Source: Deltaproteobacteria bacterium
GTDB taxonomy: Bacteria > Desulfobacterota > Desulfobacteria > Desulfobacterales > B30-G6
Direction of reading: 5' to 3'
Assembly: GCA_022340465.1 (NCBI GenBank)
Contig: JAJDNW010000006.1
Coordinates: 7,530 to 71,529, forward strand
DNA: 64,000 nt
Shown: piece after piece, positions 1-64,000 of the stretch
How the letters are laid out: every line of letters begins with the position of its first letter
Numbering within the stretch: position 1 is the first letter of the stretch
Position numbers and translations under genes: made by a program
The notes under the pieces: model-generated
Database searches by the model: none
Seen by the model: the letters and a program-made list of their open reading frames with translations, nothing else
What the model was told of the DNA's origin: nothing

Positions 1-176
1 TTGCTGGTGAAACCCACGAGGGTGGGATCGACTTGGGCCTTTTTCATCAAGCGTGTGATCAGTTTACGTACACCCTTGGCCACCCAGCGACCGACAACGA
101 ACACGACCAGAGCGGTAACGATGCTGACGCCGTACAGGCTGACCAGTTCCCATATTTTGTCTACGTATGCTTCCAT
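1..176 (-). CDS. MscS-family mechanosensitive channel, N-terminal part (gene runs off window start)
   Basis: Reverse-strand ATG at 176-174 preceded by GGAGAA. Translates MEAYVDKIWELVSLYGVSIVTALVVFVVGRWVAKGVRKLITRLMKKAQVDPTLVGFTS: one TM helix, then a basic stretch and D-x-TL-x-x-F, as in MscS-like N-termini. Only 58 codons are visible. Confidence 0.45.
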   Translation of the reverse strand, partial: MEAYVDKIWELVSLYGVSIVTALVVFVVGRWVAKGVRKLITRLMKKAQVDPTLVGFTS

Positions 177-388
177 TTTTTTCTCCTTATTGATGAACGT
201 TTGCGTTTATGGCTGTTGTTTTTGTCCACCGAAAGAGATTCTCTATCACATATTAATCGATACGCACAAATAAATTCTAAAACGAACAACCTGGCAGATT
301 CCCCCAGTGTTGGGATTCACTTTGAACTTGCAGTTACTGGCCCGTTTGCGTAGAATCGTTCCTCAACGAGTATGATGGGGAGGACACC

Positions 389-1249
389 ATGGACAGAATC
401 GGAAGCGAAACAGGCAAGCTGCGCTTTATCGTCATGCCGCTGCAGCCCGCGTCGGCGGAGCAATTCAACGGTGTCGGACTGTCGCTGCATTTTTTGTTGG
501 GCAATACGGTTGTGCTGAACACCAACCTGAGAGAGTTCTGGTTCGGCTGGCGAACCAGGAAACTTTTTCCGGTCAAGGCGGATTTCCGGGCCTATTTGAC
601 CGGCAGCAACCGGCCGTTGGCCTTCAAACGGCTGAGTGAGGAGCAGAAGATCCGCTTCTGGCTTTACGGCAGGATCGATGGGAGCAAGGCGGTGCTGTCC
701 ATATACGACAGTGACACGGACAGCCATGCGGACAGCACCATCCCGTTTTCCGTCGACGACGGGTTGGTGGGATTCCGGGAAACGTTCATACAGCAGTTGG
801 GAGGTTACGGCATTGCCTTTCCGCAGGAAATGCAGCCCAAGGCCCTGTGGCATGAAGCGATATCCCTGCAGGGCCTGGATGCGCTGGGGCGCGCCTTGGA
901 GGCTTTCTACTATTATTCCGCCTACACGGACCGCAAAGACCGTATCGATGTGCGCCCTTTTGAACGGGCCGCGGCGCTGTCGCCGCAGGCCTACATGGTC
1001 CAGGACCTGCTGGGGTGGGCCCACTACCGCAACAAGGATTATCAGCCGGCCAGAACGGCATTTTTGAGGGCGGTCCTGGTGAACGCCGCCGGAACAGGGG
1101 CCATGTCGGGGCTTATGTGGTGCGGCATTTTCATGAAGCACAAGGAAGAAGCGCTGTACTGGGCATCGCGGGCCGCCGAGGTCCGCAACCAGGATATCGC
1201 CGAAGCCAGACAGAAGACGCTCAAGCGCTGGAAGAAATACAACGCCTGA
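389..1249 (+). CDS. hypothetical protein (C-terminal helical, TPR-like region)
   Basis: 286-aa ORF with balanced composition. The overlapping 274-aa minus-strand ORF is R/Q/G/P-rich and looks like a shadow ORF. No recognisable catalytic motif. Confidence 0.5.
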   Translation: MDRIGSETGKLRFIVMPLQPASAEQFNGVGLSLHFLLGNTVVLNTNLREFWFGWRTRKLFPVKADFRAYLTGSNRPLAFKRLSEEQKIRFWLYGRIDGSKAVLSIYDSDTDSHADSTIPFSVDDGLVGFRETFIQQLGGYGIAFPQEMQPKALWHEAISLQGLDALGRALEAFYYYSAYTDRKDRIDVRPFERAAALSPQAYMVQDLLGWAHYRNKDYQPARTAFLRAVLVNAAGTGAMSGLMWCGIFMKHKEEALYWASRAAEVRNQDIAEARQKTLKRWKKYNA

Positions 1250-1273
1250 ATTTTCATACCTGGACGCGTTAAA

Positions 1274-1312
1274 GCATTTGCCATATATATGTTCCGTTTC
1301 AACATTGGATTG
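1274..1312. repeat. 39-bp intergenic repeat, copy 1 (GCATTTGCCATATATATGTTCCGTTTCAA[C/A]ATTGGATTG)
   Basis: 38 of 39 positions identical to 21710-21748, same orientation (hand alignment). Lies 25 nt after the stop of the 389-1249 ORF and about 110 nt before the PfpI-like gene. Confidence 0.8.
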
Positions 1313-1423
1313 AAAAATAAACCCGCCACTTTCTTAAGGCATACGGAACTGTTCTGACAAAGACTATAGGCGGCTTCAGAATCATTCAGGGCACGCAATA
1401 ACATACCGGAAAGGAGGGCAACC

Positions 1424-1942
1424 ATGCCTTTAAGCGGGAAAAAAGTGATTATCCTGATCGAGGAGATGTTCAACGTTTTCGAATTCTGGTATCCCTACTA
1501 TCGCCTCAAGGAAGCCGGAGCCGAGGTGACTGTCGTGGGGTCCGGGCGAACGGATGTGTTCAACGGCAAGCCTGGAACCGAGGTCAAGGCGGACATGGCT
1601 GCCGACCAGGTGTCGGTTGACGGTTTCGACGGTGTGGTGATCCCCGGTGGGTACGCACCGGACATGATGCGGCGCTATCCGGCCATGGTCGGGCTGGTGA
1701 AACAGATGTTCGACAGCGGAAAACTGGTGGCGGCCATCTGCCATGCCGGTTGGGTCCTGGCCTCTGCCGGTGTTCTCCCGGGAAAGAAGATGACCTCGTT
1801 TTTTGCTATCAAGGATGACATGGTCAATGCCGGGGCGGACTGGGTCGACCGGGAGGTTGTGGTGGACGGCAACCTGATTACCAGCCGGAAACCGGACGAT
1901 TTGCCGGGCTTCATGCAGGCCATCATCGCATTCTTAGGGTAG
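1424..1942 (+). CDS. DJ-1/PfpI family protein (type 1 glutamine amidotransferase-like)
   Basis: 172 aa. Nucleophile elbow AAICHAGWVL, GGYAPD, and C-terminal NLITSRKPDDLPGF, typical of PfpI/DJ-1. Confidence 0.85.
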   Translation: MPLSGKKVIILIEEMFNVFEFWYPYYRLKEAGAEVTVVGSGRTDVFNGKPGTEVKADMAADQVSVDGFDGVVIPGGYAPDMMRRYPAMVGLVKQMFDSGKLVAAICHAGWVLASAGVLPGKKMTSFFAIKDDMVNAGADWVDREVVVDGNLITSRKPDDLPGFMQAIIAFLG

Positions 1943-1951
1943 GGCGCTGAC

Positions 1952-2407
1952 ATGCGTGCGGTCGTACAGCGGGTGAGCGCGAGCTCGGTGACGGTTGAAG
2001 GCCGTGTGATCGGGGAAATTGGGGCGGGCCTTCTGGTGTTTCTGGGGGTGGCCCGGGACGACGAGGTATCCGCTGCCGATTACCTGGCCGAAAAGATCGT
2101 CAACCTGCGGATTTTCGAGGACGTTGACCGTAAAATGAACCGTTCCCTGCTGGACATCCGGGGGGAAATGCTGGTGGTGTCCCAATTTACCCTGCTGGGA
2201 GACTGCCGCAAGGGCCGGCGGCCCTCTTTTATCCGGGCGGCGGCACCGGAGACGGCGGAGCACCTCTACCGGTATTTTGTCGAACGGGTCCGCGGCAAGG
2301 GAGTGCGGGTGGCAACCGGCCGGTTCCAGGCCATGATGGCCGTGTCCCTGGTCAACGACGGCCCGGTGACCCTGGTCCTCGAGTCCCCCGCCGGGACGGC
2401 CGCGTGA
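1952..2407 (+). CDS. dtd: D-aminoacyl-tRNA deacylase
   Basis: 151 aa. [13 protein letters not shown]...LLVFLGV...SQFTL...GxRPSF...NDGPVT signature of Dtd. Confidence 0.9.
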
Positions 2408-3681
2408 GCCGGGCCTTTTCGTACACGGATAGGCGTATGGGGTGCCGTTTAAGGCTGGGGGCGGTCTTTTTTTTCTTTATCTGCAATTGTCTGGCATGGG
2501 CGCCCGCAGCCGTCTGCATGGCGGGCTCCGATCCGTCTGCATTCGACTTTTCGAGTCTGGCGACCATGCTCGGCGCCAGGGATGCCGTCATGGTGGCGGC
2601 GCCGGACGGGAGGGTTTTGCTGGCCCACAATCCCGACCTCGAGTTGATACCGGCATCGACCCTGAAACTCCTTACCTCCCTGGCGGCGTTGCATTATCTG
2701 ACACCGGATTTCAGGTTTACGACCGCTTTCTACCTGGGGAAAGACGACGGCCTGAAGATCGAGGGGCGCGGCGACCCCCTGCTGATTTCCGAAGTGGTGC
2801 GGGAGATTGCGGCCTTACTGGCAAAAGAGCTGGCAGCCTCCGGGGCGCGGCCGAGGCGTCTCGTTTTGGACAACACCTTTTTCCGGACCCCCGTCATCAT
2901 TCCCGGCGTTTCCGGGTCGTCCGAACCGTATGACGCCCCTAACGGGGCACTGTGCGTCAACTTCAACACCATCAACTTCAAAAAGGAGCGGGGCGCTTTT
3001 GTGAGCGCCGAACCGCAGACGCCGCTTCTGCCGTCAGTGCTGCCCAGGGTAAAAGCCTCCGGCCTCCGGCAGGGGCGCATCACCCTTTCCCACAATCAGG
3101 ACGAAATCACGCGTTACGCCGGCCACCTGTTCAACTATTTTTTTAAGGCGGAGGGCCTTCCCATTGCCGGCGGCACAACCATCGGCAAAGTAACGTCACC
3201 GGATCGTCTCCTGCTCTCTTATCGCTCCCGGTTTTCGCTGGAACAGCTTGTTGCCAAGATGCTCGCCTACTCCAACAACTTCATGGCCAACCAGGTGTTT
3301 CTCTACCTGGGGGCGGCGGAATACGGTGCTCCCGGAACGCTGGAAAAAGGGGCCATGGCGGTTGTCGCCTATGCCCGCAACGAACTTGGCCTGGAACGCT
3401 TCACCGTGAGGGAAGGGTCGGGGATTTCGCGCCTGAATCGGCTGACCGCCGGAGAGATGATGACGGTTTTGAAGGCCTTCGAGCCCTATCACGGCCTCAT
3501 GAGAAACGAGGGCCGGCATTTTTTCAAAACCGGCCACCTCAGGGGCATCCGCACCCAGGTCGGCTACTATGAAATTCCGGCAAGGGGCCGCTACCGGTAT
3601 GTCGTTTTCCTGAACACGCCGGGGAAGTCGATGCTTCCAATTGAACGGCGTCTCCTGAAGATCCTCGAGAGCAACCCTTGA
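2404..3681 (+). CDS. D-alanyl-D-alanine carboxypeptidase/endopeptidase, PBP4 (peptidase S13) family
   Basis: 425 aa. Signal-peptide-like N-terminus, active-site S-x-x-K ([10 protein letters not shown]), and SNNFMANQ and KTGHLRG (KTG) motifs. GTG at 2404 overlaps the dtd stop; ATG at 2437 is an alternative start. Confidence 0.75.
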
Positions 3682-3879
3682 TGTTCTGCTGCATAAGGCC
3701 CTGAAACAGTACCAGCGGGGCCTCGATCATGCCCAGGCCGCCTGGCCCTGGCAGGTGATAAGGACCGGCTTGAGATCGAATCGCTTATATGGGCGTTGGA
3801 ACGGGTCATCGAGGAGTAACCCCCGACGTAGAGGTGAAATTCGCGAGTATGGGTACACGGTCGGTACGCAATTGGGTCG

Positions 3880-3910
3880 TTTTATGATATGGGAGGGCAA
3901 TATCATAAAA
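3880..3910. promoter_or_regulatory. perfect 11-bp inverted repeat TTTTATGATAT-N9-ATATCATAAAA upstream of the ferredoxin-nitroreductase gene
   Basis: Read directly from sequence. The 9-nt centre is GGGAGGGCA. It ends 26 nt before the TTG start at 3937 and is followed by TGGTTTTATTTT. Operator or leader hairpin; function unknown. Confidence 0.4.
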
Positions 3911-3936
3911 TGGTTTTATTTTAAAAGGAGGTTCAA

Positions 3937-4776
3937 TTGAGATTAATTACCATCGATGCGGAAAAGTGTAAACGGGACGCGCTGTGCGTGCGCGAGTGTC
4001 CTACGGCGATCATCAAGCTCAAGGACAAAGAGAGCCTGCCTCAAGTGGTGAAAGGGGGAGAGGATTTCTGCCTGCGCTGCGGGCACTGTGTGGCGGTTTG
4101 CCCCCATGGTGCGCTCGATCACGTCGACGTTCCTCTGGCAGCCTGCCCCTCTATCGAAAAGGCAGCGCCCCTCACTCCGGAACAGGTGGTGCCGTTTCTG
4201 CGGTCGCGGCGCTCCGTGCGTTTTTTCAAGGACCGTGCGGTGGAGCCGGAAATCCTGCGGCAGGTGATCGAGGCCGCCCGCTATGCACCCACCGGCAGCA
4301 ACAGCCAATTGGTGGAATACACGGTATTTACGGACAAGGAAAAGATTAACCAGCTGGCCGGGCTGACCGTCGACTGGATGAAGTACATGCAGAAAAAATA
4401 TCCGGGGGAGCCCACTGCCGCCTATATGCCCATGATCATAGCCGCCTGGAAGATGGGGTTCGATTCGGTCCTGCGGAGCGCCCCGGGCTTGATCGTGGCT
4501 TCCGCCCCCAGGGAATACAAGAACGGCATGGTGGACATCAGCATCGCCCTGGCCTACCTTGAATTAGCCGCCATGCCCCTGGGGCTGGGCACCTGCTGGG
4601 CCGGGCTGCTCCAGGGGGCCATGCTTTCATGGGACCCGCTCAAGGAGGCTGTCGGCCTGCCCGAAGGCCACGGGCACCACTACCCCATGATGATCGGGTA
4701 TGCCAAACCGAAATACTATCGTCTGCCTGAAAGGAAGCCGCCAAAAATTTATTTCAAAGGAGGCAAGCCGGCATGA
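3937..4776 (+). CDS. nitroreductase-family protein with N-terminal 2x[4Fe-4S] ferredoxin domain
   Basis: 279 aa. CKRDALCVRECP and CLRCGHCVAVCP cluster motifs, then RRSVRxF...AARYAPTGSNSQ nitroreductase signature. TTG start with AAAGGAGG SD. Confidence 0.8.
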   Translation: MRLITIDAEKCKRDALCVRECPTAIIKLKDKESLPQVVKGGEDFCLRCGHCVAVCPHGALDHVDVPLAACPSIEKAAPLTPEQVVPFLRSRRSVRFFKDRAVEPEILRQVIEAARYAPTGSNSQLVEYTVFTDKEKINQLAGLTVDWMKYMQKKYPGEPTAAYMPMIIAAWKMGFDSVLRSAPGLIVASAPREYKNGMVDISIALAYLELAAMPLGLGTCWAGLLQGAMLSWDPLKEAVGLPEGHGHHYPMMIGYAKPKYYRLPERKPPKIYFKGGKPA

Positions 4777-5012
4777 TGATAAAACAGGTCGCCGTAATCG
4801 GTATGGGCACCATGGGTAGCCAGATTGGGATTACCTGCGCCGGAGGCGGATTCGATACCATCATGGTGGACACGACCGCCGCCAATATAGAGCGGGGCAT
4901 GGGCGTTGTTCGCGCTTTTCTGGCCGGGCAGGAGAAAAAAGGAAACCCATTTTCAAACCGTAAGGCCGCCGCACTGCAGAGATATTCCTATGTTGAGCAT
5001 TGCAACGGTTAA
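4773..5012 (+). pseudogene. N-terminal fragment of a 3-hydroxyacyl-CoA dehydrogenase-type NAD-binding domain
   Basis: 79-aa ORF with Rossmann start KQVAVIGMGTMGSQIG and continuing helix pattern. It terminates after about 75 residues, 23 nt before the AOR start. Start overlaps the upstream stop (ATGA). Confidence 0.4.
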
Positions 5013-5034
5013 GAATGAATGGAGAAAAGGACAC

Positions 5035-6963
5035 ATGAACGCGAAGACATATGGATGGATGGGAAAGATTGCGAGGATCGACCTCGGCCGTTCGGCGGTC
5101 ACGGAAATCGAGACGAAGGACTATGCCGAGCGGTTTCTAGGCGGGCGGGGCATCGCCACGCAGCTGTACTGGGAAAGCAACGCCTCGGAAGTGGACGCCT
5201 TCGACCCTGACAATCCCTTGATCCTGGTGGCAGGTGCCCTGGTCGCCACCGGCGCACAGGGCGCGACGCGCATGAGCGTGGTCGGCAAGTCCCCCATGCT
5301 GATGCCCGAGGGGTTCTGCTACGGTAACGTAGGCGGTTTTTTCCCGGCCTACCTCAAGCGGGCCGGGTATGACGGTATTGTTGTCACCGGGCGGGCCGCA
5401 ACACCCACCTACATTTTTGTCCATGACGGCGGCGTGGATCTGCTGGAGGCCGCTTCTTTGTGGGGTAAGGGAACCTATGCGGTTCAGAAGCGCCTCAAGG
5501 ACACCCATGGAAAAAACGTTCGTTTTATTGCCACCGGGCCCGCAGGTGAAAACAGGTGCCGCAATGCGACCATCATCACCGATCACGAAGGCAGCGCCAC
5601 AGGCGGTTTCGGCGCGGTTATGGGATCGAAAAACCTGAAGGCCATTGCGGTCAGCGGCACGGGAAAACCGCTGGTAGCCGACAGGGAAGCTTTGAACGGG
5701 CTCAACAGGCATATCATCCATATCAGCAAACGCGGAACCCTGCGCATGCCGGTTCCCAAAAAGCAGATGCAGTTCGTAAAAACAGCGTCCTGCTACCAGT
5801 GTGCCATGGAGTGCGGGCGGGGGCTTTACCGAACGCCGGCCGGGAGGGAAGAGGTCAGGAAGTGCCAGGCCATGACCGTATACATGCCGTATGCGGCCAT
5901 GCGATCCGAAGAAGGTATCGACACGGCCCTGGATGCAACCCGGCTGTGCAACGACTATTCCATCTGCTCTATGGAAGTTCAGAACATCCTTCTCTGGATG
6001 GGCGCCGCCTATCAGGACGGATTCATTTCGGACAAGGACACCGGGCTGGAATTCGCATCCTTGGGCTCGGCCTCGTTTTTCGAACGACTGGTGACCATGA
6101 TCTCCCGGCGTCAAGGGTTCGGCGATATCCTGGCCGAGGGGATTCTGCGCGCCGGAGAAGCCCTCGGGGAACAGGCCAAAACCTATTTCAGCGGATTCAA
6201 CAATGCCGTGGGTCTCGACGGCGTCTACGCGCCCCGCGAGTATTCGATCACGACGCTGCTTTACGGACTGGAACCCAGGCAGCCCATAGCCATGCTGCAC
6301 GATGTCAGCCACCTGATCGCACGCTGGCTGCTGCACCTGATCAGGCCCGACCTGTCGCCTACCTCGGCGCAGGTTTTCCGTGCGGCGGCCGAGAAATTTT
6401 GGGGGCATGCAAAGGCCTGGGACATGACCACGCTGGAGGGGAAGGCCGTGGCAACGGTCAGGATACAGGATCATACCTATGTGAAGGACAGCCTGGGCCT
6501 GTGTGATTTCGGATGGCCCATCATGGATTCCTTCAATACCGGGGACAAGACCGGCGACCCGACGCTCGAAAGGCGGCTTTTTTCGGCGGTTACCGGCATC
6601 GCCACGGATCAGGAGACGCTCGATCGTTACGGTGAACGGATTTTCAACCTTCAGCGGGCCGTCCTGCTGCGCGAAGGCTGGAAGGCGCTGGAGGATGATC
6701 GCCCCAAGGACTTCAATTTTACGGAGCCGCTTGCCTGGGATCCGCTAAACCCGAAACTGATCGTTCCCGGACCGACGGAAGAGCCGGTGTCCGTGAAAGG
6801 CAACACGCTGGATCGGGCAGAGTTCGAAGCGATGCGCAAAACGTTTTACGGGCTCAGGGGCTGGGACGAATCCACGGGCCTCCAGAAAAGGAGCCGGTTG
6901 GAGTCGCTGGACTTGTCGTCCGTGGCCGAGCATCTAGACAACCGGTGTCTGCTGGCCGGTTGA
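5035..6963 (+). CDS. aor: aldehyde:ferredoxin oxidoreductase family (tungstopterin) protein
   Basis: N-terminus YGWMGKIARIDLGRS...ERFLGGRGIATQLYW is the classic AOR N-domain. ATG at 5035 has a GGAGAAAAGG SD; the ORF-track start at 4906 is an upstream extension. Confidence 0.85.
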   Translation: MNAKTYGWMGKIARIDLGRSAVTEIETKDYAERFLGGRGIATQLYWESNASEVDAFDPDNPLILVAGALVATGAQGATRMSVVGKSPMLMPEGFCYGNVGGFFPAYLKRAGYDGIVVTGRAATPTYIFVHDGGVDLLEAASLWGKGTYAVQKRLKDTHGKNVRFIATGPAGENRCRNATIITDHEGSATGGFGAVMGSKNLKAIAVSGTGKPLVADREALNGLNRHIIHISKRGTLRMPVPKKQMQFVKTASCYQCAMECGRGLYRTPAGREEVRKCQAMTVYMPYAAMRSEEGIDTALDATRLCNDYSICSMEVQNILLWMGAAYQDGFISDKDTGLEFASLGSASFFERLVTMISRRQGFGDILAEGILRAGEALGEQAKTYFSGFNNAVGLDGVYAPREYSITTLLYGLEPRQPIAMLHDVSHLIARWLLHLIRPDLSPTSAQVFRAAAEKFWGHAKAWDMTTLEGKAVATVRIQDHTYVKDSLGLCDFGWPIMDSFNTGDKTGDPTLERRLFSAVTGIATDQETLDRYGERIFNLQRAVLLREGWKALEDDRPKDFNFTEPLAWDPLNPKLIVPGPTEEPVSVKGNTLDRAEFEAMRKTFYGLRGWDESTGLQKRSRLESLDLSSVAEHLDNRCLLAG

Positions 6964-7015
6964 GGTTTCCCCAAGGTTGCAGCGATGAGGTCAACGTATT
7001 CTTTTTTTATGCCGG

Positions 7016-7036
7016 AGGACTGCGGCCAGCAGTCTT
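7016..7036 (+). terminator. candidate terminator hairpin after aor
   Basis: GGACTGC-GGCCA-GCAGTC stem-loop followed by TTT, about 55 nt after the aor stop. The short T-tract makes it weak. Confidence 0.3.
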
Positions 7037-7072
7037 TGGTCCCGGTTTGATATCTGGAGTTGAACCGAAAAT

Positions 7073-8980
7073 ATGGAACAAGAAGAATCTAAAAATGAAG
7101 AAGCTCACTCCAAAATCGACCGCCGAATGGCCCGACTGTCATTAGCTGCGTTGGGCGTGGTCTTCGGAGATATCGCCACCAGCCCGATATATGCCATCAG
7201 AGAGTGTTTTCATGGTGAATACGGTATATCCGTGAGCAATGCGAATGTTCTTGGAATCCTCTCTTTGATGTTCTGGGCCCTCGTCATGATCGTGGGTTTC
7301 AAGTACATGGTATTTGTTTTTCGTGCGAACAACCAAGGTGAAGGCGGTATCATCGCTCTGACTGCCCTGATCCACGGACAAAGAGCAGCTTCTCGAAGTC
7401 GGCATCCTTTGGGTGCAGTGGCTTTGGGACTTTTTGCCGCCTGCCTGCTGTACGGGGATGGAATGATCACTCCGGCTATCTCCGTATTAAGCGCCGTTGA
7501 AGGCATCGGAATTATTACTTCTGTGTTTGACCCCTATGTGATCCCGTTGACAATTGTCATTCTCTGCGGCCTGTTTCTGATCCAACGCCACGGGACTGCG
7601 CGGGTAGGCGGTCTTTTCGGTCCAGTAATTCTGATTTGGCTGTGCTTTCTGGCCCTGACCGGGGTGTTTCAGATCGGGAAAGCACCACAAGTATTATTGG
7701 CTATTTTCCCCTGGCATGCTGTTCGATTTCTGGTATTCAACAAACTGCACGGGTTTGTGGTGTTGGGGGCGGTTTTTTTGGTCGTAACCGGAACCGAAGC
7801 GCTATATGCGGATATGGGCCACTTTGGCACTCGGCCAATTCGGCTGACATGGTTTGTTCTTGTTTTTCCCGCTCTGGTTTTGAATTATTTCGGGCAGGGG
7901 GCGCTGTTGCTGGGTCATCCCGAAGTAGCGGCTCATCCGTTTTACGCTATGATTCCTTCATGGGCCATGATTCCAACGGTGTTATTAGCCACGCTGGCCA
8001 CCATAATTGCATCTCAAGCTGTTATCAGCGGTGCCTTTTCCCTAACCCGCCAAGCGATCCAACTGGGATACCTGCCGCGCTTGAACATCAGACATACCTC
8101 AGCAACTCAAATTGGACAGATATACGTGGCCCCTGTAAATTGGATGCTCATGATCTCTACCGTCGCGTTGGTCACAGGCTTTCAATCCTCTAGCAAACTC
8201 GCCGCCGCCTACGGGGTGGCAGTCACATCCACTATGCTCATTACCACGACGCTTTTTTTTATTGTGGCTTACAGACAATGGAAGTGGCCTCTGGTTTGGA
8301 CGGTTCCGCTGACTGCTCTCTTTTTCATAGTGGATGTCCCGTTTTTTGTCGCTAATCTCAGCAAAATCCTTCACGGAGCCTGGTTTCCGTTAGTTATCGG
8401 CGCGGCCTTTTTCACACTGATGCTCACTTGGTCTAAAGGACGTCGCATCCTGGCAAGAAAGTTGCGCGAGATCATGCCACCGATTCATCAATTCATCGTC
8501 GATCTGGCAAGCCTTCCACCAAAAAAAATTGTTGGGGATGCCGTCTTTTTAGCCGGCAGTCCCAGTGCCACACCTGTTGCCCTGGCAAAGAACGTCAAGC
8601 ACAACAAGGTCGTGCACAGTCGAACGATTTTACTTCATTTTCGGGTGGAAAATGTTCCACGGGTTCCTAGTTTTGAAAAAATCCAGACTGAAAAATTGAG
8701 CGTAGGATTTCATCGCATTGTGGCCCGTTATGGATTCATGGAAGATCCGAATTTGGACAGTGTGCTTAGCTTGGCACGAGAGCAGGGTTTAGATCTAAAT
8801 CTGGAAACCACGAGTTTTTACATCGGCCGTGAAAAACTGATCATTGCGGATACATCCGCCATGGCTCACTGGCGTGCATCTCTTTTTATTTTTATGTCCC
8901 GCAATGCCGCTGATGCCACCTCATTTTTCAGTATTCCAGAAGACCACGTGATTGAGGTTGGCGCTCAGCTGGAGATATGA
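7073..8980 (+). CDS. kup: KUP/HAK/KT potassium uptake protein
   Basis: 635 aa. LGVVFGDIATSPIYA, multi-TM core, cytoplasmic C-terminal domain. Full-length Kup architecture. Confidence 0.9.
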   Translation: MEQEESKNEEAHSKIDRRMARLSLAALGVVFGDIATSPIYAIRECFHGEYGISVSNANVLGILSLMFWALVMIVGFKYMVFVFRANNQGEGGIIALTALIHGQRAASRSRHPLGAVALGLFAACLLYGDGMITPAISVLSAVEGIGIITSVFDPYVIPLTIVILCGLFLIQRHGTARVGGLFGPVILIWLCFLALTGVFQIGKAPQVLLAIFPWHAVRFLVFNKLHGFVVLGAVFLVVTGTEALYADMGHFGTRPIRLTWFVLVFPALVLNYFGQGALLLGHPEVAAHPFYAMIPSWAMIPTVLLATLATIIASQAVISGAFSLTRQAIQLGYLPRLNIRHTSATQIGQIYVAPVNWMLMISTVALVTGFQSSSKLAAAYGVAVTSTMLITTTLFFIVAYRQWKWPLVWTVPLTALFFIVDVPFFVANLSKILHGAWFPLVIGAAFFTLMLTWSKGRRILARKLREIMPPIHQFIVDLASLPPKKIVGDAVFLAGSPSATPVALAKNVKHNKVVHSRTILLHFRVENVPRVPSFEKIQTEKLSVGFHRIVARYGFMEDPNLDSVLSLAREQGLDLNLETTSFYIGREKLIIADTSAMAHWRASLFIFMSRNAADATSFFSIPEDHVIEVGAQLEI

Positions 8981-9052
8981 CACATGCCTGTTATCATCAA
9001 TGGCGGCAGTCCTCTATTTGCGATATCTTATTCTTAAACCTCCCACCAAGAG

Positions 9053-9217
9053 TCATAAACGAAATGATACTTTCCCCAGGGGGAATGTGTCTAGCTCCTC
9101 TACTGCGTTTCTGCTGCGGCACGAAACGAGGATTTCACCCCCAGCGGCCACCAGGTCCGTGATGTTTTGCAGCACTCGGACCCTGCTCGAGCCCGTTAGA
9201 ATCTGGATTGTGTTGCA
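9053..9217 (-). pseudogene. C-terminal remnant of a class I SAM-dependent methyltransferase
   Basis: Minus-strand frame open for only ~54 codons: CNTIQILTGSSRVRVLQNITDLVAAGGEILVSCRSRNAVEELDTFPLGKVSFRL. It resembles the T-x-Q..R...i..LvapGG.LLv..R......PWPL C-terminal block of small methyltransferases. No N-terminal SAM-binding part. Confidence 0.3.
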
Positions 9218-9226
9218 CTAAACATA

Positions 9227-10255
9227 TCAACTTGAAGAGCCTCCCTCACCCGAGCCCACATTGATCGGCTTGTTCTCTTCCACACGGTCTACTGGTAAAC
9301 CTGAAAATTCGCTGTCAACGCGAACGATTGGGTTCGGAGCAGTCCGAATGGTCAGTTGAAATGCATCGGGCCTGGCATAATGGCCGGCTACATCCAAATT
9401 CCACTTCGTGCCCCGGATATTGTTTAAATCCACATCGGCATATAAAATTCCTTCCTCTTTGCTCAATGGGCCGGCCAGAATATTTCCTTCAGGATCGGCA
9501 ATCATGCTGTTGCCCGTGTTTATCCAGTCACCGGCTTCTTTGTAGTATGGCTCGAGTTGTGGCATGCGCTCGAGGATATCTCTTTTTTTTAGAACCATAC
9601 AACATCCGACAACATAAACCCGGCCTTCCCTTCCAATGTGGCGAAGCGTGGATTGCCAAGCCTCCCCTTCATCGTATGTTGGTGCCACGTAGAGTTCAAT
9701 ACCCCTACCGTAGAGGCTGTATCGGACTAAAGGCATGTAGTTCTCGTGGCAAATCAGCCCTCCTATTTTGCCAATATTTGTATCATATACATCGAGAGTA
9801 CTTGGATCTCCATATGCCCAAACGGTTCGCTCGGACACCGTAGGTACGAGTTTCTGATGGTAACCTATAATATTTCCATCCGGTCCAATTAGGATATTCG
9901 TATTGAACAAACTTCCTCTGCTCGCACTCTCATTTCGTTCATTAACACCGATGGACAAGTATATCCCTGCCTCTTTCGCGGCCTGGCCCAACCTGTCTGT
10001 TGTCGGGCCCGGTATGGTGACGGCCTGATCTACAAGCTCTCCATAAAGCTGCTGATTTAATACGATCTGGCCGGCTGGAACAAGCCATATCCAGTCAGGG
10101 TAGGTTGGGATGAAAACTTCGGGGAAAACAGCTAACTTGGCACCATTATCACCGATTTCCTTAATCAGAGAACACGCCTTGGCAACGGTTGCATCGCGAT
10201 CCATGAATACTGGAGATGCTTGCACGGCTGCAATCCTAAATGATTTTTTTTCCAT
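9227..10255 (-). CDS. nitrilase / carbon-nitrogen hydrolase family protein
   Basis: 342 aa. Catalytic E (AVFPEVFIP), K (YHQKLVPT) and C (GGLICHENYMPL) in the standard order. The Cys motif reads CHEN rather than the commoner CWEN. Confidence 0.85.
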   Translation of the reverse strand: MEKKSFRIAAVQASPVFMDRDATVAKACSLIKEIGDNGAKLAVFPEVFIPTYPDWIWLVPAGQIVLNQQLYGELVDQAVTIPGPTTDRLGQAAKEAGIYLSIGVNERNESASRGSLFNTNILIGPDGNIIGYHQKLVPTVSERTVWAYGDPSTLDVYDTNIGKIGGLICHENYMPLVRYSLYGRGIELYVAPTYDEGEAWQSTLRHIGREGRVYVVGCCMVLKKRDILERMPQLEPYYKEAGDWINTGNSMIADPEGNILAGPLSKEEGILYADVDLNNIRGTKWNLDVAGHYARPDAFQLTIRTAPNPIVRVDSEFSGLPVDRVEENKPINVGSGEGGSSS

Positions 10256-10621
10256 GTCATTGTCCTTTGAAGATCAGCGCATGACGCACTGTACGGTTGT
10301 ATTTAACGATATTGTATATATCAATCCCGGTTCCATGGGCAACCAACAAATAAAAAGGCCGGCTTGCCTAACGAATGGCAACCCGGCTTTCTATTTAAGA
10401 ACCGTGGCTTTCCGTCCCTGTTTCACAGCAGGTTTGGTTTTTTCATTTCATTCTTATCAATATATATCTTAATTTTTGACACAATGTGGTATTTGTCAAA
10501 TCTAATTTCGACTCTCAAGCAGCTAATAGTGATATGTTTATCATCTTGCGGTGTAGGCAGTTTAGTCATTTGGGCAATTTTATTTTCTAAGCCAATTGCA
10601 GATATGAAAAGTTGGAAAATA

Positions 10622-10657
10622 AAAAATGCAGGGCCGGATTGACAGCCCTGCATTTTT
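10622..10657. terminator. bidirectional intrinsic terminator after the secreted sulfatase gene
   Basis: AAAAATGCAGGGC-N10-GCCCTGCATTTTT. GC-rich stem with flanking A and T tracts, 37 nt downstream of the minus-strand stop at 10694. Confidence 0.7.
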
Positions 10658-10693
10658 CATTACTTCAAAAAGAAACTCTCAACCTGTTTGTCC

Positions 10694-12232
10694 TTACTGG
10701 CGGCTCGCGTTTGATTGCATCTCCATCAAAACGTTGTCTATACTCAGAGAGCTTCCTTTCGTTGGCGGAAACTCCTTGAAACTCTCAAGAAATTTCGCCA
10801 CATACGCCTGGGCGGGAACAAACAAAAACATGGTTTCAGCATAAAAATTACGAAGGTACATGGATGAATCCATTCCCACCTCGTAAGGATCCATCCTCAA
10901 ATTAACGATAATCGGCCAACTTGGTGTTTTGCGATATGCTTCATTAATGGATCCTTCCATGATGGTGAAGTGTGCCTTCCAGTCATTGTAGCGTACTGCA
11001 TTCAGATGGCCCCCTGCATCAAAGTAGAAAATTTCTTTTCTTTTTCCAGAACCTTTACCAGTGAGAAGGTCCATCTGATTGTACCCATCAAGATGCACCT
11101 TGAAATTCTTGCCGGCAGCCTGATGTCCCTTAAGCAACTTTTCTTTGATATCCGGTTCGCCGGCAGCAGCCAAAAGGGTGGGCATCCAGTCTTCATGGGA
11201 AAAAATGTCATTGATAACGGTACCTGGTTTTATGTGACCGGGCCACCTGACCATCTCTGGTACGCGAAAGCCGCCTTCCCAGGTCGTACCTTTCTCACCG
11301 CGAAACGGTGTCGTGCCTCCATCAGGCCAGGTAAACTTCTCCGCGCCATTGTCGGTGCTGAATATAACGATGGTGTTGTCGGCAATGCCCAGTTCCTCCA
11401 ACTTGTCCAGAAGTGCGCCGACACTGTCGTCAAGCTCCATCATACCGTCGGCATAGAGACCATAACCGGACTTATTTTTGTATTTGTCACTCAAATGAGT
11501 CCAGACGTGCATACGCGTTGTGTTATGCCAGACAAAGAAGGGTTTGCCGGCCTTATGGGCTCTCTCAATGAAATCAAGGCTGGCATTGAGAAACTCGGTA
11601 TCAGCTGTTTCCATCCTTTTTGAAGTCAAAGGGCCGGTATCTTCGATCTTACCATCAGCAGTGGCGTGTATCACACCCCTGGGGCCAAACTTTTTATGGA
11701 ACGCTGGATCGTTAGGGTAAAACTGACTCTCCGGTTCTTCTTCAGCATTGAGGTGGTAAAGATTGCCAAAAAATTCGTCGAAACCATGTTTGGTGGGCAG
11801 GTGCTCATCCCGGTCGCCAAGGTGGTTCTTTCCGAATTGCCCGCTCATATAACCATGGTTTTTTAACAGTTCCGCTATGGTCGGGTCCTTATCCTGAATA
11901 CCTTGCTTGGCACCCGGCATACCGATGGTTAACAAACCTGTGCGGAACGGATGCTGGCCAAGAATGAAGGAAGCACGCCCGGCGGTACAGCTTTGCTGTG
12001 CATAAGCATCGGTGAAGATAGCCCCTTCATTTGCGATTCGATCAATATTTGGAGTTCTCCCCCCCATCAAGCCGTTGTGGTAGGCGCTGATGTTCATTAC
12101 GCCGACATCATCGCCCCAGATTACCAGAATGTTGGGTGTGTCTGTTGCCGCCGCCATGCCGTTGGTGAAGGTCAGCAAGATAGCTGCGGCAGCTATGAGC
12201 ATCAAAAATAATAGTTTTCCTTTAATCATCAT
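10694..12232 (-). CDS. secreted Cys-type sulfatase (arylsulfatase family)
   Basis: 512 aa. N-terminal signal peptide (KLLFLMLIAAAAILLTF..AAA), metal site VIWGDDVG, FGly motif SCTAGRASF (C-x-A-x-R variant), GKNHLGD. Confidence 0.85.
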   Translation of the reverse strand: MMIKGKLLFLMLIAAAAILLTFTNGMAAATDTPNILVIWGDDVGVMNISAYHNGLMGGRTPNIDRIANEGAIFTDAYAQQSCTAGRASFILGQHPFRTGLLTIGMPGAKQGIQDKDPTIAELLKNHGYMSGQFGKNHLGDRDEHLPTKHGFDEFFGNLYHLNAEEEPESQFYPNDPAFHKKFGPRGVIHATADGKIEDTGPLTSKRMETADTEFLNASLDFIERAHKAGKPFFVWHNTTRMHVWTHLSDKYKNKSGYGLYADGMMELDDSVGALLDKLEELGIADNTIVIFSTDNGAEKFTWPDGGTTPFRGEKGTTWEGGFRVPEMVRWPGHIKPGTVINDIFSHEDWMPTLLAAAGEPDIKEKLLKGHQAAGKNFKVHLDGYNQMDLLTGKGSGKRKEIFYFDAGGHLNAVRYNDWKAHFTIMEGSINEAYRKTPSWPIIVNLRMDPYEVGMDSSMYLRNFYAETMFLFVPAQAYVAKFLESFKEFPPTKGSSLSIDNVLMEMQSNASRQ

Positions 12233-12572
12233 GAGTCTCCTTTTTTTGTGGTTAGGGATGGATCAATAAATTTTTGAAGGCCGGTTAAAACCGAGTAATT
12301 TTTCCTGATTTTCCTTCTCAAAAATCAGGAAAATAAAAATAACTCTCTGCGTTCTCAGCGTACTCGAGCGCAAGCGGGCGAAAGAAAATGGTTCTTTTAC
12401 CCACACGCAAAGCACAGCTTGGGCCTTCAGCTTAGCCGAAGGTTTAATAGACGAATTAATTTGAGGTCAATCGTTGTAAAAGATGCCGATTGGAAAATAT
12501 AGATTCGGAACGGCATTTTGTCAAACGCTATAACCTCATAGCACAGAAGCAGGTGTTTCAATATGGATGTTG

Positions 12573-15500
12573 TCAAATCATCCTTTCGATCTCCATAATC
12601 CTCTTTTTCAGCTTTTTCAGCGAGACGGGTACGGCGGTCTTCAGCTCCTGGGCGAACAGGGAGACCTTGTACTCCTGGATGTGCCAGAACAGTTCCTCCA
12701 CGGCGGCGCGTTTTTCCGGGGAAGCCGAATCGCCGAGATCTCCTATTAACCTGTTCAGGGAATCGATGGGCATATCGAGGTCCCTGCAGCGTTGCCTGTC
12801 TTTTTCCAGGTTTGCGACGCCCCTCTCCGCCCTGATGGCGACCGCATTGATGTAGCGGGGCAGGTGTCCGAGACGCGCGATGTCATACAGCGATACGAAA
12901 CTTTCCGGAACCAGATCGGCCAAATCACCGCGCAGGGCTTCCAGAAACGTCAGGATTTGTTCCTTGCCCGCGTTGGCGCTTTCCAGGCGGTGGATCACCA
13001 TGCGCGTTTCGAAGTAGGCTTTCAGGGTCTCCACGGTTTTTTCGAATTTTTCATTGCCGCGGGTGTGGATGCCTTCCACGGCGAAGCGCTCCTCCAGGCG
13101 CAGGTATTCCGATTCCGCGCGGATGTCGCGTTCGAACAGGCGCCGGACAGTGTCGTCGAACAGGCACTTTTCCACCTTCCCGCGGCCGCCGAAATACCGG
13201 GCCGCCTTGTCCAGCTGCCCTGGCAGTTTCAGGTTTTGCCGCAGGAATTTCAGGTCCTGGGAAAACGTGCGGGTAAAAAGAGCCGCCACGCCTTTACGGT
13301 GCGATTCCCGGGCCCGGGCGGCGTCCGGGAACAGCCGCAGGCTGATGGTGTCACCCTCGGTTTTCAATCCCGGATAGGCGGTGCATGTCGATCCCCGGTC
13401 ACCTTTCAGGGTAACCGTTTCGGGAAGATCGCCGAAATTCCAGGACCGGATTTCGGGTTTTTCCCACTTTTCCCTGAGCCTTGCCAGGAGATGCGACGCC
13501 GTTTGCGGGGGGGGCGCCTTGTCCAGTATCGTCGTGCTTCGGCCCTGCCGGATGACCCTTTTCCCGGCGTCGACGAGTTCTATTCTCATTTTGAGGTGGT
13601 CCGGCAACGCTTCAAGGGGCCAGGCGTTGGCGGGAATGTCGACATTGAAGCGCCGGTGGATGAAGTTTCCCAGGGCAACGACCAGGGGGGTGTCGCTAGC
13701 GGGCATCTCCCGCACGGCGGTTTCGACGGTGGCATTGACCGGCACGAGCCGCTTGCGATATTCCTTGGGCAGGCTTTTGATCAGGGCGGTGATCTTTTCC
13801 CCGAGCATGCCGGGCACCAGCCAGTCCAGCCTCGCTTTGTCGATGGAGGAGGCATCGGCGGCGGGGATCTTGACGGTCAGTCCGTCGTCTTGTCTTCCGG
13901 GCTCGAACTGGTACAGGGCCTCGAAAGCCTTGTTGCCCAGTCTGACTTTGTCGGGAAAGCGATCGATCTCGTTCTGATCGGGTGTGTAGCGCAGCAGGTC
14001 CTCCTTCGTCAGCTTCAGAAAGTCATCCGACCCTTTTTCCCGGATCATCCGCCTGAGGGTCCGTGTGTCGTAGACCCGCACGGGCAGCCTGTCTTCGTAG
14101 TAGGCAGCCATTTCCGCATCGTGCACCAGGATGTCGCGGCGACGGAATTTGTCTTCCACGGAGCGAATCTCTTCTATCAGTTCAAGGTTGTGTCTCAAAA
14201 ATCCGAAGGGGGTTTTAACCTCTCCGGTCACGAGCGCCTGCTGGATGAATATCCGGGTCGCTTCCGCCGGGTCGATGGGGCCGAAGGAAACCGGTCGCCC
14301 GGGTACGATGATCAACCCGTAAAGGCTGACCTGTTCGGTTGCCACCACTTCTTCCCGGTTTTTTTCCCAGTGCGGGTCACTGTACGTGCGCCGGCACTGG
14401 TTCCCACCGAGGGCTTCCAGCCATTCGACGTCGATGTTGGCCACGATTCTGGCAAACAGCCTGGACGTTTCCACGAACTCCGCGGCCACGATCCAGGGAC
14501 CCGGGCTCTTGAACAGGCCGGACCCCGGGAAGATCATCACCTCCCTGTCACGCGCCCCTTTGTAATACTGTTTTTCCTGCTGGCGGGCGATGTTGGATAA
14601 AAAGCCGCTCAGGATGGATTTGTGCACGGCCGCATAACGTTCGGAAAATCCGGTGCCGGAACGGCCTTTATGGGGCTTGCCATTCCCCGCAATTTTCTTT
14701 CTGTGGGCTTTTATGTCGTTTTCCGCCAGAATCATCGAGATCTGGTTGTGGATGTCGAGCCACTCGCGCATGCGCCGGAAGGAAAGAAAATGCGTTTTGC
14801 AGAATTTTTTCAGTTTGGAGGCGCTTCCCTGCGCCCCTGCCGACGCGTTGTAGCGTTTCCATATATTGAGCAGGGCGATGAAATCGGATTGCGGGTCCCG
14901 AAACACGGCCTGGGCCTCGTCGGCGGCCTGCTTTTTTTCGGCTGGGCGTTCCCGCGGATCCTGGATGCTCAGGGCGGCTGCAATGACGGTGATTTCCTCC
15001 AGGCAGCCTTTTTGGCGGGCCTCGATGATCATCTTGGAAAGTCTGGGATCTAAGGGCAGTTTGGCCATCAGGCGCCCTGTCGCCGTCAGCCGATAGGCAC
15101 CGCTTTGCGGCTGCCGCCCTTTTTTAGGCGTTGCCTTTTTCAGGCGCGGGCCGGATGTTGCCGCCGGCTCGATGGCGCCCAATTCCAGGAGCAGGTTGAT
15201 CCCGTCCTTGATGCTTTTGTCGTCGGGCCGGTCGATGAATGGAAATGTTTCGACCGCCCCCAGTTTCAGGTGGATCATGCGCAGGATGACTTCGGCCAGG
15301 TTCGAACGTAGAATTTCCGGTTTGGTGTACAGGGGGCGGCTGAGGTAGTCTTCTTCCGTGTACAGGCGGATGCAGACGCCGTTCTCCACCCGGCCGCAGC
15401 GGCCCTTGCGCTGGTCTGCGCTGCTGCGGGACACGGGTGCGACGGGCAGGGCCGTGATCCTGTAGCGGGGGTTATAGCGGGAAATGCGGGCCAGGCCGGT

Positions 15501-16610
15501 GTCCACCACGTATTTTATTCCGGGTATGGTGATGGACGTCTCGGCCACGTTGGTGGCCACGATGATCTTGCGTCCGGATATGCGTTTGAACACCTTTTTC
15601 TGCTCGCCGGAGGAAAGCCGGGCATAGAGAGGCAAAACGGTCGTATGGGGATCGTTTTTGCCTTCGATCAGGCTGCAGCACTCGCGGATGTCCTGTTCGG
15701 TGGGCATGAATACCAGTATGTCGCCGAAGCGGCTTTGCCTCTTGAGCCGTTCCACGGCCATGGCGGCCGCTTCGACATGGGTGGTGTCGCCGTCGCCGTC
15801 TTTGCCGCCGGTTTCGGCAGCATGGCGTGTTTCCACAGGGTACATACGTCCGGACACCTCGATGATGGGCGCTTCGCCAAAGGCCTTTGAAAATTTTTCC
15901 GTGTCGATGGTTGCCGAGGTGATAATCAGCTTCAGGTCTCTGCGCCGGTTCAAAAGGTCTTTCAGGATGCCGAGCACGAAATCGATGTTCAGGCTTCTTT
16001 CGTGGGCTTCATCCACGATGATGGTGTCATAGGCGTTCAGATAAGGGTCTGTCTGGGCTTCGGCCAGCAGGATGCCGTCGGTCATGATTTTGACGAACGT
16101 GTTGCCGCCGGTTTTCTCCTTGAAGCGGATCTTGTAGCCGACCGCATCCCCCAGGTTGACGGCCAGTTCATCGGCAATGCGCTGGGAGACGGTGGTGGCT
16201 GCGATTCGGCGGGGCTGGGTACAGCCGATCATACCGGCAATACCCCTTCCGGCCGCCAGGCAGAACTTGGGGAGCTGGGTGGTTTTGCCGGATCCTGTTT
16301 CTCCGGCGACAATCACCACCGGATGTTCACGGACGGCTGTGATGATCTCGTCTTTTGCGGCCGTGATCGGCAGGTCCGGGTCATACGAAACCGCGGGCAC
16401 GTGGTTCTTGCGCCATGTCCGCCTTTCCGCCGATTGCCCGAGGCGTTTCTCGATCCCCCTCAGGAGGTCGCGCACCCGCCCGTGGTTCCCGCCTTTGCGC
16501 TGAAGCTGACGGACCCTTCGAACTTTTTTGAGGGCTTCGATGCGGTCGGCATGCATGGCACCTTGCAGAAGACGGTCGATTCTTTTATGATGTAATAAAA
16601 TGTCAGACAT
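12573..16610 (-). CDS. hrpA: ATP-dependent RNA helicase HrpA (DEAH box)
   Basis: 1345 aa. GETGSGKTTQLPK, DEAHERS, TNVAETSITIPG, QRKGRCGR, plus the long HrpA-specific C-terminal extension. Confidence 0.9.
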   Translation of the reverse strand: MSDILLHHKRIDRLLQGAMHADRIEALKKVRRVRQLQRKGGNHGRVRDLLRGIEKRLGQSAERRTWRKNHVPAVSYDPDLPITAAKDEIITAVREHPVVIVAGETGSGKTTQLPKFCLAAGRGIAGMIGCTQPRRIAATTVSQRIADELAVNLGDAVGYKIRFKEKTGGNTFVKIMTDGILLAEAQTDPYLNAYDTIIVDEAHERSLNIDFVLGILKDLLNRRRDLKLIITSATIDTEKFSKAFGEAPIIEVSGRMYPVETRHAAETGGKDGDGDTTHVEAAAMAVERLKRQSRFGDILVFMPTEQDIRECCSLIEGKNDPHTTVLPLYARLSSGEQKKVFKRISGRKIIVATNVAETSITIPGIKYVVDTGLARISRYNPRYRITALPVAPVSRSSADQRKGRCGRVENGVCIRLYTEEDYLSRPLYTKPEILRSNLAEVILRMIHLKLGAVETFPFIDRPDDKSIKDGINLLLELGAIEPAATSGPRLKKATPKKGRQPQSGAYRLTATGRLMAKLPLDPRLSKMIIEARQKGCLEEITVIAAALSIQDPRERPAEKKQAADEAQAVFRDPQSDFIALLNIWKRYNASAGAQGSASKLKKFCKTHFLSFRRMREWLDIHNQISMILAENDIKAHRKKIAGNGKPHKGRSGTGFSERYAAVHKSILSGFLSNIARQQEKQYYKGARDREVMIFPGSGLFKSPGPWIVAAEFVETSRLFARIVANIDVEWLEALGGNQCRRTYSDPHWEKNREEVVATEQVSLYGLIIVPGRPVSFGPIDPAEATRIFIQQALVTGEVKTPFGFLRHNLELIEEIRSVEDKFRRRDILVHDAEMAAYYEDRLPVRVYDTRTLRRMIREKGSDDFLKLTKEDLLRYTPDQNEIDRFPDKVRLGNKAFEALYQFEPGRQDDGLTVKIPAADASSIDKARLDWLVPGMLGEKITALIKSLPKEYRKRLVPVNATVETAVREMPASDTPLVVALGNFIHRRFNVDIPANAWPLEALPDHLKMRIELVDAGKRVIRQGRSTTILDKAPPPQTASHLLARLREKWEKPEIRSWNFGDLPETVTLKGDRGSTCTAYPGLKTEGDTISLRLFPDAARARESHRKGVAALFTRTFSQDLKFLRQNLKLPGQLDKAARYFGGRGKVEKCLFDDTVRRLFERDIRAESEYLRLEERFAVEGIHTRGNEKFEKTVETLKAYFETRMVIHRLESANAGKEQILTFLEALRGDLADLVPESFVSLYDIARLGHLPRYINAVAIRAERGVANLEKDRQRCRDLDMPIDSLNRLIGDLGDSASPEKRAAVEELFWHIQEYKVSLFAQELKTAVPVSLKKLKKRIMEIERMI

Positions 16611-16795
16611 GCGGGTTGAATCACGACAGCGGGCGCATCATGATCGATTTCCAACAACCGAAACGCCCAGTTCAAATTAGGTATAATTGTGTTTGACCCC
16701 TTTTATGGCTATCGCCGATATAAATCAAGTCTGACTCCCTTCATAAGCCACCGGATCGGCCGGCGATCGCCGATTTTCGGGAAAGGAGCGGCGCC

Positions 16796-17212
16796 ATGAA
16801 AAGTTATCGAAAGGAATTGTGGTTCGAGGTGCCCACGCGGCGGGCCTTCATCAACATCACCCCCGACGTGCAGCAGTGCATCGGCGAAAGCGGCATCGAG
16901 GAGGGCCTGGTGCTCTGCAACGCCATGCACATCACCGCCTCGGTTTTTATCAACGACGACGAATCCGGCCTGCACCACGACTATGACGTCTGGCTGGAGA
17001 AGCTCGCCCCCCACGAGCCGGTGCAACGCTACCGTCACAACGTGGGCGAGGACAATGCCGACGCCCACATGAAGCGGCAGATCATGGGCCGGGAGGTCGT
17101 CGTGGCCATTACGGCCGGACGGCTCGATTTCGGGACGTGGGAGCAGATCTTCTACGGTGAATTCGACGGCCGGCGCCGTAAGCGGGTGCTGGTCAAAGTC
17201 ATCGGCGAATAA
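16796..17212 (+). CDS. YjbQ/UPF0047 family protein (secondary thiamine-phosphate synthase-like)
   Basis: 138 aa. [17 protein letters not shown]...[10 protein letters not shown]...[13 protein letters not shown] pattern typical of YjbQ. Confidence 0.8.
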
Positions 17213-17298
17213 CGGCGTAACGCTTCGTTCGTGGTGTGCTGAAAAATCCACCGGCTGTAGCCGAGGCGGTCGACCCAATAATGTCTGGAGGTGTCTCC

Positions 17299-18354
17299 AT
17301 GGCAACCGACCGGGATAAGATAAAAATTCTAATCATTGAAGATGAGCCATTGGTTCTCGATTTGGTTGTCACCATCTTGAAGCGATTCGATTTCGATTTG
17401 CTGACAGCCACCAACGGCGATGACGGCATCGGGATTTTCGAGAAAGAGATCCCGGCCATTGTTCTCACGGACATCAACCTGCCGGGTGCGTCCGGGATGG
17501 ATATATTGAAGCGGGTCAAACGCGCGTCTCCGGCCACCCAGGTCATCATTTTTTCCGGCGTGGGCACGACCAGCGATGTCATTGAAGCACTCCGCATGGG
17601 GGCCAGCGACTACCTGGTCAAGCCTGTCAACGCGGGGCTTCTCATTCACACGGTCAAACGATGCCTGGAACGCATCGAACTTATCCGTGAGCGTATGGAG
17701 CGCAAGGCCATTCTCGAACGTGAGGTTCGCGAGCGGACGGCCGGGCTCAGACGCATTTTTTACGAAACCGTCAAGGTGCTGGGGCGTCTGACCGAAAAAA
17801 GAGACCCCTATACGGCGGGGCACCAGCAGCGTGTGGCCCTTTTGGCCACGGCCATCGGCCGAAAACTGGGGCTTTCCGCAAACACCCTCGAAATAATAAA
17901 TGTGGCCGGGCTGCTGCATGATATCGGGAAAATCGCCGTGCCCGTCGAATTGCTGGTAAAACCCGCTAAATTGACGGCGCTGGAGATGGATTTGATGCGC
18001 ATGCATCCGCAGGCAAGTTACGACATCATAAGGGACATTCCTTTTGTCGAGTCGCTGGGCAAGGACGTTTCCGAGCTGGTCCTGACCCATCATGAACGGC
18101 TCGACGGCAGCGGGTACCCGCGCGGTCTCACGGGGGATCAAATCGAGCGGGAGTCGAAAATATTGTGCGTGTCGGATGTCATCGAGGCCATGTCTTCCCA
18201 CCGGCCCTATCGTCCGGCCACGGACATGGAAACGACAAAACGGGAAATCATTTCCCAAAAAGGCAGACGCTATTGCCCGGATTGTGTGGAAGCCTGCCTC
18301 GAACTCATCGAGGAGAGCGGTAACGACACCCGCCGTCTTTTTTCGGGCCCTTGA
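17299..18354 (+). CDS. response regulator with HD-GYP c-di-GMP phosphodiesterase domain
   Basis: Receiver (ILIIEDEP...VLTDINLPGASG...K), then HD-GYP (TAGHQQRV...GLLHDIGK...HHERLDGSGYPRG). ATG at 17299 follows GGAGG by 7 nt; the ORF-track start 17236 is probably an extension. Confidence 0.85.
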   Translation: MATDRDKIKILIIEDEPLVLDLVVTILKRFDFDLLTATNGDDGIGIFEKEIPAIVLTDINLPGASGMDILKRVKRASPATQVIIFSGVGTTSDVIEALRMGASDYLVKPVNAGLLIHTVKRCLERIELIRERMERKAILEREVRERTAGLRRIFYETVKVLGRLTEKRDPYTAGHQQRVALLATAIGRKLGLSANTLEIINVAGLLHDIGKIAVPVELLVKPAKLTALEMDLMRMHPQASYDIIRDIPFVESLGKDVSELVLTHHERLDGSGYPRGLTGDQIERESKILCVSDVIEAMSSHRPYRPATDMETTKREIISQKGRRYCPDCVEACLELIEESGNDTRRLFSGP

Positions 18355-18423
18355 CATACAGGACGTTTGTAACGATCTTTTATCACGTAGTTTAAAACTG
18401 TGAAACGATCGAGGGATGGACAG

Positions 18424-18843
18424 ATGCACATTTCCACCGAACAGATGGCGCAAATCAATGACAATCCCCTCTATCGGACCATCGGCCTGCGGGCGGTTTC
18501 CGCTACGGAGGGAAGGGTGGTTTCGGAGCTGCTGCCCCACGACAACGTCTGCTGGCCATTCCCGGGGCAACCCCACGGCGGCATTCTGTTTACCCAGATG
18601 GATTCCACCATGGCCTGGGCCGTGCTGACGGCTTACGGGGAAGAGAGCAGCTGCACCACCGTCAACCTGGAAATTCAGTACCCGTCACCGGCCCAGGGAC
18701 CGATCTTTACCTGTGAGGCAACGGTGGCGCACCGTACCGGCCGTACCTGCTTTGTGAGGGGGGAAAGCCGCGACGAGGAGGGGCGGCTGGTCGCCATGGG
18801 CCAGGGGACGTTTCGGATAATTAAAGTGAAACCCCATTGGTAG
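18424..18843 (+). CDS. PaaI/4HBT hotdog-fold thioesterase
   Basis: ~139 aa. PLYRTIGLR...GRVV....N..G..HGG....MDS.M motif order of PaaI-type thioesterases. Confidence 0.7.
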   Translation: MHISTEQMAQINDNPLYRTIGLRAVSATEGRVVSELLPHDNVCWPFPGQPHGGILFTQMDSTMAWAVLTAYGEESSCTTVNLEIQYPSPAQGPIFTCEATVAHRTGRTCFVRGESRDEEGRLVAMGQGTFRIIKVKPHW

Positions 18844-18960
18844 CCAGTGGTCTATCACCGTCGGCGACACTCGAAATCCATTATTTTACACAATCCCGCC
18901 CGGCCGTGATATAGAATTCAGCCATCGGGTATTTTCACCAGCAAGCATCAGGAGGGCACC

Positions 18961-19956
18961 ATGAGCGAGTCACATTCTGCGGAAACCATCATGAGATCAG
19001 CGCGCGGGTTCATGGCGAGCAGGATACTTTTAACTGCCGCCGAACTGGATCTGTTTACACTCCTCGGGTCGAAACCCATGACGGCCGAAGCGGTGACGGC
19101 CGCGAAGGGGACCGATTCCCGGGGCACGACCATCCTCCTCGATGCACTGACTGCGCTCGGATTTCTGGTCAAGGAAAACAGTCGATACCGGCCGGAACCC
19201 GCGGTAGGCGCTCTGCTTTCGGCCGACGCCCCGGAATCGGTGCTTCCCATGGTCCTGCATTCGGCGACACTGTGGAAAACGTGGTCTCAGCTGACGGGGA
19301 TCGTGCGCGGCGAGGTGAAACCCGGTATGGAGGAAACGGGCGCCCTGGGGAAGGATAACTACAAGGCCTTTATAGGCGCGATGCACGTCGTCGGTTCCCG
19401 TTTTGCGCCTGACGTCGTGGCAGCCATCGATCCACAGGGCGTTCAGGCGTTGATAGATATCGGTGGTGGATCGGGCGCTTACACGCAGGCATTTCTCCGG
19501 GCATGTCCGGAAATGAGAGCGACCCTGTTCGATTTGCCCCGGGTGATCGAAATTGCGCAGGCGCATGCCCGGCGCGCCGGTATGCTCGACCGTATTACCA
19601 TGGTTGCGGGAGATTTTTACCAAGATGACCTGCCGGCCGGACACGACATCGCTTTATTGTCCGCCATTATTCACCAAAACAGTTTGGATCAAAACCTGTC
19701 GCTTTACCGCAAAGCGTATCATGCGCTGAAACCGGGTGGAAGAATTGTCGTTCGAGACCATGTGATGTCTGAAGACCGGACCGATCCGCCTGACGGCGCG
19801 CTGTTTGCCGTCAATATGCTGGCGGGAACGACGGGGGGTCGCACCTATGCATTCCAGGAGATAAGCGCTGGCCTGGTCGAGGCCGGGTTTGAACGTGTGA
19901 ACTTGATCCAAACCAGGGGGATGCTGTCCCTCGTGGAGGGTTACAGACCCGACTGA
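18961..19956 (+). CDS. SAM-dependent O-methyltransferase (family 2, with N-terminal dimerisation/wHTH domain)
   Basis: 331 aa. LIDIGGGSGAY (motif I), LFDLP, VAGDFY. N-terminal LLTAAELDLFTLL winged-helix-like segment. Confidence 0.75.
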   Translation: MSESHSAETIMRSARGFMASRILLTAAELDLFTLLGSKPMTAEAVTAAKGTDSRGTTILLDALTALGFLVKENSRYRPEPAVGALLSADAPESVLPMVLHSATLWKTWSQLTGIVRGEVKPGMEETGALGKDNYKAFIGAMHVVGSRFAPDVVAAIDPQGVQALIDIGGGSGAYTQAFLRACPEMRATLFDLPRVIEIAQAHARRAGMLDRITMVAGDFYQDDLPAGHDIALLSAIIHQNSLDQNLSLYRKAYHALKPGGRIVVRDHVMSEDRTDPPDGALFAVNMLAGTTGGRTYAFQEISAGLVEAGFERVNLIQTRGMLSLVEGYRPD

Positions 19957-20020
19957 AGCGCCCCTATAGAGGCAGATCGAAAAAATGCCCTGACCGCCGG
20001 CGTCGGAAAATATCTCAAAG

Positions 20021-20223
20021 CTACGCGGTTCTGAACAGCAGCGGGATCAAAATCCTTAATAAGAGAATTATGATCCCGAATGCCGCCGGCATCGAGGTCA
20101 CCAACCATTTTTCGACAAAGCTGTCGATGATTGCCTTTTCCAGATTGTTTTCAGGGTATAATACCGTAGCAAGAGACCGCCTACAACAAGAACTACATAA
20201 GCTGCAAGCCGTACGGTATCCAT
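20021..20223 (-). pseudogene. small two-TM membrane protein, apparently frameshifted at a CCC run
   Basis: ATG at 20223 follows AGGAGGTGAA and gives MDTVRLAAYVVLVVGGLLLRYYT... . The intact frame ends at 20098 (41 aa). Adding one C in TATACCCTG joins it to ...PENNLEKAIIDSFVEKWLVTSMPAAFGIIILLLRILIPLLFRTA, which ends at 20021 (67 aa, 2 TM). Confidence 0.3.
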
Positions 20224-20266
20224 TTCACCTCCTGCGTGTAATCCTTTTATCACTGACAAAGTGGGT

Positions 20267-21652
20267 TTAGTGATCTGGCCACGTTTCACCTACAACGCAG
20301 TTGCGCCCTTTCAGTTTGGCCTTGTAAAGGGCTCTGTCTGCCAGCCGGATAAGCTTGTTTTCCGTCAGCGAGTCACTCGGGATGCCGTTGCCGGCTCCAA
20401 TTGTTACGGTAACGTGGCGCGCCACCGGAGATTTTTGGTGTATTATCCGTAGCCGCTCGATGCCGGTCCGTATTTGCTCAGCCAAATGCAATGCACCATC
20501 GAGTGGCGTATTCGGCAAGGAAAGCACAAACTCGTCACCACCGTATCGTGCGACAATATCGGCGGTTCTGTGGACGGTGGTATCAATCGCTTGGGCTATG
20601 TCGCGGAGGCATTGGTCACCGTGGAGGTGCCCGTATGAATCGTTGTAGCTTTTGAAATAATCAACGTCAAAGATAATCAATGACAGTTCACCTTTTTCAC
20701 GTTTGAGGCGAGCCCATTCTTTATGGAAAATTTCGTCAAAATAGCGACGATTGAAAACCTGAGTTAAACCGTCGATGCGAGACAGCGTTTTGAGTTTTTC
20801 GTTAGCCATGAGAAGTTTCTTCTGTGCCGCTTCACTTGCCGTGATATCATCCAAAATTATTACCTGGGTATTTTGAATGTGATCCGATAAAACGACTCGT
20901 ACATCCAATATACGCTCGCCGATGGATATTTTGAGGGGGTTGTCTTCTCTGTCGCTTTTTGATTTGGGAACATCAAGCAATGATAGAATGTTATTGCCGC
21001 TCTCTTCCTTAAACAGCTGATTCACATGGCGCCCCAGCATTTCCTCGGATGATAGATCAAAAAAATCTAAAGCCATTGGATTGGCGTATATAATACGATG
21101 GTTTTGATCAAACTCGATAATTCCGCTGATTATGCTGTCCAGCATAACACGAAAATGGCGATTGATGATGAGAAGCTCACTGGTAATGTTTCGTGGTGCC
21201 AGGTCGTCCACGCCTAAAACCCTATTGCTTAATACCGGATCCCATAACAGCAGCGGTTCAGCTAATAACTGATTGATCATGGCTTCCATTTTGGAATAGA
21301 CAACCTTAGCGACGCAGATATTGGCTCCGAATTTTTTTGTATTGATCGATTCTTCAGCCGCAATGGCGGAGAGGATTACAATGGGTGTTGTCTTGAACTT
21401 CGTTTTGCGTCTAATAATTTGGCACAAGGCTTTTCCGTCTATGTTGGGCATCACCAGATCAATAAAGAACAGATCCGGTGTGTACGATTCGAGAATGTCA
21501 ATTGCGGCAACGGCATCGTTGGCTGTCACAATGTTCAATCCGTGCTTTTCATGGATTCTAACCAAAAATTTAAGCATAATCGGATCATTATCGACAGCGA
21601 GGACATTTTTAATGGAGATTGTGGCCGCTGAATTAGGTAAAGCTTCTATCAT
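20267..21652 (-). CDS. response regulator-PAS-GGDEF diguanylate cyclase
   Basis: 461 aa. Receiver (FIDLVMPNIDG), PAS (IIEFDQNHRIIYANPMAL), GGDEF (RYGGDEFVL) with an RxxD-like site upstream. Confidence 0.85.
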   Translation of the reverse strand: MIEALPNSAATISIKNVLAVDNDPIMLKFLVRIHEKHGLNIVTANDAVAAIDILESYTPDLFFIDLVMPNIDGKALCQIIRRKTKFKTTPIVILSAIAAEESINTKKFGANICVAKVVYSKMEAMINQLLAEPLLLWDPVLSNRVLGVDDLAPRNITSELLIINRHFRVMLDSIISGIIEFDQNHRIIYANPMALDFFDLSSEEMLGRHVNQLFKEESGNNILSLLDVPKSKSDREDNPLKISIGERILDVRVVLSDHIQNTQVIILDDITASEAAQKKLLMANEKLKTLSRIDGLTQVFNRRYFDEIFHKEWARLKREKGELSLIIFDVDYFKSYNDSYGHLHGDQCLRDIAQAIDTTVHRTADIVARYGGDEFVLSLPNTPLDGALHLAEQIRTGIERLRIIHQKSPVARHVTVTIGAGNGIPSDSLTENKLIRLADRALYKAKLKGRNCVVGETWPDH

Positions 21653-21709
21653 TTTGCAAAATCCTCGTTGGTCTTGATCGTTACACCCTGCCGGAGGCGG
21701 GCGGCTAGC

Positions 21710-21748
21710 GCATTTGCCATATATATGTTCCGTTTCAAAATTGGATTG
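21710..21748. repeat. 39-bp intergenic repeat, copy 2
   Basis: 38 of 39 identical to 1274-1312. Lies between the GGDEF gene start (21652) and the PilZ gene stop (21819). Confidence 0.8.
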
Positions 21749-21818
21749 GAAGGTGGAGGGTTTATAGACCTAAGCAGATACGATTGCGTTTCATTGCTTA
21801 CCCCGAGAGGGCTTGAAT

Positions 21819-22181
21819 TTAATCGCATCCTGCAGGCAGCGTGTCTTTATACATCTCGAAGCAAAGGCAGATTGCATCCCTTTCATGGTCCTTCAATGCG
21901 ATGAATCGGCAGCCAATACCCCGCTTTGTCTGGCTGACGATTTTGGCTTTGAATTTTATCGCGCTCCTTTCGGTCGGAAGCTTCGTGTTGACGACAATGG
22001 TTTGACCGAGTTTTAGCTTCCCCGGAATTTCCGCCTCGATAAAAATGCCGCCCAAGCTGATATCCGTAATTTTCTGAACGCCCGTCAGGCCGAGTACGCT
22101 TGCGGTGCAATGAAGTTCGAGCCGTGGGTGCTCTCTTCTCTCAACGCTAACTTTTTTCTGCTCGCTTCTAATATCAGCCAT
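21819..22181 (-). CDS. PilZ domain protein (c-di-GMP receptor)
   Basis: 120 aa. RREHPR ... DISLGGIF (RxxxR and D/NxSxxG PilZ motifs). Confidence 0.75.
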   Translation of the reverse strand: MADIRSEQKKVSVERREHPRLELHCTASVLGLTGVQKITDISLGGIFIEAEIPGKLKLGQTIVVNTKLPTERSAIKFKAKIVSQTKRGIGCRFIALKDHERDAICLCFEMYKDTLPAGCD

Positions 22182-22316
22182 GCCCTTACGGTACTCCTTG
22201 CATATTTTGCGTCTTATGGATGACCACCGTACGTCAGCATATACCTACATGGCAAATGTTGGTAATGGTGTCAAGAATGGATCGCCTAAACCTCAACTAT
22301 GGGGTAAACGGGCGCA

Positions 22317-22943
22317 TTACGTTGCAAGGGGCCACTGGAGATTCATGGCTTCGAGGTGCCAGCCTGAAGACCGAACGGCAATGATGTTCAATGCCGCCAC
22401 ATCCTGCTTCAACCGGAAAAGATTATGTAAGGGCATGCCCAGAAGGTGGCACAACAATACCCTGTTTGTACCGGCATGGCCCACGATTAGCATGTCGTTC
22501 GCGGGCGGTTGCATGAGCTCCTGGAACCGAAAAACGACTCGCTTCTGAAGATCGAGAAAGGACTCACCGCCCGGCGGCCGGAAATGTGCCATATCTTCAC
22601 CACGGCGTTTGTATGCTTCCGGAAAGCTTTTTCTAACATAGTCGAATTCGAGTCCTTCCCAATCACCCAGGTCAATCTCTTTCAGGTCGGGAAACATCAC
22701 CGGCCGAACGCCGTTTCGCCGGCCGATGATGGCGGCGGTGTCCGCGGACCGCTTCAGGCCGCTGCAGGCGATTCGCTTTAACGGGACAGAGGAAAACCAT
22801 TCGGCCCACCGCTCCGCCTGCCGGATGCCCTTCGCACTCAATGCCGCGTCGGTTTGACCGATGTAGCGCCCGGCGGATGTCTCGGGTGTGTGCCCGTGGC
22901 GCAGCAGGAAGACGGTGACATTTTCAAGTCGAATTCCGTTCAT
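22317..22943 (-). CDS. histidine phosphatase family protein (CobC/PGM-like)
   Basis: 208 aa. VFLLRHGHT (RHG catalytic motif), SGLKRSADTA, GHAGTNRVLL. Confidence 0.8.
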   Translation of the reverse strand: MNGIRLENVTVFLLRHGHTPETSAGRYIGQTDAALSAKGIRQAERWAEWFSSVPLKRIACSGLKRSADTAAIIGRRNGVRPVMFPDLKEIDLGDWEGLEFDYVRKSFPEAYKRRGEDMAHFRPPGGESFLDLQKRVVFRFQELMQPPANDMLIVGHAGTNRVLLCHLLGMPLHNLFRLKQDVAALNIIAVRSSGWHLEAMNLQWPLAT

Positions 22944-22950
22944 GTGACGC

Positions 22951-24087
22951 TCAGGTCGTGATGCCTGCCTTCAGGATGATTTCCATAACTGGCCGGTGAA
23001 CAATCGTTTCTACGCACCGGTCGAACCATAATGCCGCCCGCTTTCGTTTTTGGATTTTTTCCCGGATGTCGGTCCGGTCGCCGTACCGCGCAAGGGCGGC
23101 CTCGAACCTGTTTTCCATGGGAATCACCCGGGTGCCCGACACATACTTATCCGCCAGGTAGAGGATTTCCGCTTCGCCGATCCGGCCGTCTTTCCTGACA
23201 GCGATATCGGTGTGTGAGGCGATGACATCCCCTGTGCGGTCAAATCCCAATGCGGCAAGCCACCTGGCGCCGACCTCGGCGTGGCGGGGGCGGCCTTTGG
23301 CGATGTCGTGGAGCATGGCCGCCGCATGCACCAACCCGACATCGACCCCGCTACCGGCCCTTACGAACGCCGATGCGACGGCGCCGGCTACCTGCGCCAC
23401 CTTGCGGCAGTGGCCGAAGACTTCCTCCGAAACCGGATGGAATTCCCGCAGGATCACGTTGCACTCGACCGCACTCGGCACCTCCATGTGCTCCCAGCGC
23501 CTCAGGGCCTCTTCATATTCGTCCGGCGTATCGATGTCGAACAGGATGTTGGCATCCGGCACGGCCACGTCGATGGCGAGAGCCCCGTTTTCGGCGAGGC
23601 AGGCTTTCAATCCCCCGCCACCCTGCCATTCGAGAATATCCGGTACGGTCGAAACGGGAATGAGCGGCGGATGGCCGCGTTTAGCCTGGAAGGTCGGGTA
23701 GATTATATGGTCCGGTGCGTCCGCAAAGCGGCGGATCAGTTCACGCAGGGTCCGGGGGCGCACCAGCGGAATGTCGACCGGAAGGACCAGGACCCCGGCA
23801 CACGGCGAGCCGAGTCCGGTCAGACCGGTTTTCACCGAGGAAAACATGCCTGCCAGGTAGTGCCGGTTTTCCACGGTTTCAACCCCTGCCGCCTGCAGCA
23901 GCGGGGCCAGTTTTTCCCGATTGTGACCGGTTACGAAGCGAATGCTGTCGATGCCGCACTGCCGGAGAAGACGGATAATGCATTGGGCCGCCGGCAGGTC
24001 GCCCAGCGGCAGCAACGCCTTCTGCCTGCCTATGCGCGAAGACAGGCCTGCCGCCAGTACGACGGCGGTTAGCTTAAACGATGTCAT
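22951..24087 (-). CDS. MobA/MocA-like nucleotidyltransferase fused to an HD domain
   Basis: 378 aa. AVVLAAGLSSRIGRQKALLPL (NTP-transferase P-loop-like motif). C-terminal half has AAMLHDIAKG and a second His-Asp region. Confidence 0.7.
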   Translation of the reverse strand: MTSFKLTAVVLAAGLSSRIGRQKALLPLGDLPAAQCIIRLLRQCGIDSIRFVTGHNREKLAPLLQAAGVETVENRHYLAGMFSSVKTGLTGLGSPCAGVLVLPVDIPLVRPRTLRELIRRFADAPDHIIYPTFQAKRGHPPLIPVSTVPDILEWQGGGGLKACLAENGALAIDVAVPDANILFDIDTPDEYEEALRRWEHMEVPSAVECNVILREFHPVSEEVFGHCRKVAQVAGAVASAFVRAGSGVDVGLVHAAAMLHDIAKGRPRHAEVGARWLAALGFDRTGDVIASHTDIAVRKDGRIGEAEILYLADKYVSGTRVIPMENRFEAALARYGDRTDIREKIQKRKRAALWFDRCVETIVHRPVMEIILKAGITT

Positions 24088-24105
24088 CGGGTCCTTTCGC
24101 CGGCT

Positions 24106-25452
24106 TCAGCCGATGCCGTACTTTTTCATCTTGCGCCACAGGGTGGACTTGTCGATGTCCAGAAATGCGGCGGTTTTTCCGCGGTGCCCCTGGTGGCGTT
24201 TCAAGGCCGCCACGATGGCTTCCTTCTCCGCCTGGTGCAGGCGCAGCGCCGCGGGTGGTGTTTCGCTTTCACCCCGGGCCGCAACTGTTTTCTGCCATTC
24301 GATCTGCCTGATATCGGGGGCGAGATGGTCTGCTTCGATCGTGTCGCCCCGGCACAGCACGAAGGCGTATTCGATGATGTTCTCCAGTTCGCGGATGTTT
24401 CCCGGAAAAGGGTAGCGCATCAGGATTTTCAAGGCTTCGTTCGATATCCCCCTTATGTTTTTGGCTTTAAGCGCATTGAATTTTCGGATGAAGTTGCGGA
24501 CCAGGAGGGGGATGTCCTCCCGGCGGTCTGCAAGGGGAGGGAGCTCGAGCCGGATGACATTGAGACGGTAGAACAGATCTTCCCGGAAGGTTCCCCGCGC
24601 CATGAGTGTCGAGAGGGTCCGGTTGGTCGAGGCGATAATGCGGGCATCGGTCTTTTGGGTGGCGGTGGCCCCCAGCGGTTCGTACTCCTTTTCCTGCAGC
24701 ACCCGCAGCAGTTTTACCTGCAGGGCGGTGGAAATGTCGCCGATTTCATCCAGAAAAAGGGTGCCCCCGGCCGCCCGGGCAAAGCGGCCGGGCTTGTCTT
24801 TTTTTGCTTCGCTGAAAGCACCTTTGCGGTAGCCGAAGAGTTCCGACTCGAGCAGCGTGTCCGGAAGTGCCGCGCAGTTGACGGCCACGAACTCGCCAGC
24901 CTGGCCGCTGACATTGTGAATTGCCCTGGCAAACAGTTCCTTGCCGGACCCGCTGGGCCCCTCGATGAGGATGGTGCTTCCACTGACTGCGATGTCCGGC
25001 AGGATGTCGAAAATCTGCTGCATCTCATAGTTTTTACTGACGATATCCTCGAAACGATATTGGTTGTCTATCTTCTTTCGCAGGGTTTCCACGGTGGTCA
25101 GATCCCTGAAAATTTCAACCCCGCCGATGGTGTGCTCCCTGTCGTCCACGAGCACCGAGGTGCTCACGCTGGCGTCGATGCGTTCCCCCTCGCTGTTCAG
25201 AATATTGACCGATATGTTGATGCCCTGTTTTCCCGATGCCATGGTTTGTCCCAGCGCGCAGGATGTCTGGCATATATTGGCCCGGAATACATCGAAACAC
25301 TTTTTCCCCAGCGCCTGTTTTTTGGACACGCCGGTGATGATTTCCGCGGCGCGGTTGAAATAGGTGATGTTGAAATCGAGATCGATGGTGAACACGCCGT
25401 CGGCAATGGAGTCCAAAATCGTTTCGTAGTGGGCTTTGGTGTCTGTTTTCAT
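24106..25452 (-). CDS. sigma-54-dependent transcriptional activator (PAS-AAA+-Fis HTH)
   Basis: Real start MKTDTKAHYETILDSIADGVFTID (ATG at 25452). PAS, GPSGSGKE Walker A, ESELFGYRKGAFSEA (GAFTGA variant), DEIGD, C-terminal HTH. The 892-aa ORF-track version adds 444 low-complexity residues that cross the intergenic promoter region. Confidence 0.85.
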   Translation of the reverse strand: MKTDTKAHYETILDSIADGVFTIDLDFNITYFNRAAEIITGVSKKQALGKKCFDVFRANICQTSCALGQTMASGKQGINISVNILNSEGERIDASVSTSVLVDDREHTIGGVEIFRDLTTVETLRKKIDNQYRFEDIVSKNYEMQQIFDILPDIAVSGSTILIEGPSGSGKELFARAIHNVSGQAGEFVAVNCAALPDTLLESELFGYRKGAFSEAKKDKPGRFARAAGGTLFLDEIGDISTALQVKLLRVLQEKEYEPLGATATQKTDARIIASTNRTLSTLMARGTFREDLFYRLNVIRLELPPLADRREDIPLLVRNFIRKFNALKAKNIRGISNEALKILMRYPFPGNIRELENIIEYAFVLCRGDTIEADHLAPDIRQIEWQKTVAARGESETPPAALRLHQAEKEAIVAALKRHQGHRGKTAAFLDIDKSTLWRKMKKYGIG

Positions 25453-25545
25453 TCTTATACCTAACTCGAGCGATTTGCGGGTTTGCCGCAGATGCAAGGA
25501 AAAGGTCATTTCGCTGTATTTGAAACGCTCAATGTAAATCACAAT

Positions 25546-25603
25546 ATATTGCAATACTGCAAATAATTGCAACAATAAAATTGCAATAATGCAATTAATT
25601 GCG
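25546..25603. promoter_or_regulatory. array of TGCAA half-sites including two perfect ATTGCAAT palindromes (putative enhancer/UAS)
   Basis: ATTGCAAT at 25548-25555 and 25580-25587 (32 bp apart). More TGCAA at 25558, 25568, 25590. Sits ~100-130 bp upstream of the sigma-54 promoter. A third ATTGCAAT lies at 25732-25739. Confidence 0.55.
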
Positions 25604-25680
25604 CCCGCCTCTGTGCCGTCAATTTTTATATCTAACTGAAATAAAATTAAAAAATAAAATATCGTTGATGTTCCCATTAC

Positions 25681-25696
25681 TGGCACGGAAGATGCT
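25681..25696 (+). promoter_or_regulatory. sigma-54 (-24/-12) promoter
   Basis: TGGCACGGAAGATGCT. GG and GC are exactly 12 nt apart, a good match to TGGCACG-N4-TTGCW. 54 nt before the ATG at 25750. Confidence 0.7.
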
Positions 25697-25749
25697 GTTC
25701 TTAATGGCTGCATGACGGCAATTGGGTATCGATTGCAATGAGGGGCAAC

Positions 25750-26349
25750 ATGAAGCTGGCCATTCCGGTTTTTCATACAAAAATTTCCCCCAGGTTCGAC
25801 GAGACGCAGGGATTTGTTCTTCTGGAGACAGAGGGCGGCAACGTCGTTTCCAGAGAGGAGCTGTCGACGAGGGGATGGTCGGAAATCGAAAAGATAAAGC
25901 AATTGCTGAATCTCGGTGTCGAGACGCTGATTTGTGGCGGCATCGACCGCTCTTCTTTGCAGTATTTGAGTTTCAATGGCGTTCATGTCTTTTCCTGGGT
26001 GACGGGTGAGATCGAAGATGCCGTAACCTGTTTCCTGGACGACCGCATGAAGCCCGGCATCATTTTGGGAGCGCAGGGCAAGATGACGGGGCGGTGGCAG
26101 TTTTGCAAGGGTAGGAATCACGTGTGCAACATGTTTCAGACCGGTTTTTACCATGCTGTTGAGGAGGTGAAGACGATGCCGAAAGGCGATGGAACAGGAC
26201 CGCGCAGCCAGGGACCCCAGTCCGGAAGAGGTCGCGGCGGATGCAAGGGCGGTAAAGGCGGCCGCGGCCAGGGTAGAGGGCAGGGACGCGGGCAGGGCGC
26301 TGACACGGGCCAAGGGCCCAAGTCCGGAGGAGAGAAGGGAAGACGGTAA
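25750..26349 (+). CDS. NifX/NifB-like (MTH1175-like) domain fused in frame to a DUF5320-like Gly/Arg-rich tail
   Basis: N-terminal KLAIPV...ISPRFDETQGFVL...ICGGID resembles dinitrogenase FeMo-cofactor-biosynthesis-like domains. From 26176, MPKGDGTGPRSQGPQSGRGRGGCKGG... matches the MPxGDGTGPxGxGPxTGRG start of DUF5320 proteins. GAGGAGGTG lies 6 nt before that internal ATG. Confidence 0.75.
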   Translation: MKLAIPVFHTKISPRFDETQGFVLLETEGGNVVSREELSTRGWSEIEKIKQLLNLGVETLICGGIDRSSLQYLSFNGVHVFSWVTGEIEDAVTCFLDDRMKPGIILGAQGKMTGRWQFCKGRNHVCNMFQTGFYHAVEEVKTMPKGDGTGPRSQGPQSGRGRGGCKGGKGGRGQGRGQGRGQGADTGQGPKSGGEKGRR

Positions 26350-26560
26350 GCACGTGTTGGAATAAAGCGCCCGCATCGGGCTGGCCGGAGAGATTGGCTC
26401 GCGGCGAGCCGGGATGGTGCGCGAGGAAAAACAGACGAATGCCTGACGGGGGTGTGTAGCGCACCGTGAGGCGGAACATCCCCTGCGGCTTGCCGTAGCA
26501 AAGTGCAGGTCACGACCCTCGGGGCGTGCCTGCCGGAGGGGATCGAAATGGGATGCAGAG

Positions 26561-26941
26561 ATGATGCGAACAATCGTTGCCGGCACGGCGTTGGCTGCCG
26601 CGTCGGCCTTCATAGAAACAATTAAAGCAAACAGCGTCAGGGTGCTGAGCCTGGACACTGCCGGGGAAGCGATTGCAGCGCTGTCAGCAGGGGGGTTCGA
26701 CCTGCTGGTGGCGGCGGAAGATTTGGGGGACATGTCGGGGCTCGAACTGATCGAAGCCGTGGTCAAATCGAGCCCCATGCTCAACTGCGCCGTGGTGAGC
26801 TCGCTTTCGCCCGAAGACTATCATGAGGCCAGCGAGGGGTTGGGGATATTGATGCAGCTGCCCCCCGACCCCGGACCGGAGGAAGCCGTGGCACTGGTCA
26901 ACCATCTGAAAAAGATTCGATCGTTCGGGGTGGGGCCATGA
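26561..26941 (+). CDS. receiver-like (CheY-fold) protein, degenerate
   Basis: 126 aa. DLLVAAEDLGDMSGLELIE resembles the phospho-acceptor region, but the N-terminal acidic pair is absent. Stop overlaps the next start (ATGA). Confidence 0.5.
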   Translation: MMRTIVAGTALAAASAFIETIKANSVRVLSLDTAGEAIAALSAGGFDLLVAAEDLGDMSGLELIEAVVKSSPMLNCAVVSSLSPEDYHEASEGLGILMQLPPDPGPEEAVALVNHLKKIRSFGVGP

Positions 26942-27786
26942 TTATCAGCGTAGCAAGCGGTAAAGGCGGAACCGGCAAAACGACCGTGGCCACCAATCTT
27001 GCGGTTGCCATCGGCGAGGGCGTGCAGCTTATGGATTGCGACGTCGAAGAGCCCAATGCCCACTTGTTCGTTGCGCCGTCCATGGACCGATCGCGAACCG
27101 TTTTTACCATGGTGCCCGAAATCGACGAGCAAAAATGCACTCTGTGCCGCAAGTGTGTGGAGATCTGCCGTTTCAAGGTGATCGCCATTGCCGGCAAAAC
27201 CATCCTGACGTTCCCGGAGCTTTGCCACAGCTGCGGCGGCTGTACGGCCGTGTGCCCCGAGGGGGCCGTTGCCGAGGGCCGACGTGAACTCGGGGAACTG
27301 GAGCAGGGATCGTTCCGGGCCGGGTATTTCGCCCACGGTCGCCTGCGGGTCGGTGAGGCCATGTCGCCCCCGCTGATCAGGGAAGTCAGATCACAGGCCA
27401 GACCGGACATGGTCAATATCATCGATGCCCCTCCCGGGACCTCCTGTCCGGTGATAGCGGCCATGAAGGATACGGATTTTGTGGTCATGGTCACGGAGCC
27501 AACCCCTTTCGGCCTCCACGATTTAAAACTGGCTGTCGAAGCGGTGAAACTGTTGAAGATACCCCACGGCCTGGTGATTAACCGCTCCGATATGGGCAAT
27601 GACATGGTGAGGGCGTATGCGCAGGCGGAAAATCTTCCGATTCTGATGGAGATACCCTTTGATAGAAAGATCGCGGAGGCTTATTCCAGGGGCATCCTGA
27701 TGGTGGATGCTCTGCCGGAGTGGCGGGAAAAGTTTAAAGGGCTGTTTGAGAGCATCACTTTTTATAGTTCTGTTGAGAAGACATGA
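26938..27786 (+). CDS. MinD/ParA-type P-loop ATPase with inserted 2x[4Fe-4S] ferredoxin domain
   Basis: 282 aa. Deviant Walker A SGKGGTGKTT, then CTLCRKCVEICRF and CHSCGGCTAVCP, then IIDAPPGTSCPV. Confidence 0.85.
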   Translation: MIISVASGKGGTGKTTVATNLAVAIGEGVQLMDCDVEEPNAHLFVAPSMDRSRTVFTMVPEIDEQKCTLCRKCVEICRFKVIAIAGKTILTFPELCHSCGGCTAVCPEGAVAEGRRELGELEQGSFRAGYFAHGRLRVGEAMSPPLIREVRSQARPDMVNIIDAPPGTSCPVIAAMKDTDFVVMVTEPTPFGLHDLKLAVEAVKLLKIPHGLVINRSDMGNDMVRAYAQAENLPILMEIPFDRKIAEAYSRGILMVDALPEWREKFKGLFESITFYSSVEKT

Positions 27787-27932
27787 TACCACACATTGAA
27801 AATGTTAACCGGCTTAACTTACTGACGCTGAACGTTGTCAAAACACCTTTCCATTGGATATCCGCATTGATGAATACAAAGAAAGAAAAAATTCTTGCTT
27901 TAACTCCCTTCATCTTCCACCGGCGGCTGTTA

Positions 27933-27948
27933 TGGAAACTTTGTTGCT
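27933..27948 (+). promoter_or_regulatory. candidate internal sigma-54 promoter
   Basis: TGGAAACTTTGTTGCT. GG/GC spacing is correct (12 nt), the -12 TTGCT is perfect, and the -24 keeps only TGG. TATGGAAAC is duplicated 20 nt downstream. Lies in an AT-rich 213-nt spacer, 52 nt before the ATG at 28000. Confidence 0.35.
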
Positions 27949-27999
27949 ATATGGAAACCTCACCGGCTGAGCCGGTGGCTTGTGAAGGGAGTTAAGCGC

Positions 28000-28869
28000 A
28001 TGAAAGAGTTGGTCATTCTAAGCGGCAAGGGTGGAACCGGAAAGACGAGTCTGACGGCAGCTTTTGCCTCGATTGCCGAAAACAGCGTGCTTTGCGATGC
28101 GGATGTGGATGCCGCCGACCTGCACCTCCTGATGAACCCGGTCGTGCGGGAACGCATGGAATTTATGGGGGGCAACCTGGCCGCCATCGACCCCGGCAGA
28201 TGCTCTCAGTGCGGCCAGTGCATCGATCTCTGCCGCTTCGACGCCATTTCCAGCGATTTCGTGGTCGATGAAATCGACTGTGAAGGCTGCGGCGTCTGTG
28301 TCGATTTCTGCCCCGAGCAGGCCATCGATTTTCCAATCAACAAATGCGGCGAGTGGTATATTTCCGAGACCCGCTTCGGTCCCATGGTGCATGCGAGGCT
28401 GGGCATTGCCGAGGAGAATTCCGGAAAGCTCGTGACCCTCGTTCGGCAGGAGGCCGGCAAACTGGCTGAATCCACAAAGCGGGAGTTGATTATTACGGAC
28501 GGCCCCCCGGGTGTGGGTTGCCCGGTAATTGCTTCGGTGGGAGGGGCCACGGCCCTCCTGGTGGTCACGGAGCCGACGGTATCGGGAGTGCATGACATGC
28601 AGCGCCTGCTGGACCTCGCCGCTTATTTCAAGGTTCCCAGCATGGTTTGTGTGAACAAATACGACTTGAATCCGGAGCAGAGTGCGGCCATCAAGGAGCT
28701 GGCGGACGAAAAGGGCATACCGTATGTCGGTAACATCCCCTTCGATCCCCAGTTTGTCGAATCCATGGTTGCGGGCAAAACGGTTCTGGAGCATCGACCG
28801 GATGGTGAATTGGGCGCTATTGTCAAGCAAGTTTGGGCGAGTGTCCAGGGAGAAATGAACATTAACTGA
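28000..28869 (+). CDS. MinD/ParA-type P-loop ATPase with inserted 2x[4Fe-4S] ferredoxin domain (paralog)
   Basis: SGKGGTGKTS Walker A, CSQCGQCIDLCRF and CEGCGVCVDFCP, ITDGPPGVGCPV. ATG at 28000; the ORF-track GTG at 27982 is less likely. Confidence 0.85.
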   Translation: MKELVILSGKGGTGKTSLTAAFASIAENSVLCDADVDAADLHLLMNPVVRERMEFMGGNLAAIDPGRCSQCGQCIDLCRFDAISSDFVVDEIDCEGCGVCVDFCPEQAIDFPINKCGEWYISETRFGPMVHARLGIAEENSGKLVTLVRQEAGKLAESTKRELIITDGPPGVGCPVIASVGGATALLVVTEPTVSGVHDMQRLLDLAAYFKVPSMVCVNKYDLNPEQSAAIKELADEKGIPYVGNIPFDPQFVESMVAGKTVLEHRPDGELGAIVKQVWASVQGEMNIN

Positions 28870-28886
28870 CAGGGAGAATTGGATCT

Positions 28887-29279
28887 ATGCAAAACGGAAG
28901 GATAGCAGTCCCCTCGAACGGGGCAGGCGGCTTGGACGGTATGCGGGCAGGACACTTCGGACATTGTGATGTCTTTACCTGCATCGACGTCGAGGACGGT
29001 GAGATAAAGAATGTTTCCATTATTCAGAACGAGGAGCATGTTCAGGGCGGTTGCATGGTGCCGGTGAATCTTCTGGCAGGCCACAAGGTCAATGCCCTGA
29101 TTGTGGGGGGCATCGGCATGCGGCCGCTGATGGGTTTCAAACAGGTGGGCATCGACGTGTACCACGATGCCGTAAGACCGGAGATACGGCCGGTGGTGGA
29201 AGATCTGATCGCCGGCAATCTGCCGGAGATTCGCAGCGATCAGGTGTGCGGCGGCGGTGGCGGTCGTATGGCGTCTTAA
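28887..29279 (+). CDS. NifX/NifB-like (MTH1175-like) domain protein
   Basis: 130 aa. RIAVPSNG...HFGHCDVFT...LIVGGIGMRP pattern of the dinitrogenase FeMo-cofactor biosynthesis domain family. Confidence 0.8.
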   Translation: MQNGRIAVPSNGAGGLDGMRAGHFGHCDVFTCIDVEDGEIKNVSIIQNEEHVQGGCMVPVNLLAGHKVNALIVGGIGMRPLMGFKQVGIDVYHDAVRPEIRPVVEDLIAGNLPEIRSDQVCGGGGGRMAS

Positions 29280-29300
29280 TATGGAAGAGGGGAGCAGGAA

Positions 29301-29660
29301 ATGAAAATTGCCGTTACATCTCAGGGAACGGATTTAGATGCACAGGTTGACCCCAGGTTCGGCCGCGCCAAGTATATTCTGATTATCGACATGGACGATG
29401 GCAATCTGGAAGTTCTGGACAACGCCGAAAATGTGAACGCCTTCAAGGGGGCGGGCATTCAGGCGGCAGCTAGCGTGGGCGACAGGGGGGCTGACGTGTT
29501 GCTGACAGGTTACTGCGGTCCCAACGCGTTCAAGACCCTGGCCGCGGCCGGGGTCAAAGTGGCCAATGACGCTTCCGGAACGGTCAGGGAGGCGGTGGCG
29601 GCTTTCGAGGAGGGCCGGTTGACCATCGCCGACGGGGCCAATGTGGATGGCCATTGGTAA
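29301..29660 (+). CDS. NifX/NifB-like (MTH1175-like) domain protein
   Basis: 119 aa. KIAVTSQG...VDPRFGRAKYILIID...LLTGYCGPNAFKTL, the canonical form of this family. Confidence 0.8.
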   Translation: MKIAVTSQGTDLDAQVDPRFGRAKYILIIDMDDGNLEVLDNAENVNAFKGAGIQAAASVGDRGADVLLTGYCGPNAFKTLAAAGVKVANDASGTVREAVAAFEEGRLTIADGANVDGHW

Positions 29661-29859
29661 CAGACGGGCAGTAATGTCCCATAGGGGGAGTAGATGAGCT
29701 CATAGCTGCCAGGTCATCGTTCATGGCACGCTATCAGCTATGCGTTATGCGCTTTTTCCTCCTCGCCCCTGGGCCCCCATGCCTTCGGCTTTAGCGGAAG
29801 GTGATTGACTTTGATTATAAAACGTTATGAACCTCAACCTTGAGGTGAACCGTTTTCGA

Positions 29860-29922
29860 CACCACCGGCAGAAATCTTCCCTCTCTGGAAACCAAAGCCA
29901 GATTCCCTCGCTGCCGGTGGTG
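29860..29922. repeat. perfect 12-bp inverted repeat CACCACCGGCAG-N39-CTGCCGGTGGTG in a 414-nt non-coding gap
   Basis: Read directly. The 39-nt spacer contains a nested TCTGG/CCAGA pair. No convincing ORF spans it. Confidence 0.6.
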
Positions 29923-30073
29923 TTGAAGTCCTCGAGTCGTTTTTCGGTCGGGACGGTATCTTCCCCCCGGTTGTCGATCAACCTTCGTTTGGACTATAGG
30001 TTATTAAAATTGATTTGTTATTTTGCATCCTTGTGGTTCAAAATGCATCAGGAAAAATGTGGTGCAGGGAGGG

Positions 30074-30505
30074 ATGATGAACGACAGGGATTTTGATTTC
30101 TTTCGGGACCATTCGAGAAACTATCTCGAGATGGCCCTCACCAGGGATCGGCAGGAATCGATGGCCAACCCTGACGGCTACGGTCGACGAACCGGCGTCT
30201 GCGGGGACACCGTGGAAATATTCTTAAAGGTCGGGCAAGGCCGTGTGGAGAGCGTTTCCTACCAGTTGGACGGGTGCATCAACACGAATGCCTGCTGCAA
30301 CACCGTCGCCGTGATGGCCGAAGGGAAGAGCATCGACAGCGCCTGGGGCATTACGCCGGAAAAAGTGATCGATTTTCTGGGGACACTCCCGCCGGAGAAT
30401 GCCCACTGCGCCGAACTGGCTGTAGGGGCGTTGTACCTCGCGCTTGCCAACTGCAGGGAACTCGGCCGCCATCCCTGGAAAAAGGCATACAGCGTTCACC
30501 GGTGA
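30074..30505 (+). CDS. IscU/NifU-N-like Fe-S cluster scaffold protein
   Basis: GVCGDTVEIFL...VSYQLDGCINTNAC...NAHCAELAV: three-Cys scaffold pattern (C-G-D, internal C, H-C). ATG at 30074 after GCAGGGAGGG. Confidence 0.75.
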   Translation: MMNDRDFDFFRDHSRNYLEMALTRDRQESMANPDGYGRRTGVCGDTVEIFLKVGQGRVESVSYQLDGCINTNACCNTVAVMAEGKSIDSAWGITPEKVIDFLGTLPPENAHCAELAVGALYLALANCRELGRHPWKKAYSVHR

Positions 30506-30560
30506 CCTGCATCGGGAGCGATGCGTCGACCACGGCTGTAAATCAATCAAGGAGGGGAGC

Positions 30561-30914
30561 ATGGCGAATTTTTTGTTTGTGCTGAGTAAGGATGACAACC
30601 AAAAGGCGACGCGTTGTTTTCAGTTCGCCAAAATTGCCGCCGAGAAGGGGCATGACGTAAATTTGTTTTTCGTAGACGGCGGGGTTATGTGGGCCGACTC
30701 CACCAGGGATTTCAACACAGCGACCACCACCGGGGACTGCCCCAATGATTACCTGCCGTATATTGTGGAGAATGAAATCCCCATCGGCGTCTGAATCCCC
30801 TGTGCCAAGGCTCGTCAGGTTGACGAGAGCAATTTTTTCAGCAACATGGCACTGGATGGCGCCCCCCGTCTCATCGACCTTGCTGCGGAAGCAAGGGTGT
30901 TCAACTTTGACTGA
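30561..30914 (+). CDS. DsrE/DsrF-like protein, predicted selenoprotein (TGA 30792-30794 read as Sec)
   Basis: ATG after GGAGGGG. The DsrE-like fold sequence stops at ...ENEIPIGV-TGA, but the same frame stays open for 39 more codons (IPCAKARQVDESNFF...AEARVFNFD) to TGA at 30912, completing the family C-terminus and giving a U-I-P-C motif. Hairpin CTCGTCA-GGT-TGACGAG at 30811-30827. Confidence 0.7.
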
Positions 30915-30926
30915 TAAGGAGAGATC

Positions 30927-32282
30927 ATGAAAAAAGGAGAAAAGCTTGTCATCGTAGGGTGCAGTGGCTCAGGGGGGCCGGCTGCCATGCGCGCGCGCCA
31001 ATTGATGCCCGATATCGACATAACGGTCATCCGCAAGGAAAAGTGTTTCATCGTCAGGTGAGCGCTTCCGCATGTGGTGGCCGGTCTGGCTGCCGGGGAA
31101 TCGGTGATTATGCCCGACAAAATGCTTGAAAACGCCGGAATCAACGTTGTCAGAGACGAGGTGGACCAGGTGGATCCCAAGAGTCGACGCGTGATGACGA
31201 CCGGTGGTAAAACGTTTGCATATGACAAATTGTACCTGGCCATGGGGGCCAGCCCCTTTATTCCGCCCATCGAGGGAAAGGACCTGAAGGGGGTCGTGGC
31301 ATTGCGCGGCCTATCCGATGCTGAAAACATCAGAGCATACATGGCCGAAGAAAAACCCAGAAATATTATTTTCATCGGTGCGGGCTTTATCAGCATGGAA
31401 ATTGCCTCGCTGATAGCGCAACACATGCCCTATAACTACAACATCAAGGTGATCGAACTCATGGACCGGCCGCTTCCACTGATGCTGGATAAAGAGATGG
31501 CGGAACTGGTCCAGTCCTATCTTGAGAAAAAGGGGATCGGTGTCCTGACCGGGAAGAAGGTGGAAAAACTGACCGGGCAGAATGGGAAAATCGCTGCCGT
31601 GGAACTGGCTTCCGGTGAAAAATTCGCTGCGGACCTGGTGTTTATGAACGTGGGCGTACGGCCCAACGGTAAGCTCGCCATGGACATGGGCCTTGAAATG
31701 GGCCAGTTCGGCATCAAGGTGAACGCCTATCAGGAAACGTCGGACCCCCACATCCTGGCAGGAGGCGACTGCGTCGAAAAGATCAATTTCATTACCCAGA
31801 AGCCAACGCCGGGGCAGCTTCGCGGGCCGGCGGTGCTCCAGGGACGCCTGGCAGCCAAACGGCTGGCCGGGTTCGACATTCCCTTTCCGGGCGTCGTGGA
31901 CGCGGGCGGCTGCAAAATGTTCGATCTCACCATTACGGCCACCGGCCTTACCGAAGAACGCGCCGCCCAGGAGGGCATCGAAACCATTTGCTCCGTGGTC
32001 GATTCCCGCAGCAAGCACAACATGATACCGGGCACGCAACCATGGAAGATCAAATTGGTGTTCAACAAGCACAACCAGGAGCTGATCGGTGGACAGATCG
32101 TCAGCCGCGATGTGGGACCGGCAAGGGAAATCGATGCCGTTACCGCCTTTATCCTGGGCAGGAAGACCATTGCGGACCTGACCACGTTTACGTCCGCCTG
32201 CAATCCGGACATCTCGTCGGAACCGAGTGCCGAACCGATTACCATTGCGGCGGAACAAGCCCTGGGAAGACTGAGACCGTAA
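30927..32282 (+). CDS. CoA-disulfide reductase / NADH oxidase family flavoprotein, predicted selenoprotein (TGA 31059-31061 read as Sec)
   Basis: ATG at 30927 gives MKKGEKLVIVGCSGSGGPAAMRARQL...KCFIVR-TGA-ALPHVVAG in the same frame as the 402-aa ORF at 31074. The TGA aligns with the redox Cys of the SFANC(A/G)LPY motif. The GxGxxG FAD fold lies only upstream of the TGA. Hairpin GGTGGCC-GGTCT-GGCTGCC at 31076-31094. Confidence 0.75.
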
Positions 32283-32326
32283 CCTCGCCATATCTCAGAT
32301 CGGACCCCTGGCTTATTTAATGACGT

Positions 32327-32361
32327 ATCTCTACCCTGGTCCTTTGGGCCAGGGTAGAGAT
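32327..32361 (+). terminator. strong hairpin after the selenoprotein operon
   Basis: Perfect 13-bp stem ATCTCTACCCTGG-N9-CCAGGGTAGAGAT, 45 nt after the stop at 32282. No U-tract, so factor-independent termination is not certain. Confidence 0.5.
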
Positions 32362-32707
32362 AGTTGGCTGTGACGGTAATAGGGGTAATAAAATTCCAAA
32401 CACCAAATCCGAAATCTCATATTTGGGTTAACGTGTTTCTTGGGTTTATTGGGCTCATTGGGTTAGCGGTTTAACGACCCCAACCGTTCGTTTTTTTTAA
32501 CCGCAGACAATCGCGGACACAAAAAAACTCAACGAACACAACAAACGCAATGAACAACACGCTTACAGGGTGAAACCTGTGCCGAGCCCTGCGAGCGGGG
32601 GTATCTACGTGAACCTTATGGTTGCATAAACAGTCTGGCAAGCGTATATTGTAATTCACCCTTGGGCTGAGCGTTTCAAATAATAGGAATCGATTAAGGA
32701 GGCCGGC

Positions 32708-33730
32708 GTGTATGCATTGAATTTCGACCCCGCCATCTGTGAATCGTGCGACACCTGCGACTGCCTGATGAAGTGCCAGTACATGCACTTTGACCTTGCG
32801 GAGGCCAGGCAGGAGAAGGCCAACATCAACAACGGCGGGCCATCGCGGGTGTTGACCGAATGCGCCACTTGCTATGCCTGTGAAGAGTACTGCCCCAACG
32901 ACAACCATCCTTTTTACCTGATCGTCGAGCGCCAGGAAGCGTTGGGCATCCTGCCTTCGCCTGCGCCCATCACCCGCCAGCAGATTCTGATGATGAAGCC
33001 CAGGGGAACCATTATTCCGGAGAAGGTCAGCCCCCCGGTGATCGACATGTGCTATTTCCCCCCGCTGACCGCAGGCATAAAGGAACCGCTTTATGAAAAT
33101 CCATCCGTCATCGTGGGGAGTGATATCTTCTGCAACATCATGTGGCTGCATTTTGCCCGCAACTCCGTTATCAGAGAGCGGCTTCCCAGGGTCATAGACA
33201 ATATATGGCAGTATTATTTGCGGGACAGCGGTGTCGAGGAGCTGATCTGCTTTCACGACGAATGCTATGCAACCTTCAGCCACCTGGCGCCGGCATTTAA
33301 TATCGATGTGCCTTTTCGGCCTGTGCATGTGTTCGAGTATATAGCCGGCAGGCTGGAAACGCTGAAAGACAGGATTACGCCGCTCAATGCAAAGGTGGCC
33401 TACCAGCGCCCCTGCTCGAACCGGCTGATACCGGAAACGCAGCACTGGGTGGATGACATTTTTGAAAAAATAGGGGCTGAAAGGGTGGCGCGCAGGTACG
33501 ACCGGGAAAATGCGCTGTGCTGCGGTCAGGTTCTGAGGGCCCATCAAAGGGATGACACGGCCGACGACCTGCAGGCCCGCAACCTGGGCGATATGAAGGC
33601 GACGGGGGCGGCTTACTGCGTCTTCAACTGCCCCGCCTGCATGATGACCCTCGCGGAACCCGCCGCTGAACAGGGGTTGTTTCCCATTCACCTGAGTGAC
33701 CTCTGCCAACACGCACTGACGTCGTCATGA
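32708..33730 (+). CDS. HdrD-like Fe-S/CCG-domain oxidoreductase subunit
   Basis: 340 aa. CESCDTCDCLMKC and CATCYACEEYCP cluster motifs, followed by cysteine-rich CCG-type regions (NALCCG, FNCPACMMT). GTG start 6 nt after AAGGAGG. Confidence 0.75.
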   Translation: MYALNFDPAICESCDTCDCLMKCQYMHFDLAEARQEKANINNGGPSRVLTECATCYACEEYCPNDNHPFYLIVERQEALGILPSPAPITRQQILMMKPRGTIIPEKVSPPVIDMCYFPPLTAGIKEPLYENPSVIVGSDIFCNIMWLHFARNSVIRERLPRVIDNIWQYYLRDSGVEELICFHDECYATFSHLAPAFNIDVPFRPVHVFEYIAGRLETLKDRITPLNAKVAYQRPCSNRLIPETQHWVDDIFEKIGAERVARRYDRENALCCGQVLRAHQRDDTADDLQARNLGDMKATGAAYCVFNCPACMMTLAEPAAEQGLFPIHLSDLCQHALTSS

Positions 33731-33756
33731 CCGGGACGCAACAGGAGGGGAGGCCT

Positions 33757-35135
33757 ATGACCGAAATGTACGCTAGACTCGTGGAGATCGTCGGCTCGGG
33801 ATTCGTGTCCGATGCTCCGGAGGAAAAGTATATCTATGCCATGGATCCCGGAACCATGCCGGCCTGCGAACCGGACATGGTGGTCATGCCGGGGAGTACG
33901 GCCGAGGTCCGGAAGATCGTGCTGGCCGCCAATGAATTCCATGTGCCTCTGATTCCGCTGGGAGCGGGACTGGTGCTTTCAGGATTGTCCCGGGCCTTGA
34001 AAGGCGGCGTCATCGTGGACATGAAAAGGATGAACCGCATTCTGGAAGTCAATGCCGTGAGCCGTTATGCACTGGTGGAAGCAGGAACATCCCAGGGGAT
34101 GCTCAAGGCCCACCTGCAAAAGCACTATCCGGGCCTCAAGCATTCGATGCCGGATGCCCCTCCGGCTGCGACCATCGCAGGGAATATATGCATACACGGG
34201 TCCGGTCACCTCTCGCACGTGGGTGGATTTCATTCCGAGATGCTCAACGGTTTGGAAGTGGTGCTGCCCACCGGTGAAATTGTCAACATCGGTTCCTGCG
34301 CCACCTCCCCGTACTGGTTTGCCAGGGCCCCGCTGCCGGACCTGGCAGGGCTTTTTCTGGGATGGGCCGGAACGACGGGCATCATAACCAAGCTGTCCAT
34401 AAAGCTGTATCCCAACCATCCCATCAACGATGTGGGCGTGTTCGTCTGCGAGGATGCCGATCTTATGCCGGATATTTTGAACCGATTGACGGGTGCGCAG
34501 CTCGCGGAGGACATCACCACCTGGATGACGCCCAAACCGGACTGGGCCGAGGGCTTCCTGCATTGTAATGTCAATTACGGCGCCGGGTCCAAGGAGGAGC
34601 TCGTCTGGAAACGCAACTTGATTCGATCGGCGGTGGCCGGCTATATCGATGACAAGACCGGGGGCTTTCTGCCGCTGCCGGCGATGATGAAGAAGAGATT
34701 CCTGGAGGTTCCCGCCACGCAGCTTTCCCGGTTTGCGGACGTCCGCAAAGGCGGGGGGTTCGAATATGTGGGCGCCATCATGCCGGTGGAATTTTTCCCC
34801 GATGCCTATGCCTTAGGCCTGGAAGTCGCCCGCCAAACGGGCGTGAGCTACTCCATGGGCTGCCGTGTGGTCGGCGTCAATCACTGCATGATGTTTTTCT
34901 ATGCCTATGCCTTCAACCGGGCGGACGCCGCCGATGTGGCCAGGGCCCAGGAAGCGCTGGGGGAAACCAACAAGCGGGTCGTGGCGATGGGCGGTATTCC
35001 CTGGAAAGCCGAGGAACCCGCCCAGAAGGAGATTCTCAGCAAGATGGATCCCAACATGTTCGCCATGATGAACCGGGTGCGGGAGACACTGGATCCCAAC
35101 GGTATCATGAATCCCGGGAACTGGGAGGCTGGCGT

Positions 35136-35139
<4 letters not shown>
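33757..35139 (+). CDS. FAD-binding oxidoreductase (GlcD / D-lactate dehydrogenase-like, FAD_binding_4)
   Basis: VVMPGSTAEVRKIV...PLIPLGAGLVLSG FAD-binding PCMH pattern; C-terminal LDPNGIMNPG. ATG at 33757 after AGGAGGGG. Confidence 0.8.
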
Positions 35140-36308
<1,169 letters not shown>

Positions 36309-36654
36309 GAGGCCCTACCAATGTAAAAAATGACTGGTGGCGATAATAAGCTCATACATTATCTTGTATGTGCTAACCCATAATTTGTTCAAAATTTGGA
36401 TCAGCATGTAAATATCTACCGACTCGTTTTATCGTCAATATGTTGGCCTCCCCTAAGTGAAAGATACCATTGACAAGATATGGTAATCAACACCTCCGAC
36501 CGGCACTATCCGACAGTTACGTGATCCATTAATTTGGGGTATAATGGTAGAGCCCATACCATAGGCCGAGAATAATGCTATCATTTTGACCAGGAACCGA
36601 TCAAAGTCAATGACAGATGCCCGATAGGGCTGGTGCATTGGATTGGGCATATGT

Positions 36655-37308
36655 TCAAGTTTGCATAGGTATGACGTAATACAGAACGGCGAAGAAATGA
36701 AGGATGCTGCCAGCTAATACAAATATGTGCCAGACCGCATGATTAAATTTGAGGTTCTTCCAACGATAGAAAATAATTCCGGAGGTATAGGCGAGCCCGC
36801 CCAATAGGAGCAAAATGAGTCCGCCTGTAGCCACAGATGAAATTAGCGGTTTAATTGCCACCAGGACTGTCCAGCCCATTCCAATATATAATACCAGAGA
36901 CACTACCCGCCATCTCTCCATTCGGCCTATCTGAATAGCTGTACCGATAAACGCAAGGCACCATACAACAGCAAAAAGCGACCATCCCCATGGACCACGA
37001 AGATTCACGAGCGTAAAGGGAGTGTATGTGCCAGCAATAAGCATGTAAATGGCAGAGTGATCGAGGATCTGGAAAATATTTTTAGTCCGGGGATCCTGAA
37101 TGCTGTGGTAAAGGGTTGAAGCCGTGTAAAGGAGAATCAATGTAAAACCGTACACACTGACGCTGATAACATGCCAGGGATTGCCATAGATGCCGGCAAA
37201 GGTAGCGAGGATGCCTAAGGCACCAACCGCGAGAACAATGCCTATGCCATGGGTTATGCTGTTAGCGACCTCTTCTTTGATGCTATATCTCTTGGTGGTC
37301 GATTCCAT
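36655..37308 (-). CDS. hemolysin III / PAQR family membrane protein
   Basis: 217 aa, 7 TM. EEVANSITHGIG, DHSAIY, HAVWHIFVL conserved His/Asp motifs. Confidence 0.85.
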   Translation of the reverse strand: MESTTKRYSIKEEVANSITHGIGIVLAVGALGILATFAGIYGNPWHVISVSVYGFTLILLYTASTLYHSIQDPRTKNIFQILDHSAIYMLIAGTYTPFTLVNLRGPWGWSLFAVVWCLAFIGTAIQIGRMERWRVVSLVLYIGMGWTVLVAIKPLISSVATGGLILLLLGGLAYTSGIIFYRWKNLKFNHAVWHIFVLAGSILHFFAVLYYVIPMQT

Positions 37309-37643
37309 ATGCTTTGATGCTAATTCTATTTACCGTTAAAAAGATAATCACAGAGGTAACTTTTAGCCTGGAATCGCATCAAAGTGTTAGATTATTGTTT
37401 CGGTTACAATTGTTTTACAATGTGAAAAACTTAATGCTCCCATTATAACGAGAAAATCGGTTTTTAGCCGCATACAATATGTTGTGTATGTAATATTTTA
37501 AGGGGGTTAGGCCACTAAATCATAAAGTCCAAACGCATTAGAATTCTCCTAATTTGGCGTAATCTACATAAATGAAAGCGATAATCCAATTATCATTAGC
37601 GTTTGTAGTCTTTTCTTTTAAATATCAATTTATATTTATTCGC

Positions 37644-37672
37644 TTGCAAAAGTTAAAATACTGGCTTATATT
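37644..37672 (+). promoter_or_regulatory. candidate sigma-70 promoter of the toxin-antitoxin pair
   Basis: TTGCAA-N17-TATATT, 38 nt upstream of the ATG at 37710, in AT-rich DNA where such matches occur by chance. Confidence 0.3.
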
Positions 37673-37709
37673 CTTACCAGTAAAAACGTAATAATATTGG
37701 AGTAGAATA

Positions 37710-37973
37710 ATGCCAAGAATTGGAACTACCAAAATGTCTTCAAAAGGGCAGGTCGTAATACCAGAAGATATCAGGAACCAATTGAAGCTCAAAACTGGCG
37801 ATCAATTTGTCGTTGTTGGAGATAAAGACACGGTGGTTTTAAAGGCCATCTCACCACCACCCGTGGACGAATTCGAGTATTTATTGAAATATGCTCGTCA
37901 GCAAGCAAGAAAAGTGGGGCTGAAACGCTCAGATATTAAAAAGGCTGTTGCTAAGGTTCGGGGAAAGAATTGA
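37710..37973 (+). CDS. AbrB/MazE/SpoVT-family antitoxin
   Basis: 87 aa. SSKGQVVIPEDIRNQLKLKTGDQFVV looped-hinge-helix motif. Stop overlaps the toxin start. Confidence 0.8.
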   Translation: MPRIGTTKMSSKGQVVIPEDIRNQLKLKTGDQFVVVGDKDTVVLKAISPPPVDEFEYLLKYARQQARKVGLKRSDIKKAVAKVRGKN

Positions 37974-38371
37974 GAATCGTTCTCGATACCAATGTTTTTA
38001 TATCTGGTGTATTCTTCAGTGGGCCTCCTTATGATATTCTAAAGGCCTGGATAGATGAACGAATTCAGATAGTAATATCATCTGAGATTTTACAAGAATA
38101 TCAGCGCGTCGGTGAAGAACTCCAGTACCGATATCCTGAAATTAAAATAATACCCATCCTCAAGTCTTTTTCAAAAAATGCGATATTGATTTCAGCCCCT
38201 AGTTTGCCTCACCAGGTTTGTGTGGACCCTGATGATGATAAATTTCTTGCATGTGCCGTTGCAGGTAATGCAGAATTGATTATCAGTGGAGACAGGCATT
38301 TATTAGATATAAATGATTTTCAGAGTATCAAAATTATCAAACCCCGAATGTTTCTAGACGAATACCTATAA
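37970..38371 (+). CDS. PIN-domain toxin (putative ribonuclease)
   Basis: 133 aa. RIVLDTNVFISG (first acidic residue), ...DPDDDKFLACA, ...LISGDRHLL (PIN acidic quartet pattern). Confidence 0.8.
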   Translation: MRIVLDTNVFISGVFFSGPPYDILKAWIDERIQIVISSEILQEYQRVGEELQYRYPEIKIIPILKSFSKNAILISAPSLPHQVCVDPDDDKFLACAVAGNAELIISGDRHLLDINDFQSIKIIKPRMFLDEYL

Positions 38372-38450
38372 TCCTCAAGAAAATATCAGGATATAGCCAC
38401 AATAGCACAGCAGCAAAACCACATGATCCTATCTCAGGGTGCAGGAGCAT

Positions 38451-38529
38451 CCATTCCTGAAAAACATCTAAATTCGAAAGTTACCCCACCACAACATGTA
38501 GTTTTTTCCCTATATATTTCAATAGTATA
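38451..38529. repeat. ~79-bp imperfect direct repeat, copy 1 (core AAATTCGAA..TTACCCCACCACAA)
   Basis: Ungapped hand alignment with 52951-53029: 61 of 79 positions identical, including a perfect 14-nt block TTACCCCACCACAA. Confidence 0.75.
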
Positions 38530-38858
38530 CGTTATAAACACGGCTCTTTCGCCCCGGGGTGGAAGGCTCTTTTCTCCTGGGCAAAAACTTTATGCGCTGT
38601 TTGTTTGGCGGACTAAAAACTCCTTCTGGATTCTTAGCGAAATTCCTCGCACTTTGGCACCTCGCTATCGCTTGGATTTTTGTTTTACCTATCTAACTAT
38701 ACTGAATAATGACCATAACAGACTATTAATAAGAGAAAAATGATACGTTCAGTTTGAAGGTGACCGGATAGGCAAAAAAATTATTCTTGACACATTTGCT
38801 CTCATAAAGTTAACTATATGAAACCCTATAAAACTATAAGAAACTCTGCGACTGAGCA

Positions 38859-39452
38859 ATGGAGCAACCCATGGATCCGTTCAGCGTCGCCAAGGCGATT
38901 AAAAATCTCAGGAAGGAAAAGGGCTATAGTCTCAACAGGCTGGCCTCACTGTCCGGCCTCTCGAAAGGATATCTATCCAAAATCGAAAACGGCATCAATG
39001 TCCCCACTATTACCACCATGGCCAGAATTGCCACCGCCCTGGAAGTGGAGGTGACCTTTTTTTTTATGCAGCAAGGGGCAAGCAGCCGGAACCGGAAGAT
39101 GGTGATTGTCCGCAGTGACGAAAGAAAGGAAATCAACATCAAGAGTCCGGAAAGCGTCGTTAGAAAACGGTGGCCGCTTGCAAGTCAGAAATATGACCGG
39201 CATATGCATCCATATATCATCGAAGTGCCGGTCGAGCCGACTAATCTGTATCAGTTCGAAGGCCAGGAGTTTTATTACATGCTCGATGGCAGTATTGAAA
39301 TGACCTATGACGGGGAAACGTTTGTTTTCGATGAGGGTGATTCCGTGTACATCGATTGCGACCTTCCATATTCCGGACGGAGTATGGGGCCGGGGCCTGC
39401 CAGGGTGCTTGTGGTAGTCTACCATATGGGGCCCAAAGAAAATAAGGCATAA
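38859..39452 (+). CDS. XRE-family HTH regulator with C-terminal cupin sensor domain
   Basis: 197 aa. IKNLRKEKGYSLNRLASLSGLSKGYLSKIENG HTH. C-terminal YYMLDGSIEMTYDGETFVFDEGDSVYI cupin strands. Confidence 0.8.
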   Translation: MEQPMDPFSVAKAIKNLRKEKGYSLNRLASLSGLSKGYLSKIENGINVPTITTMARIATALEVEVTFFFMQQGASSRNRKMVIVRSDERKEINIKSPESVVRKRWPLASQKYDRHMHPYIIEVPVEPTNLYQFEGQEFYYMLDGSIEMTYDGETFVFDEGDSVYIDCDLPYSGRSMGPGPARVLVVVYHMGPKENKA

Positions 39453-39537
39453 AGGGCATCATAAATCATATTTTTTAGTTAGTTCATGTAAAATTTAAAA
39501 TAAGATAGGGCAATAAACAACCAAAGGAGAAAAGCAG

Positions 39538-40995
39538 ATGATAAGATCAAGCAGCGGTGGGATAGACACTGTCCGGTTTTTAAAGGACAGTGACATGCAG
39601 AAGATTCATGAGCAGGCGCTATACCTGTTGGAGAATACCGGCATCGGCATCGAGCACCAGGTAGGCATGGAGATGCTCGAAAATACCGGCGCTGTTGTGG
39701 ATTACGACAAGAAAACAGCCCGCTTTTCAGCGTCGCTGGTGGAAAAGTGCCTGGCATCCGTACCCCGTAAAATCACCCTGGCCGGCAGAAATCCGGAGCG
39801 AGACCTGATCCTGGAACCAGGCGGCACCATTCGGACCCGCAATACCGGCGGGATGACCCAGATACACGACCTTGAAACCGGGGAAATCAGAGAATCCGTT
39901 CTTTCTGACACGGCCGACTTTGCCAGGCTCTTGGACGGACTGGACAACATCGATTTCATTGCGCCTCTATATGCGGCCGACGTGCCCCTTGAAATCCTGG
40001 AGCTCCAGGTGCTGGAAACCATGATGTGCAATACGGACAAGCATATCAACATCCGGGCTCTAGACAAAAGGACCTTTCCCTATCTTATCAAGATGGGCGA
40101 GATCGTGGCCGGCGGTAAGGAAGCTTTGAAAAAGCGACCGGTCATCAGCATTCTCGAAGCACCCATTTCCCCGCTGGTATTCCCCGATGTTTTTGTTGAT
40201 TCGCTCCTTTTAGGCGGGGAGGCCGGAATACCAATCGAAATCTGTTCTATGCCCAACGTGGGCGGAACCGGACCGATTACCCTGGCGGGATCGCTGCTGC
40301 TATCGACGGTCGAACACCTGGCGACCATTGTCATTTCACAGACGGGTTGTCCGGGGGCGCCCCTAGTCTGGGCATCGCGCTTCCCGGCCCTGGACATGAA
40401 GACCGGCAACACTGGCATGCTCACGGAGGGTGCCCTGGTGTCGGCGGCGGCCGCCCAGTTGGCATCGGAACACTACAACCTAATCTGCGACCTGCACGGC
40501 CCGGCCACCAATGCTGTCAACCCGGAAGGCGAGTCCGTCTTCGAAGAGTGCATCGGTGCGTTCGTGACGGGCTTTGCTGGGCGCCCGGCCGTTCTGTGCG
40601 GTGCAGGCGGGATGGAGCTGGGCATTGCCACCAGCTTCGAGCAGCTGGTCATCTCCAATGAGATTTATGCGGTGTTCCGCAGAGTACTGGAAGGATTTGT
40701 TGTCAATGACGATACGCTGGGCATGGATGCCATCGCTCAGGCGGGGATCGGTGGCAATTACCTGGGAGAACAGCACACCCTCGACCACCTGCGCAGCGAA
40801 CGGTTGAATTCCGACCTGCTGAAACCGAAAACAAGGGCCAAGTGGCTCGAAGAGGGCTCTAAAAGCCTGGTTGACCTGGCCCGTGAAAAAGCACGCGCCA
40901 TCCTGGCGGAGCACAAACCGGCGCGCCTGGACGACGCCACCCTGGCAAGCCTCAAAGCACTTGTCAAGAAGGCACAAAATGAATTCACCGGCTAA
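39538..40995 (+). CDS. MttB-superfamily (trimethylamine methyltransferase-like) protein, non-pyrrolysine
   Basis: 485 aa, uninterrupted (no in-frame TAG). LSDxxxxKIHEQAL.LLE.TG., [23 protein letters not shown] blocks are typical of PF06253-type proteins as I remember them. Confidence 0.8.
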   Translation: MIRSSSGGIDTVRFLKDSDMQKIHEQALYLLENTGIGIEHQVGMEMLENTGAVVDYDKKTARFSASLVEKCLASVPRKITLAGRNPERDLILEPGGTIRTRNTGGMTQIHDLETGEIRESVLSDTADFARLLDGLDNIDFIAPLYAADVPLEILELQVLETMMCNTDKHINIRALDKRTFPYLIKMGEIVAGGKEALKKRPVISILEAPISPLVFPDVFVDSLLLGGEAGIPIEICSMPNVGGTGPITLAGSLLLSTVEHLATIVISQTGCPGAPLVWASRFPALDMKTGNTGMLTEGALVSAAAAQLASEHYNLICDLHGPATNAVNPEGESVFEECIGAFVTGFAGRPAVLCGAGGMELGIATSFEQLVISNEIYAVFRRVLEGFVVNDDTLGMDAIAQAGIGGNYLGEQHTLDHLRSERLNSDLLKPKTRAKWLEEGSKSLVDLAREKARAILAEHKPARLDDATLASLKALVKKAQNEFTG

Positions 40996-41065
40996 GCAAG
41001 AGACAGGTAAAACGCACTCTTTCCACAGATAGGAATTGGCGAAAATAGATAAAGGAGAGAACAAG

Positions 41066-42286
41066 ATGAAAGCGATCGTACTTGGCGGTTGCGGGGCCGT
41101 CGGCAGCAATGCCGTTAAAACCCTGGTGAAGACGGAGACCTTTGCGGAGGTGGTTATCGGAGATTTCAACGAGGGAAAAGCCTCAGAAATGGTCGCCCAG
41201 TTAGGCGGTAAACTGTCCTTCGTCAAAATGGATGCCACCGACAGGGCCAGCATCGCAACGGCTATCGATGGTTGTGACTTGGTTGTGAATTGTGTCGGCC
41301 CATTTTACAGCACCGTTGAAAATATTCTTGCGACGGTTATCGAAGCGGGCATCGATTATGTGGATGTGTGTGATGATCCCGATGTGACGCTCAAGATTCT
41401 GGAACTAGACAGGAAGGCCAAGGACGCAGGTATTCTGGCCTTGATCGGCATGGGGGCGTCTCCCGGCATCACCAACCTTTTGGGCAAACTGATCGCCGAA
41501 GATTTCCTGGACGAAACCAATTCTATCGACATTTTTCACACCCACGGCGGAGAGTCCATCGAAGGGGAAGGCGTCATCGGGCACCGTTTCCACTGCATGA
41601 GCATCGACATTCCCATGTATCTGGACGGGGAGCTGAAATACGTAAAGTATTTCGAAAAGGACGGCATGGCCCTGCGGCAGCTGTTCGACTTTCCGGTGAT
41701 CGGCAAAAATATACCGGTGTTTCCCTATCCCCACCCGGAGCAATTGACCATGCCGGAGTATATCAAGCTCAAACAGGTTACCAACAAAGGATCCGTCCTG
41801 CCCATTCCTTATTACGAGCTGACCTCGGAATTATGTCGCATGGGTTTTGCGGACGATGAACCGCTGATGGTCAAGGGGCATACGGTGAAACCTTACGACT
41901 TTGCCGTTGCCTATATCATTCGGGAACGCAAGCGCATTCTCGAAGAGACGGGGTTCGGTTCCCAGCGGGGCGCCATGAGCGTGGTCGTCAAGGGAAGCAA
42001 AGGTGACAAACCACAGGAATACAGAGTGCATATAGTTTCGTCGGATAAGGCGCTGGGCGAGGGCACCGGCATTCCGGCCGCCGTGGGGGCCATCCTGCTG
42101 GGTCAGGGGAAATTGTCCGGCAAGGGTGTTCTACCGCCGGAGGCCTGTGTCGATCCCAAGGAATTCATCGAGGTGGTCAAGCCACTGATGGACATGACCG
42201 AGCAGGCCGACGGCAAAGTAGCCGACAGCAGCATCATTTTCGAGCATGTGGATGAGACGGGCAACGTTACAGTACTCGATTTTTAG
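41066..42286 (+). CDS. saccharopine dehydrogenase-family NAD(P) oxidoreductase
   Basis: MKAIVLGGCGAVGSNAV Rossmann start, VVNCVGPFY, ~400-aa two-domain size. ATG at 41066 after AAAGGAGAG. Confidence 0.75.
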   Translation: MKAIVLGGCGAVGSNAVKTLVKTETFAEVVIGDFNEGKASEMVAQLGGKLSFVKMDATDRASIATAIDGCDLVVNCVGPFYSTVENILATVIEAGIDYVDVCDDPDVTLKILELDRKAKDAGILALIGMGASPGITNLLGKLIAEDFLDETNSIDIFHTHGGESIEGEGVIGHRFHCMSIDIPMYLDGELKYVKYFEKDGMALRQLFDFPVIGKNIPVFPYPHPEQLTMPEYIKLKQVTNKGSVLPIPYYELTSELCRMGFADDEPLMVKGHTVKPYDFAVAYIIRERKRILEETGFGSQRGAMSVVVKGSKGDKPQEYRVHIVSSDKALGEGTGIPAAVGAILLGQGKLSGKGVLPPEACVDPKEFIEVVKPLMDMTEQADGKVADSSIIFEHVDETGNVTVLDF

Positions 42287-42346
42287 TGGGGGATATAAAA
42301 GTAGATTGCCAGGGGTCAGAAATCCGGCACAGTAGAGAGTAAGGGA

Positions 42347-44044
42347 GTGTACCAAGTGGGCAAACAAGATGACTTTTACCCGGACTGGACGACCAGGGCC
42401 CCTGAAAAAGGCACCTACCGGTCCATATTCAAATGGGGTGCTCCTGATCGCTTCAAACACCCCAATGCAGGTTTTTACAGTCTTTTAAAAGACGAACTCG
42501 GGTTGACGGATGCCGACTTTCAAGAGAAGCGCAACCAGGGAAATGGCCGGGTGCAATGCGACATCCCCATAAGCCTGAACACGGATCAGGTTCAACACTT
42601 CAAACAGATTGTCGGCGAAGACAACGTTGCCATGGACGACTACTCCAGGGTGAAATACTCACATGGTAAAACCGCCGAGGAGATCATGAAACTGCGGCGG
42701 GAGATCGTCGGCGATTTGGCCGACCTGGTGGTGCAACCCAGGAACAAGAGGGATGTCCGGGATATCATCTCTTATTGCCATGCTCAGAAAATAGCACTGT
42801 ATGCCCGGGGGGGCGGCTCCTCGGTCACCATGGGGTTCAAGTGCACCCGGGGCGGCATCTGCCTGGATTTGAGCAGGTACATGAACAAGGTTTTGGAACT
42901 GAACGAGACCAACCACACGGCCACGGTCGAATCGGGCATCCTTGGCCCCCAATACGAACACGCGCTCAATCATGCGCCGGCCCAAATGAGGGCCAAAAGG
43001 CGCTATACCTGCGGGCATTTCCCCCAGTCCTTCGAGTATTCCTCCGTCGGGGGCTGGATTGCCGCCCTGGGTTCCGGACAGCAGTCCACTTATTACGGCG
43101 ACATGTATGACCTTGTCGTCAGCCAGGAATATGTCACCCCGGTGGGTGAATTCAAAACTCTGGATTTCCCGGCCACAGCCACCGGCCCCAAGGTGAACGA
43201 CATCATGAAGGGCAGCGAGGGGGCTTTCGGGGTTCTGGTGAGCGCGACACTGAAAATATTCAGGTACATGCCGGAAAACCGGCAGCGTTTCGCCTTTGTG
43301 TTTCCCGATTGGCAAGCGGCCGTTGACGGCACAAGGGAAGTCTGCCAGGGGGAATTTGGGATGCCCTCGGTGTTCAGGATTTCCGACCCGGAAGAGACGG
43401 AGATCGCCCTGCGTTTGTACGGGATCGAGGGCACGGTCATAGACAAGGGCATCGTGCTACGCGGATACAAACCGGGCAAACGGTGCATCCTGGTGGGTCA
43501 GGCCGAAGGGGCCCTTTCCTATGCGAAAAATGTAAAAAAGAACATCAAGAAGGTGTGCCGGGCCCACAAGGCCATGTACATCGGCGGTTACCCCATGAAA
43601 AACTGGGAACACGGCAGGTATGCCGATCCTTACATGCGCGAGGATCTGGACGACTACGGCGTTATGGTCGACACACTTGAGTCGAGTGTCGCTTGGGACA
43701 ATCTCCACCGCCTGTATGAGGGTGTCAGGGAGTATATTAAATCCAGGGAGCATACGGTTTGCATGACCCATGCCTCCCATTTCTATCCCCAGGGGACGAA
43801 CCTATATTTTATCTTCATTTCTCGCATGGAAGACATAGAGGATTACCGGCAGTTCCAAAGCGGCATTATCGAACGCATAGCGGCATACGGCGGATCCCTG
43901 AGCCACCATCACGGTGTGGGCAAGATGATCGGTCCCTGGATGACAAAACACCTGGGGGATCAGCAGATGAATGTTCTGAGGGCTGTTAAAAACCATTTCG
44001 ACCCTCACGGCATCATGAATCCGGGGGGCACCTTGGGGCTATGA
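42347..44044 (+). CDS. FAD-linked oxidase (FAD_binding_4 plus FAD-oxidase_C), alkyl-DHAP-synthase-like
   Basis: 565 aa. Long N-terminal extension with KWGAPDRFKHP, then VVQPRNKRDVRDII...ALYARGGGSSV, C-terminal HHHGVGK and DPHGIMNPG. GTG at 42347 or 42356. Confidence 0.75.
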   Translation: MYQVGKQDDFYPDWTTRAPEKGTYRSIFKWGAPDRFKHPNAGFYSLLKDELGLTDADFQEKRNQGNGRVQCDIPISLNTDQVQHFKQIVGEDNVAMDDYSRVKYSHGKTAEEIMKLRREIVGDLADLVVQPRNKRDVRDIISYCHAQKIALYARGGGSSVTMGFKCTRGGICLDLSRYMNKVLELNETNHTATVESGILGPQYEHALNHAPAQMRAKRRYTCGHFPQSFEYSSVGGWIAALGSGQQSTYYGDMYDLVVSQEYVTPVGEFKTLDFPATATGPKVNDIMKGSEGAFGVLVSATLKIFRYMPENRQRFAFVFPDWQAAVDGTREVCQGEFGMPSVFRISDPEETEIALRLYGIEGTVIDKGIVLRGYKPGKRCILVGQAEGALSYAKNVKKNIKKVCRAHKAMYIGGYPMKNWEHGRYADPYMREDLDDYGVMVDTLESSVAWDNLHRLYEGVREYIKSREHTVCMTHASHFYPQGTNLYFIFISRMEDIEDYRQFQSGIIERIAAYGGSLSHHHGVGKMIGPWMTKHLGDQQMNVLRAVKNHFDPHGIMNPGGTLGL

Positions 44045-44070
44045 AAATTCAAGGTTTCGAGGGAACAACA

Positions 44071-44116
44071 CATAGCCGATAGTGTATAGTTCATCGTCTA
44101 CTATCAGCTATGAACT
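44071..44116. promoter_or_regulatory. overlapping inverted repeats in the leader of the first FGGY kinase gene
   Basis: CATAGCCGATAGT (44071-83) pairs with ACTATCAGCTATG (44100-12), 12 of 13. AGTTCAT (44088-94) pairs with ATGAACT (44110-16). The two pairings are mutually exclusive. Ends 34 nt before the ATG at 44150. Confidence 0.4.
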
Positions 44117-44149
44117 TTCTGCTGATCACTCTTGCGAAAAGGAGGGTAC

Positions 44150-45745
44150 ATGAACAGTAAGGTTCAGGAAAAGTACATTCTCGCAGTCGATCACGGGTCT
44201 ACGGGCTTGAAAACGTCCCTTTTCTCGACTTCCGGAAAGAGTATCGATTTCGAATTCGAGCCGACGCCCATCACCATACTGCCGGAAGGCGGGGCTGAAC
44301 AGGATCCCGAAGAGTGGTGGCAGGCAACCATCAAAACGTGCCGCCGGCTGGTGGAAAAAAAGAGCGTACCGGCTGAGGACATCGTGGCCATCGGTGTGTC
44401 CAGCACTTTTTCCAGCACCGTCGCAGTGGGCAGGAACAGGAAGCCGTTGATGAATGCGCTGACCTGGGCGGACAGCCGCGGTGCGAAGTATGTTCGGAAG
44501 ATCATGGGTGGGGCCATTGAAATCGGAGGGTACAGCCTGACAAATCTCCTAACCTGGATTCCCAAGACCGCCGGTGCACCGGCCCTGTCTGGAAAAGACG
44601 ACATCGCCCATGTGCTCTACATTAAAAATGCCCACCCGGAAATCTATGCGAACACGCACATGTTTCTGGGCAGCAAGGACTACCTCAACCTGAGATTGTC
44701 AGGTGAATTTGCCTCTTCCCCGGACTCCATGACCCTGTTTTGGGTGGTGAACATCAAGGACATTGACAACCTGGATTACGATGACCGGTTGATCCGCAAG
44801 CTTGATATCGACCTTGGCAAACTGCCCCCCCTGAAGCAGGCGACCGACATATTAGGGAACGTCCGGCCGGAGGTAGCCGATGAAATTGGCATCAAGCGGG
44901 ATGTGAAGGTCGTGGTCGGTTCTCCGGACCTGCAGTCGGCCGGTGTCGGGGCGGGCACGGTGGAGGATTACCAGGGACACATATATATCGGTACCGGGTC
45001 CTGGATCCATTGCGTGGTGCCCTACAAAAAAGCCGATGTTTTCCATCAGATTGCCACTTTTCCGCACGCCGTTCCAGGTAAATACTACACCGCCAATGCA
45101 CAGGACATTGCCGGCGGAAACCTGGCATTTTTGAAATCAAACCTGATTTATTATCAGAACGAATTGAACATTCAACGGCCCTCCGATTATCCAGACAACA
45201 TCTACGACACCTTCAACAAGATTGTCGAAGGTGTCGAGCCGGGTGCCGGGAAACTGATCTACACCCCCTGGCTGCACGGGGAAAGAACGCCGGTGGACAT
45301 CAATTCCCTGCGCGGCGGTTTTCACAACATGTCCATTTCCGCCACAATGAGTCACATGATCCGAGCCGTGTACGAGGGCGTGGCATTTAATACCAGGTGG
45401 ATGCTTTACTATGTGGAGAAATTTATTAAAAGAAAAATGGAATCTTTGTTGCTGGTCGGGGGAGGCGGTAATTCAGATGTCTGGTGCCAGATTTTCGCCG
45501 ATGTGCTAGACAGAGAAATCAGGCAGATTGAGGATCCGATTCAGTGCAATGGCCGGGGGGCTGCGTTTTTAGCTGCCATCGCCCTGGGTTATCAAACGGT
45601 TGCGGATCTTCCCCGACTGGTGAAGTGTACCGCCACCTACAGCCCCAATTCCGATAACCGAAAAATCTATGATGAATTGTATGACGCATTTCTGACCATA
45701 TATAAAAACAATAAAAAATTGTATAAACGGTTGAACCGTCAATAG
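44150..45745 (+). CDS. FGGY-family carbohydrate kinase
   Basis: YILAVDHGSTGLKT N-terminal ATPase motif, GSPDLQSAGVGAG, LLVGGGGNSDVWCQIFADVL C-terminal motif. ATG at 44150 after AAAGGAGGG. Confidence 0.85.
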   Translation: MNSKVQEKYILAVDHGSTGLKTSLFSTSGKSIDFEFEPTPITILPEGGAEQDPEEWWQATIKTCRRLVEKKSVPAEDIVAIGVSSTFSSTVAVGRNRKPLMNALTWADSRGAKYVRKIMGGAIEIGGYSLTNLLTWIPKTAGAPALSGKDDIAHVLYIKNAHPEIYANTHMFLGSKDYLNLRLSGEFASSPDSMTLFWVVNIKDIDNLDYDDRLIRKLDIDLGKLPPLKQATDILGNVRPEVADEIGIKRDVKVVVGSPDLQSAGVGAGTVEDYQGHIYIGTGSWIHCVVPYKKADVFHQIATFPHAVPGKYYTANAQDIAGGNLAFLKSNLIYYQNELNIQRPSDYPDNIYDTFNKIVEGVEPGAGKLIYTPWLHGERTPVDINSLRGGFHNMSISATMSHMIRAVYEGVAFNTRWMLYYVEKFIKRKMESLLLVGGGGNSDVWCQIFADVLDREIRQIEDPIQCNGRGAAFLAAIALGYQTVADLPRLVKCTATYSPNSDNRKIYDELYDAFLTIYKNNKKLYKRLNRQ

Positions 45746-45760
45746 GGAAAGGGGAGACGT

Positions 45761-47041
45761 ATGAATACGAAACTTGAAGACGAAACCCGGGGGCATGAAT
45801 CGAAATCATCAGGCTATAAATGGATAGTTTTTGGGGTCATGTTTGCCATCATGGGGATCGTCCTCGGAGCCAACTGGATGGTCATGCCGGTACTGTTCAC
45901 GCAGATGTCCGAAACCACCGGCATTGCCTTGTCGGCATTTCAGACCATCTGGGCACTGATTCCGCTCGCCGGTATTCTTATATGCCTGCCCGCCGGCCTG
46001 TTGGCCGACAAATTGGGTGTCTACTGGGTAATCGGTACATCTTTGATACTCTGTACCGTGTTTGGCTCCCTGCGAGGGGCGTTTTCCTCTTATGCCGGTA
46101 TTGCCGCCGCCACTTTTCTATGGGGGGGATCATCTTATGTATTCATGGTCAACTACCCTAAAGTCATCGGTCAATGGTTTCCGCCGAACCAACTGGCGGC
46201 GATCAACGGACTGGTCATGGCTGCCTATTCCATCGGGGCCGCTGTGGGCATGTCCATATCCGGCACGATGATTTCTACAGCCGTGGGCGGCTGGCAGAAC
46301 ACCTATCACTTCTGGGCGGCCCTGACGGGATTGTGTACGATTCTCTGGTTTGTGCTGGTCAAAGAAAAGCGGGATGCCGCTTCGGATATGGGGAAAAGTC
46401 AGGAAGCCATAGCAGCCGAAGCCAGTATCGGATCCTTGAGCATGGTCGGCAATATTCTGAAAATCAGGGATTCATGGTATCTGATCGCTATTTTTTCTCT
46501 GTTGATGGGTGGCTGGATAGGCCTCACGGGCTTATTCCCCAGCATGATGGAGCAATTGGGGTGGCCCCGGGCGGATGCCAACAATTCCATGGCGGTAGCG
46601 ACAGTGGCCATGATTGTCGGCTGTGCGATTTTGCCCACGCTGTCGGACTGGATCGGCAAGCGACGATGGATTTTTTCAGTTTCCATGATGTTATGCGGAT
46701 TGGCGACCGTGATGATGTTTCTCGCTGTTAAAACACCTGGCAATTCCATGTTGTGGGTATCTCTGACGGTTTTGGGTTTCATGGCCGGTGCCATGCCCAT
46801 CATTCTGGCGATACCCGTTGAATTGAAAGCCATCGGTATCGGCCTGGCTGGTACGGCGGTCGGGCTCATGAACATGGGCAGCAACATCACCGGATTCCTC
46901 TTTCCCCTGGCCGGGATGTCCATGTTAAACATCGAGCCCATCTGGTCGGGTCTATTGTTCGGTGGTGTTGGTTTTGTGCTGGCGGGCCTCCTGGCGCTGA
47001 TGCTTACGGAAACGGGAGCAAAAGCCAGGTCGAAACCCTGA
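45761..47041 (+). CDS. MFS transporter
   Basis: 426 aa, ~12 predicted TM segments. LADKLG loop 2-3 motif. Confidence 0.8.
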   Translation: MNTKLEDETRGHESKSSGYKWIVFGVMFAIMGIVLGANWMVMPVLFTQMSETTGIALSAFQTIWALIPLAGILICLPAGLLADKLGVYWVIGTSLILCTVFGSLRGAFSSYAGIAAATFLWGGSSYVFMVNYPKVIGQWFPPNQLAAINGLVMAAYSIGAAVGMSISGTMISTAVGGWQNTYHFWAALTGLCTILWFVLVKEKRDAASDMGKSQEAIAAEASIGSLSMVGNILKIRDSWYLIAIFSLLMGGWIGLTGLFPSMMEQLGWPRADANNSMAVATVAMIVGCAILPTLSDWIGKRRWIFSVSMMLCGLATVMMFLAVKTPGNSMLWVSLTVLGFMAGAMPIILAIPVELKAIGIGLAGTAVGLMNMGSNITGFLFPLAGMSMLNIEPIWSGLLFGGVGFVLAGLLALMLTETGAKARSKP

Positions 47042-47058
47042 CCCGAAAGGGAAGCTGA

Positions 47059-48519
47059 ATGTTAAAGACACGCAATGGCGGCATCAAAAGTGTTCGGTTT
47101 TTAACGAATGCGGACTTTTTGAAAATTCATGAACAATCCCTTTGCCTGCTGCAGGAAAAAGGGGTCGGGATTACACATGAATCTGCGCTAAAAAACCTGG
47201 CGGACTGCGGTGCAAATGTCAATTTTCAGACCAAGAACGTCACCATCAGTGCTGGCCTTGTTGAACAGGCTCTCAAGACAGTACCCCGTGAAATAACCAT
47301 GGCTGCAAGAAGTCAGGAGCGGGATATCGTCCTGGAACCCGGCGGAAAAATGTATACCAGGAATTCGGGGGGCATGACCCAGATCGTGGATATTGAATCC
47401 GGAGAGATAAGAGATGCGGTGCTTTCCGATACAGAAGATTTTACAAGGCTTGCAGATGCGTTAGAGCATATCAATGTGGTGGCCCCTCTATACCCTAGTG
47501 ATATGCCGCTGGAAATTTTAGAGCTGTATACGCTGAAAGCCATGTTCAAGCACACGGACAAGCATATAAGCGTGCGGGCACTGAATCCGGGGACCTTTCC
47601 TTTCATTGTAGAGATGGCCGGAGCTGTTGCCGGTGGTAGTGAGAAATTAAGAAAGCGGCCGATTATCAGTATACTGGACTCCCCCATATCCCCATTGTCT
47701 TTTCCCGATATTTTCGTAGACGCCTTGTACACAGGCGGTGAATACGGGATCCCGGTGGAAGCATGCTCCACACCGAATATCGGGGCCACCGGCCCCATAA
47801 CTCTGGCCGGCTCCCTGCTGCTGGCCAATGTCGAACAATTGGCCACCATCGTTATCTCACAGTTGGCCCACCCTGGTGCACCCCTTATATGGGCACCGAG
47901 GTTCCCCGCAATGGATATGTCCACCGGCATTACGGGCATGCTGACGGAGGGTGCCTTGATTTCAGCCGCGGCGGCACAAATGGCGGAGGAGTTCTATCGG
48001 CTGATCTGTGACTTTCATGGTCCGGCAACCAATGCCATCGTCGCTGGCTCGGAATCTGTTTTCCAGGAGTGCATCGCTGCATTCGTGACATCTTTTGCAG
48101 GCAGGCCGGCCTTATTGTGCGGGGCCGGGGCCTTGGAACTGGGGATCATTGCCAGTTTTGAAGATTTGGTTATCGCTGACGAACTTTTTGCTGTCTTGAA
48201 AAGGTCCATTGATGGCATCATCATCAATGAGGATACACTTGGGGCCGATGCAATAGCGGACGTCGGCATCGGGGGACATTATCTAGGCCACGAACACACG
48301 CTGAAACACCTCAGGGACAATCGTCTGAATTCATTCTTGTTGAAACCCAAAACCAGGGAACAGTGGGTTGAACAGGGCTCTCCATCGCTCGTCAAGAGGG
48401 CCGGTGATAAGGCGCGGGAGATATTGAAACATTACCAACCTGGAAAATTGGATGAGAGAACAGAAAAGGAACTTAACAACATCATCCATGCAGCCCACAA
48501 GGAATTATCCGATAATTAA
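47059..48519 (+). CDS. MttB-superfamily protein, non-pyrrolysine (paralog of 39538-40995)
   Basis: 486 aa, collinear with the first copy. Long shared blocks ([62 protein letters not shown]). Confidence 0.8.
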
Positions 48520-48532
48520 GCAGGGGGTTTCA

Positions 48533-50116
48533 ATGCCGTCGAAAAATGAATTTGATTATGATTATATAGTGATAGGTTCAGGCTTTGGGGGAAGTGTTTC
48601 TGCTTTGCGCCTGTCTGAAAAGGGGTACAAAGTGGCGGTCCTGGAAAAAGGGAAGCAATGGCAAAAAAAGATTTCCCCGAGACCAATTGGAATACGAAAA
48701 AATACATGTGGTTGCCTCAACTGGGTTGCTACGGTTACCAGATGCTGACGCAATTGAAGCACGTTCTCATATTTCATGGCGGGGGTGTGGGCGGTGGTAG
48801 TCTTGTTTATGCCAATCAACTGTTGATTCCACCGGATGAGGTCTTTGATCAGCCGGAATGGGGTCCGGGTGATTGGAAAGCCAACTTGATGCCGCATTAT
48901 AATGAAGCCAAAAGGATTTTGGGTGCCAATCCGAGTCCACAGATTGGTATTGCCGACAAATACCTTCGCGAAGTGGGCATAGAAATGCGCGGTGAGGATA
49001 CTTTTCATAAAAACGATGTCGGAATTTTTTTTTGGAACTCCGGATAAGACGGTTCCTGATCCCTATTTTGATGGTAGGGGACCAGATCGCACCGGCTGCA
49101 CATTTTGTGGGTCTTGCATGGTCGGCTGCCCAGTCGGTGCAAAAAATACGCTGGACAAAAACCATCTGCATCTGGCTGACGGATTAGGCGCTCGAATTAT
49201 CCCGGAAACTGAAGTGACTGGGGTTTTACCGCGCAACGGTGGATACGAGGTTTTGACCCGCAGATCAACGGGTGTCTTTCATCCTAAAAAAACTTATCGT
49301 GCCGGGGGGGTGATCTTCAGCGGGGGTGTTTTGGGATCGGTAAAACTTTTAATGAAATGCAAACAAAAAGGTTTGCTGCCGAAAATATCGGATCAATTGG
49401 GCAATTATGTACGCACCAACTCCGAAGCCCTTCTGGGTGTGAAATCAAAAGACAAGCATGTAGACTGGAATGATCAAATTGCCATTACCTCGGGCATTTA
49501 TGCGGATGAAACGACCCATATTGAAATGGTTCGTTATAACAAGGGTTCCGATGTTCTGCTGGATCTTTTTACCGTTATGACCGGTGGTGGCGGAAAAATC
49601 CCGTGTCCTATGCGGTTTTTAGGAAATATTTTCAGGCACCCCATACGTTTTGTAAAGCTATTGTGGCCACTGGGGAAAGCGGCAACAACCACGGTTGTCC
49701 TGGTAATGCAGACCGATAAAAACTACCTAAAGCTTGACTACAAACCGCGGTGGTGGCGACTTGGCGGCTACAGCATGAATAGTAAGGTTCCGGATGGCTT
49801 AAAGCGAGCACCCGTCTATATACCTGTTGCCAACGAGGTTGCCGAACGCTTGTCTCGCAAGATGAATGGCATACCACTGAGCCTTTTGCCCGAAGCCGCA
49901 TTCAATTCATCCACTACGGCGCATATCCTGGGCGGATGCTGTATGGCAGAATCGTCGGACAAAGGCGTAATTGGGTATAATGGAGAAGTGTTTAACTATC
50001 CAAATCTTTATGTTGTCGATGGTTCGGTGATACCAGCCAATTTGGGTGTAAATCCAAGCCTGACCATTACTGCGCTATCAGAGCATATTATGTCTCAGTT
50101 TCCTGAAAAAGAGTAA
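48533..50116 (+). pseudogene. GMC-family FAD oxidoreductase (cholesterol-oxidase-like), disrupted by two compensating homopolymer frameshifts
   Basis: Three consecutive ORFs: [15 protein letters not shown]...EKGKQW / KKDFPETNW...GGGVGGGSLVYAN...HKNDVGIFF / GTPDKTVPDPYF...CGSCMVGCP...HILGGC...VVDGSVIPANLGVNP. The frame changes at an A7 run (48663-69; A8 restores) and a T9 run (49025-33; T8 restores). Confidence 0.7.
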
Positions 50117-50183
50117 GGGGCATTTCACACATGTGCGTCTTTTAAATATTCCGAGCAAACAGTAAAGATTGGGTGATGGTTTT

Positions 50184-51758
50184 ATGAAAGAGAAATATGT
50201 GCTTGCCTTTGATCACGGCACCTCGGGCATGAAGTCTGCCATTGTTGACAGCACGGGGCAGGTGCTGGATTTTGAGTTCAAGGATACCCCCCTCTATTTT
50301 TCCCCCAATGGAGGAGCAGAACAAGACCCACAAGATTGGTGGGAAGCGCTTTTACTGACTGCCAAAAAATTGGTGAAACGCAAATCAGTACCCCCTGATC
50401 AAATTGTGGCCATCGGTATTTCCAGTACATTTTCAAGTACCGTGTCAGTGGACAAAGATGGTAAGCATTTGATGAATTCCCTTACCTGGATGGATTCCAG
50501 GGGCGCACCCTTTATCCAGAAACATATTGCCGGATTTCCGGAAGTGAACGGACTGAATGTGTTTAAGGCTTTGAAGTGGATATCAAAAACTGCGGGAGCA
50601 CCTTCTCCTTCCGGTAAGGATGACATAGCCCATGTCCTGCTGACCAAACACGAATTTCCCGAAGTGTATGAAAAAACCTTCATGTTTTTGCCGAGTAAAG
50701 ACTATTTAAATCTACGGTTGACCGGTCAGTTTGCGGCATCATACGATTCCATGCATCTCTTTTGGGTGACCAACATAAAAAATATCAACAAGATGTATTA
50801 TGATGACCGTCTGTTGAAACTGGCAGGCATCGAAAAGGATAAACTTCCCTCCATGAAACAGGCTACCGATATTCTCGGGACCGTTTCTGCAGCGGTGGCA
50901 GATGAGATCGGCATCAGCCGGGATGTAAAGGTGGTTATGGGATCACCGGACCACCAGTGCGCCTGTATCGGGTCTGGAGCTGTGAGGGACTTTGAAGGGC
51001 ATTTATATATAGGGACATCTTCCTGGCTAGAGTGTATGGTTCCCTTTAAGAAGACCGATATTCTGCACTCTATTGCCTCCTTCCCTACGGCTATTCCGGG
51101 AAAATACCAGTGTGTCAATGAGCAGGACCTGGCTGGCGGCTGTTTAACTTTTCTTATGGATAACATTCTGTTTTATGATAGTCCTCAAATTCCTACGGTC
51201 GTTCCCGACGCCGCTTATGATGCCTTGAACAAGGTAGCTGAGCAAGTTCCGCCGGGCAGCGATAAACTGATTTTTACACCCTGGTTAAACGGTGAACGGA
51301 CGCCGGTGGACGATACGCTGTTAAGGGGTGGTTTTCATAACATGTCCAAAACAACGAATCGTAATCATATGATTCGGGCTGTCTTGGAAGGTGTTGCCTA
51401 TAATACACGCTGGATGCTTCACTATATAGAAAAATACATCGGCCGTCCCCTGAATCCCATTAGCATTATCGGCGGGGGGGCAAAATCGAGGATATGGTGT
51501 CAGATTTTCGCCGATGTTTTGCAGCGGGATATTCGACAAGTGAAAAATCCCATCCACGCGAATGCACGCGGAGCCGCCTTTATCGCAATGGCCGGGCTAG
51601 GTGAACTTACGTTTGAGGATGTCGCCAATCGGGTGCAATACGACGCCACGTTTACTCCCAATCCAGGCAATATCGAAATGTATAATGAATTGTATAAAGC
51701 CTTCATCAAGATTTACACCACGAACAAAAAGATTTACCAAAAACTGAACTGTCAATGA
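50184..51758 (+). CDS. FGGY-family carbohydrate kinase (paralog of 44150-45745)
   Basis: YVLAFDHGTSGMKS, GSPDHQCACIGSGA, IIGGGAKSRIWCQIFADVL. Collinear with the first copy. Confidence 0.85.
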   Translation: MKEKYVLAFDHGTSGMKSAIVDSTGQVLDFEFKDTPLYFSPNGGAEQDPQDWWEALLLTAKKLVKRKSVPPDQIVAIGISSTFSSTVSVDKDGKHLMNSLTWMDSRGAPFIQKHIAGFPEVNGLNVFKALKWISKTAGAPSPSGKDDIAHVLLTKHEFPEVYEKTFMFLPSKDYLNLRLTGQFAASYDSMHLFWVTNIKNINKMYYDDRLLKLAGIEKDKLPSMKQATDILGTVSAAVADEIGISRDVKVVMGSPDHQCACIGSGAVRDFEGHLYIGTSSWLECMVPFKKTDILHSIASFPTAIPGKYQCVNEQDLAGGCLTFLMDNILFYDSPQIPTVVPDAAYDALNKVAEQVPPGSDKLIFTPWLNGERTPVDDTLLRGGFHNMSKTTNRNHMIRAVLEGVAYNTRWMLHYIEKYIGRPLNPISIIGGGAKSRIWCQIFADVLQRDIRQVKNPIHANARGAAFIAMAGLGELTFEDVANRVQYDATFTPNPGNIEMYNELYKAFIKIYTTNKKIYQKLNCQ

Positions 51759-52178
51759 CATTCAGTTCATGCAATAAAAGGGCGCGGTGATTAAATTACC
51801 CACTTGGCGTTTTTAAATCTTCAAGCTGAATTAAATTCCTTTTATCTAAAGTGCTCAGGATGAATGATGGTATATTCTGGTAGGTGATATCCCGTCAAAA
51901 AAGATGGAGATAGATGTCGTAGTAATTTGACATTTGGTTGGGTCTTCATTTGAAAATTCACAAGATAGCCCGACCTGCATGACAGCAACAAGCCGGGCCA
52001 TAAGAAAGGAGGTATAAAGGAGGTGCACATGATATGGGCCCAAATTCCCATACCAATACAACATATAGTATGAATAGATAAAAATGTCAATAAAAATAAA
52101 AAATGAAACACACAATTAAGGACGGGAGTGTAGGGGAGAGCTTACAATATCTCTTCTGCCGATAGTATATAAACCTAT

Positions 52179-52367
52179 TCAGGCATAACAACCGATAAAC
52201 TCGCCGCAGTGATCGTTGAAAAACTCCAAAGCTTCATCAACAGAGTCAAACATGATCCAGTCGTGCTTAATAACTCTTTCACCCTGCATACGGATGCGTT
52301 CAATCTCCGTGTTCCCAAAATATTCAAAATGGTCTTGGTAATCTGTGTATATTTCCTGTGTTCTCAT
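52179..52367 (-). CDS. hypothetical small acidic protein
   Basis: 62 aa. Strong SD (AAAGGAGGGTAAAA) before the ATG at 52367. No recognisable family. Confidence 0.45.
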   Translation of the reverse strand: MRTQEIYTDYQDHFEYFGNTEIERIRMQGERVIKHDWIMFDSVDEALEFFNDHCGEFIGCYA

Positions 52368-52497
52368 TTTTACCCTCCTTTTGCTGAATGATTGAGCTCA
52401 GATTACCATATGGGTTTGACAGATCCGGTCACAGTGTTGTAAATTTATTGATATTTTTACAGAGAACAAGCAGGCAAAATCATAAAAAGGGTTTCCT

Positions 52498-52773
52498 ATG
52501 AACAAACTCGAAGTTATTCAGACCATTTGTGCTCAGAATGGCCTCTCCAAAGCCGAAGCGACAAGAATCGTATCTGTCTTTTTCGAGCAGATGTCAGCTG
52601 CATTGGAAAGAGGGGACCGCGTGGAGATCCGTGGTCTATGTTCTTTTTACGTTAAGGATTATCCGGGTTATTCTGGTAGAAACCCTAAGACGGGAGTAAC
52701 CGTGGAGGTCGCGCCGAAAAAACTGCCATTTTTCAAGTGTGGAAAAGAACTGAAAGATCGGATGAATAAATGA
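52498..52773 (+). CDS. IHF/HU-family DNA-bending protein (IHF-beta-like)
   Basis: 91 aa. RVEIRGLCSF...GRNPKTGVTVEVAPKKLPFFKCGKELKDRMN, the beta-arm signature of IHF/HU. Confidence 0.85.
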   Translation: MNKLEVIQTICAQNGLSKAEATRIVSVFFEQMSAALERGDRVEIRGLCSFYVKDYPGYSGRNPKTGVTVEVAPKKLPFFKCGKELKDRMNK

Positions 52774-52937
52774 TGGTCGATAAAATTGCAGGAATTGTAT
52801 TTGGCATGCTGGCCGTTGGCATTTATGCCTGGAAATTCAAGGAAACCCCTTTATGCCGGCCATGAATCATGATGCCTTTGGGATTAGGCGTCGGGTACGC
52901 TGTTTATTGGCTGGTTAAGAAGGTGGCGATAGGGTAG
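52773..52937 (+). CDS. candidate two-TM micro-protein with in-frame TGA (possible C-x-x-U selenopeptide), or a 30-aa peptide ending at 52865
   Basis: ATG overlaps the IHF stop (TGATG). MVDKIAGIVFGMLAVGIYAWKFKETPLCRP-TGA-IMMPLGLGVGYAVYWLVKKVAIG-TAG in a single frame. Hairpin TGATGCCT-TTGGGATT-AGGCGTCG at 52870-52893. Confidence 0.25.
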
Positions 52938-52950
52938 GGCGAAGAAGCCC

Positions 52951-53029
52951 CCATTCGTCAGAAACACTCAAATTCGAATATTACCCCACCACAATATCTA
53001 GTGGCTTCTCTATAAATATCAATAGGCTA
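52951..53029. repeat. ~79-bp imperfect direct repeat, copy 2
   Basis: See copy 1 (38451-38529). Same orientation, exactly 14,500 bp downstream. Confidence 0.75.
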
Positions 53030-53229
53030 TCTTCAATCATATAATCAACTTCTATTAGGTCTCCAAAAAATTATAAAAATCTTTAGGTCTGACAACTTAC
53101 GATCGGTTGCCATTTGCGTTTGTAATCTTTCTCACAGTAAAAAACTTTTCCGGAACAGGCTATGGATATGGCGATGAGAAAGTGGCAATGCGTTAAGTGG
53201 CGAATCTTACAGGAGGTCTCCGAGGCAAG

Positions 53230-54345
53230 TTAACCGGATCTGATTTCCTCAATCAGCTTATTAAAAGTACTTGATGTGTGGTGATAAAAGTTCAGCCAAC
53301 CTTCACAAAAATGACTGACGCCACCGGTTTTCACTAAATAACCGCGGTGTTTTAAACAGTCGCCTTGGCACAAGTCAAGATAGACGCAGGATTTGCATTC
53401 TGTTGCCACTACTGATTTTTGACAGCCAAAGTCCTGGAAGATTGACGAAGAAAGGGCCTCTTCCCAGCTTGTGTCCATAATATTGCCAATTTTTAAATCC
53501 TGCCGGACAAAAAAATCACATGGAAAAATATCACCGTTGTGTTCCACCAGAAAATACTGACAGCAATTATTAGAGAGGCTGCAGGCCGTTATGGAACCAT
53601 CATAACGTTTATTGAGAATATCATCAAAGTGGCGCACCGAAACTTTGTGAATATCATTCGGGTACCATGCGTCAAAAACCTCCAGTAGGAACCGTCCCCA
53701 TTCAGGTCCGCTGATTGAATAGGGAAAAGGATTGCCTTTTGGGTCTAATTCCAGGCACGGGATGTATTGATGATAATAGAAACCTCGCTTTACAAGATAC
53801 TGGTAAACCTCACGGGCATGTCTCACATTGGCCTGACTGACCACGGTAAGAATGTTTACGGCTACACCGAAGTGCTGCAACCTCCGGATTCCGTTGAGGA
53901 CGATCGAGTGAGAGCCTTTACCGCCTGAAAATTTTCTGAATCGATTGTGTAATTCAGGGGGGCCATCGAGACTGCAACCTACCAGATAACAGTAGCTCGC
54001 TAAAAACTCTGCCAGGGTATTGTCAATGAGGGTTGCATTCGTCTGGAGGCCATTTGAAACCAGTGAGCCGGGGCGGGCATACTTATTCTGAAACCCGGCA
54101 ACCTGTTTAAAAAATTCGACGCCCATCAGGAGGGGTTCACCGCCCTGCCATCCAAAGGTATAATTCGGTTGGTCGGTTTTCAGATAGGTTTTCACCAATT
54201 GCTCGAGCACGGTCTCAGGCATTCTGTGAGCTCTGGATTGAGGGTACAGTTTGCGCTTATCCAGGTAGAAACAGTAGTCACAGTTCATATTGCAGTCCGC
54301 AGAAGTTGGCTTTATTAAAAGGCTGAATGGCTTCACAGACGACAC
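53230..54345 (-). CDS. anaerobic sulfatase-maturating enzyme (radical SAM/SPASM)
   Basis: 371 aa. LLIKPTSADCNMNCDYCFY (CxxxCxxC), GGEPLL, C-terminal Cys clusters (CQYF...CDFF..., CKSCVYLDLCQGDC), typical of anSME. Confidence 0.85.
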   Translation of the reverse strand: MSSVKPFSLLIKPTSADCNMNCDYCFYLDKRKLYPQSRAHRMPETVLEQLVKTYLKTDQPNYTFGWQGGEPLLMGVEFFKQVAGFQNKYARPGSLVSNGLQTNATLIDNTLAEFLASYCYLVGCSLDGPPELHNRFRKFSGGKGSHSIVLNGIRRLQHFGVAVNILTVVSQANVRHAREVYQYLVKRGFYYHQYIPCLELDPKGNPFPYSISGPEWGRFLLEVFDAWYPNDIHKVSVRHFDDILNKRYDGSITACSLSNNCCQYFLVEHNGDIFPCDFFVRQDLKIGNIMDTSWEEALSSSIFQDFGCQKSVVATECKSCVYLDLCQGDCLKHRGYLVKTGGVSHFCEGWLNFYHHTSSTFNKLIEEIRSG

Positions 54346-54520
54346 CTCAGATCAAAACGGATTCTCAATTGTTTTCTTGGTTTGTTTACCAACAGTCTCT
54401 GCATGGCGTAACAGGCGAAAACAGCATTTTGCGATGCAAAGCAAATGTCAATTAATCATTTCAGATCGGGAATCTAAACGCCCCTAATATTGAACTAAAA
54501 GCATTCAAACCGGCATGTTG

Positions 54521-57500
54521 CTATTTTTCAACGTGGAGCGATTGCCTTTTCAGGGATTTGACATCCATCCTGAGCTGGCGCATGCGGCTGTAGACACTGG
54601 TGCGATTCATCCCTAGAATTTCGGCTGCGCCACCCGTACCGCCGATCTGACCCTTGGTTTTCTTTATTACGAATTCAATGTATCGGCGCTGAAGGTTTCC
54701 CAAGGTTGGGAAATCCTCAAAAGGGTTCGTTGATTGGCCTCGCATGTCAACTGGGAGTGAAAATTCCAGTTGTTTATCCGTTGATAACAATACCGCCCTT
54801 TCGATAATATTCTGTAACTCCCTGACATTGCCCGGCCATTTGTATGTCCGCAGTATGGTTACCTGCTCTCCTGTTAATTTCAGATCGTGCCGGTTGTATT
54901 TCTTCGTGTAGCGATCAATGAAATGGTCGGCCAACAAAGCAATGTCCTCTTGCCGTTCCCGCAGAGGCGGTAAATGGATGGGAATGACGTTCAGCCGATA
55001 ATACAAGTCCTCACGGAAACGGCTTTCAGCGATCTCTTTTTCGAGATCTCGGTTAGTGGCGGCGATCAATCGAAAATTCGAACGAATCGTACGCGTCCCG
55101 CCGAGGCGGTTAAACTCCTTCTCCTGAATGGCACGCAGCAGCTTTACCTGAGCCGGCAAGGGCAATTCACCGATCTCGTCTAAAAAAAGGGTGCCTTCAT
55201 GCGCCATCTCGATTCGGCCCAATCTGCGCCGGTCGGCTCCGGTGAAGGCACCGCGTTCGTGACCAAACAATTCACTTTCCAGCAGGTTTTCAGGAATGGT
55301 GGTTGCATCCACGACGATAAAAGGCTTTTCTGAGCGCTGGCTGCTGCGGTGGATCCTGTAGGCCAGCAACTCTTTGCCGGTTCCGGTTTCCCCAGTGATC
55401 AATATCGTGGAATCGGTCCCTGCAATCTGATCGGTCACCTTCAGCAGATGCTTCATTTTCTCTGATTTTGCAACGATTTGACGCGAATCGCGCGCATCGT
55501 CGTGAGATTTCATGGAAACAAGAAGATTGCGCTCTTCCTCGATCCGGAGATGGTGTAAGCGGCGTTCGACAACCAGGTTGGTGTGGCGCGCAATGTCACG
55601 CATAATTTCCGGGTCCAGAAAATCGAAGGCATCCGAGAGGTAGGAGTTGTCAAAGTACATGACGCCGTGCACGGAACCACCGACCTCGACCGGTATACTC
55701 AACATGGAAAACACCCTCGGATAGCCCTTTTGGCGATCGCCTTCGGGCGATCTGCCCAACTGAGGCTGGTTTGTATGAAAGGCCTTCAGCACCATGGCCA
55801 GATTTGTTTTAAAGCTCTCATGTTCAATTTCTGCCGCCGGCAAATTACACGTCGCCCGCAACTTCGGCACGGCAGTGTACTTGCCGCCGGGAAACCAGAA
55901 AAGGGCACTGCGCTCGGCCCCGAACAATCGATTTGCCCGTGAGAGCACCCCTGCCAGGATTTCCTGTCTGGTTTCAATAGGGTAAAGCGATTCGATCATC
56001 TCGAGGTAGCTTTGCATGGTTTGTCTACGGCGGTGATCCGGGTCTAGCGGGCTCTCCTGATTTTCGAACAGATGCCTGAATTCGTCAGGAAAGAATTCCT
56101 CGGTATAACCACCCAGCAGGTGCCGGGCCTTTCTGGCAAGTTGTCTGGCTTTTTCGCGGTCACCGCACCTCAATTCAGTGCGGGCCATTTCAAGTATTGT
56201 TTTCGAGAGCTGGACGGGATCGCCGGATTGCTCCAGGTAGTGCATGCTCTGAACAAGGTCGTCCCTAATCCCATCGATGTGCTCATTGTTCGATGATTTT
56301 TCGTGGGCTTTCAATCTAAAGGCAACGCCCTTTAAATGAACGTTGACACCCGTGAGTATGCGGTGCATTTCATCCGGAAAATGTATCTTGTCGGCTATTT
56401 GAAAACCCAGCCGGTGGAACTCATAATTCATTTCCAATATCCATGGAGAAGCATATTGCCGGATGATGCCGGCCTGGGTGCTTTTCTTGACAGCACTGTT
56501 GCTAGCTCGACAGGCTTTCTCCATGCGCCCCTCGAGAAAATGGTGCAGGGTAAACCCACCCCGGGCTAAATGCACACCCAGTGCGTTGCCACATCCCAGG
56601 GCTTCTTCAAGGGCCTCCTCTAGATTATTTAAACCCTCTTTTTGCTTGCGCAGCAAAATGAGCACGGTACCCAGGGTGGCTTGGATGGTGGAAGCCAGCG
56701 CCGTATCCGATCGATCCTTGGCCAGGCGCCACTGGTAGTCAAGGTTTCCAATGGCGCGGTGAAACTGACCCAGGTACACGGCACAGTAGCCGGTCAGAAA
56801 AGGCGCTGTGGGATGGGTCAAAACGCCCCATTTGGCTGTCCCGAAGGCCTGTTCCGCTTTTTCAAAGTGCTCGATGGCCTTTTTGTGGAGCCCCTTGGTA
56901 AAGTATAAAAGACCGAGAAAAAGGGCGGATTGGCCTAGAATGTCGTCGTCGCCCAGTTCATGAATTTCCTCAAAGCCCATGGACAGGGCTACTATTGCCT
57001 CATCCCGGCGGTTGGAAAAATAATAGAGCCGGCCCAGATGTAAATTGAGAAGGGCATGGGAGCGCTGATCGCCCATTTTTTGGGTAACCTCACCGGCGCT
57101 GTTCAGATATGTTACAATTTCGCCAAACCCGTACCCCAGGGAAAAAAGCATATTGGAAAGCTCAAGCACACTGGAAACAAACATTCTGTTTGCAACATCT
57201 TGGGCGCGTATTGGATACAAATGCTCTACAGCGGCCTGAAGGTAAACCCGCGACGTTTCGAAATCATTATTGTTAAACGCTGCATGGGCTAACCCTATTT
57301 CGTACTCAGCTGCCTCCCGTCTGCGGCCCGTTCTGGTGAGCAGGGTCAGCATCTCTTCGGGCCCGACATTTTCATGCATCTGCTTCAGATAGAGATTGTC
57401 GACCATGTCGTTCAGGGAGCTCTTTCCATTCAATGCGATCAGATGGTCTCGGATGTCATCCGGCAGGTCGGCAGATAAGGAAAAACAATTGTTCTTATCC

Positions 57501-57670
57501 TGACGCAGCCATCCGGCAGAGCGTCCCTTTTCAATCAGGTCAAAAAGCGGTCCTGGCAGAAGCGGCGCAAGCGCACCGGCTGTGTCTGCGGATACTGGTC
57601 CGCCAAAGGCCTCCAGGACGGCCAGAAACTGCCACTGATTATCGGTAAGTACCACGTTGGTGTTTTTCAT
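54521..57670 (-). CDS. large sigma-54-dependent activator (helical/TPR-like N-terminus, GAF, AAA+, Fis HTH)
   Basis: 1049 aa. GETGTGKE Walker A, ESELFGHERGAFTGA, DEIGEL, C-terminal HTH. About 650 aa of sensory region upstream. Confidence 0.85.
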   Translation of the reverse strand: MKNTNVVLTDNQWQFLAVLEAFGGPVSADTAGALAPLLPGPLFDLIEKGRSAGWLRQDKNNCFSLSADLPDDIRDHLIALNGKSSLNDMVDNLYLKQMHENVGPEEMLTLLTRTGRRREAAEYEIGLAHAAFNNNDFETSRVYLQAAVEHLYPIRAQDVANRMFVSSVLELSNMLFSLGYGFGEIVTYLNSAGEVTQKMGDQRSHALLNLHLGRLYYFSNRRDEAIVALSMGFEEIHELGDDDILGQSALFLGLLYFTKGLHKKAIEHFEKAEQAFGTAKWGVLTHPTAPFLTGYCAVYLGQFHRAIGNLDYQWRLAKDRSDTALASTIQATLGTVLILLRKQKEGLNNLEEALEEALGCGNALGVHLARGGFTLHHFLEGRMEKACRASNSAVKKSTQAGIIRQYASPWILEMNYEFHRLGFQIADKIHFPDEMHRILTGVNVHLKGVAFRLKAHEKSSNNEHIDGIRDDLVQSMHYLEQSGDPVQLSKTILEMARTELRCGDREKARQLARKARHLLGGYTEEFFPDEFRHLFENQESPLDPDHRRRQTMQSYLEMIESLYPIETRQEILAGVLSRANRLFGAERSALFWFPGGKYTAVPKLRATCNLPAAEIEHESFKTNLAMVLKAFHTNQPQLGRSPEGDRQKGYPRVFSMLSIPVEVGGSVHGVMYFDNSYLSDAFDFLDPEIMRDIARHTNLVVERRLHHLRIEEERNLLVSMKSHDDARDSRQIVAKSEKMKHLLKVTDQIAGTDSTILITGETGTGKELLAYRIHRSSQRSEKPFIVVDATTIPENLLESELFGHERGAFTGADRRRLGRIEMAHEGTLFLDEIGELPLPAQVKLLRAIQEKEFNRLGGTRTIRSNFRLIAATNRDLEKEIAESRFREDLYYRLNVIPIHLPPLRERQEDIALLADHFIDRYTKKYNRHDLKLTGEQVTILRTYKWPGNVRELQNIIERAVLLSTDKQLEFSLPVDMRGQSTNPFEDFPTLGNLQRRYIEFVIKKTKGQIGGTGGAAEILGMNRTSVYSRMRQLRMDVKSLKRQSLHVEK

Positions 57671-57821
57671 AATCTATCCATTTATCGCATTGCCACCGCA
57701 GAGTCAACATGGTGATCGTATTGAGACACAGTTTGTTTTAATTAAGACTACCGGAGCGTGGAGCTATTTGAAAAGCTATTTAAACAATTGTAAACATTAT
57801 AAAATAAATATTATCACACGA

Positions 57822-57837
57822 TGGCATACCTCTTGCT
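57822..57837 (+). promoter_or_regulatory. sigma-54 (-24/-12) promoter
   Basis: TGGCATACCTCTTGCT. Near-consensus with correct 12-nt GG/GC spacing, 67 nt before the ATG at 57904. Preceded by very AT-rich DNA and a GCTATTT direct repeat. Confidence 0.75.
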
Positions 57838-57903
57838 GTTGATGCTATTACATCTGATTCTTTCAAAATCTCACCAGGTAATTTTTAAACGGACAACCTG
57901 AAA

Positions 57904-58302
57904 ATGGCAGTTTTCAAAAACAGAGAGACCATGGAGATGGTGTACGAAGAAATCTGGGATCAGCTGATCCGCGAAACGGACATAGGCTTAAGAATGAAGA
58001 AAGCCGGCATTAACATCCTCTTCAGGTTTACCGATCCCGACATGGTGATGTACATCGATGAGAAAGGCGCTCTCTTTGGAGAAACGGCTGAAGCACAACG
58101 ACCGGTCATTATGGAAAGCTTGAGCGGTGATACCGCCCACCGGTTCTGGCTGAACAAAATCGATATGACCAGGGCCCTGGCATCCCATCAGATTAAGGCC
58201 AAAGGCTCGGCCGTGAAAATGCTGCAGCTGTTGCCGCTGTTAAAGCCGGTAAAGGATATCTATCCGGTGTATTGCCGAAAATACAATCTACCCGTGGACT
58301 GA
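57904..58302 (+). CDS. SCP2 (sterol carrier protein 2-like) domain protein
   Basis: 132 aa. Alternating pattern ILFRFTDPD..MYIDEKG...MESLSGDTAHRFWLNKIDMTRALASHQIKAKGS..KMLQLLPL matches the SCP2 fold consensus (G-k-l....A...G-k-i-k-v-k-G). Confidence 0.65.
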   Translation: MAVFKNRETMEMVYEEIWDQLIRETDIGLRMKKAGINILFRFTDPDMVMYIDEKGALFGETAEAQRPVIMESLSGDTAHRFWLNKIDMTRALASHQIKAKGSAVKMLQLLPLLKPVKDIYPVYCRKYNLPVD

Positions 58303-58357
58303 CAGACGATTATTTTTTGTTAATCAATTGTTAAGGCCTCAAAACCGCTGGTGACAA

Positions 58358-60256
58358 ATGGATGAGAAAAGCAGAAAATCCGCCAATACTTTCGAAAGCA
58401 TCGCTAAATGGAGTGCTATTGGGGTGGTCCTGGCCATGGTTGCCTACCACGTAATCATCGTCTGGAAACCGTTGTTCGGATCCCAGATCAACCAGAACAA
58501 CCACCTGGGTTTTTGTCTGGTACTGCTTTTTTTGCACTGGGCCATCATGGATACGCGCAAATGGTTGAAAATCATCTATCTGATATGCATCCCCTTAAGC
58601 TTGGGGCTGTTGACGTTCATGGCCATGGAAAACATGCGCCTGATGATGGAGGTAGGGTTTCCTGAAAACAAGGATATCGTTGTTGGTGTGCTGCTGATCA
58701 TCCTGGTTTTGGCCGGCACCTGGAAGACCTTCGGTCCCATCTTCCCGGTCATGGTCATGGTGGCGCTGGCCTACACCTTCTGGGGCCATCTCATCCCCGG
58801 GGTGCTCAACCACCCCAAATTCGAGTTCGGCTACGTGGTGTCGAATTTGAGCACCGGATTTCAGGGCATCTACGGCATGCTCCTGGATGCCTCGGTCAAC
58901 CTTTTATTTTTGCTGATCATCTTCGGGTCCATATTTGAAGCCACCGGTGTCACCGCCTTTTTTATGGAGTTGGGAAAATGGCTGGGCCGCAATCTGATCG
59001 GCGGAGCCGGGCAAACCGCCGTGTTTTCCTCTTCCTTCGTGGGAATGGTCAACGGTGCGGCAGCGGCCAATGTCGCCATCACCGGCGCCTATACGATACC
59101 GGTCATGAAAAAAGCCGGCTTCCGCAGCGAAACCGCGGCAGCCATCGAGGCCATGGCCTCCACCGGTGGGCAGCTGACCCCGCCGATCATGGGTATTGCC
59201 GTGTTTATCATGGCCAGTTTTATCGGGGTCAGCTACGGCGAGCTGATGTTCAAAGCGGTGCTGCCGGCGGTGTTCTATTATGCCCTGGCGGTTTTCGGGG
59301 TGATCATCATAGCCGCCCGCGAGAAAATACCCATGGGCACCGAGCAGATGGACAAACGCATCTTCCTGGCGGGTCTGCCGGTTTTTGTCGTTCCCATGGG
59401 CGTGTTGACCGCCATGCTGGTTTTGCACTTTTCCATCGGTTATTCGGCCCTTTTCGGAATCATTACCATTTTAGCCATATCCATGCTGCGCAGGATCACG
59501 CGGCCCGCCCTCAAGGTGCTGATACGCAACCTCGTGACCGGAGCGATCATGGCGGCCTCCATCGGCATCGCCTGCGGCTGCATCGGGATTTTCATCAAAA
59601 GCCTGACCCTGTCCGGTGCCATGACCAAACTGGCCCTGTTGGTCGGTGATATCAGCGGGGGACACCTTTTGCCGACCCTTTTTCTCACCATGATCCTGTC
59701 GATCGTGCTCAGCTCGTCCATGCCGACGGTCATCGCCTATATCGTGGTGGCTTTTGTGTCCGCACCGATACTAAAGGATTTGGGATTGCCTCAGCAGACG
59801 GCTCACTTTTTTGTGTTCTATTTTGCCATCCTGGCGGCGGTCACCCCGCCGATTGCCGGGGCGGCCATGGTCGGCTCCCAGATTGCCGGTTCCAGATACA
59901 TGAAGGTGTCTTGGGAGAGTTTCAAGCTCGTGGGCCCGTTTTTTATCCTGCCCTATTTTACCATTAACAATCCCATCGTGTTTATGGAGTACCAGCAGCC
60001 CGTGCAGGCGATTGCCGTGCTGATCACCATGGTCATTGCACTGGGCGCCATGATGTGCCTGTTTCAGGGATATTGCTTCAGGTCCACCGGCAGGGCGGAA
60101 AAACTTTTTTTGATCACGGCAGCAGGTTGCGCGGTGCTGTTCGGGTTGTATCATCATCCAGCGCTGTTTGCCGGCGCTGCCTTGTCCGCAGCTGCTTTTC
60201 TGGCTTTTCAGCGGCGAAAGATCAGTGGAAAAATTTTAAATGCGAAACCTGCATGA
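58358..60256 (+). CDS. TRAP transporter fused permease (4TM/12TM fusion, TAXI-type)
   Basis: 632 aa, ~17 hydrophobic segments. The size and the adjacent TAXI-like binding protein fit the fused DctQM of TAXI-TRAP systems. Confidence 0.75.
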   Translation: MDEKSRKSANTFESIAKWSAIGVVLAMVAYHVIIVWKPLFGSQINQNNHLGFCLVLLFLHWAIMDTRKWLKIIYLICIPLSLGLLTFMAMENMRLMMEVGFPENKDIVVGVLLIILVLAGTWKTFGPIFPVMVMVALAYTFWGHLIPGVLNHPKFEFGYVVSNLSTGFQGIYGMLLDASVNLLFLLIIFGSIFEATGVTAFFMELGKWLGRNLIGGAGQTAVFSSSFVGMVNGAAAANVAITGAYTIPVMKKAGFRSETAAAIEAMASTGGQLTPPIMGIAVFIMASFIGVSYGELMFKAVLPAVFYYALAVFGVIIIAAREKIPMGTEQMDKRIFLAGLPVFVVPMGVLTAMLVLHFSIGYSALFGIITILAISMLRRITRPALKVLIRNLVTGAIMAASIGIACGCIGIFIKSLTLSGAMTKLALLVGDISGGHLLPTLFLTMILSIVLSSSMPTVIAYIVVAFVSAPILKDLGLPQQTAHFFVFYFAILAAVTPPIAGAAMVGSQIAGSRYMKVSWESFKLVGPFFILPYFTINNPIVFMEYQQPVQAIAVLITMVIALGAMMCLFQGYCFRSTGRAEKLFLITAAGCAVLFGLYHHPALFAGAALSAAAFLAFQRRKISGKILNAKPA

Positions 60257-60280
60257 AACCCAATGAGAGAGGAGAAAAAA

Positions 60281-61351
60281 ATGAAGCGAAAACCAATTTT
60301 GGCTGTAATCCTGATCACTGCAATGGTTCTGGCGGTGCAATGGAATGCCGTTGGTGCTGAAACCAAAAAACCGGTGGATGTGACCATTTTGACCACACCG
60401 TTCGGTACGCCCATGTATAATATCGGGGCTGCCATGGAGCAGGTATTTAAAAAAACCGGTTCCTGGGTGCGTATCAAACACCAGGAAACACCCGGGGCCA
60501 TGTATATGCTCAAATACTACAAAACCAACCAGCACAAAATGATATCCGGTGAAATGCCCTGGGCCATTACCGTAGGGGGTGCCTTGTCCATGGACTTCGT
60601 GGCCGAGGGCCGGCCGCCGCTGGATAAACTGGCCATTCCTAACTATCGTGCCATCATGGACGGTCCCGCTGCCATCGCCTTCTATGGCACCTTTGACCCG
60701 GAGATCAAGAGCCTGAAGGATATGGCCGGCAAGAAAATGGGGACGGTCGAACCGCCGCGTTTGTTTGCCGGAACGCTTGTCGAAGGGCCGCTATTCGATC
60801 ATCTGGGTATCAACGATAAAATCGATTGGCAGCGCATCGGAACCACGGCGTCAAAAGACGGCATGCTCAATGGTTCCATCGATGCCATGCGGCTGCTGTT
60901 TATCGGCAAGCTTAAGGTGGCGGAAGACGGCAGCCTTTATATCCCGCAGATGTTTCCCTCTCCTGCGGCCATGGAGCTGATCGGGTCGGGAAAGACGTTT
61001 CATTTTCTGCCCATCGAACGTGAGTGGACCACCGCAGGTTTTGACTATTCCAGGGATGTCTATGTCTTGCCCTGCAGGATTAAAAAAGGTTCTTTTAAAA
61101 CCGTTGACAAAGAATTCTGGGCCCAGGTCAGTCCATTGACCATCACCAGCATCGCCGAACTGCCCGATGACATTGTCGAGGAAATCATCCGGGTGGCCCA
61201 TCAACACCATGCGGCATTCGGCAAAATCCACGCCATGCTGGGGTTTATGCCCGAAAACCCCTATCCTGTGGGCGCGCCGCAGCATCTGGTGCATCCCGGT
61301 GTGGTCAAAGCCATGAAAAAGTTGAACCTGCCCGTGCCCAAATTGAGGTAA
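60281..61351 (+). CDS. TAXI-family TRAP solute-binding protein
   Basis: Signal peptide (KPILAVILITAMVLAVQWNAVGA), then TILTTPFGTPMYNIGAAM...QETPGAMYMLK, resembling the TAXI T-g-G-t-Y-G and s-t-G-s-N-l motifs. ATG at 60281 after GAGAGGAG. Confidence 0.65.
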   Translation: MKRKPILAVILITAMVLAVQWNAVGAETKKPVDVTILTTPFGTPMYNIGAAMEQVFKKTGSWVRIKHQETPGAMYMLKYYKTNQHKMISGEMPWAITVGGALSMDFVAEGRPPLDKLAIPNYRAIMDGPAAIAFYGTFDPEIKSLKDMAGKKMGTVEPPRLFAGTLVEGPLFDHLGINDKIDWQRIGTTASKDGMLNGSIDAMRLLFIGKLKVAEDGSLYIPQMFPSPAAMELIGSGKTFHFLPIEREWTTAGFDYSRDVYVLPCRIKKGSFKTVDKEFWAQVSPLTITSIAELPDDIVEEIIRVAHQHHAAFGKIHAMLGFMPENPYPVGAPQHLVHPGVVKAMKKLNLPVPKLR

Positions 61352-61363
61352 AGGAGGAGCAAG

Positions 61364-63628
61364 ATGAGCGGTTCCGAGCAATTCAAAGGCAAGATCGGAC
61401 GCACCATAAAAGATTCGACGCCCTGGTGGCCTGCACCCAGGCGTCCGAAAGCGGGTAGTCCGAATGTGGTGGTCATCCTGCTGGACGATACCGGGTTCGG
61501 CCATTTCGGCTGCTATGGATCCACGATTGAGACGCCTAATTTCGACCGTCTGGCCGCGGGCGGGCTGCGCTACAACAACTTCCACACCACGGCGCTGTGC
61601 TCTCCCACAAGGGCCAGCCTGTTGACCGGGCGCAATCATCACACCGTGGGCATGCGCGCCCTGTCCAATTTTGACACCGGTTATCCCCACATGCGCGGTT
61701 GCATCTCACCGCATGCAGCCACCATCGCCGAAATTCTGCGTGAAGAGGGCTATGCCACCTTAGCTGTCGGCAAATGGCATCTGGCGCCCATGGAGGAAGC
61801 CTCAACCGCCGGACCGTTCGACAACTGGCCCTTGCAGCGCGGGTTCGACCGTTTTTACGGTTTTTTGCAGGGGGAAACCGATCAGTTTCATCCTGAGTTG
61901 ACCTATGACAATCACCCGGTTGATCCGCCCTGCGGACCGGAAGAGGGCTACCACCTCAGTGAAGACCTTGTCGATCAGTCCATGGCCTTTATCCGCGATT
62001 CAACGTCCATTCGGCCGGATCGGCCCTTTTTTCTGTACCTGGCTTTCGGAGCCACCCATTCGCCGCATCAGGCCCCCCGGGAATTCATCGAAAAATATCG
62101 CGGCCGTTTTGATGAGGGCTGGGATGTCGTCCGTGAAAAATGGTACCGCAGGCAGATCGAAATGGGGGTCATTCCTGAAGATACGGAGCTGGCACCGCGC
62201 AATCCAGGGGTGCGTCCCTGGGATGCGCTTTCGGAAAACGAGAAGAAGTTTGCCCTGCGGCTCCAGGAAGCGTTTGCCGCCATGCTGGATCACACCGACC
62301 AGCAGGTTGGGCGGCTGATCGATTTTCTCGAAGAGATGCAACAAATCGACAACACCTTGATAGTACTGCTCTCGGATAACGGTGCCAGCCAGGAAGGCGG
62401 CCCCACCGGTGTGATGGACGAGTTCAGGTATTTCAATGGGGTGCCTGAAGACGTTGATGCCGTCCAGGATCGGCTGGATGAAATCGGCGGACCCCACAGC
62501 CATTCCAACATCCCCTGGGGTTGGGCCCAGACTGGAAATTCACCCCTCAAGTGGTACAAGCAAAACACCCACGGCGGCGGTGTCCGCGACCCCCTGATCA
62601 TGCATTGGCCCGCACGCATTAAGGGCCACGGGGGGGTTCGCGGCCAATTCCACCATGTTTCGGACATCGTACCGACCATCCTGGAGATGTTGGATGTCGA
62701 CCCGCCCGACACCTACCGCGGGTGTGAGCAGATGCCCATGACCGGGACATCCATGGCCTATAGCTTTGATGAGGCCAACGAGCCTACCCGCAAGCAGGTC
62801 CAATATTTCGAGATGTTCGGACACCGCGGTATCTGGGCCGACGGCTGGAAGGCCGTCACCTACCACCGGCCGGACACGCCCTTTAGTGACGATGAGTGGG
62901 AGCTTTACCATCTGACCGAAGATTTTTCCGAAAGCCGCAACCTGGCCGCCGAACATCCCGATAAACTGCGCGAAATGATCGACCTGTGGTGGGTTGAAGC
63001 CGGACGGCAGGGTGTGCTGCCCTTGGACGACCGTCGTTTTTTATTTCAATCCATGCGCCGTCCTGGCACACCGCATGAAAAGCGGCACTATACCTACTAT
63101 CCTCCGCTCTCGCATGTGCCCTCGGATGTGGCGCCCACCCTGGGCAGCCGCACCTGGACCATGCGCGTCGAGGTTGATCGGCCGGATGCCTCCGTCCAGG
63201 GTGTCATCGCGGCCCAGGGGACCCAAAACGGCGGATACAGCTGGTATATCAAGGATAACAAAATGGTGTTCGACTACAATATTTTCACCGAACACCATGT
63301 GGTCCGTTCTGATACAGAGGTCCCCATCGGTCGGATCCCGCTTGAAATACGCTTCGTGCGCGATGGAGATACCGGAAAGATCACCCTGGTGATGGAAGGA
63401 CAGGAATGCGGTACCATCCAGGTGCCTTATGTGATGCGCATGATCAGTTCCACGGGCCTCGATATCGGCAAAGACAGCCTGTCGCCGGTAACAAACGACT
63501 ATGCGGCCCCATTTGCATTTGGCGGGAGAATCCGCAGGCTCGATGTCGTCCTGCACCGCTACCGCAGCCCCAAGGAAAAGCAGGAGGATGAAGACGTCAG
63601 GATGCGCACCGAAATGGCCAAACAATAG
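61364..63628 (+). CDS. Cys-type sulfatase, large (754 aa), no signal peptide
   Basis: VVILLDDTGFG metal site, canonical FGly motif LCSPTRASLLTGRNHH, GKWHL, LSDNGAS, ~230-aa beta-rich C-terminal extension. The N-terminus is hydrophilic (MSGSEQFKGKIGRTIKDSTPWW). Confidence 0.85.
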   Translation: MSGSEQFKGKIGRTIKDSTPWWPAPRRPKAGSPNVVVILLDDTGFGHFGCYGSTIETPNFDRLAAGGLRYNNFHTTALCSPTRASLLTGRNHHTVGMRALSNFDTGYPHMRGCISPHAATIAEILREEGYATLAVGKWHLAPMEEASTAGPFDNWPLQRGFDRFYGFLQGETDQFHPELTYDNHPVDPPCGPEEGYHLSEDLVDQSMAFIRDSTSIRPDRPFFLYLAFGATHSPHQAPREFIEKYRGRFDEGWDVVREKWYRRQIEMGVIPEDTELAPRNPGVRPWDALSENEKKFALRLQEAFAAMLDHTDQQVGRLIDFLEEMQQIDNTLIVLLSDNGASQEGGPTGVMDEFRYFNGVPEDVDAVQDRLDEIGGPHSHSNIPWGWAQTGNSPLKWYKQNTHGGGVRDPLIMHWPARIKGHGGVRGQFHHVSDIVPTILEMLDVDPPDTYRGCEQMPMTGTSMAYSFDEANEPTRKQVQYFEMFGHRGIWADGWKAVTYHRPDTPFSDDEWELYHLTEDFSESRNLAAEHPDKLREMIDLWWVEAGRQGVLPLDDRRFLFQSMRRPGTPHEKRHYTYYPPLSHVPSDVAPTLGSRTWTMRVEVDRPDASVQGVIAAQGTQNGGYSWYIKDNKMVFDYNIFTEHHVVRSDTEVPIGRIPLEIRFVRDGDTGKITLVMEGQECGTIQVPYVMRMISSTGLDIGKDSLSPVTNDYAAPFAFGGRIRRLDVVLHRYRSPKEKQEDEDVRMRTEMAKQ

Positions 63629-63676
63629 GCGGGCGGATGTCTGCTGTCTTCTACGAACCCAATAGGGAGGATGAGC

Positions 63677-64000
63677 ATGGGAACCAAGCAAAACAGCAAT
63701 GATTCAACATGGGAGGCCCACAAATCCATGTTTCGCCCAAGGGGCGTGCACATGGGGATGATGCAGTGCGATGCGGAATTGTGCACCCAGTGCGGGCTTT
63801 GTATCGAGAACTGCCCCTTCAGGGCCTGGGAAGCGGACGAAAGCAACATTCCCAGGTTGAGGCCGGGCTATGCCTGCTTCAGCTGCTACAACTGTATGGT
63901 GGCCTGTCCCACAGGGGCCATCTCGATTGTCACGCCCTACCAGGTGGACAAGGGGAGCTTTTATGAAACCCTGGGCGGCCCCCTGGAACCTAAAGAGCCC
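63677..64000 (+). CDS. 2x[4Fe-4S] ferredoxin-domain protein (3' end outside window)
   Basis: ATG 6 nt after AGGGAGG. CTQCGLCIENCP and CFSCYNCMVACP. The frame is open to the last base of the window. Confidence 0.65.
   Translation, partial: MGTKQNSNDSTWEAHKSMFRPRGVHMGMMQCDAELCTQCGLCIENCPFRAWEADESNIPRLRPGYACFSCYNCMVACPTGAISIVTPYQVDKGSFYETLGGPLEPKEP

Follow-up and report, generated by a model that had tools for sequence, protein, structure and literature searches.

What does a sigma-54-controlled array of NifX-like proteins, P-loop ATPases, an IscU-like scaffold and two selenoproteins do in a sediment sulfate reducer of the Desulfobacterales? We addressed this question in a 64-kb window (the whole stretch of DNA analysed), in which profile searches and ORF inspection recovered in place every feature named in an initial annotation, and established which domains the proteins carry, that their catalytic residues and the regulatory elements are conserved, that signals for Sec decoding are present, and that synteny is kept in relatives. 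The annotation had left the function unassigned and had pointed to a comparable cluster, likewise with no assigned function, around DVU2103-2109 of Desulfovibrio vulgaris (DvH); its interpretation held in part. That cluster does exist and is the one to compare with, but it has both a name and a literature: it is the orp (ORange Protein) cluster, for which a role in cell division has been proposed, and "unassigned" is thus only half right. The array comprises nine ORFs on the + strand (g1 to g9) with a strong hairpin at the end and a divergent sigma-54 activator upstream. Judged by sequence, it is a homolog of the DvH cluster, since the activator carries the OrpR Cys triad, g6 best matches the D. 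gigas ORP, and g3 and g4 are of the Orp3 and Orp4 types. We read the region, with a probability of about 0.6, as a Desulfobacterales variant of the orp system that assembles and stores metal-sulfur clusters, is switched on at low redox potential and has its own sulfane-sulfur supply; the added scaffold gene and the two selenium-containing enzymes point to metal-sulfur cluster building, not cell division, as its job.

The activator (24106-25452, - strand; Pfam PAS, Sigma54_activat at 210 bits and HTH_8) combines a PAS domain bearing Cys52, Asp54, Cys61 and Cys65 with an AAA+ domain containing a GAFSEA loop and a Fis-type HTH. Its Cys52/Cys61/Cys65 triad falls at the exact positions of DvH OrpR (PMC8359166), and with Asp54 these matches identify it, as a sequence assignment, as OrpR. 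The motif C-x-[DE]-x6-C-x3-C, together with a GAFTDA-type loop, occurs in activators adjoining orp clusters at more than 20 loci; the GAFTDA loop is present in DVU2106 (PMC4641369). DvH OrpR is a [4Fe-4S] PAS redox sensor that becomes active only when the potential is low and sulfide is high (PMC8359166), and orp regulation in D. vulgaris runs through a sigma-54/IHF/OrpR circuit (PMC3897727). Upstream of g1 lies an enhancer (UAS, 25545-25597, no strand assigned) in which four TGCAA repeats make up two exact TTGCAAT-N2-TGCAA palindromes (25549-25562 and 25581-25594, spaced 32 bp), which account for two of the three exact matches to this motif in 64 kb; the block is kept at the nucleotide level in the related loci L089 and L147, three lineages with the window. 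The divergent -24/-12 promoter noted initially, TGGCACggaagATGCT (25681-25696, + strand; TGGCAC-N5-ATGCT), is one of only three sites with at most one mismatch to TGGCAC-N5-TTGCW in 64 kb, a count that by itself is not above chance in this window; it is credible because of its position and because equivalent motifs (TGGCAY-N5-xTGCW) stand at the same place in the same two relatives. With a [4Fe-4S] cluster on its three PAS-domain cysteines, the activator would probably sense a low redox potential, bind the conserved 4xTGCAA enhancer and then open the sigma-54 promoter. A MocA/MobA-like gene (NTP_transf_3+HD) lies 19 bp downstream of orpR; neither L089 nor L147 conserves it.

The first gene, g1 (25750-26349, + strand), encodes a NifX/IPR003731 domain (PF02579, 39 bits) followed from M143 by a DUF5320-like tail (20.5 bits, under the cut-off of 27) of 57 Gly/Arg/Lys residues with one Cys, cationic overall. 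The tail had been counted as a gene of its own, giving ten same-strand genes, but it continues the reading frame of the NifX domain without an intervening stop, so that there are nine. The architecture resembles that of IssA/IssX (for IssA, PMC5524996). The same kind of fusion occurs in L116 and L147, both of which carry a separate complete DUF5320 gene besides; in the window this gene, intact in relatives, appears to be degenerate or deleted, with an apparent remnant in the 211-bp spacer that follows g1 (26350-26560, + strand). The product of g2 (26561-26941, + strand) scores 24.7 bits as a receiver, short of the cut-off of 30.2, and its family lacks the CheY/Spo0F acidic pair and Lys and does not conserve the phospho-acceptor Asp (A, D, A, D, Q, D), which bears out its labelling as a pseudo-receiver. 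The family recurs at 11 genome loci and adjoins DsrE(Sec) in four metagenome loci; g2 may be a receiver-like adaptor that works independently of phosphorylation.

Both g3 (Orp3-type MinD/CbiA, 26938-27786, + strand) and its paralog g4 (Orp4-type, 28000-28869, + strand; 31% identical) encode CbiA/ParA P-loop ATPases, with an inserted 2x[4Fe-4S] ferredoxin domain in g3 and two inserted 4Fe-4S motifs in g4. Between them an inverted repeat with 25-nt arms (27900-27995, + strand) is possibly an RNA processing or stability element. The tandem paralogs are kept in 77-80 of 80 loci. The other two NifX-like proteins follow, and PF02579 confirmed all three: g5 (28887-29279, + strand; 64.7 bits) has a GHFGHCD motif, described in PMC6345978, and a C-terminal Cys, and its best NCBIfam match is to positions 266-364 of MrpORP, making it apparently MrpORP-Di-Nase-like, while g6 (29301-29660, + strand; 84 bits) is an orange protein (Orp8/ORP) homolog, as its top solved-structure match is the D. 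gigas ORP (2WFB, E = 3.7e-25, full length, about 50% identical).

After a 413-bp spacer (29661-30073, + strand), g7 (30074-30505, + strand; NifU_N, 58 bits) encodes a divergent IscU/NifU_N-type scaffold with the ligand motifs CGD, GC and LPPxxxHC all present. The DsrE-like selenoprotein g8 (30561-30914, + strand; DsrE, 68 bits) has an in-frame TGA at 30792-30794 in the context V-U-IPC-AK, aligned with DsrE Cys78 and followed by a SECIS-like hairpin at 30811-30827; the codon is TGA in 80 relatives and TGC in 3, and synonymous sites are under constraint. The flavoprotein selenoprotein g9 (30927-32282, + strand; Pyr_redox_2, Pyr_redox, Pyr_redox_dim) is of the Npsr/CoADR family, its top solved relative being the persulfide/polysulfide reductase AfNpsr (6PFZ), and has an in-frame TGA at 31059-31061 (FIVR-U-ALPH) with a SECIS-like hairpin at about 31076-31094. 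In both proteins Sec aligns with and replaces the catalytic Cys, and both families have been listed among selenoprotein families since 2006 (PMC1794560); the reported IscU-like gene and two selenoproteins were borne out. The terminal hairpin is likewise present, with a perfect stem of 17 bp (32326-32362, + strand; z = -4.1, no U-tract) instead of the 13 bp at 32327-32361 first described.

Activator and all nine genes recur, as a unit of inheritance, in identical order but with different downstream flanks in L089 and L090 (proteins about 79% identical). The order Orp-IscU-DsrE is also found in L103, L116, L137, L144 and L147, where the ORP and IscU genes are about 70 bp apart. An IscU-like gene lies within 10 kb of Orp3/4 at 24-27 of 80 loci (about 30%; we infer a chance expectation of roughly 1-2% from copy number), in bacteria and archaea (Desulfobacterota, Chloroflexota, Planctomycetota, Acidobacteriota, Firmicutes, Bathyarchaeia), and so is not special to this locus, where it had been suggested as part of an informative addition. 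The tie to two selenoproteins is real and narrower: it is limited to some Desulfobacterales lineages, with most orthologs of either protein sited elsewhere in the genome, yet recurs in several arrangements. The recurrent neighbour families of orp are IscU, DUF5320, a Zn-ribbon Fe-S protein, radical SAM, FeoB, Fur, CGGC and DsrE. This neighbourhood agrees with the metallocluster pipeline proposed initially; its steps, the way in which sulfur flows, the kind of cluster and the client are all inferred. NAD(P)H would reduce FAD and Sec45 of g9, which would then reduce persulfide or polysulfide sulfur, with Sec78/Cys81 of g8 perhaps presenting sulfur in trans like the Npsr rhodanese domain. On the IscU-like scaffold the released or relayed sulfur would combine with iron into Fe-S (or Mo/W-S) units, to be parked on or passed among three cluster-binding NifX-fold proteins (IssA-like g1, MrpORP-Di-Nase-like g5 and the orange protein g6), with the Orp3/4 ATPases driving transfer.

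Several observations count against this reading, and a real if lesser possibility is that two unrelated units lie side by side, an orp operon (g1-g6) and an independently regulated set (g7-g9) for thiol/persulfide homeostasis or O2/peroxide detoxification, their adjacency being functionally meaningless. The array is interrupted by the spacer, in which a T-run and a 17-bp stem (about 29858-29925) accompany a palindromic hairpin (CATAGCTG..CAGCTATG, 29701-29742) that includes a sigma-54-like TGGCAC-N5-CAGCT. Orp neighbours are lacking at about 80% of DsrE(Sec) loci, this gene being mostly solitary, and beside most CoADR(Sec) orthologs (L005, L006, L007, L091); elsewhere, with other PAS-sigma-54 activators nearby, CoADR(Sec/Cys) orthologs sit beside thioredoxins, thioredoxin-reductase-like genes, flavodoxin and RACo. 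The CoADR(Sec) family was formerly named "NADH oxidase" (PMC1794560), and in some relatives the cluster stops at DsrE without a CoADR gene. Against separate units, at least six independent contigs share the gene order with g6-g7 spacers of only about 70-144 bp, the window spacer holds no sigma-70-like promoter on its + strand, and the corresponding L089 spacer has no sigma-54 motif; on our reading g7-g9 would be co-transcribed with g1-g6. Moreover, DsrE(Sec) has four different orp-type partners, adjoining, according to lineage, an IscU-like gene, a g1-type NifX gene, the pseudo-receiver or Orp4. In L011 the slot 4 bp after the ORP gene is filled by a CoADR-family gene that is Cys-type and not orthologous, as is the same slot in L010, and IscU-like genes often adjoin orp across phyla. 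That the selenoproteins mobilise selenium for a Se-containing cofactor, the other option raised initially, is very improbable: its sole support is that g8 and g9 contain Sec, but both families include forms with Cys at the Sec position, the cluster has no selD, selA, yqeB/yqeC or sulfurtransferase-type Se-cofactor genes, and no tRNA-Sec was found in the window.

It is also unlikely that the locus positions or controls the division septum, with Orp3 and Orp4 as MinD-like spatial regulators and the metal centres as redox sensors only. In this direction go the morphological defects of DvH orp/orpR mutants (PMC8359166, PMC3897727), the polar MrpORP and the MinD-like C-terminal amphipathic helices reported for Orp3 and Orp4 (PMC6345978, PMC8359166, PMC3897727), and weak MinD-family matches of g3; but min/fts division genes are absent from all the recurrent neighbour families, which are instead of the Fe-S and iron kind listed above, the Orp3/4 cluster is spread widely, also among archaea and phyla whose division machinery differs, and the D. 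vulgaris authors describe the role as unclear (PMC8359166). Handling of the thiometalates (Mo/W/Cu sulfides) that form in sulfidic water, with ORP and the paralogs sharing its NifX fold either storing or detoxifying thiomolybdate-copper species or supplying Mo/W for cofactor synthesis, is equally unlikely. It draws on the resemblance of g6 to the D. gigas ORP, whose [S2MoS2CuS2MoS2] cluster is the only cofactor isolated on ORP (PMC6345978), a point against our reading, on the MocA/MobA-like gene next to orpR and on a tungsten-type AOR within the window; yet the MocA/MobA-like gene is not kept in the two relatives L089 and L147, the recurrent neighbours are iron- and Fe-S-related and include no Mo/W transporter or moa/moe, and MrpORP and Orp3/4 bind Fe-S clusters (PMC6345978).

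From D. vulgaris a five-protein ORP complex has been purified, and MrpORP is an Fe-S carrier there (PMC6345978); the published defect of orp mutants concerns cell morphology and not Fe-S (PMC8359166, PMC3897727), which counts against our reading. So does the absence from the window of MrpORP and of the small [2Fe-2S] (Orp5-type) protein; in support of the Orp3/4 assignment, NCBIfam-certified MrpORP (500-518 bits, cut-off 450) occurs in relatives whose Orp3 is 67-72% identical. The locus has one operon where DvH has two, and its enhancer is different. To the DvH set it adds an IssA-like NifX protein with a cationic tail, a pseudo-receiver, an IscU-like scaffold, and the DsrE-like and Npsr/CoADR-like selenoproteins.

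ORF listing, translation and Pfam scans bore out the gene anatomy of the initial annotation, apart from its count of ten same-strand genes, which became nine with the DUF5320-like piece found in frame with the first NifX domain. The activator gene (24106-25452, minus strand) encodes 448 residues with a PAS domain, a sigma-54-interaction AAA+ domain (210 bits) and a Fis-type HTH, and is separated by a 297-bp intergenic region from nine divergent plus-strand genes, here g1 to g9. These are g1 (25750-26349), a NifX/PF02579 domain with a Gly/Arg-rich tail that has a weak DUF5320 score; g2 (26561-26941), receiver-like; g3 (26938-27786) and g4 (28000-28869), MinD/CbiA P-loop ATPases that each carry two inserted 4Fe-4S motifs and are 31% identical in pairwise comparison; g5 (28887-29279) and g6 (29301-29660), both PF02579, the latter an orange protein (Orp8) homolog by structure match; g7 (30074-30505), NifU_N; g8 (30561-30914), DsrE, with an in-frame TGA at codon 78; and g9 (30927-32282), Pyr_redox_2, Pyr_redox and Pyr_redox_dim, with an in-frame TGA at codon 45. 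The terminal hairpin is present 3' of g9 on the plus strand, but instead of the 13-bp stem described at 32327-32361 it has a 17-bp perfect stem at 32326-32362 (z = -4.1), without a U-tract. The same stretch of DNA is present in four public metagenome contigs, and the closest genome-resolved relatives of the locus are uncultured Desulfobacterales. Among the relative loci from genomes and metagenomes compared with the window (L-numbers), L003 was considered as a variant with different genes after g3 and was discarded as such, its DNA being 99.9% identical and only the gene call differing.

Two spacers in the first half of the array have features of their own. The NifX-DUF5320 fusion of g1 is kept in L116 and L147, both of which also have a separate full-length DUF5320 gene, and the 211-bp gap between g1 and g2 (26350-26560) seems to be a degenerate remnant of such a separate gene, which is intact in L089, L116 and L147. 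Most of the g3-g4 spacer is filled by an inverted repeat (27900-27995; 25-nt arms, 84% complementary, 46-nt loop), which overlaps a probably spurious 70-codon ORF (27783-27995) called by one metagenome annotation and might set the Orp3:Orp4 ratio through RNA processing or stability.

The initial annotation had pointed to a similar cluster at DVU2103-2109 of Desulfovibrio vulgaris Hildenborough (DvH), which is described in work on the ORange Protein (ORP) complex; the comparison held, while the label "function unassigned" overstated the gap, the core system being known and named. In DvH, two divergent sigma-54 operons, orp3-4-5 and orp7-8-9, flank orpR (DVU2106), and the role of the system is given as "putatively" cell division and stated to be still unclear (PMC6345978; PMC8359166; PMC3897727; PMC4641369). 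The complex comprises the paralogs Orp3 and Orp4, with two [4Fe-4S] motifs, and Orp5, a homolog of a small [2Fe-2S] protein. Its other members are Orp8, the roughly 12-kDa, NifX-fold orange protein, on which a Mo-Cu sulfide cluster is bound, and the Mrp/NBP35-Di-Nase protein Orp9/MrpORP, which carries Fe-S clusters and passes them to Orp3/4 (PMC6345978). OrpR senses redox through a [4Fe-4S] cluster that needs PAS residues Cys52, Cys61 and Cys65, with a conserved Asp/Glu at position 54, and is active solely at low redox potential (PMC8359166).

The window activator has Cys52, Asp54, Cys61 and Cys65 at exactly the published OrpR positions (PMC8359166). The corresponding C-x-[DE]-x6-C-x3-C pattern recurs, together with the GAFTDA loop described as unusual in DVU2106 (PMC4641369), in the Orp3/4-adjacent activators of more than 20 fetched loci; the loop in the lineage of the window is GAFSEA. 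Compared with all solved structures, g6 matches that of the D. gigas orange protein best, over its full length (2WFB, E = 3.7e-25, residues 2-114), and a tandem Orp3/4-type pair is kept in nearly all of 80 loci. In the relatives L010, L014 and L016, the curated NCBI model for MrpORP scores 500-518 bits (cut-off 450), and relatives of this type encode an Orp3 homolog 67-72% identical to g3, which makes these homologous neighbourhoods genuine orp clusters. On sequence evidence, the window locus is an orp cluster in a variant form. No gene for the Mrp/NBP35 P-loop plus Di-Nase fusion (MrpORP, Orp9) was found in the 64-kb window. The same 64 kb gave no match to the Zn-ribbon-type small Fe-S protein (Zn_ribbon_8/FmdB-like), which was found in 21 related loci and would be the counterpart of Orp5. 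The 2021 OrpR paper describes OrpR as confined to delta-proteobacteria; OrpR-type activators with the Cys triad and a GAFTDA or GAFTGA loop lie beside Orp3/4 in MAGs of Planctomycetota and Ignavibacteria (L035, L075, L088, L070).

The near-consensus -24/-12 promoter reported ahead of g1 was found as TGGCACggaagATGCT at 25681-25696 on the plus strand. It is one of three sites in the window with at most one mismatch from the sigma-54 consensus, and the motif at two mismatches is not commoner in the window than in shuffled sequence, so that TGGCACggaagATGCT by itself is weak evidence; equivalents in L089 and L147 support it. Two exact TTGCAAT-N2-TGCAA palindromes, 32 bp apart, lie about 90-130 bp 5' of the promoter, and the whole 64 kb contains three exact matches in total. 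The resulting block of four TGCAA is kept at the nucleotide level in L089 and L147 despite only about 76% protein identity, and in both of these loci a TGGCAY-N5-xTGCW motif lies between the block and the first gene. The TGCAA block and the -24/-12 motif thus have the layout expected for a predicted enhancer-binding-protein site with its sigma-54 promoter. The OrpR binding site GGGCGYRTTTTGCGCCC, which precedes each operon in DvH, is absent from the intergenic region, its place taken by the TTGCAAT-N2-TGCAA palindromes, and the IHF consensus WATCARNNNNTTR, which in DvH lies between enhancer and promoter, has no match with up to one mismatch within 25595-25680, where an A/T-rich tract lies. An Rfam scan of 24000-33000 (E <= 1) found no known RNA families in the spacers.

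The 57-residue tail of g1 has abundant G, R and K, one Cys and no aromatic residues, and scores as a DUF5320 N-terminus. IssA and the uncharacterised mesophilic "IssX" proteins have an IPR003731 domain followed by a disordered, high-pI, Gly-rich tail with one Cys (PMC5524996). Neither the acidic pair nor the Lys of CheY/Spo0F is present in the g2 family, in which the residue at the phospho-acceptor site differs between members (A, D, A, D, Q, D); g2 therefore cannot depend on phosphorylation, in keeping with its initial designation as a pseudo-receiver. The best NCBIfam match of g5 is the Di-Nase part of the MrpORP model. In g7 the ligand motifs VCGD, DGC, AHC and LPP (part of LPPVK) are kept and PF01592 scores 58 bits (cut-off 22), but all equivalog cut-offs are missed (best 68 bits versus 187.9 for TIGR03419), and the cluster contains no cysteine desulfurase gene.

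The two selenoproteins proposed at the end of the array were supported by the sequence: g8 and g9 each contain an in-frame TGA followed by a hairpin. Sec78 of g8 (V-U-IPC-AK) aligns with Cys78 of Allochromatium vinosum DsrE (2HY5), the residue that carries the persulfide. A metagenome scan with g8 yielded 80 loci at 75-84% identity, and across all fetched loci (the metagenome set, the window and the genome relatives) the codon at this position is TGA in 80 and TGC in 3. A hairpin, CUCGUCA-GGU-UGACGAG, follows 18-34 nt 3' of the UGA. Third-codon entropy over 73 distinct g8 sequences is 0-0.5 bits in the stem versus 0.95-1.9 bits in the flanks and loop, which is direct evidence that the hairpin is under selection as an RNA structure, that is, a SECIS element; covariation was of no use for this stem, which is invariant, so that synonymous-site constraint was the only usable signal.

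Sec45 of g9 (FIVR-U-ALPH) aligns with the sole redox-active Cys of 6PFZ and 6RUZ, members of the CoADR/Npsr/Nox family; in enzymes of the CoADR/Npsr type this Cys lies near residue 43. Nearly all of the best 120 g9 homologs in the database are cut to about 400 residues, and a 44-codon ORF lies just 5' in every g9 ortholog neighbourhood inspected, which together point to the same UGA; a Cys form of the family also exists (P0002). The hairpin 3' of this UGA (GGUGGCC-GGUCU-GGCUGCC) has G-U to G-C or A-U changes and is weaker evidence than that of g8, because it overlaps with codons for a conserved peptide that the Cys form shares. The closest solved relative of g9 is the Archaeoglobus fulgidus NADH persulfide/polysulfide reductase (6PFZ), followed by CoADR-rhodanese, CoA-persulfide reductase and Pyrococcus CoADR, with Nox and Npx lower. 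The CoADR equivalog TIGR03385 scores 257.8 bits (cut-off 578.8), and g9 ends at residue 451 without a C-terminal rhodanese domain. In Npsr, this domain is the first sulfur acceptor, and Npsr-type enzymes reduce persulfides and polysulfides. A tRNA scan found no tRNA-Sec in the window.

Whether g7 to g9 belong with the orp genes was assessed from gene order, spacers and neighbourhoods. The activator and all nine genes occur in the same order in L089/L090, with proteins about 79% identical and a different downstream flank. The g6-g7 spacer of the window, with 413 bp, predicted structure (z = -3.8) and a palindromic hairpin followed by a T-run, speaks against a single unit; that of L089 is just 144 bp long and contains no sigma-54 motif. 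For g7, an IscU-like gene lies within 10 kb of Orp3/4 in 24-27 of 80 genome loci, against a chance rate that we estimate at 1-2%; the loci that carry it are spread over Desulfobacterota, Chloroflexota, Planctomycetota, Acidobacteriota, Firmicutes and Bathyarchaeia, and the gene often directly adjoins MrpORP. The order NifX-NifX-IscU-DsrE(Sec) recurs with gaps of about 70 bp in L103, L116, L137, L144 and L147, and, depending on the lineage, the g8 family directly adjoins one of four orp-type genes (IscU-like, g1-type NifX, pseudo-receiver and Orp4). On the other hand, orp-type neighbours are found in only 15 of the 80 DsrE(Sec) loci (11 of the 49 with at least 1 kb of upstream sequence), and some relatives stop at DsrE or continue with a radical-SAM gene and no reductase. 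For g9, a Cys-type gene of the CoADR family, 30-32% identical to g9, lies 3' of an ORP gene at 4 bp in L011 and at about 220 bp in L010, which looks like non-orthologous displacement in the same slot, whereas orthologs of g9 itself in Sec or Cys form (70-75% identity) lie elsewhere in other genomes, often near thioredoxins, RACo and PAS-sigma-54 activators. Our reading is that the IscU-like protein is a regular accessory of orp systems and DsrE(Sec) a recurrent accessory in Desulfobacterales, and that the CoADR-type reductase is the most facultative addition.

The g6-g7 spacer (29661-30073) is about 270 bp longer than those of the relatives and contains a 17-bp stem (CGACACCACCGGCAG..CUGCCGGUGGUGUUG). 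The palindrome in this spacer (CATAGCTG..CAGCTATG) recurs at 44071-44112, 5' of a gene for an FGGY kinase, which suggests that it is a small hairpin element present in repeated copies. A second sigma-54 promoter considered at 29724 (TGGCACgctatCAGCT) was rejected: it sits inside this palindromic hairpin, of which another copy occurs at 44071, with no TGCAA enhancer near and no counterpart in L089, and was treated as part of the hairpin. CoADR-like orthologs in L005, L006, L007/L008 and L011 lie near Cys-rich-PAS sigma-54 activators, thioredoxins, DUF1638 and RACo, and the CoADR-family gene within the orp cluster of L011 is itself followed by a RACo gene. Such neighbours hint at a role in low-potential reductive activation.

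Gene families that recur beside Orp3/4 elsewhere include DUF5320, the Zn-ribbon Fe-S protein, radical SAM, metallo-beta-lactamase-fold, DUF134, ARMT1-like, CGGC, Fur and FeoB, a set that fits metal-sulfur handling and not cell division; homology searches found no DUF134, radical SAM, MBL, FeoB or Fur homologs in the window. A radical-SAM family with an N-terminal GPVPSRRxGxSLG motif follows DsrE(Sec) in L144 (1693-2625) and L147 (9416-10348) and is found together with Orp3/4 in 14 of the 80 genome loci; with free NifX-fold proteins, it resembles a split NifB. On the other side of the window cluster, 19 bp separate the orpR stop from a co-directional MocA/MobA-like NTP_transf_3+HD gene (within 22317-24087, minus strand), after which comes a His_Phos_1 phosphatase gene. 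The MocA/MobA-like gene might connect the Mo-binding orange protein with the molybdenum cofactor, and is not conserved in L089 or L147. Downstream, 32708-36308 encodes a CCG-domain protein, a FAD_binding_4 oxidase and a Fer4_8+CCG protein, which together resemble a glycolate/lactate oxidase that has HdrD-like subunits; these genes were considered as a client and set aside, as L089 has no link between them and the cluster. Elsewhere, the window encodes a tungsten-type aldehyde:ferredoxin oxidoreductase, two MttB-family methyltransferase paralogs and a second, large sigma-54 activator of 1049 aa (4906-6963, 39538-40995, 47059-48519 and 54521-57670).

The part identities, ligand and catalytic residues, Sec signals, enhancer and promoter, and synteny are observed; from them we infer a metal-sulfur cluster module that would run under reducing, sulfide-rich conditions. 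At low redox potential and with abundant sulfide, the activator would turn on a module for building, storing and handing over metal-sulfur clusters, in which the reductase and the DsrE-like protein would draw on sulfane sulfur to supply sulfur in reduced or relayed form, the IscU-like protein would be the assembly site, the NifX-fold proteins would serve as carriers or stores, and the Orp3/4 ATPases would power transfer. In this lineage the sulfur feed may be a "split Npsr", the DsrE-like selenoprotein replacing the rhodanese and passing persulfide sulfur to the Sec reductase and then to the IscU-type scaffold. To the full reading, in which orp is a desulfurase-independent assembly and storage line for metal-sulfur clusters in anaerobes supplied with ample sulfide or sulfane sulfur, with a split-Npsr feed in this lineage and an Fe-S-sensing sigma-54 gate, we give about one chance in five.

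With its core system known and named, the locus is not categorically new. New relative to the literature consulted are the Desulfobacterales layout of one operon under another enhancer, the presence of an IssA-like protein and a pseudo-receiver, how widely the IscU link extends, and the recurrent links to DsrE-like selenoproteins and CoADR-family reductases, links that we draw from gene neighbourhoods. The ORP complex is kept in strict anaerobes from Desulfobacterota to Bathyarchaeia, and the literature ties it tentatively to cell division; its core genes are physically tied to an IscU-type scaffold (about 30% of loci, across phyla), an IssA-like protein of storage type, and persulfide-carrier and persulfide-reductase-type enzymes. 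These ties to sulfur and iron genes offer a concrete alternative that can be tested, in which clusters would be assembled or stored from inorganic or sulfane sulfur when conditions are reducing, and sharpen the long-standing question of ORP function into testable biochemistry. They also give two "orphan" selenoprotein families, DsrE-like and "NADH oxidase", both listed since 2005-2006 (PMC1794560), a defined genetic setting from which their first biochemical study could take its lead; the same listing includes a DsrE-like selenoprotein of D. vulgaris.

Compared with known systems, g1 resembles Pyrococcus furiosus IssA (PF2025, thioferrate storage) and the IssX clade in its NifX domain and unstructured, high-pI, one-Cys tail, and, as with issA, expression of its operon is expected with abundant sulfide; it differs in having no aromatic residues in the tail (14 of 70 in IssA) and no proline-rich linker, and thioferrate binding is only putative. 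Like the IscU/NifU_N scaffolds of the ISC and NIF systems, g7 has the three Cys ligands, the CGD Asp and the HC His, but its N-terminus is divergent, it scores below equivalog level and no desulfurase or chaperone genes adjoin it. The DsrE-like selenoprotein family of g8, known solely from genomics, shares its fold family with the DsrE/TusD relays (A. vinosum DsrEFH, E. coli TusBCD) and has its reactive residue at the DsrE Cys78 site; unlike them, g8 is a single small protein with U-x-x-C, without DsrF/H partners or a dsr/tus context. The FAD/NAD(P)H/dimerisation layout of g9 is that of AfNpsr (6PFZ), Shewanella Npsr, Pyrococcus CoADR/NSR and Enterococcus CoA-persulfide reductase, with a single redox chalcogen before (A/G)LP(H/Y) and best matches in this clade, not in Nox/Npx; it differs in Sec for Cys, the missing rhodanese domain and a sub-equivalog score, and its substrate and CoA binding are putative. 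As in the orp loci of DvH (DVU2103-2109) and D. alaskensis G20, a PAS(Cys3)-AAA+-HTH OrpR-type activator adjoins its presumed targets, with a sigma-54 promoter, an Orp3/Orp4-type ATPase pair with 2x[4Fe-4S], an orange-protein (Orp8) homolog and further NifX-fold proteins, and a distribution restricted to anaerobes. Unlike the two divergent operons of DvH, the window has one plus-strand operon on one side of orpR, with the enhancer TTGCA-N4-TGCAA in place of GGGCGYRTTTTGCGCCC, no IHF consensus, a GAFSEA instead of a GAFTDA loop, and neither MrpORP (Orp9) nor a small [2Fe-2S] Orp5-type protein. To the DvH set it adds an IssA-like tailed NifX protein, a pseudo-receiver, an IscU-like protein, and the DsrE-like and CoADR-like selenoproteins.

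Follow-up and report, generated by a model that had tools for sequence, protein, structure and literature searches.

Background

Whether an in-frame TGA codon ends a gene or encodes selenocysteine (Sec) is the question raised by a short DsrE-like gene in the DNA analysed here, a stretch of 64 kb which is called the window in the following. The open reading frame starting at 30561 ends at TGA 30792-30794 directly after ...ENEIPIGV, and 39 further sense codons in the same frame (IPCAKARQVDESNFFSNMALDGAPRLIDLAAEARVFNFD) lead to the terminator TGA at 30912-30914. A first-pass annotation of the sequence had proposed that the first TGA is read as Sec, that a hairpin shortly behind it serves as the selenocysteine insertion element (SECIS), and that gene callers would mistake the gene for a truncated one.

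A selenoprotein family of DsrE-like proteins (PF02635, with a UXXC motif) was first described in the selenoproteome of the Sargasso Sea in 2005 (Zhang, Fomenko and Gladyshev; PMC1088965). Members were subsequently reported from Desulfovibrio vulgaris in 2006 (PMC1794560) and from the Olavius delta-1 symbiont in 2007 (PMC1976440), and a review of 2026 lists the DsrE-like selenoproteins as functionally uncharacterised, with no member of the subfamily studied experimentally (PMC13188914). These four papers bear out the statement of the first-pass annotation that Sec-containing DsrE-like proteins have been predicted in selenoproteome surveys.

With a probability of roughly 93%, we conclude that the region 30561-30914 is a DsrE-like gene which encodes Sec and whose SECIS is functional. 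In the mechanism that we propose, the hairpin at 30811-30827, which lies inside the coding sequence, would act as a bacterial SECIS whose loop A-G-G-U-U is closed by an A:U pair, and would bring SelB together with GTP and Sec-tRNA(Sec) to the ribosome. The UGA at 30792 would then be read through as Sec, translation would end at TGA 30912, and in the resulting product of 117 amino acids Sec78 would be placed between the end of a beta-strand and the start of a helix, where it could pair with Cys81 as U-x-x-C. Dependence on SelB and the actual insertion of selenium are what we infer for this gene, as are its biochemical function and its partner.

Results and discussion

Structure of the gene

All features of the locus are collected in Table 1. 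Re-reading of the sequence gave the same positions for the open reading frame, the TGA, the open frame behind it and the hairpin as the first-pass annotation, and translation through the TGA yields GV-U-IP-C, that is, a U-x-x-C motif. The predicted mis-annotation is found as well, as public gene calls in assemblies that contain exactly this gene give a truncated product of 77 amino acids. A second perfect hairpin is present at 30878-30896; it is not conserved and was set aside.

Table 1. Features of the DsrE-like gene and of the flavoprotein gene next to it (window coordinates)
Feature	Position	Strand	Description and evidence
Predicted DsrE-like selenoprotein gene, complete	30561..30914	+	117 aa including Sec78; translation, Pfam, homolog alignment, conserved tail
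Shine-Dalgarno AGGAGG	30550..30555	+	5 nt 5' of the ATG at 30561; read from the sequence
In-frame UGA, predicted Sec78	30792..30794	+	Same column as an invariant Cys and as Cys78 of DsrE from A. vinosum (2hy5_A)
Cys81 codon TGT, second residue of U-x-x-C	30801..30803	+	Invariant in the Sec-type and Cys-type alignments
Hairpin CUCGUCA-GGU-UGACGAG	30811..30827	+	7 bp, -9.0 kcal/mol; folding and fixed synonymous sites
Invariant core CGUCAGGUNGACG of the predicted SECIS hairpin	30813-30825	+	RNAalifold, Sec-type alignment
Predicted SECIS, covariance-model match (lower stem and core hairpin)	30806..30833	+	40.7 bits, E 5.8e-11
CoA-disulfide-reductase/NADH-oxidase-like flavoprotein gene, predicted Sec45	30927..32282	+	451 aa; Pyr_redox_2, Pyr_redox, Pyr_redox_dim; TIGR03385
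In-frame UGA of the flavoprotein gene (FIVR-U-ALPHV)	31059..31061	+	Kept in 7 related loci
Putative SECIS hairpin of the flavoprotein gene	31076..31094	+	7-bp stem, loop GGUCU, 21 nt past the UGA; fold

The TGA lies on the active-site cysteine of a DsrE-fold protein

The Pfam DsrE profile (PF02635) matches the read-through product over positions 3-116 of 116 (68.1 bits against a cutoff of 22.7, E 1e-18), and since this match spans both sides of the TGA, both halves form one domain. Among 5.8 billion proteins searched, 1114 homologs were retrieved, the best of which are 116 amino acids long and 70–78% identical; in the alignment with these 116-aa homologs the 39-codon tail is strongly conserved. 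The column of the TGA is an invariant Cys both in 22 of 22 aligned homologs (motif G-[VI]-C-[TI]-P-C) and in 108 genes of the Cys type, which is the outcome that the first-pass annotation had expected of such an alignment.

Comparison with the PDB by phmmer places residue 78, the TGA, on Cys78 of DsrE from A. vinosum (2hy5_A) as well as on the equivalent Cys of TusD from E. coli (2d1p_A). Cys78 of DsrE is persulfurated, hands its sulfur to DsrC and has been proposed as the active site for the whole DsrE superfamily (PMC3397948). Structural data were obtained from an AlphaFold model of a Cys-type homolog with 78% identity (pLDDT 92.6), in which residue 78 lies between strand 75-77 and helix 79-84. 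The best PDB matches of this model are 1jx7 (YchN), 2hy5_A and 3mc3, all with the DsrE fold (TM 0.76–0.82). The assignment to the DsrE-like family thus holds on two counts, the end-to-end match of PF02635 and the DsrE/YchN-type fold of the homolog, and Sec78 lies where DsrE/TusD have their active-site Cys78, the carrier of the persulfide.

The product is nevertheless a single-domain DsrE-fold protein of 117 residues which is no ortholog of DsrE or TusD, because its scores are far below the curated cutoffs, the F and H partner genes are absent and three extra invariant cysteines (Cys19, Cys60 and Cys81) are present. In detail, the TusD/DsrE equivalog models gave 26.5 bits against a cutoff of 89.25 (TIGR03012) and 26.2 against 92 (NF001237), and the partner genes of DsrEFH and TusBCD, namely F/H or TusC/TusB, are missing at the locus. 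The fold is shared with DsrE of the A. vinosum DsrEFH complex (2hy5; TM 0.76 to 2hy5_A) and with TusD of E. coli TusBCD (2d1p), whereas sequence identity is only about 20% and Sec takes the place of the Cys.

The best structural match of the homolog model is YchN from E. coli (1jx7; TM 0.78, 117 residues), and both proteins are small, stand-alone members of the DsrE fold. They are, however, only 19% identical, and the function of YchN is unknown. No selenocysteine form of YchN is known.

A further protein to be compared is SaoD, the CD2369-family DsrE-like protein of the SAO system, which is stated never to be a selenoprotein (Haft preprint 10.1101/2022.07.06.499078). It is also a small DsrE-related protein from selenoprotein-rich anaerobes, with an invariant CxxC and one further invariant Cys. 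The window, however, contains no SAO-type neighbourhood, and an NCBIfam scan of our protein gave weak TusD matches only.

A hairpin of the bacterial SECIS type follows the TGA

The hairpin was compared with the bSECIS model of Zhang and Gladyshev in the form given by PMC13188914 (legend of Fig. 2). The model allows a loop of 3–9 nt, and the loop found here has 3 nt (GGU), or 5 nt (AGGUU) if the A:U pair is taken as open. An upper stem of 4–16 bp is called for, compared with 7 bp in the window and an invariant core of 4 bp over 115 sequences. The model further asks for a G at loop position one or two, usually as N1-G-[G/U]-N-N2 with N1 and N2 paired, which corresponds to A-G-G-U-U; here A and U are able to pair, and over 117 Sec-type sequences G, G and U show no or almost no variation. 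The stem begins 16 nt and the loop 23 nt (30795-30817) behind the TGA, within the 16–37 nt between UGA and loop, and the free energy of the window hairpin is lower than the limit of -7.5 kcal/mol.

Like the SECIS of E. coli fdhF and the bSECIS consensus, the element is thus an intragenic hairpin shortly 3' of the UGA with a small loop that starts with (A)GGU, whereas the predicted SECIS is family-specific in its sequence and has no counterpart in Rfam. No SECIS family of Rfam matched, neither in the whole window at gathering thresholds nor in 30700-31200 at E values up to 10, and Rfam seems to have no model which captures this element.

Judged on this one sequence, the case for a hairpin beyond chance is no more than suggestive. 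The minimum free energy (MFE) of the 59 nt past the TGA is not unusual when this single sequence is compared with shuffled ones (z = 0.34), and perfect 7-bp hairpins with loops of 3–5 nt occur 14 times in the window and about 12 times in shuffles. On this strand of the window, however, no more than 4 of 1077 TGA triplets (0.4%) have such a hairpin behind them that is spaced like a SECIS and carries a G near the start of its loop. Taken together with the comparative data given below, the evidence is decisive.

A second in-frame TGA in the adjacent flavoprotein gene

The DsrE-like gene is followed by a flavoprotein gene with which it is probably co-transcribed. TIGR03385 matches the flavoprotein at 1.7e-76, below the cutoff of this model. 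Its own in-frame TGA (31059) is aligned with the Cys in the SYGACGLPYY motif of more distant homologs, the core GGCC-GGUCU-GGCC of the hairpin behind it is identical in 6 distinct orthologous sequences, and public calls split the gene into 44 and 402 amino acids. The flavoprotein is likewise a new member of a known selenoprotein family. Other genes with in-frame TGA codons that came up in a screen of the whole window turned out to be gene boundaries or antisense shadows, and only 30792 and 31059 were credible.

As two adjacent genes carry conserved TGA codons in their catalytic sites, each with a GGU-loop hairpin, the source organism very probably decodes Sec, to judge from these sequence features. 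The machinery itself was looked for in the window, a 64-kb piece of the genome, and in 240 fetched loci. The window contains no tRNA gene, and no SelA, SelB or SelD was found among its 20 large open reading frames scanned with NCBIfam; the fetched loci contained no tRNA-Sec, and selA, selB and selD were not seen there either. For the source genome, we infer the Sec-decoding trait.

The machinery for Sec was thus not found within the 64-kb window and selenium at the UGA is a prediction, which might suggest that the UGA is read through with another residue, either by near-cognate decoding as Trp or Cys, by read-through stimulated by the hairpin, or by a reassignment of UGA in this lineage. Of the alternatives to the Sec reading this one fares best, and it is nonetheless highly improbable. 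A genome-wide reassignment is impossible, as the gene and its neighbours terminate with TGA, and the position of the codon on the catalytic Cys column is the signature of a Sec/Cys pair. In addition, the hairpin agrees with the published bSECIS model, including the G-G/U start of the loop and the spacing, and both the family and related genomes are published Sec users, e.g. the Olavius delta-1 symbiont (PMC1976440); one of our orthologous loci (L055) stems from a genome of such a symbiont.

The tail behind the TGA is conserved as coding sequence

Orthologs with the TGA were searched for in 185,579 species, each represented by a single genome, by means of a degenerate pattern consisting of the invariant GDCP-x-D motif, 12 codons and G-[VIM]-TGA-[TIM]-P-C. 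A TGA in the column of codon 78 was found in at least 120 species genomes. The matches listed come mostly from Desulfobacterota (Desulfobacterales, Syntrophobacteraceae, Desulfatiglandales, Desulfosalsimonas) and include single MAGs of Nitrospiraceae and Nitrospinaceae. Of the 120 loci listed, 117 keep an open frame of exactly 38 codons behind the TGA, with ...VFNF as its end; two of the other three run off the end of the locus and one is disrupted. U-[IT]-P-C is kept in 117 orthologs among the matches listed.

The tail evolves as coding sequence. Behind the SECIS the three codon positions hold 1.54, 1.69 and 0.63 bits of information, compared with 1.39, 1.66 and 0.59 bits before the TGA, and codon differences in the tail are synonymous in 23241 and nonsynonymous in 11046 cases. 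Frame 0 is open in 115 of 115 sequences, the other two frames in 14 and 3. A lack of conservation of the 39 downstream codons in relatives, which the first-pass annotation had named as an observation that would speak against Sec, is therefore not what the listed loci exhibit.

The same data bear on the possibility that the TGA is a true stop, in which case the gene would be a truncated DsrE fragment of 77 amino acids or a pseudogene, and the open frame downstream a decaying remnant. Public gene callers do annotate exactly this 77-aa product, and TGA is an ordinary stop elsewhere in the window, including 30912. However, a remnant would not hold an intact frame of exactly 38 codons over so many lineages, its codon periodicity and 2:1 synonymous excess are those of a translated tail, and the Pfam DsrE domain needs both halves, so that a true stop has next to no probability.

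The SECIS is conserved only where the TGA is present

To separate constraint on the RNA from constraint on the protein, 117 unique Sec-type sequences were compared with 108 unique Cys-type genes, which had been obtained by running the same pattern, with TGY in place of TGA, on metagenome contigs. The synonymous sites of CGUCAGGUNGACGAG are fixed in the 117 Sec-type genes, whereas they drift freely in the 108 Cys-type genes. Within CGU-CAG-GUN-GAC-GAG (+21..+35), the Sec-type genes use CGU in 116/117, CAG in 117/117, GAC in 116/117 and GAG in 110/117 cases, the sole free position being the N beside the loop; third-codon positions elsewhere in these genes hold 0.2–1.0 bits. In the Cys-type genes, the third positions at the same Arg, Gln, Asp and Glu sites hold 0.04, 0.01, 1.00 and 0.88 bits. 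Gln and Val of R-Q-V-D-E, which are fixed in the Sec forms only, vary in these genes. Sites that are fixed in the Sec type and free in the Cys type indicate that the constraint acts on the RNA, and only with a UGA upstream.

Folding leads to the same separation. The mean MFE of the region +12..+45 is -10.4 kcal/mol in Sec-type and -4.25 kcal/mol in Cys-type sequences (Mann-Whitney p 6e-31), the core pair is part of the MFE structure in 116/117 versus 3/108, and the motif CGTCAGGTNGACG is present in 113/117 versus 1/108. RNAalifold returned an invariant 4-bp core CGUC/GACG with the cap A-G-G-U-N. As this core is invariant, no covariation can be obtained from the core stem alone. The lower stem covaries in a register with a bulged A35 (score 0.123 compared with 0.079 in shuffled alignments), a value which none of 500 shuffles reached and which is higher than that of all slid controls. 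For a continuous helix of 10 bp, covariation of the lower stem did not rise above shuffles, and the A35-bulged register fits better. The lower stem is heterogeneous among lineages, and we claim no single structure for it.

A covariance model was then trained on the hairpin region (28 nt) as it occurs in 77 other genomes, so that the window itself did not contribute. Within the 64 kb it matched only once, at the hairpin (Table 1), the next best score being 9.4 bits. It also matched 20 of 20 held-out Sec-type loci (28–46 bits) and only 2 of 80 Cys-type loci (L156 and L184). A covariance model had been suggested in the first-pass annotation as a check, and its outcome, together with the fixed sites and the folding, sustains the view that the hairpin is the conserved SECIS of the TGA forms.

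The two Cys-type exceptions have TGC at codon 78 and an intact SECIS, both are near-identical to Sec-type genes, and the tail of L156 is identical to that of the Sec-type locus L100. On this sequence evidence, L156 and L184 are best read as recent conversions of Sec to Cys with a relic SECIS, and they give direct evidence that UGA and Cys codons are interchangeable at codon 78.

It could be argued that CGUCAGGUNGACGAG is conserved for a reason other than Sec insertion, either by selection for R-Q-V-D-E at the protein level combined with codon bias, or as an unrelated regulatory hairpin, as the Cys-type proteins also conserve R, D and E and pairing is not provable by covariation in an invariant core stem; the chance that this is so is, however, close to nil, given that the third positions of Arg, Asp and Glu are free in the 108 Cys-type genes of similar organisms and fixed only after a TGA, that Gln and Val are fixed in the Sec forms alone, and that the element occurs in no Cys-type genes except L156 and L184, whose near-identity to Sec-type genes is what recent conversions would produce. 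In our judgement from these comparisons, the hairpin is a genuine SECIS, conserved and specific for the TGA forms.

Gene neighbourhood and possible function

Upstream of the two putative selenoprotein genes, the window encodes a NifU_N protein, three proteins with a Nitro_FeMo-Co domain and two MinD-type ATPases with 4Fe-4S domains; CCG-domain and FAD-oxidase genes follow downstream. No second or third DsrE-fold gene, dsrF/dsrH or tusC/tusB, is found among these neighbours. Over the 226 loci examined the neighbourhood is heterogeneous, with Nitro_FeMo-Co proteins in 24, NifU-like proteins in 13 (all Sec-type), the flavoprotein in about 11, Zn_ribbon_8 in 10, a CGGC domain in 9, and a methyltransferase and a URO-D-like protein in 8 each. 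The neighbours seen in the window recur in a minority of these loci only, and conserved synteny provided no firm partner as a route to function. The gene context hints at thiol, metal and Fe-S chemistry without defining a partner.

Sec78 would most likely serve as a selenol-based acceptor and donor of sulfur (persulfide) or as a redox centre that forms a selenenylsulfide. The neighbouring Sec-containing CoA-disulfide-reductase-like flavoprotein may recycle Sec78 in this locus.

It is conceivable, though unlikely, that both proteins form a dedicated module of two selenoproteins, in which NAD(P)H would drive the reduction of a persulfide or selenenylsulfide at Sec78 and thereby mobilise sulfur (or selenium) for the neighbouring NifU-like protein, MinD-type Fe-S ATPases and Nitro_FeMo-Co proteins; alternatively, the invariant Cys19, Cys60, Sec78 and Cys81 could together bind a cluster or a metal, with a selenolate among the ligands. 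If the module were real, it would amount to a selenium-dependent sulfur relay feeding the assembly of metalloclusters in Desulfobacterota.

Conclusion

The gene adds a member to an established family by an established mechanism, and current understanding is unchanged. It shares PF02635, the U-x-x-C motif, the SECIS 3' of the UGA and the occurrence in Deltaproteobacteria/Desulfobacterota with the published DsrE-like selenoproteins, and no essential difference is apparent, the match being one to their description and not to the examples AACY01486889 and WP_014524487.1. What is new is the presence of the Sec form in at least 120 species, a near-invariant SECIS core with its imprint on the protein, Cys converts with a relic SECIS, and a systematic truncation; the number of species and the near-invariant core go beyond the few sequences of the earlier papers.

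For annotation, the finding is of value as public assemblies list both this gene and the next one as fragments (77 aa; 44 and 402 aa). Orthologs in at least 120 species genomes must suffer from the same truncation error, and a specific model for the DsrE-like selenoprotein family is missing from NCBIfam.

For the biology of the family, the 117 Sec-type genes, the 108 Cys-type genes and the two Cys converts with a relic SECIS represent a clean natural experiment, in which an intragenic SECIS freezes synonymous sites and fixes the Gln and Val of R-Q-V-D-E that are free in the Cys forms. With Sec at the equivalent of the persulfide-carrying Cys78, the protein offers a defined target for the role of selenium in the chemistry of sulfur relays.

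Genomic surroundings of the DsrE-like gene

The gene following the DsrE-like gene encodes a flavoprotein and is, judging from its sequence, a second selenoprotein gene beside it. Its in-frame TGA, which is kept in 7 loci, stands at the alignment position where distant homologs have their catalytic Cys, and it is followed by a conserved hairpin; in public gene calls the gene is split into products of 44 and 402 aa. This CoA-disulfide-reductase/NADH-oxidase-like selenoprotein family is already known and appears in the list of PMC13188914. Another hairpin, in the DsrE-like gene itself, is probably fortuitous, because it is perfect in the window only and the orthologs fold weakly there (mean -7.1 kcal/mol).

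A same-strand cluster (25738-30505, +) lies 5' of the selenoprotein pair. Among the loci listed, NifU-like neighbours were found in 13, all of them Sec-type (TGA at codon 78), and none was seen beside Cys-type genes.

Elsewhere in the window, the riboswitch aptamer lies immediately 5' of the nitrilase-like gene. Both MttB-superfamily genes are presumably non-pyrrolysine members, since no in-frame TAG occurs in either; FGGY-type kinases, an MFS transporter and a GlcD-like oxidase are found between and around them. The sulfatase-maturating enzyme encoded in the window matches TIGR03942 above cutoff.

Features of the window and of two Cys-type loci
Feature	Position	Strand	Remarks
Perfect 7-bp hairpin	30878-30896	+	CCTTGCT-GCGGA-AGCAAGG; -11.3 kcal/mol; 3' tail of DsrE-like gene
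Flavoprotein gene	30927-32282	+	
Its in-frame TGA	31059-31061	+	FIVR-U-ALPHV
Its hairpin	31076-31094	+	loop GGUCU
Nitro_FeMo-Co-domain proteins (three)	25738, 28887, 29301	+	
Receiver-domain protein	26564	+	
MinD/ParA-type ATPases with 4Fe-4S domains (two)	26938, 27982	+	
NifU_N protein	30023	+	
c-di-GMP-I-GGC riboswitch aptamer	10373-10447	-	RF03167 (Rfam), 64.4 bits, above gathering
Nit6803-family nitrilase-like gene	9227-10255	-	
MttB-superfamily (trimethylamine methyltransferase-like) genes (two)	39538-40995, 47059-48519	+	unbroken frames
Sulfatase-family genes (two) and anaerobic sulfatase-maturating radical-SAM enzyme	10694-12232, 53230-54345, 61364-63628	-, -, +	
Intact SECIS-like element, Cys-type gene	L156:517-544	-	41.7 bits, SECIS covariance model R1
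Intact SECIS-like element, Cys-type gene	L184:142-169	-	41.7 bits, model R1

Sec-type and Cys-type lineages

Sec-type loci (L001-L120) were compared with Cys-type loci (L121-L240) among the matches listed. The former carry hallmark residues outside the SECIS region as well (U-I-P-C and ...LIDLAAE...), whereas their Cys-type counterparts show C-T-P-C and ...LIDMAAE.... Two Cys-type genes, L156 and L184, have TGC at codon 78 and still contain a SECIS-like element, and the tail of L156 is identical to that of the Sec-type L100; both are apparent recent Sec-to-Cys conversions in which the SECIS would be a relic. The nearest neighbour was of the same type in 113/115 Sec-type and 101/103 Cys-type cases among these matches, which suggests that the two forms are mostly separate, long-lived lineages between which switches are rare.

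Follow-up and report, generated by a model that had tools for sequence, protein, structure and literature searches.

The NADH oxidase/CoADR-like selenoproteins reportedly go back to the survey of the prokaryotic selenoproteome by Kryukov and Gladyshev in 2004, and since that year lists of prokaryotic selenoproteins have named both Sec-containing 'NADH oxidase/CoADR-like' flavoproteins and DsrE-like proteins with Sec. The listed flavoprotein family, represented by WP_011365774.1 of Geobacter metallireducens and also counted in the delta-1 symbiont of Olavius, has been predicted from sequence only and never characterised (PMC1794560, PMC1976440, PMC9312934, PMC13188914). The DsrE-like proteins form a listed family of their own with a UxxC site (PMC9312934, PMC13188914). 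Replacement of the catalytic Cys by Sec in a CoADR/Nox-type flavoprotein is a kind of exchange that is already known, and as a discovery the gene described here is modest.

Several relatives with Cys at the redox centre have solved structures. The Npsr of A. fulgidus (AfNpsr, 6pfz) is a persulfide/polysulfide reductase that uses NADH exclusively (PMC7969121). Together with the Npsr of Shewanella loihica (3nta) and the CoAPR/CoADR-RHD enzymes of E. faecalis (8a56) and B. anthracis (3icr), it has a rhodanese domain and a length of 540-590 residues, while the CoADRs of S. aureus (1yqz) and Pyrococcus (4fx9) have ~440-450 residues and no extra domain. In the NADH peroxidases and oxidases (Npx and Nox; E. 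faecalis 1npx, L. brevis 5er0, S. pyogenes 2bc0) the redox residue cycles via sulfenic acid. The partner subunit of S. aureus CoADR presumably contributes the active-site residues Tyr361' and Tyr419', in keeping with the titles of PDB entries and with alignment coordinates; the PDB holds structures of the Y361F and Y419F mutants. On the RNA side, a loop of the GGUCU type is the SelB-binding apex in bacteria, as established for fdhF.

The DNA analysed here, referred to as the window, is a stretch of 64,000 nt from Deltaproteobacteria bacterium (GCA_022340465.1, contig JAJDNW010000006.1, positions 7,530-71,529, forward strand), and the features discussed are listed in Table 1. Our main conclusion, held with high confidence, is that a single gene of the window encodes an FAD flavoprotein of homodimer type with 451 residues, in which the UGA at codon 45 would be decoded as Sec with the aid of a hairpin. 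A conserved TGA, the catalytic Cys aligned to it, conservation of the N-terminus, a frozen and covarying hairpin and the use of TGA as an ordinary stop elsewhere together argue for site-specific Sec recoding. The gene belongs to a widespread clade that is marked by the motif R-U-A-L-P-H, and nearly all members of this clade are predicted to contain Sec. Cultivated carriers include Desulfofustis glycolicus DSM 9705, Desulfoprunum benzoelyticum DSM 28570, Desulfatitalea alkaliphila and Desulfothermus okinawensis.

Table 1. Features of the flavoprotein locus, in positions of the window.
Feature	Position	Strand	Remarks
NifU/IscU-like scaffold gene	30074..30505	+	PF01592 NifU_N, 1.7e-15; probably first gene of a three-gene unit
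DsrE-like selenoprotein gene, 117 residues (predicted)	30561..30914	+	PF02635, E = 9.7e-19; upstream neighbour
Shine-Dalgarno-like AAGGAGAG	30916..30923	+	Read from the sequence; precedes the true start codon
Selenoprotein CDS (predicted)	30927..32282	+	451 residues with TGA 31059-61 as Sec; TAA stop 32280-32282
N-terminal 44 codons 5' of the TGA	30927..31058	+	FAD-binding beta-alpha-beta motif G11-C-S-G-S-G16
UGA codon 45, predicted Sec at the catalytic-cysteine position	31059..31061	+	Conservation and alignment to the catalytic Cys
SECIS-type hairpin	31076..31094	+	GGTGGCC 31076-31082, loop GGTCT 31083-31087, GGCTGCC 31088-31094
Strong hairpin 43 nt past the stop codon	32322..32365	+	Perfect 17-bp stem 32326-32362; no U-tract

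The reading frame opens with the ATG at 30927-30929, which gives the N-terminus MKKGEKLVIVGCSGSGGPAAMRARQL, and over its 451 codons the TGA is the single interruption before the TAA. The first-pass annotation had described this frame as running into the TGA and continuing in register beyond it, and so it reads; the residues around the site are CFIVR-U-ALPHVVAGLAAGESVIMPDK. At the start column, 69 orthologous sequences have ATG (61), GTG (7) or TTG (1). TGA is also the commonest ordinary stop codon of the window, closing 19 of its 29 Pfam-supported genes, and when the window was scanned for pairs of ORFs joined by one TGA, only the sites at 30792 and 31059 looked real, the rest being noise.

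The window has TGA at codon 45, as do 70 of 70 orthologous loci of Desulfobacterota that could be tested; these loci belong to different species-level genomes and come from independent genomes and MAGs of different studies. Alignments by tblastn span residues 1-450 across the TGA in more than 60 genomes. A single Cys orthologue (P0002, locus L080) has TGC at this codon, reads R-C-A-L-P-Y and keeps the hairpin as a fossil SECIS, and in the genomes sampled there are ~70 Sec forms for each Cys form. Compared with the orthologues, the 44 codons upstream of the TGA have a mean amino-acid identity of 78% and a third-position identity of only 41%, with a mean entropy of 1.70 bits at four-fold sites; the N-terminal protein is therefore under purifying selection. 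A second clade of the flavoprotein family, in the Syntrophales (loci L074-79), shares the position of the TGA, has the motif U-P-M-P and carries its own hairpin.

These data bear directly on the possibility that sequencing or assembly introduced the TGA by error, or that a recent mutation inactivated the gene; the locus would then be a pseudogene or a gene whose true codon is TGC or TGT. One base separates TGA from TGC, the codon found in P0002, and the only other known occurrence of the identical sequence (the 402-aa ORF) is on a 1.4-kb metagenome contig of JGI. However, 70 independent genomes and MAGs share the TGA at this codon, both halves of the gene are under purifying selection and an RNA element is conserved downstream of the TGA, none of which would be expected of a pseudogene. 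Sequencing error had been named at the outset as something that could undo the reading; with TGA in 70 of 70 loci and selection on both halves, this explanation is refuted for practical purposes and we give it next to no probability.

Gene callers treat the locus differently, either dropping the N-terminal stretch or calling it as a separate ORF of 44 aa (a 44-aa gene in L081, L082 and L083). Of the 120 best protein clusters, 119 are ~383-410 aa long, cover 84-90% of the query and are cut just past the TGA. In the window, too, the program-listed ORF of 402 aa starts internally at 31074, as had been noted earlier; its start codon is GTG and lies within the hairpin. Such ORF lists and public gene calls, with their 44-aa and ~402-aa ORFs, would fit a gene pair in which translation stops at the TGA, yielding a 44-residue peptide and a separate 402-residue protein from the GTG. 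However, the 402-aa product would be without the GxGxxG strand-helix and the catalytic residue, both of which are present in 143 of 143 full-length representatives of the family, and this double loss is what the first-pass annotation had predicted for a protein made without read-through. Furthermore, the GTG sits in the conserved hairpin with no Shine-Dalgarno sequence in front of it, and the called starts of relatives vary (products of 383-410 aa), no internal start being conserved. Two separate products are thus exceedingly improbable. The value of the single-gene reading for annotation is that essentially every public gene call in the clade would be wrong, giving ~400 residues without the FAD motif or the catalytic residue (119/120 of the best clusters).

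The hairpin downstream of the TGA begins 14 nt 3' of it and places the GGUCU loop 21-22 nt after it. Its stem has 7 bp in the window, two of them G-U, matching the earlier description, and the conserved core comprises 5-6 bp (31077/31078-31082 with 31088-31092/31093). Folded as a single sequence, the region does no better than shuffled sequence (z = +0.31), and at gathering thresholds Rfam has no SECIS family that matches the hairpin in the window. The sole Rfam match in the window is a c-di-GMP riboswitch.

Comparison with orthologues gives a different picture. The apex GCC-GGUCU-GGC is invariant or nearly so, and the entropy of four-fold sites drops to 0.24 bits at codons 51-54 as against ~1.7 bits on either side, so that synonymous positions are frozen at the apex alone. 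Below it, two pairs of the stem are never broken in 70 sequences: pair 20-34 is UA in 35, UG in 27 and CG in 8, and pair 21-33 is GC in 41, AU in 20 and GU in 9. The covariation score of 0.329 was reached by none of 500 shuffles (0.240 +/- 0.014), and controls slid along the alignment scored at most 0.128. Whether there is a recoding signal above chance would thus be answered no from the single sequence and overwhelmingly yes by comparison with relatives. The likeness of the loop to that of the fdhF SECIS, pointed out in the first-pass annotation, holds, as the GGUCU pentamer is identical in the E. coli fdhF sequence. Both hairpins lie directly 3' of the UGA inside the coding region, with the loop 18 nt from the UGA in fdhF and 21 nt in the flavoprotein gene. 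They differ in the sequence and length of the stem, and the bulged-U lower helix of fdhF has no counterpart here.

The hairpin also weighs on the possibility that the UGA is read through without Sec-tRNA(Sec), by near-cognate Cys or Trp insertion or by Cys-tRNA(Sec) at low selenium. P0002 suggests that a Cys form of the enzyme is viable, and the 64-kb window holds no genes of the Sec machinery: searches for selA, selB, selC and selD returned no tRNA gene, no SelD-type GCGCK/GUGCK motif and nothing in three Pfam scans of flanking genes. However, the conserved GGUCU loop lies 21 nt after the UGA, close to the 18 nt of the fdhF element, for which recruitment of SelB is known; 12 nt upstream there is a second Sec gene, which has a GGU-loop hairpin of its own; relatives have further standard Sec genes nearby, for example a peroxiredoxin with FTFV-U-ATE; and as an ordinary stop TGA is the codon most used in the window. 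Read-through without Sec is therefore very unlikely, and we infer that selenium is incorporated in the flavoprotein.

The family assignment made in the first-pass annotation, to CoADR/NADH oxidase-like flavoproteins, is supported by the Pfam domains and by solved relatives. Pyr_redox_2 covers residues 6-288 (5.5e-53), Pyr_redox 147-228 and Pyr_redox_dim 329-430; the FAD, NAD(P)H and dimerisation domains thus follow in family order, and the 451-residue protein fits the single-cysteine CoADR/Npsr/Nox/Npx group. Its sequence relatives in the PDB (E = 1e-62 to 1e-44) are led by the persulfide reductase of A. fulgidus, CoADR/Nox of T. thermophilus, CoADR-RHD of B. anthracis, CoA-persulfide reductase of E. 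faecalis, CoADR of Pyrococcus and NADH peroxidase. AlphaFold2 gave a pLDDT of 32 from the single sequence and of 67.6 with 51 aligned sequences, and with the latter model, which is of moderate quality, Foldseek returned CoADR-RHD, Npsr, CoADR, Nox and Npx at TM ~0.6. At the active-site stretch 40-62 and at the Cys425 loop 422-436 the model is unreliable.

That the TGA falls on the catalytic Cys, as had been proposed, was confirmed by alignment: it coincides with the catalytic Cys of 6pfz, 6ruz, 3iwa and 3icr, the contexts among solved relatives being RCGLPY, ACGLPY, GCGIPY or NCGLPY, and among the full-length family representatives, collected with the Cys orthologue P0002 as query, 143 of 143 have Cys there. 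Inspection of the translation found no second Cys within five residues of Sec45, so there is no CxxxxC disulfide. The name 'CoA-disulfide reductase' fared less well: the likeness to the family stands, but the identity of the equivalog does not, the score being 257.8 bits against a cut-off of 578.8. Among the NCBIfam equivalogs for CoADR proper (TIGR03385/NF007123), two further cut-offs were also missed (236.6 vs 458 and 128.6 vs 394 bits), and the model for H2O-forming NADH oxidase, NF046103, scored 168.1 bits against a cut-off of 600.

Among the characterised groups, the best matches are Npsr and CoAPR/CoADR-RHD (1.4e-62 to 7e-53; Foldseek ranks 1-17), which likewise place one redox-active residue against the flavin. 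The motif R-U-A-L-P-H is similar to its counterpart in AfNpsr, R-C-G-L-P-Y, and the acidic residue for NADH, in line with the preference of AfNpsr, is conserved. Unlike these enzymes, at ~27-31% identity, the flavoprotein has Sec for Cys and Cys for Tyr419', and the Pfam scan found no C-terminal rhodanese domain, the protein ending at residue 451. The CoADRs are alike in length, in having no extra domain and in the position of the redox residue, but have the motif S-F-x-N-C where the flavoprotein has F-I-V-R-U, and again Tyr419' for Cys. Nox and Npx share the fold and the position of the redox residue but are less similar (E = 1e-45 to 1e-33), and the position of Npx His10 appears from the alignment to be Gly here. 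With the listed selenoprotein family the gene has in common the COG0446/TIGR03385-like superfamily, predicted Sec for the flavin-proximal catalytic Cys and occurrence in Deltaproteobacteria/Desulfobacterota. The motif of that family is U-G-x-P (PMC13188914) as against U-A-L-P-H with an invariant Arg in front, a distinction drawn from the published motif. No Geobacter locus was among the 79 loci found with the patterns of the R-U-A-L-P-H clade.

A further difference from the rest of the family concerns the active-site Tyr. When residues 6-430 are aligned to residues 3-424 of 1yqz, Cys425 occupies the position of Tyr419' of S. aureus CoADR. Of 150 representatives, 91 have Tyr in this column, and Cys in it is restricted to the R-U-A-L-P-H clade; among 67 orthologues, Cys425 is replaced by Ser or Val in two and displaced by two residues in six.

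If the enzyme works as its family does, NADH would reduce the FAD, and NADH is probably favoured over NADPH because the invariant Glu177 ends the second Rossmann strand. FADH2 would then reduce the oxidised selenium centre at Sec45, expected to be placed against the flavin, and the selenolate so formed would attack the substrate. The oxidised state could be a selenenic acid, the direct analogue of the sulfenic acid of Nox/Npx, or CoA or another thiol could form a mixed selenenylsulfide with the selenium, as in CoADR/Npsr. A third possibility is a selenenylsulfide that links Sec45 to Cys425 of the partner subunit, an idea weakened by the replacement of Cys425 in two of the 67 orthologues and its shift in six.

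The neighbourhood of the gene bears on its possible job. The spacer between the DsrE-like gene and the ATG is 12 nt rather than the 13 nt first given. The DsrE-like gene has an in-frame TGA at 30792-30794, which forms the first position of a U-x-x-C motif (site G-V-U-I-P-C; Cys homologues have GVCTPC or GVCIPC), a hairpin CTCGTCA-GGT-TGACGAG at 30811-30827 and a TGA-TAA terminus, and of 80 metagenome loci of its family, 76 share this TGA codon. The order NifU-DsrE(TGA) also occurs in L092, L115, L148, L149, L151, L152 and L161. The layout of DsrE-like gene and flavoprotein seen in the window recurs in one metagenome contig (L152), and in 7 of 58 loci a DsrE-family gene and a CoADR/Npsr-family gene are no more than 3 kb apart, the distance being at most 370 nt in five of the seven. 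The flavoproteins near DsrE genes belong to four different subfamilies, rhodanese-fused relatives adjoining DsrE genes in L087, L140, L138 and L157.

By contrast, tblastn found no DsrE gene, even at E <= 0.01, in any of the 79 loci that had been retrieved with the flavoprotein, all 69 orthologues tested among them, and no conserved neighbour partners the orthologues in more than about a quarter of loci. We therefore reject a conserved Sec-Sec pair, and likewise a hard-wired operon partner, as the gene neighbourhood varies among orthologues. Of the functional Sec-Sec redox couple suggested by the first-pass annotation, a link between the DsrE and CoADR/Npsr families is plausible (7/58 loci and L152), while the case for a Sec-Sec couple between this flavoprotein and its neighbour is weak.

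We tentatively favour, at somewhat under an even chance, a role in the reduction of sulfane sulfur (persulfide/polysulfide) delivered by the DsrE-like U-x-x-C protein, which would act like the rhodanese domain of Npsr. Counting for it are the best solved relative, 6pfz, and the seven loci in which DsrE lies near CoADR/Npsr-family genes. A possible but less probable alternative is a detoxifier of O2 or peroxide of the NADH oxidase/peroxidase type, which would work via Sec-SeOH and have no functional connection with the DsrE-like neighbour. Clear homology to NADH peroxidase and to the water-forming NADH oxidases speaks for it. A Sec-peroxiredoxin (FTFV-U-ATE) lies within 5 kb in the loci of six relatives, directly downstream in four and upstream in L067, and a SxxC thioredoxin(-like) gene adjoins the flavoprotein in about six, so that some relatives hint at peroxide or thiol stress and not at sulfur. 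The absence of a DsrE neighbour from all 69 orthologous loci tested points the same way, as does L148, where an orp/NifU/DsrE cluster like that of the window ends without the flavoprotein. However, among the solved relatives it is the reductases of persulfide, polysulfide or CoA-persulfide, and not Nox/Npx, that come closest in both sequence and fold, the score against the H2O-forming Nox model is far below its cut-off (168 vs 600), and DsrE-family genes recur beside other members of the flavoprotein family. What probability remains falls to another disulfide or to a protein partner.

A more specific version of the sulfane-sulfur role, which we consider unlikely, would make the R-U-A-L-P-H clade rhodanese-less persulfide/perselenide reductases that work through a Sec45-Cys425' selenenylsulfide and, in this organism, receive sulfane S or Se in trans from the DsrE-like protein. 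If this were true, the Sec45-Cys425' oxidised state would replace the Cys-S-S-CoA or Cys-SOH centre of characterised family members, and the flavoprotein and the DsrE-like protein would together supply two upstream components, or carry out detoxification for them: the NifU-like scaffold and the orp-type metallocluster genes under sigma-54 control. Whatever the substrate, the combination of a flavin and a single selenol would provide a clean system for the advantage of selenium over sulfur in the persulfide, peroxide and disulfide chemistry of strict anaerobes, and the recurring neighbourhoods supply candidate partners in DsrE-like sulfur carriers (beside four reductase subfamilies) and, in some relatives, the Sec-peroxiredoxin and the SxxC thioredoxin.

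As to the limits of the transcription unit, the sigma-54 promoter consensus had 63 matches against 75 expected, which is no signal, and to take TGGCACGCTATCAGC at 29724-29738, upstream of nifU, as a sigma-54 site is a guess. At the other end, the strong hairpin past the flavoprotein gene folds at -39.1 kcal/mol (z = -3.67), none of 200 shuffles folding as well, and is the probable 3' end of the unit.

The gene at 30927-32282 very probably encodes a selenocysteine (Sec)-decoding member of the CoA-disulfide reductase (CoADR), NADH-dependent persulfide reductase (Npsr) and NADH oxidase (Nox) family. The frame from ATG 30927 reads MKKGEKLVIVGCSGSGGPAAMRARQLMPDIDITVIRKEKCFIVR, a TGA at 31059-31061 (codon 45) and then ALPHVVAGLAAGES, with no other interruption before TAA 32280-32282; the mechanical ORF list shows only a 402-aa piece starting at GTG 31074. 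The first-pass annotation had joined this piece to the upstream codons as one protein by read-through, and the decoded 451-residue product is complete in architecture, comprising Pyr_redox_2 (residues 6-288, 5.5e-53), Pyr_redox and Pyr_redox_dim. The annotation's coordinates all agree with the window sequence, and both the observation and its core interpretation were right. The flavoprotein gene closes a three-gene set, following a nifU-like gene and a Sec-containing dsrE-like gene whose TGA-TAA stop lies 12 nt before the ATG. As the hairpin 3' of the unit lacks a U-tract, it is either a terminator or an RNA-stability element.

Positions of features in the window and, where an L-number is given, in fetched loci of relatives
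Feature	Position	Strand	Remark
PAS/sigma-54 activator, 892 aa	24106-26784	-	divergent from orp-like set
orp-like cluster with divergent activator	24106-29660		5' of nifU-like gene
CbiA/4Fe-4S (Fer4) P-loop ATPases, two	26938-27786, 27982-28869		orp-like cluster
Nitro_FeMo-Co proteins, two	28887-29279, 29301-29660		orp-like cluster
nifU-like gene	30074-30505	+	first of three-gene unit
dsrE-like Sec gene	30561-30914	+	DsrE family; in-frame TGA 30792-30794 in G-V-U-I-P-C
Shine-Dalgarno-like AAGGAGAG	30916-30923	+	precedes ATG 30927; read from sequence
Sec flavoprotein CDS	30927-32282	+	451 residues with TGA decoded
Hairpin GGTGGCC/GGTCT/GGCTGCC	31076-31094	+	7-bp stem in window; conserved core 5-6 bp
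Perfect 17-bp hairpin, no U-tract	32322-32365	+	3' of flavoprotein stop; z = -3.67
c-di-GMP-I-GGC riboswitch aptamer	10373-10447	-	Rfam RF03167, 64.4 bits (gathering score 59)
MttB-family methyltransferase, 485 aa	39538-40995		Pfam MTTB
MttB-family methyltransferase, 486 aa	47059-48519		N-terminus similar to first
Sec-peroxiredoxin	L009:7414-8130, L012:7687-8403, L016:7381-8097, L028:8110-		directly downstream of flavoprotein
Sec-peroxiredoxin	L067:4387-5106		just upstream of flavoprotein
Sec-peroxiredoxin	L068:11050-11304	-	~5 kb from flavoprotein, opposite strand
Thioredoxin-fold genes	L012:5234-5572, L017:5521-5859, L019:1523-1837, L021:5349-5654, L028:5344-5721, L081:7207-7569		directly upstream of flavoprotein
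Rhodanese-fused flavoprotein, kind one	L087 (5001-7436 including DsrE-like gene), L140		C-terminal domain; near DsrE-like gene; orp-like set, NifU and DsrC upstream in L087
Rhodanese-fused flavoprotein, kind two	L138, L157		C-terminal domain; near DsrE-like gene
SYSACGMPY-type flavoprotein	L131, L143		near DsrE-like gene
R-U-A-L-P-H clade flavoprotein	L152		repeats NifU-DsrE(TGA)-flavoprotein(TGA)

That the TGA falls exactly on the catalytic Cys, as had been proposed from the motif, was confirmed by phmmer alignment to solved structures, where its column is the Cys of RCGLPY in A. fulgidus Npsr (6pfz), ACGLPY in T. thermophilus 6ruz, GCGIPY in D. vulgaris 3iwa and NCGLPY in the rhodanese-domain (RHD) protein CoADR-RHD of B. 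anthracis (3icr). An exhaustive HMMER search with the Cys orthologue as query (clusters at 50% identity) agreed, with Cys in this column in all 143 full-length sequences among the best 150 representatives.

A tblastn scan of one genome per species returned 73 orthologous loci (59-79% identity, all Desulfobacterota or unclassified MAGs) with alignments spanning the stop (residues 1-450), and TGA occupies the codon 45 position in 70/70 loci that include the region. The 44 codons 5' of it, which are under protein-level selection, share 78% amino-acid identity with the window but only 41% third-position identity, their four-fold sites having a mean entropy of 1.70 bits. Gene calls starting just past the TGA account for 119 of the best 120 protein clusters (383-410 aa, query coverage 84-90%), and gene callers give the N-terminus as an ORF of its own (44 aa). 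A single orthologue, P0002 (full length, 71% identity), has R-C-A-L-P-Y with codon TGC. TGA is not reassigned in the source genome: in the window it terminates 19 of the 29 Pfam-supported genes. Together these observations make a sequencing error (TGC or TGT read as TGA), a pseudogene and two separate polypeptides untenable as readings.

Folded alone, the window hairpin shows no stability beyond that of shuffled sequence (z = +0.31), and Rfam gave no match to it; the evidence for a SECIS-type hairpin is comparative. Across 69 sequences, four-fold sites are saturated on either side (1.70 bits in codons 2-42, 1.68 bits in codons 57-124), and entropy falls to 0.64, 0.00, 0.32 and 0.00 bits in codons 51-54 (GTG GCC GGT CTG), coinciding exactly with the stem top and loop. 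In the 70-sequence alignment, pairs 20-34 (UA 35, UG 27, CG 8) and 21-33 (GC 41, AU 20, GU 9) are never broken, and neither of the two closing C-G pairs varies. None of 500 shuffles (0.240 +/- 0.014) reached the observed covariation score of 0.329, and slid controls gave at most 0.128. The 7-bp stem first described is present in the window, but its outermost pair is unconserved across orthologues, hence the shorter core. The likeness drawn to the fdhF loop holds, as the E. coli fdhF sequence has an identical GGUCU apex, 18 nt after its UGA compared with 21 nt here. The only Cys orthologue retains the hairpin GTGGCCGGTCTGGCTGC (L080:8133-8192), which looks like a fossil SECIS after a recent Sec-to-Cys conversion.

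In both sequence and fold the protein comes closest, among solved structures, to the CoA-dependent per-, poly- and disulfide reductases AfNpsr, SlNpsr, BaCoADR-RHD, EfCoAPR (a CoA-persulfide reductase, CoAPR) and PhCoADR, and next to NADH oxidases and NADH peroxidase, with ~23-31% identity throughout. The clade is isolated, the next full-length representative beyond its own cluster being 42% identical. The protein falls short of every curated equivalog model (CoADR 257.8 against a cut-off of 578.8; Nox 168 against 600), so the earlier label of CoADR/NADH oxidase-like stands for the family grouping but not for either enzyme: the protein probably works like this group and cannot be filed under a named member. 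In relatives, NAD(P)H reduces FAD, which passes electrons to an oxidised catalytic chalcogen beside the flavin, and this residue attacks the substrate; in Npsr and CoAPR sulfane sulfur is picked up by a rhodanese Cys and then delivered to the catalytic Cys by a swing of the bound CoA (PMC7969121, PMC9405070). Sec45 would be the catalytic residue here. Unlike Npsr and CoAPR, the 451-residue protein had no rhodanese domain in the domain search. Glu177, which is invariant and ends the beta-strand of the NAD domain, suggests NADH as the reductant.

C12, C329 and C425 are invariant, clade-specific cysteines. The C425 column is Tyr in 91 of the 150 representatives and matches, by alignment coordinates, Tyr419' in the active site of S. 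aureus CoADR, whose mutant forms have solved structures (PDB entries). An inter-subunit Sec45-Cys425' selenenylsulfide is thus conceivable, as a minority possibility; against it, C425 is lost in 2/67 and shifted in 6/67 orthologues, and the predicted structure is unreliable at both sites.

A functional Sec-Sec couple with the DsrE-like neighbour had also been proposed. In the window-type DsrE clade, TGA encodes the U of U-x-x-C at 76 of 80 metagenome loci, and a CoADR/Npsr-family gene lies within 3 kb of DsrE at 7/58 loci with enough flank (five within 370 nt). This amounts to ~17 per Mb of flank, which we judged to be roughly ten-fold over typical genomic density, a background that is a rough estimate and not computed. 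DsrE-like genes, mostly U-x-x-C, adjoin or neighbour four subfamilies of the flavoprotein family. Conversely, tblastn found DsrE at 0/79 fetched flavoprotein loci, hence at none of the 69 orthologues tested, and L148, among the closest window-like orp/NifU/DsrE clusters, is without a flavoprotein. It is therefore plausible that DsrE-like carriers are functionally linked to the flavoprotein family, and such a link would favour a sulfane-sulfur role for the window protein, but it is neither obligatory nor specifically Sec-Sec; the window layout recurs in one metagenome contig, L152.

Gene neighbourhoods vary among the orthologues. Some neighbours recur in a minority of loci: a sigma-54 activator (~18), an SxxC thioredoxin (~6), a Sec-peroxiredoxin (6) and orp-like genes (3-5). 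The Sec-peroxiredoxin (FTFV-U-ATE, codon TGA) lies within 5 kb of the flavoprotein gene, which may point to peroxide stress as the setting in those six relatives. In the upstream thioredoxin-fold genes W-S-S-P-C (R-S-A-P-C in L021) replaces W-C-G-P-C, and these monothiol proteins could be partners of the Sec flavoprotein.

A 2006 survey that cites the 2004 selenoproteome paper names 'NADH oxidase' among the selenoprotein families of Geobacter metallireducens (PMC1794560), and the Olavius delta-1 symbiont has it too (PMC1976440). A 2026 review gives its motif as U-G-x-P, and the family is filed among those 'predicted with high confidence'; DsrE-like U-x-x-C proteins are in the same tables (PMC9312934, PMC13188914). 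The window gene has U-A-L-P-H and belongs to a large, nearly all-Sec clade, at most a new one within a known selenoprotein kind. A second Sec clade of the flavoprotein family, ~30% identical, occurs in Syntrophales MAGs (L074-L079, e.g. L074:3710, L075:6127), where TGA again aligns with the catalytic Cys (T-A-A-U-P-M-P-Y-Y), the AYAPP tyrosine is retained and a hairpin of its own, UAUUACAUC-GGU/GGC-GAUGUAAU, follows 13 nt later. Given this separate clade, repeated gain or retention of Sec at the catalytic position seems likely. What remains of value is the systematic mis-annotation and an uncharacterised enzyme.

Elsewhere in the window, the orp-like cluster resembles the redox-regulated, OrpR-controlled orp operons of Desulfovibrio vulgaris (PMC8359166). 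Beyond the 3' hairpin, a separate cluster of CCG-domain, FAD_binding_4/FAD-oxidase_C and Fer4/CCG proteins (32708-36308) has a glycolate/lactate-oxidase-like (GlcD/GlcF) make-up. The listed selenoprotein families include GlpC-like Fe-S oxidoreductases, but no in-frame TGA was seen in this cluster. The riboswitch aptamer is upstream of the gene for a carbon-nitrogen hydrolase (9227-10255, minus strand). Both MttB-family genes lack an in-frame TAG and are thus non-pyrrolysine methyltransferase genes; around them are genes for FGGY kinase, MFS transporter and FAD-oxidase proteins.
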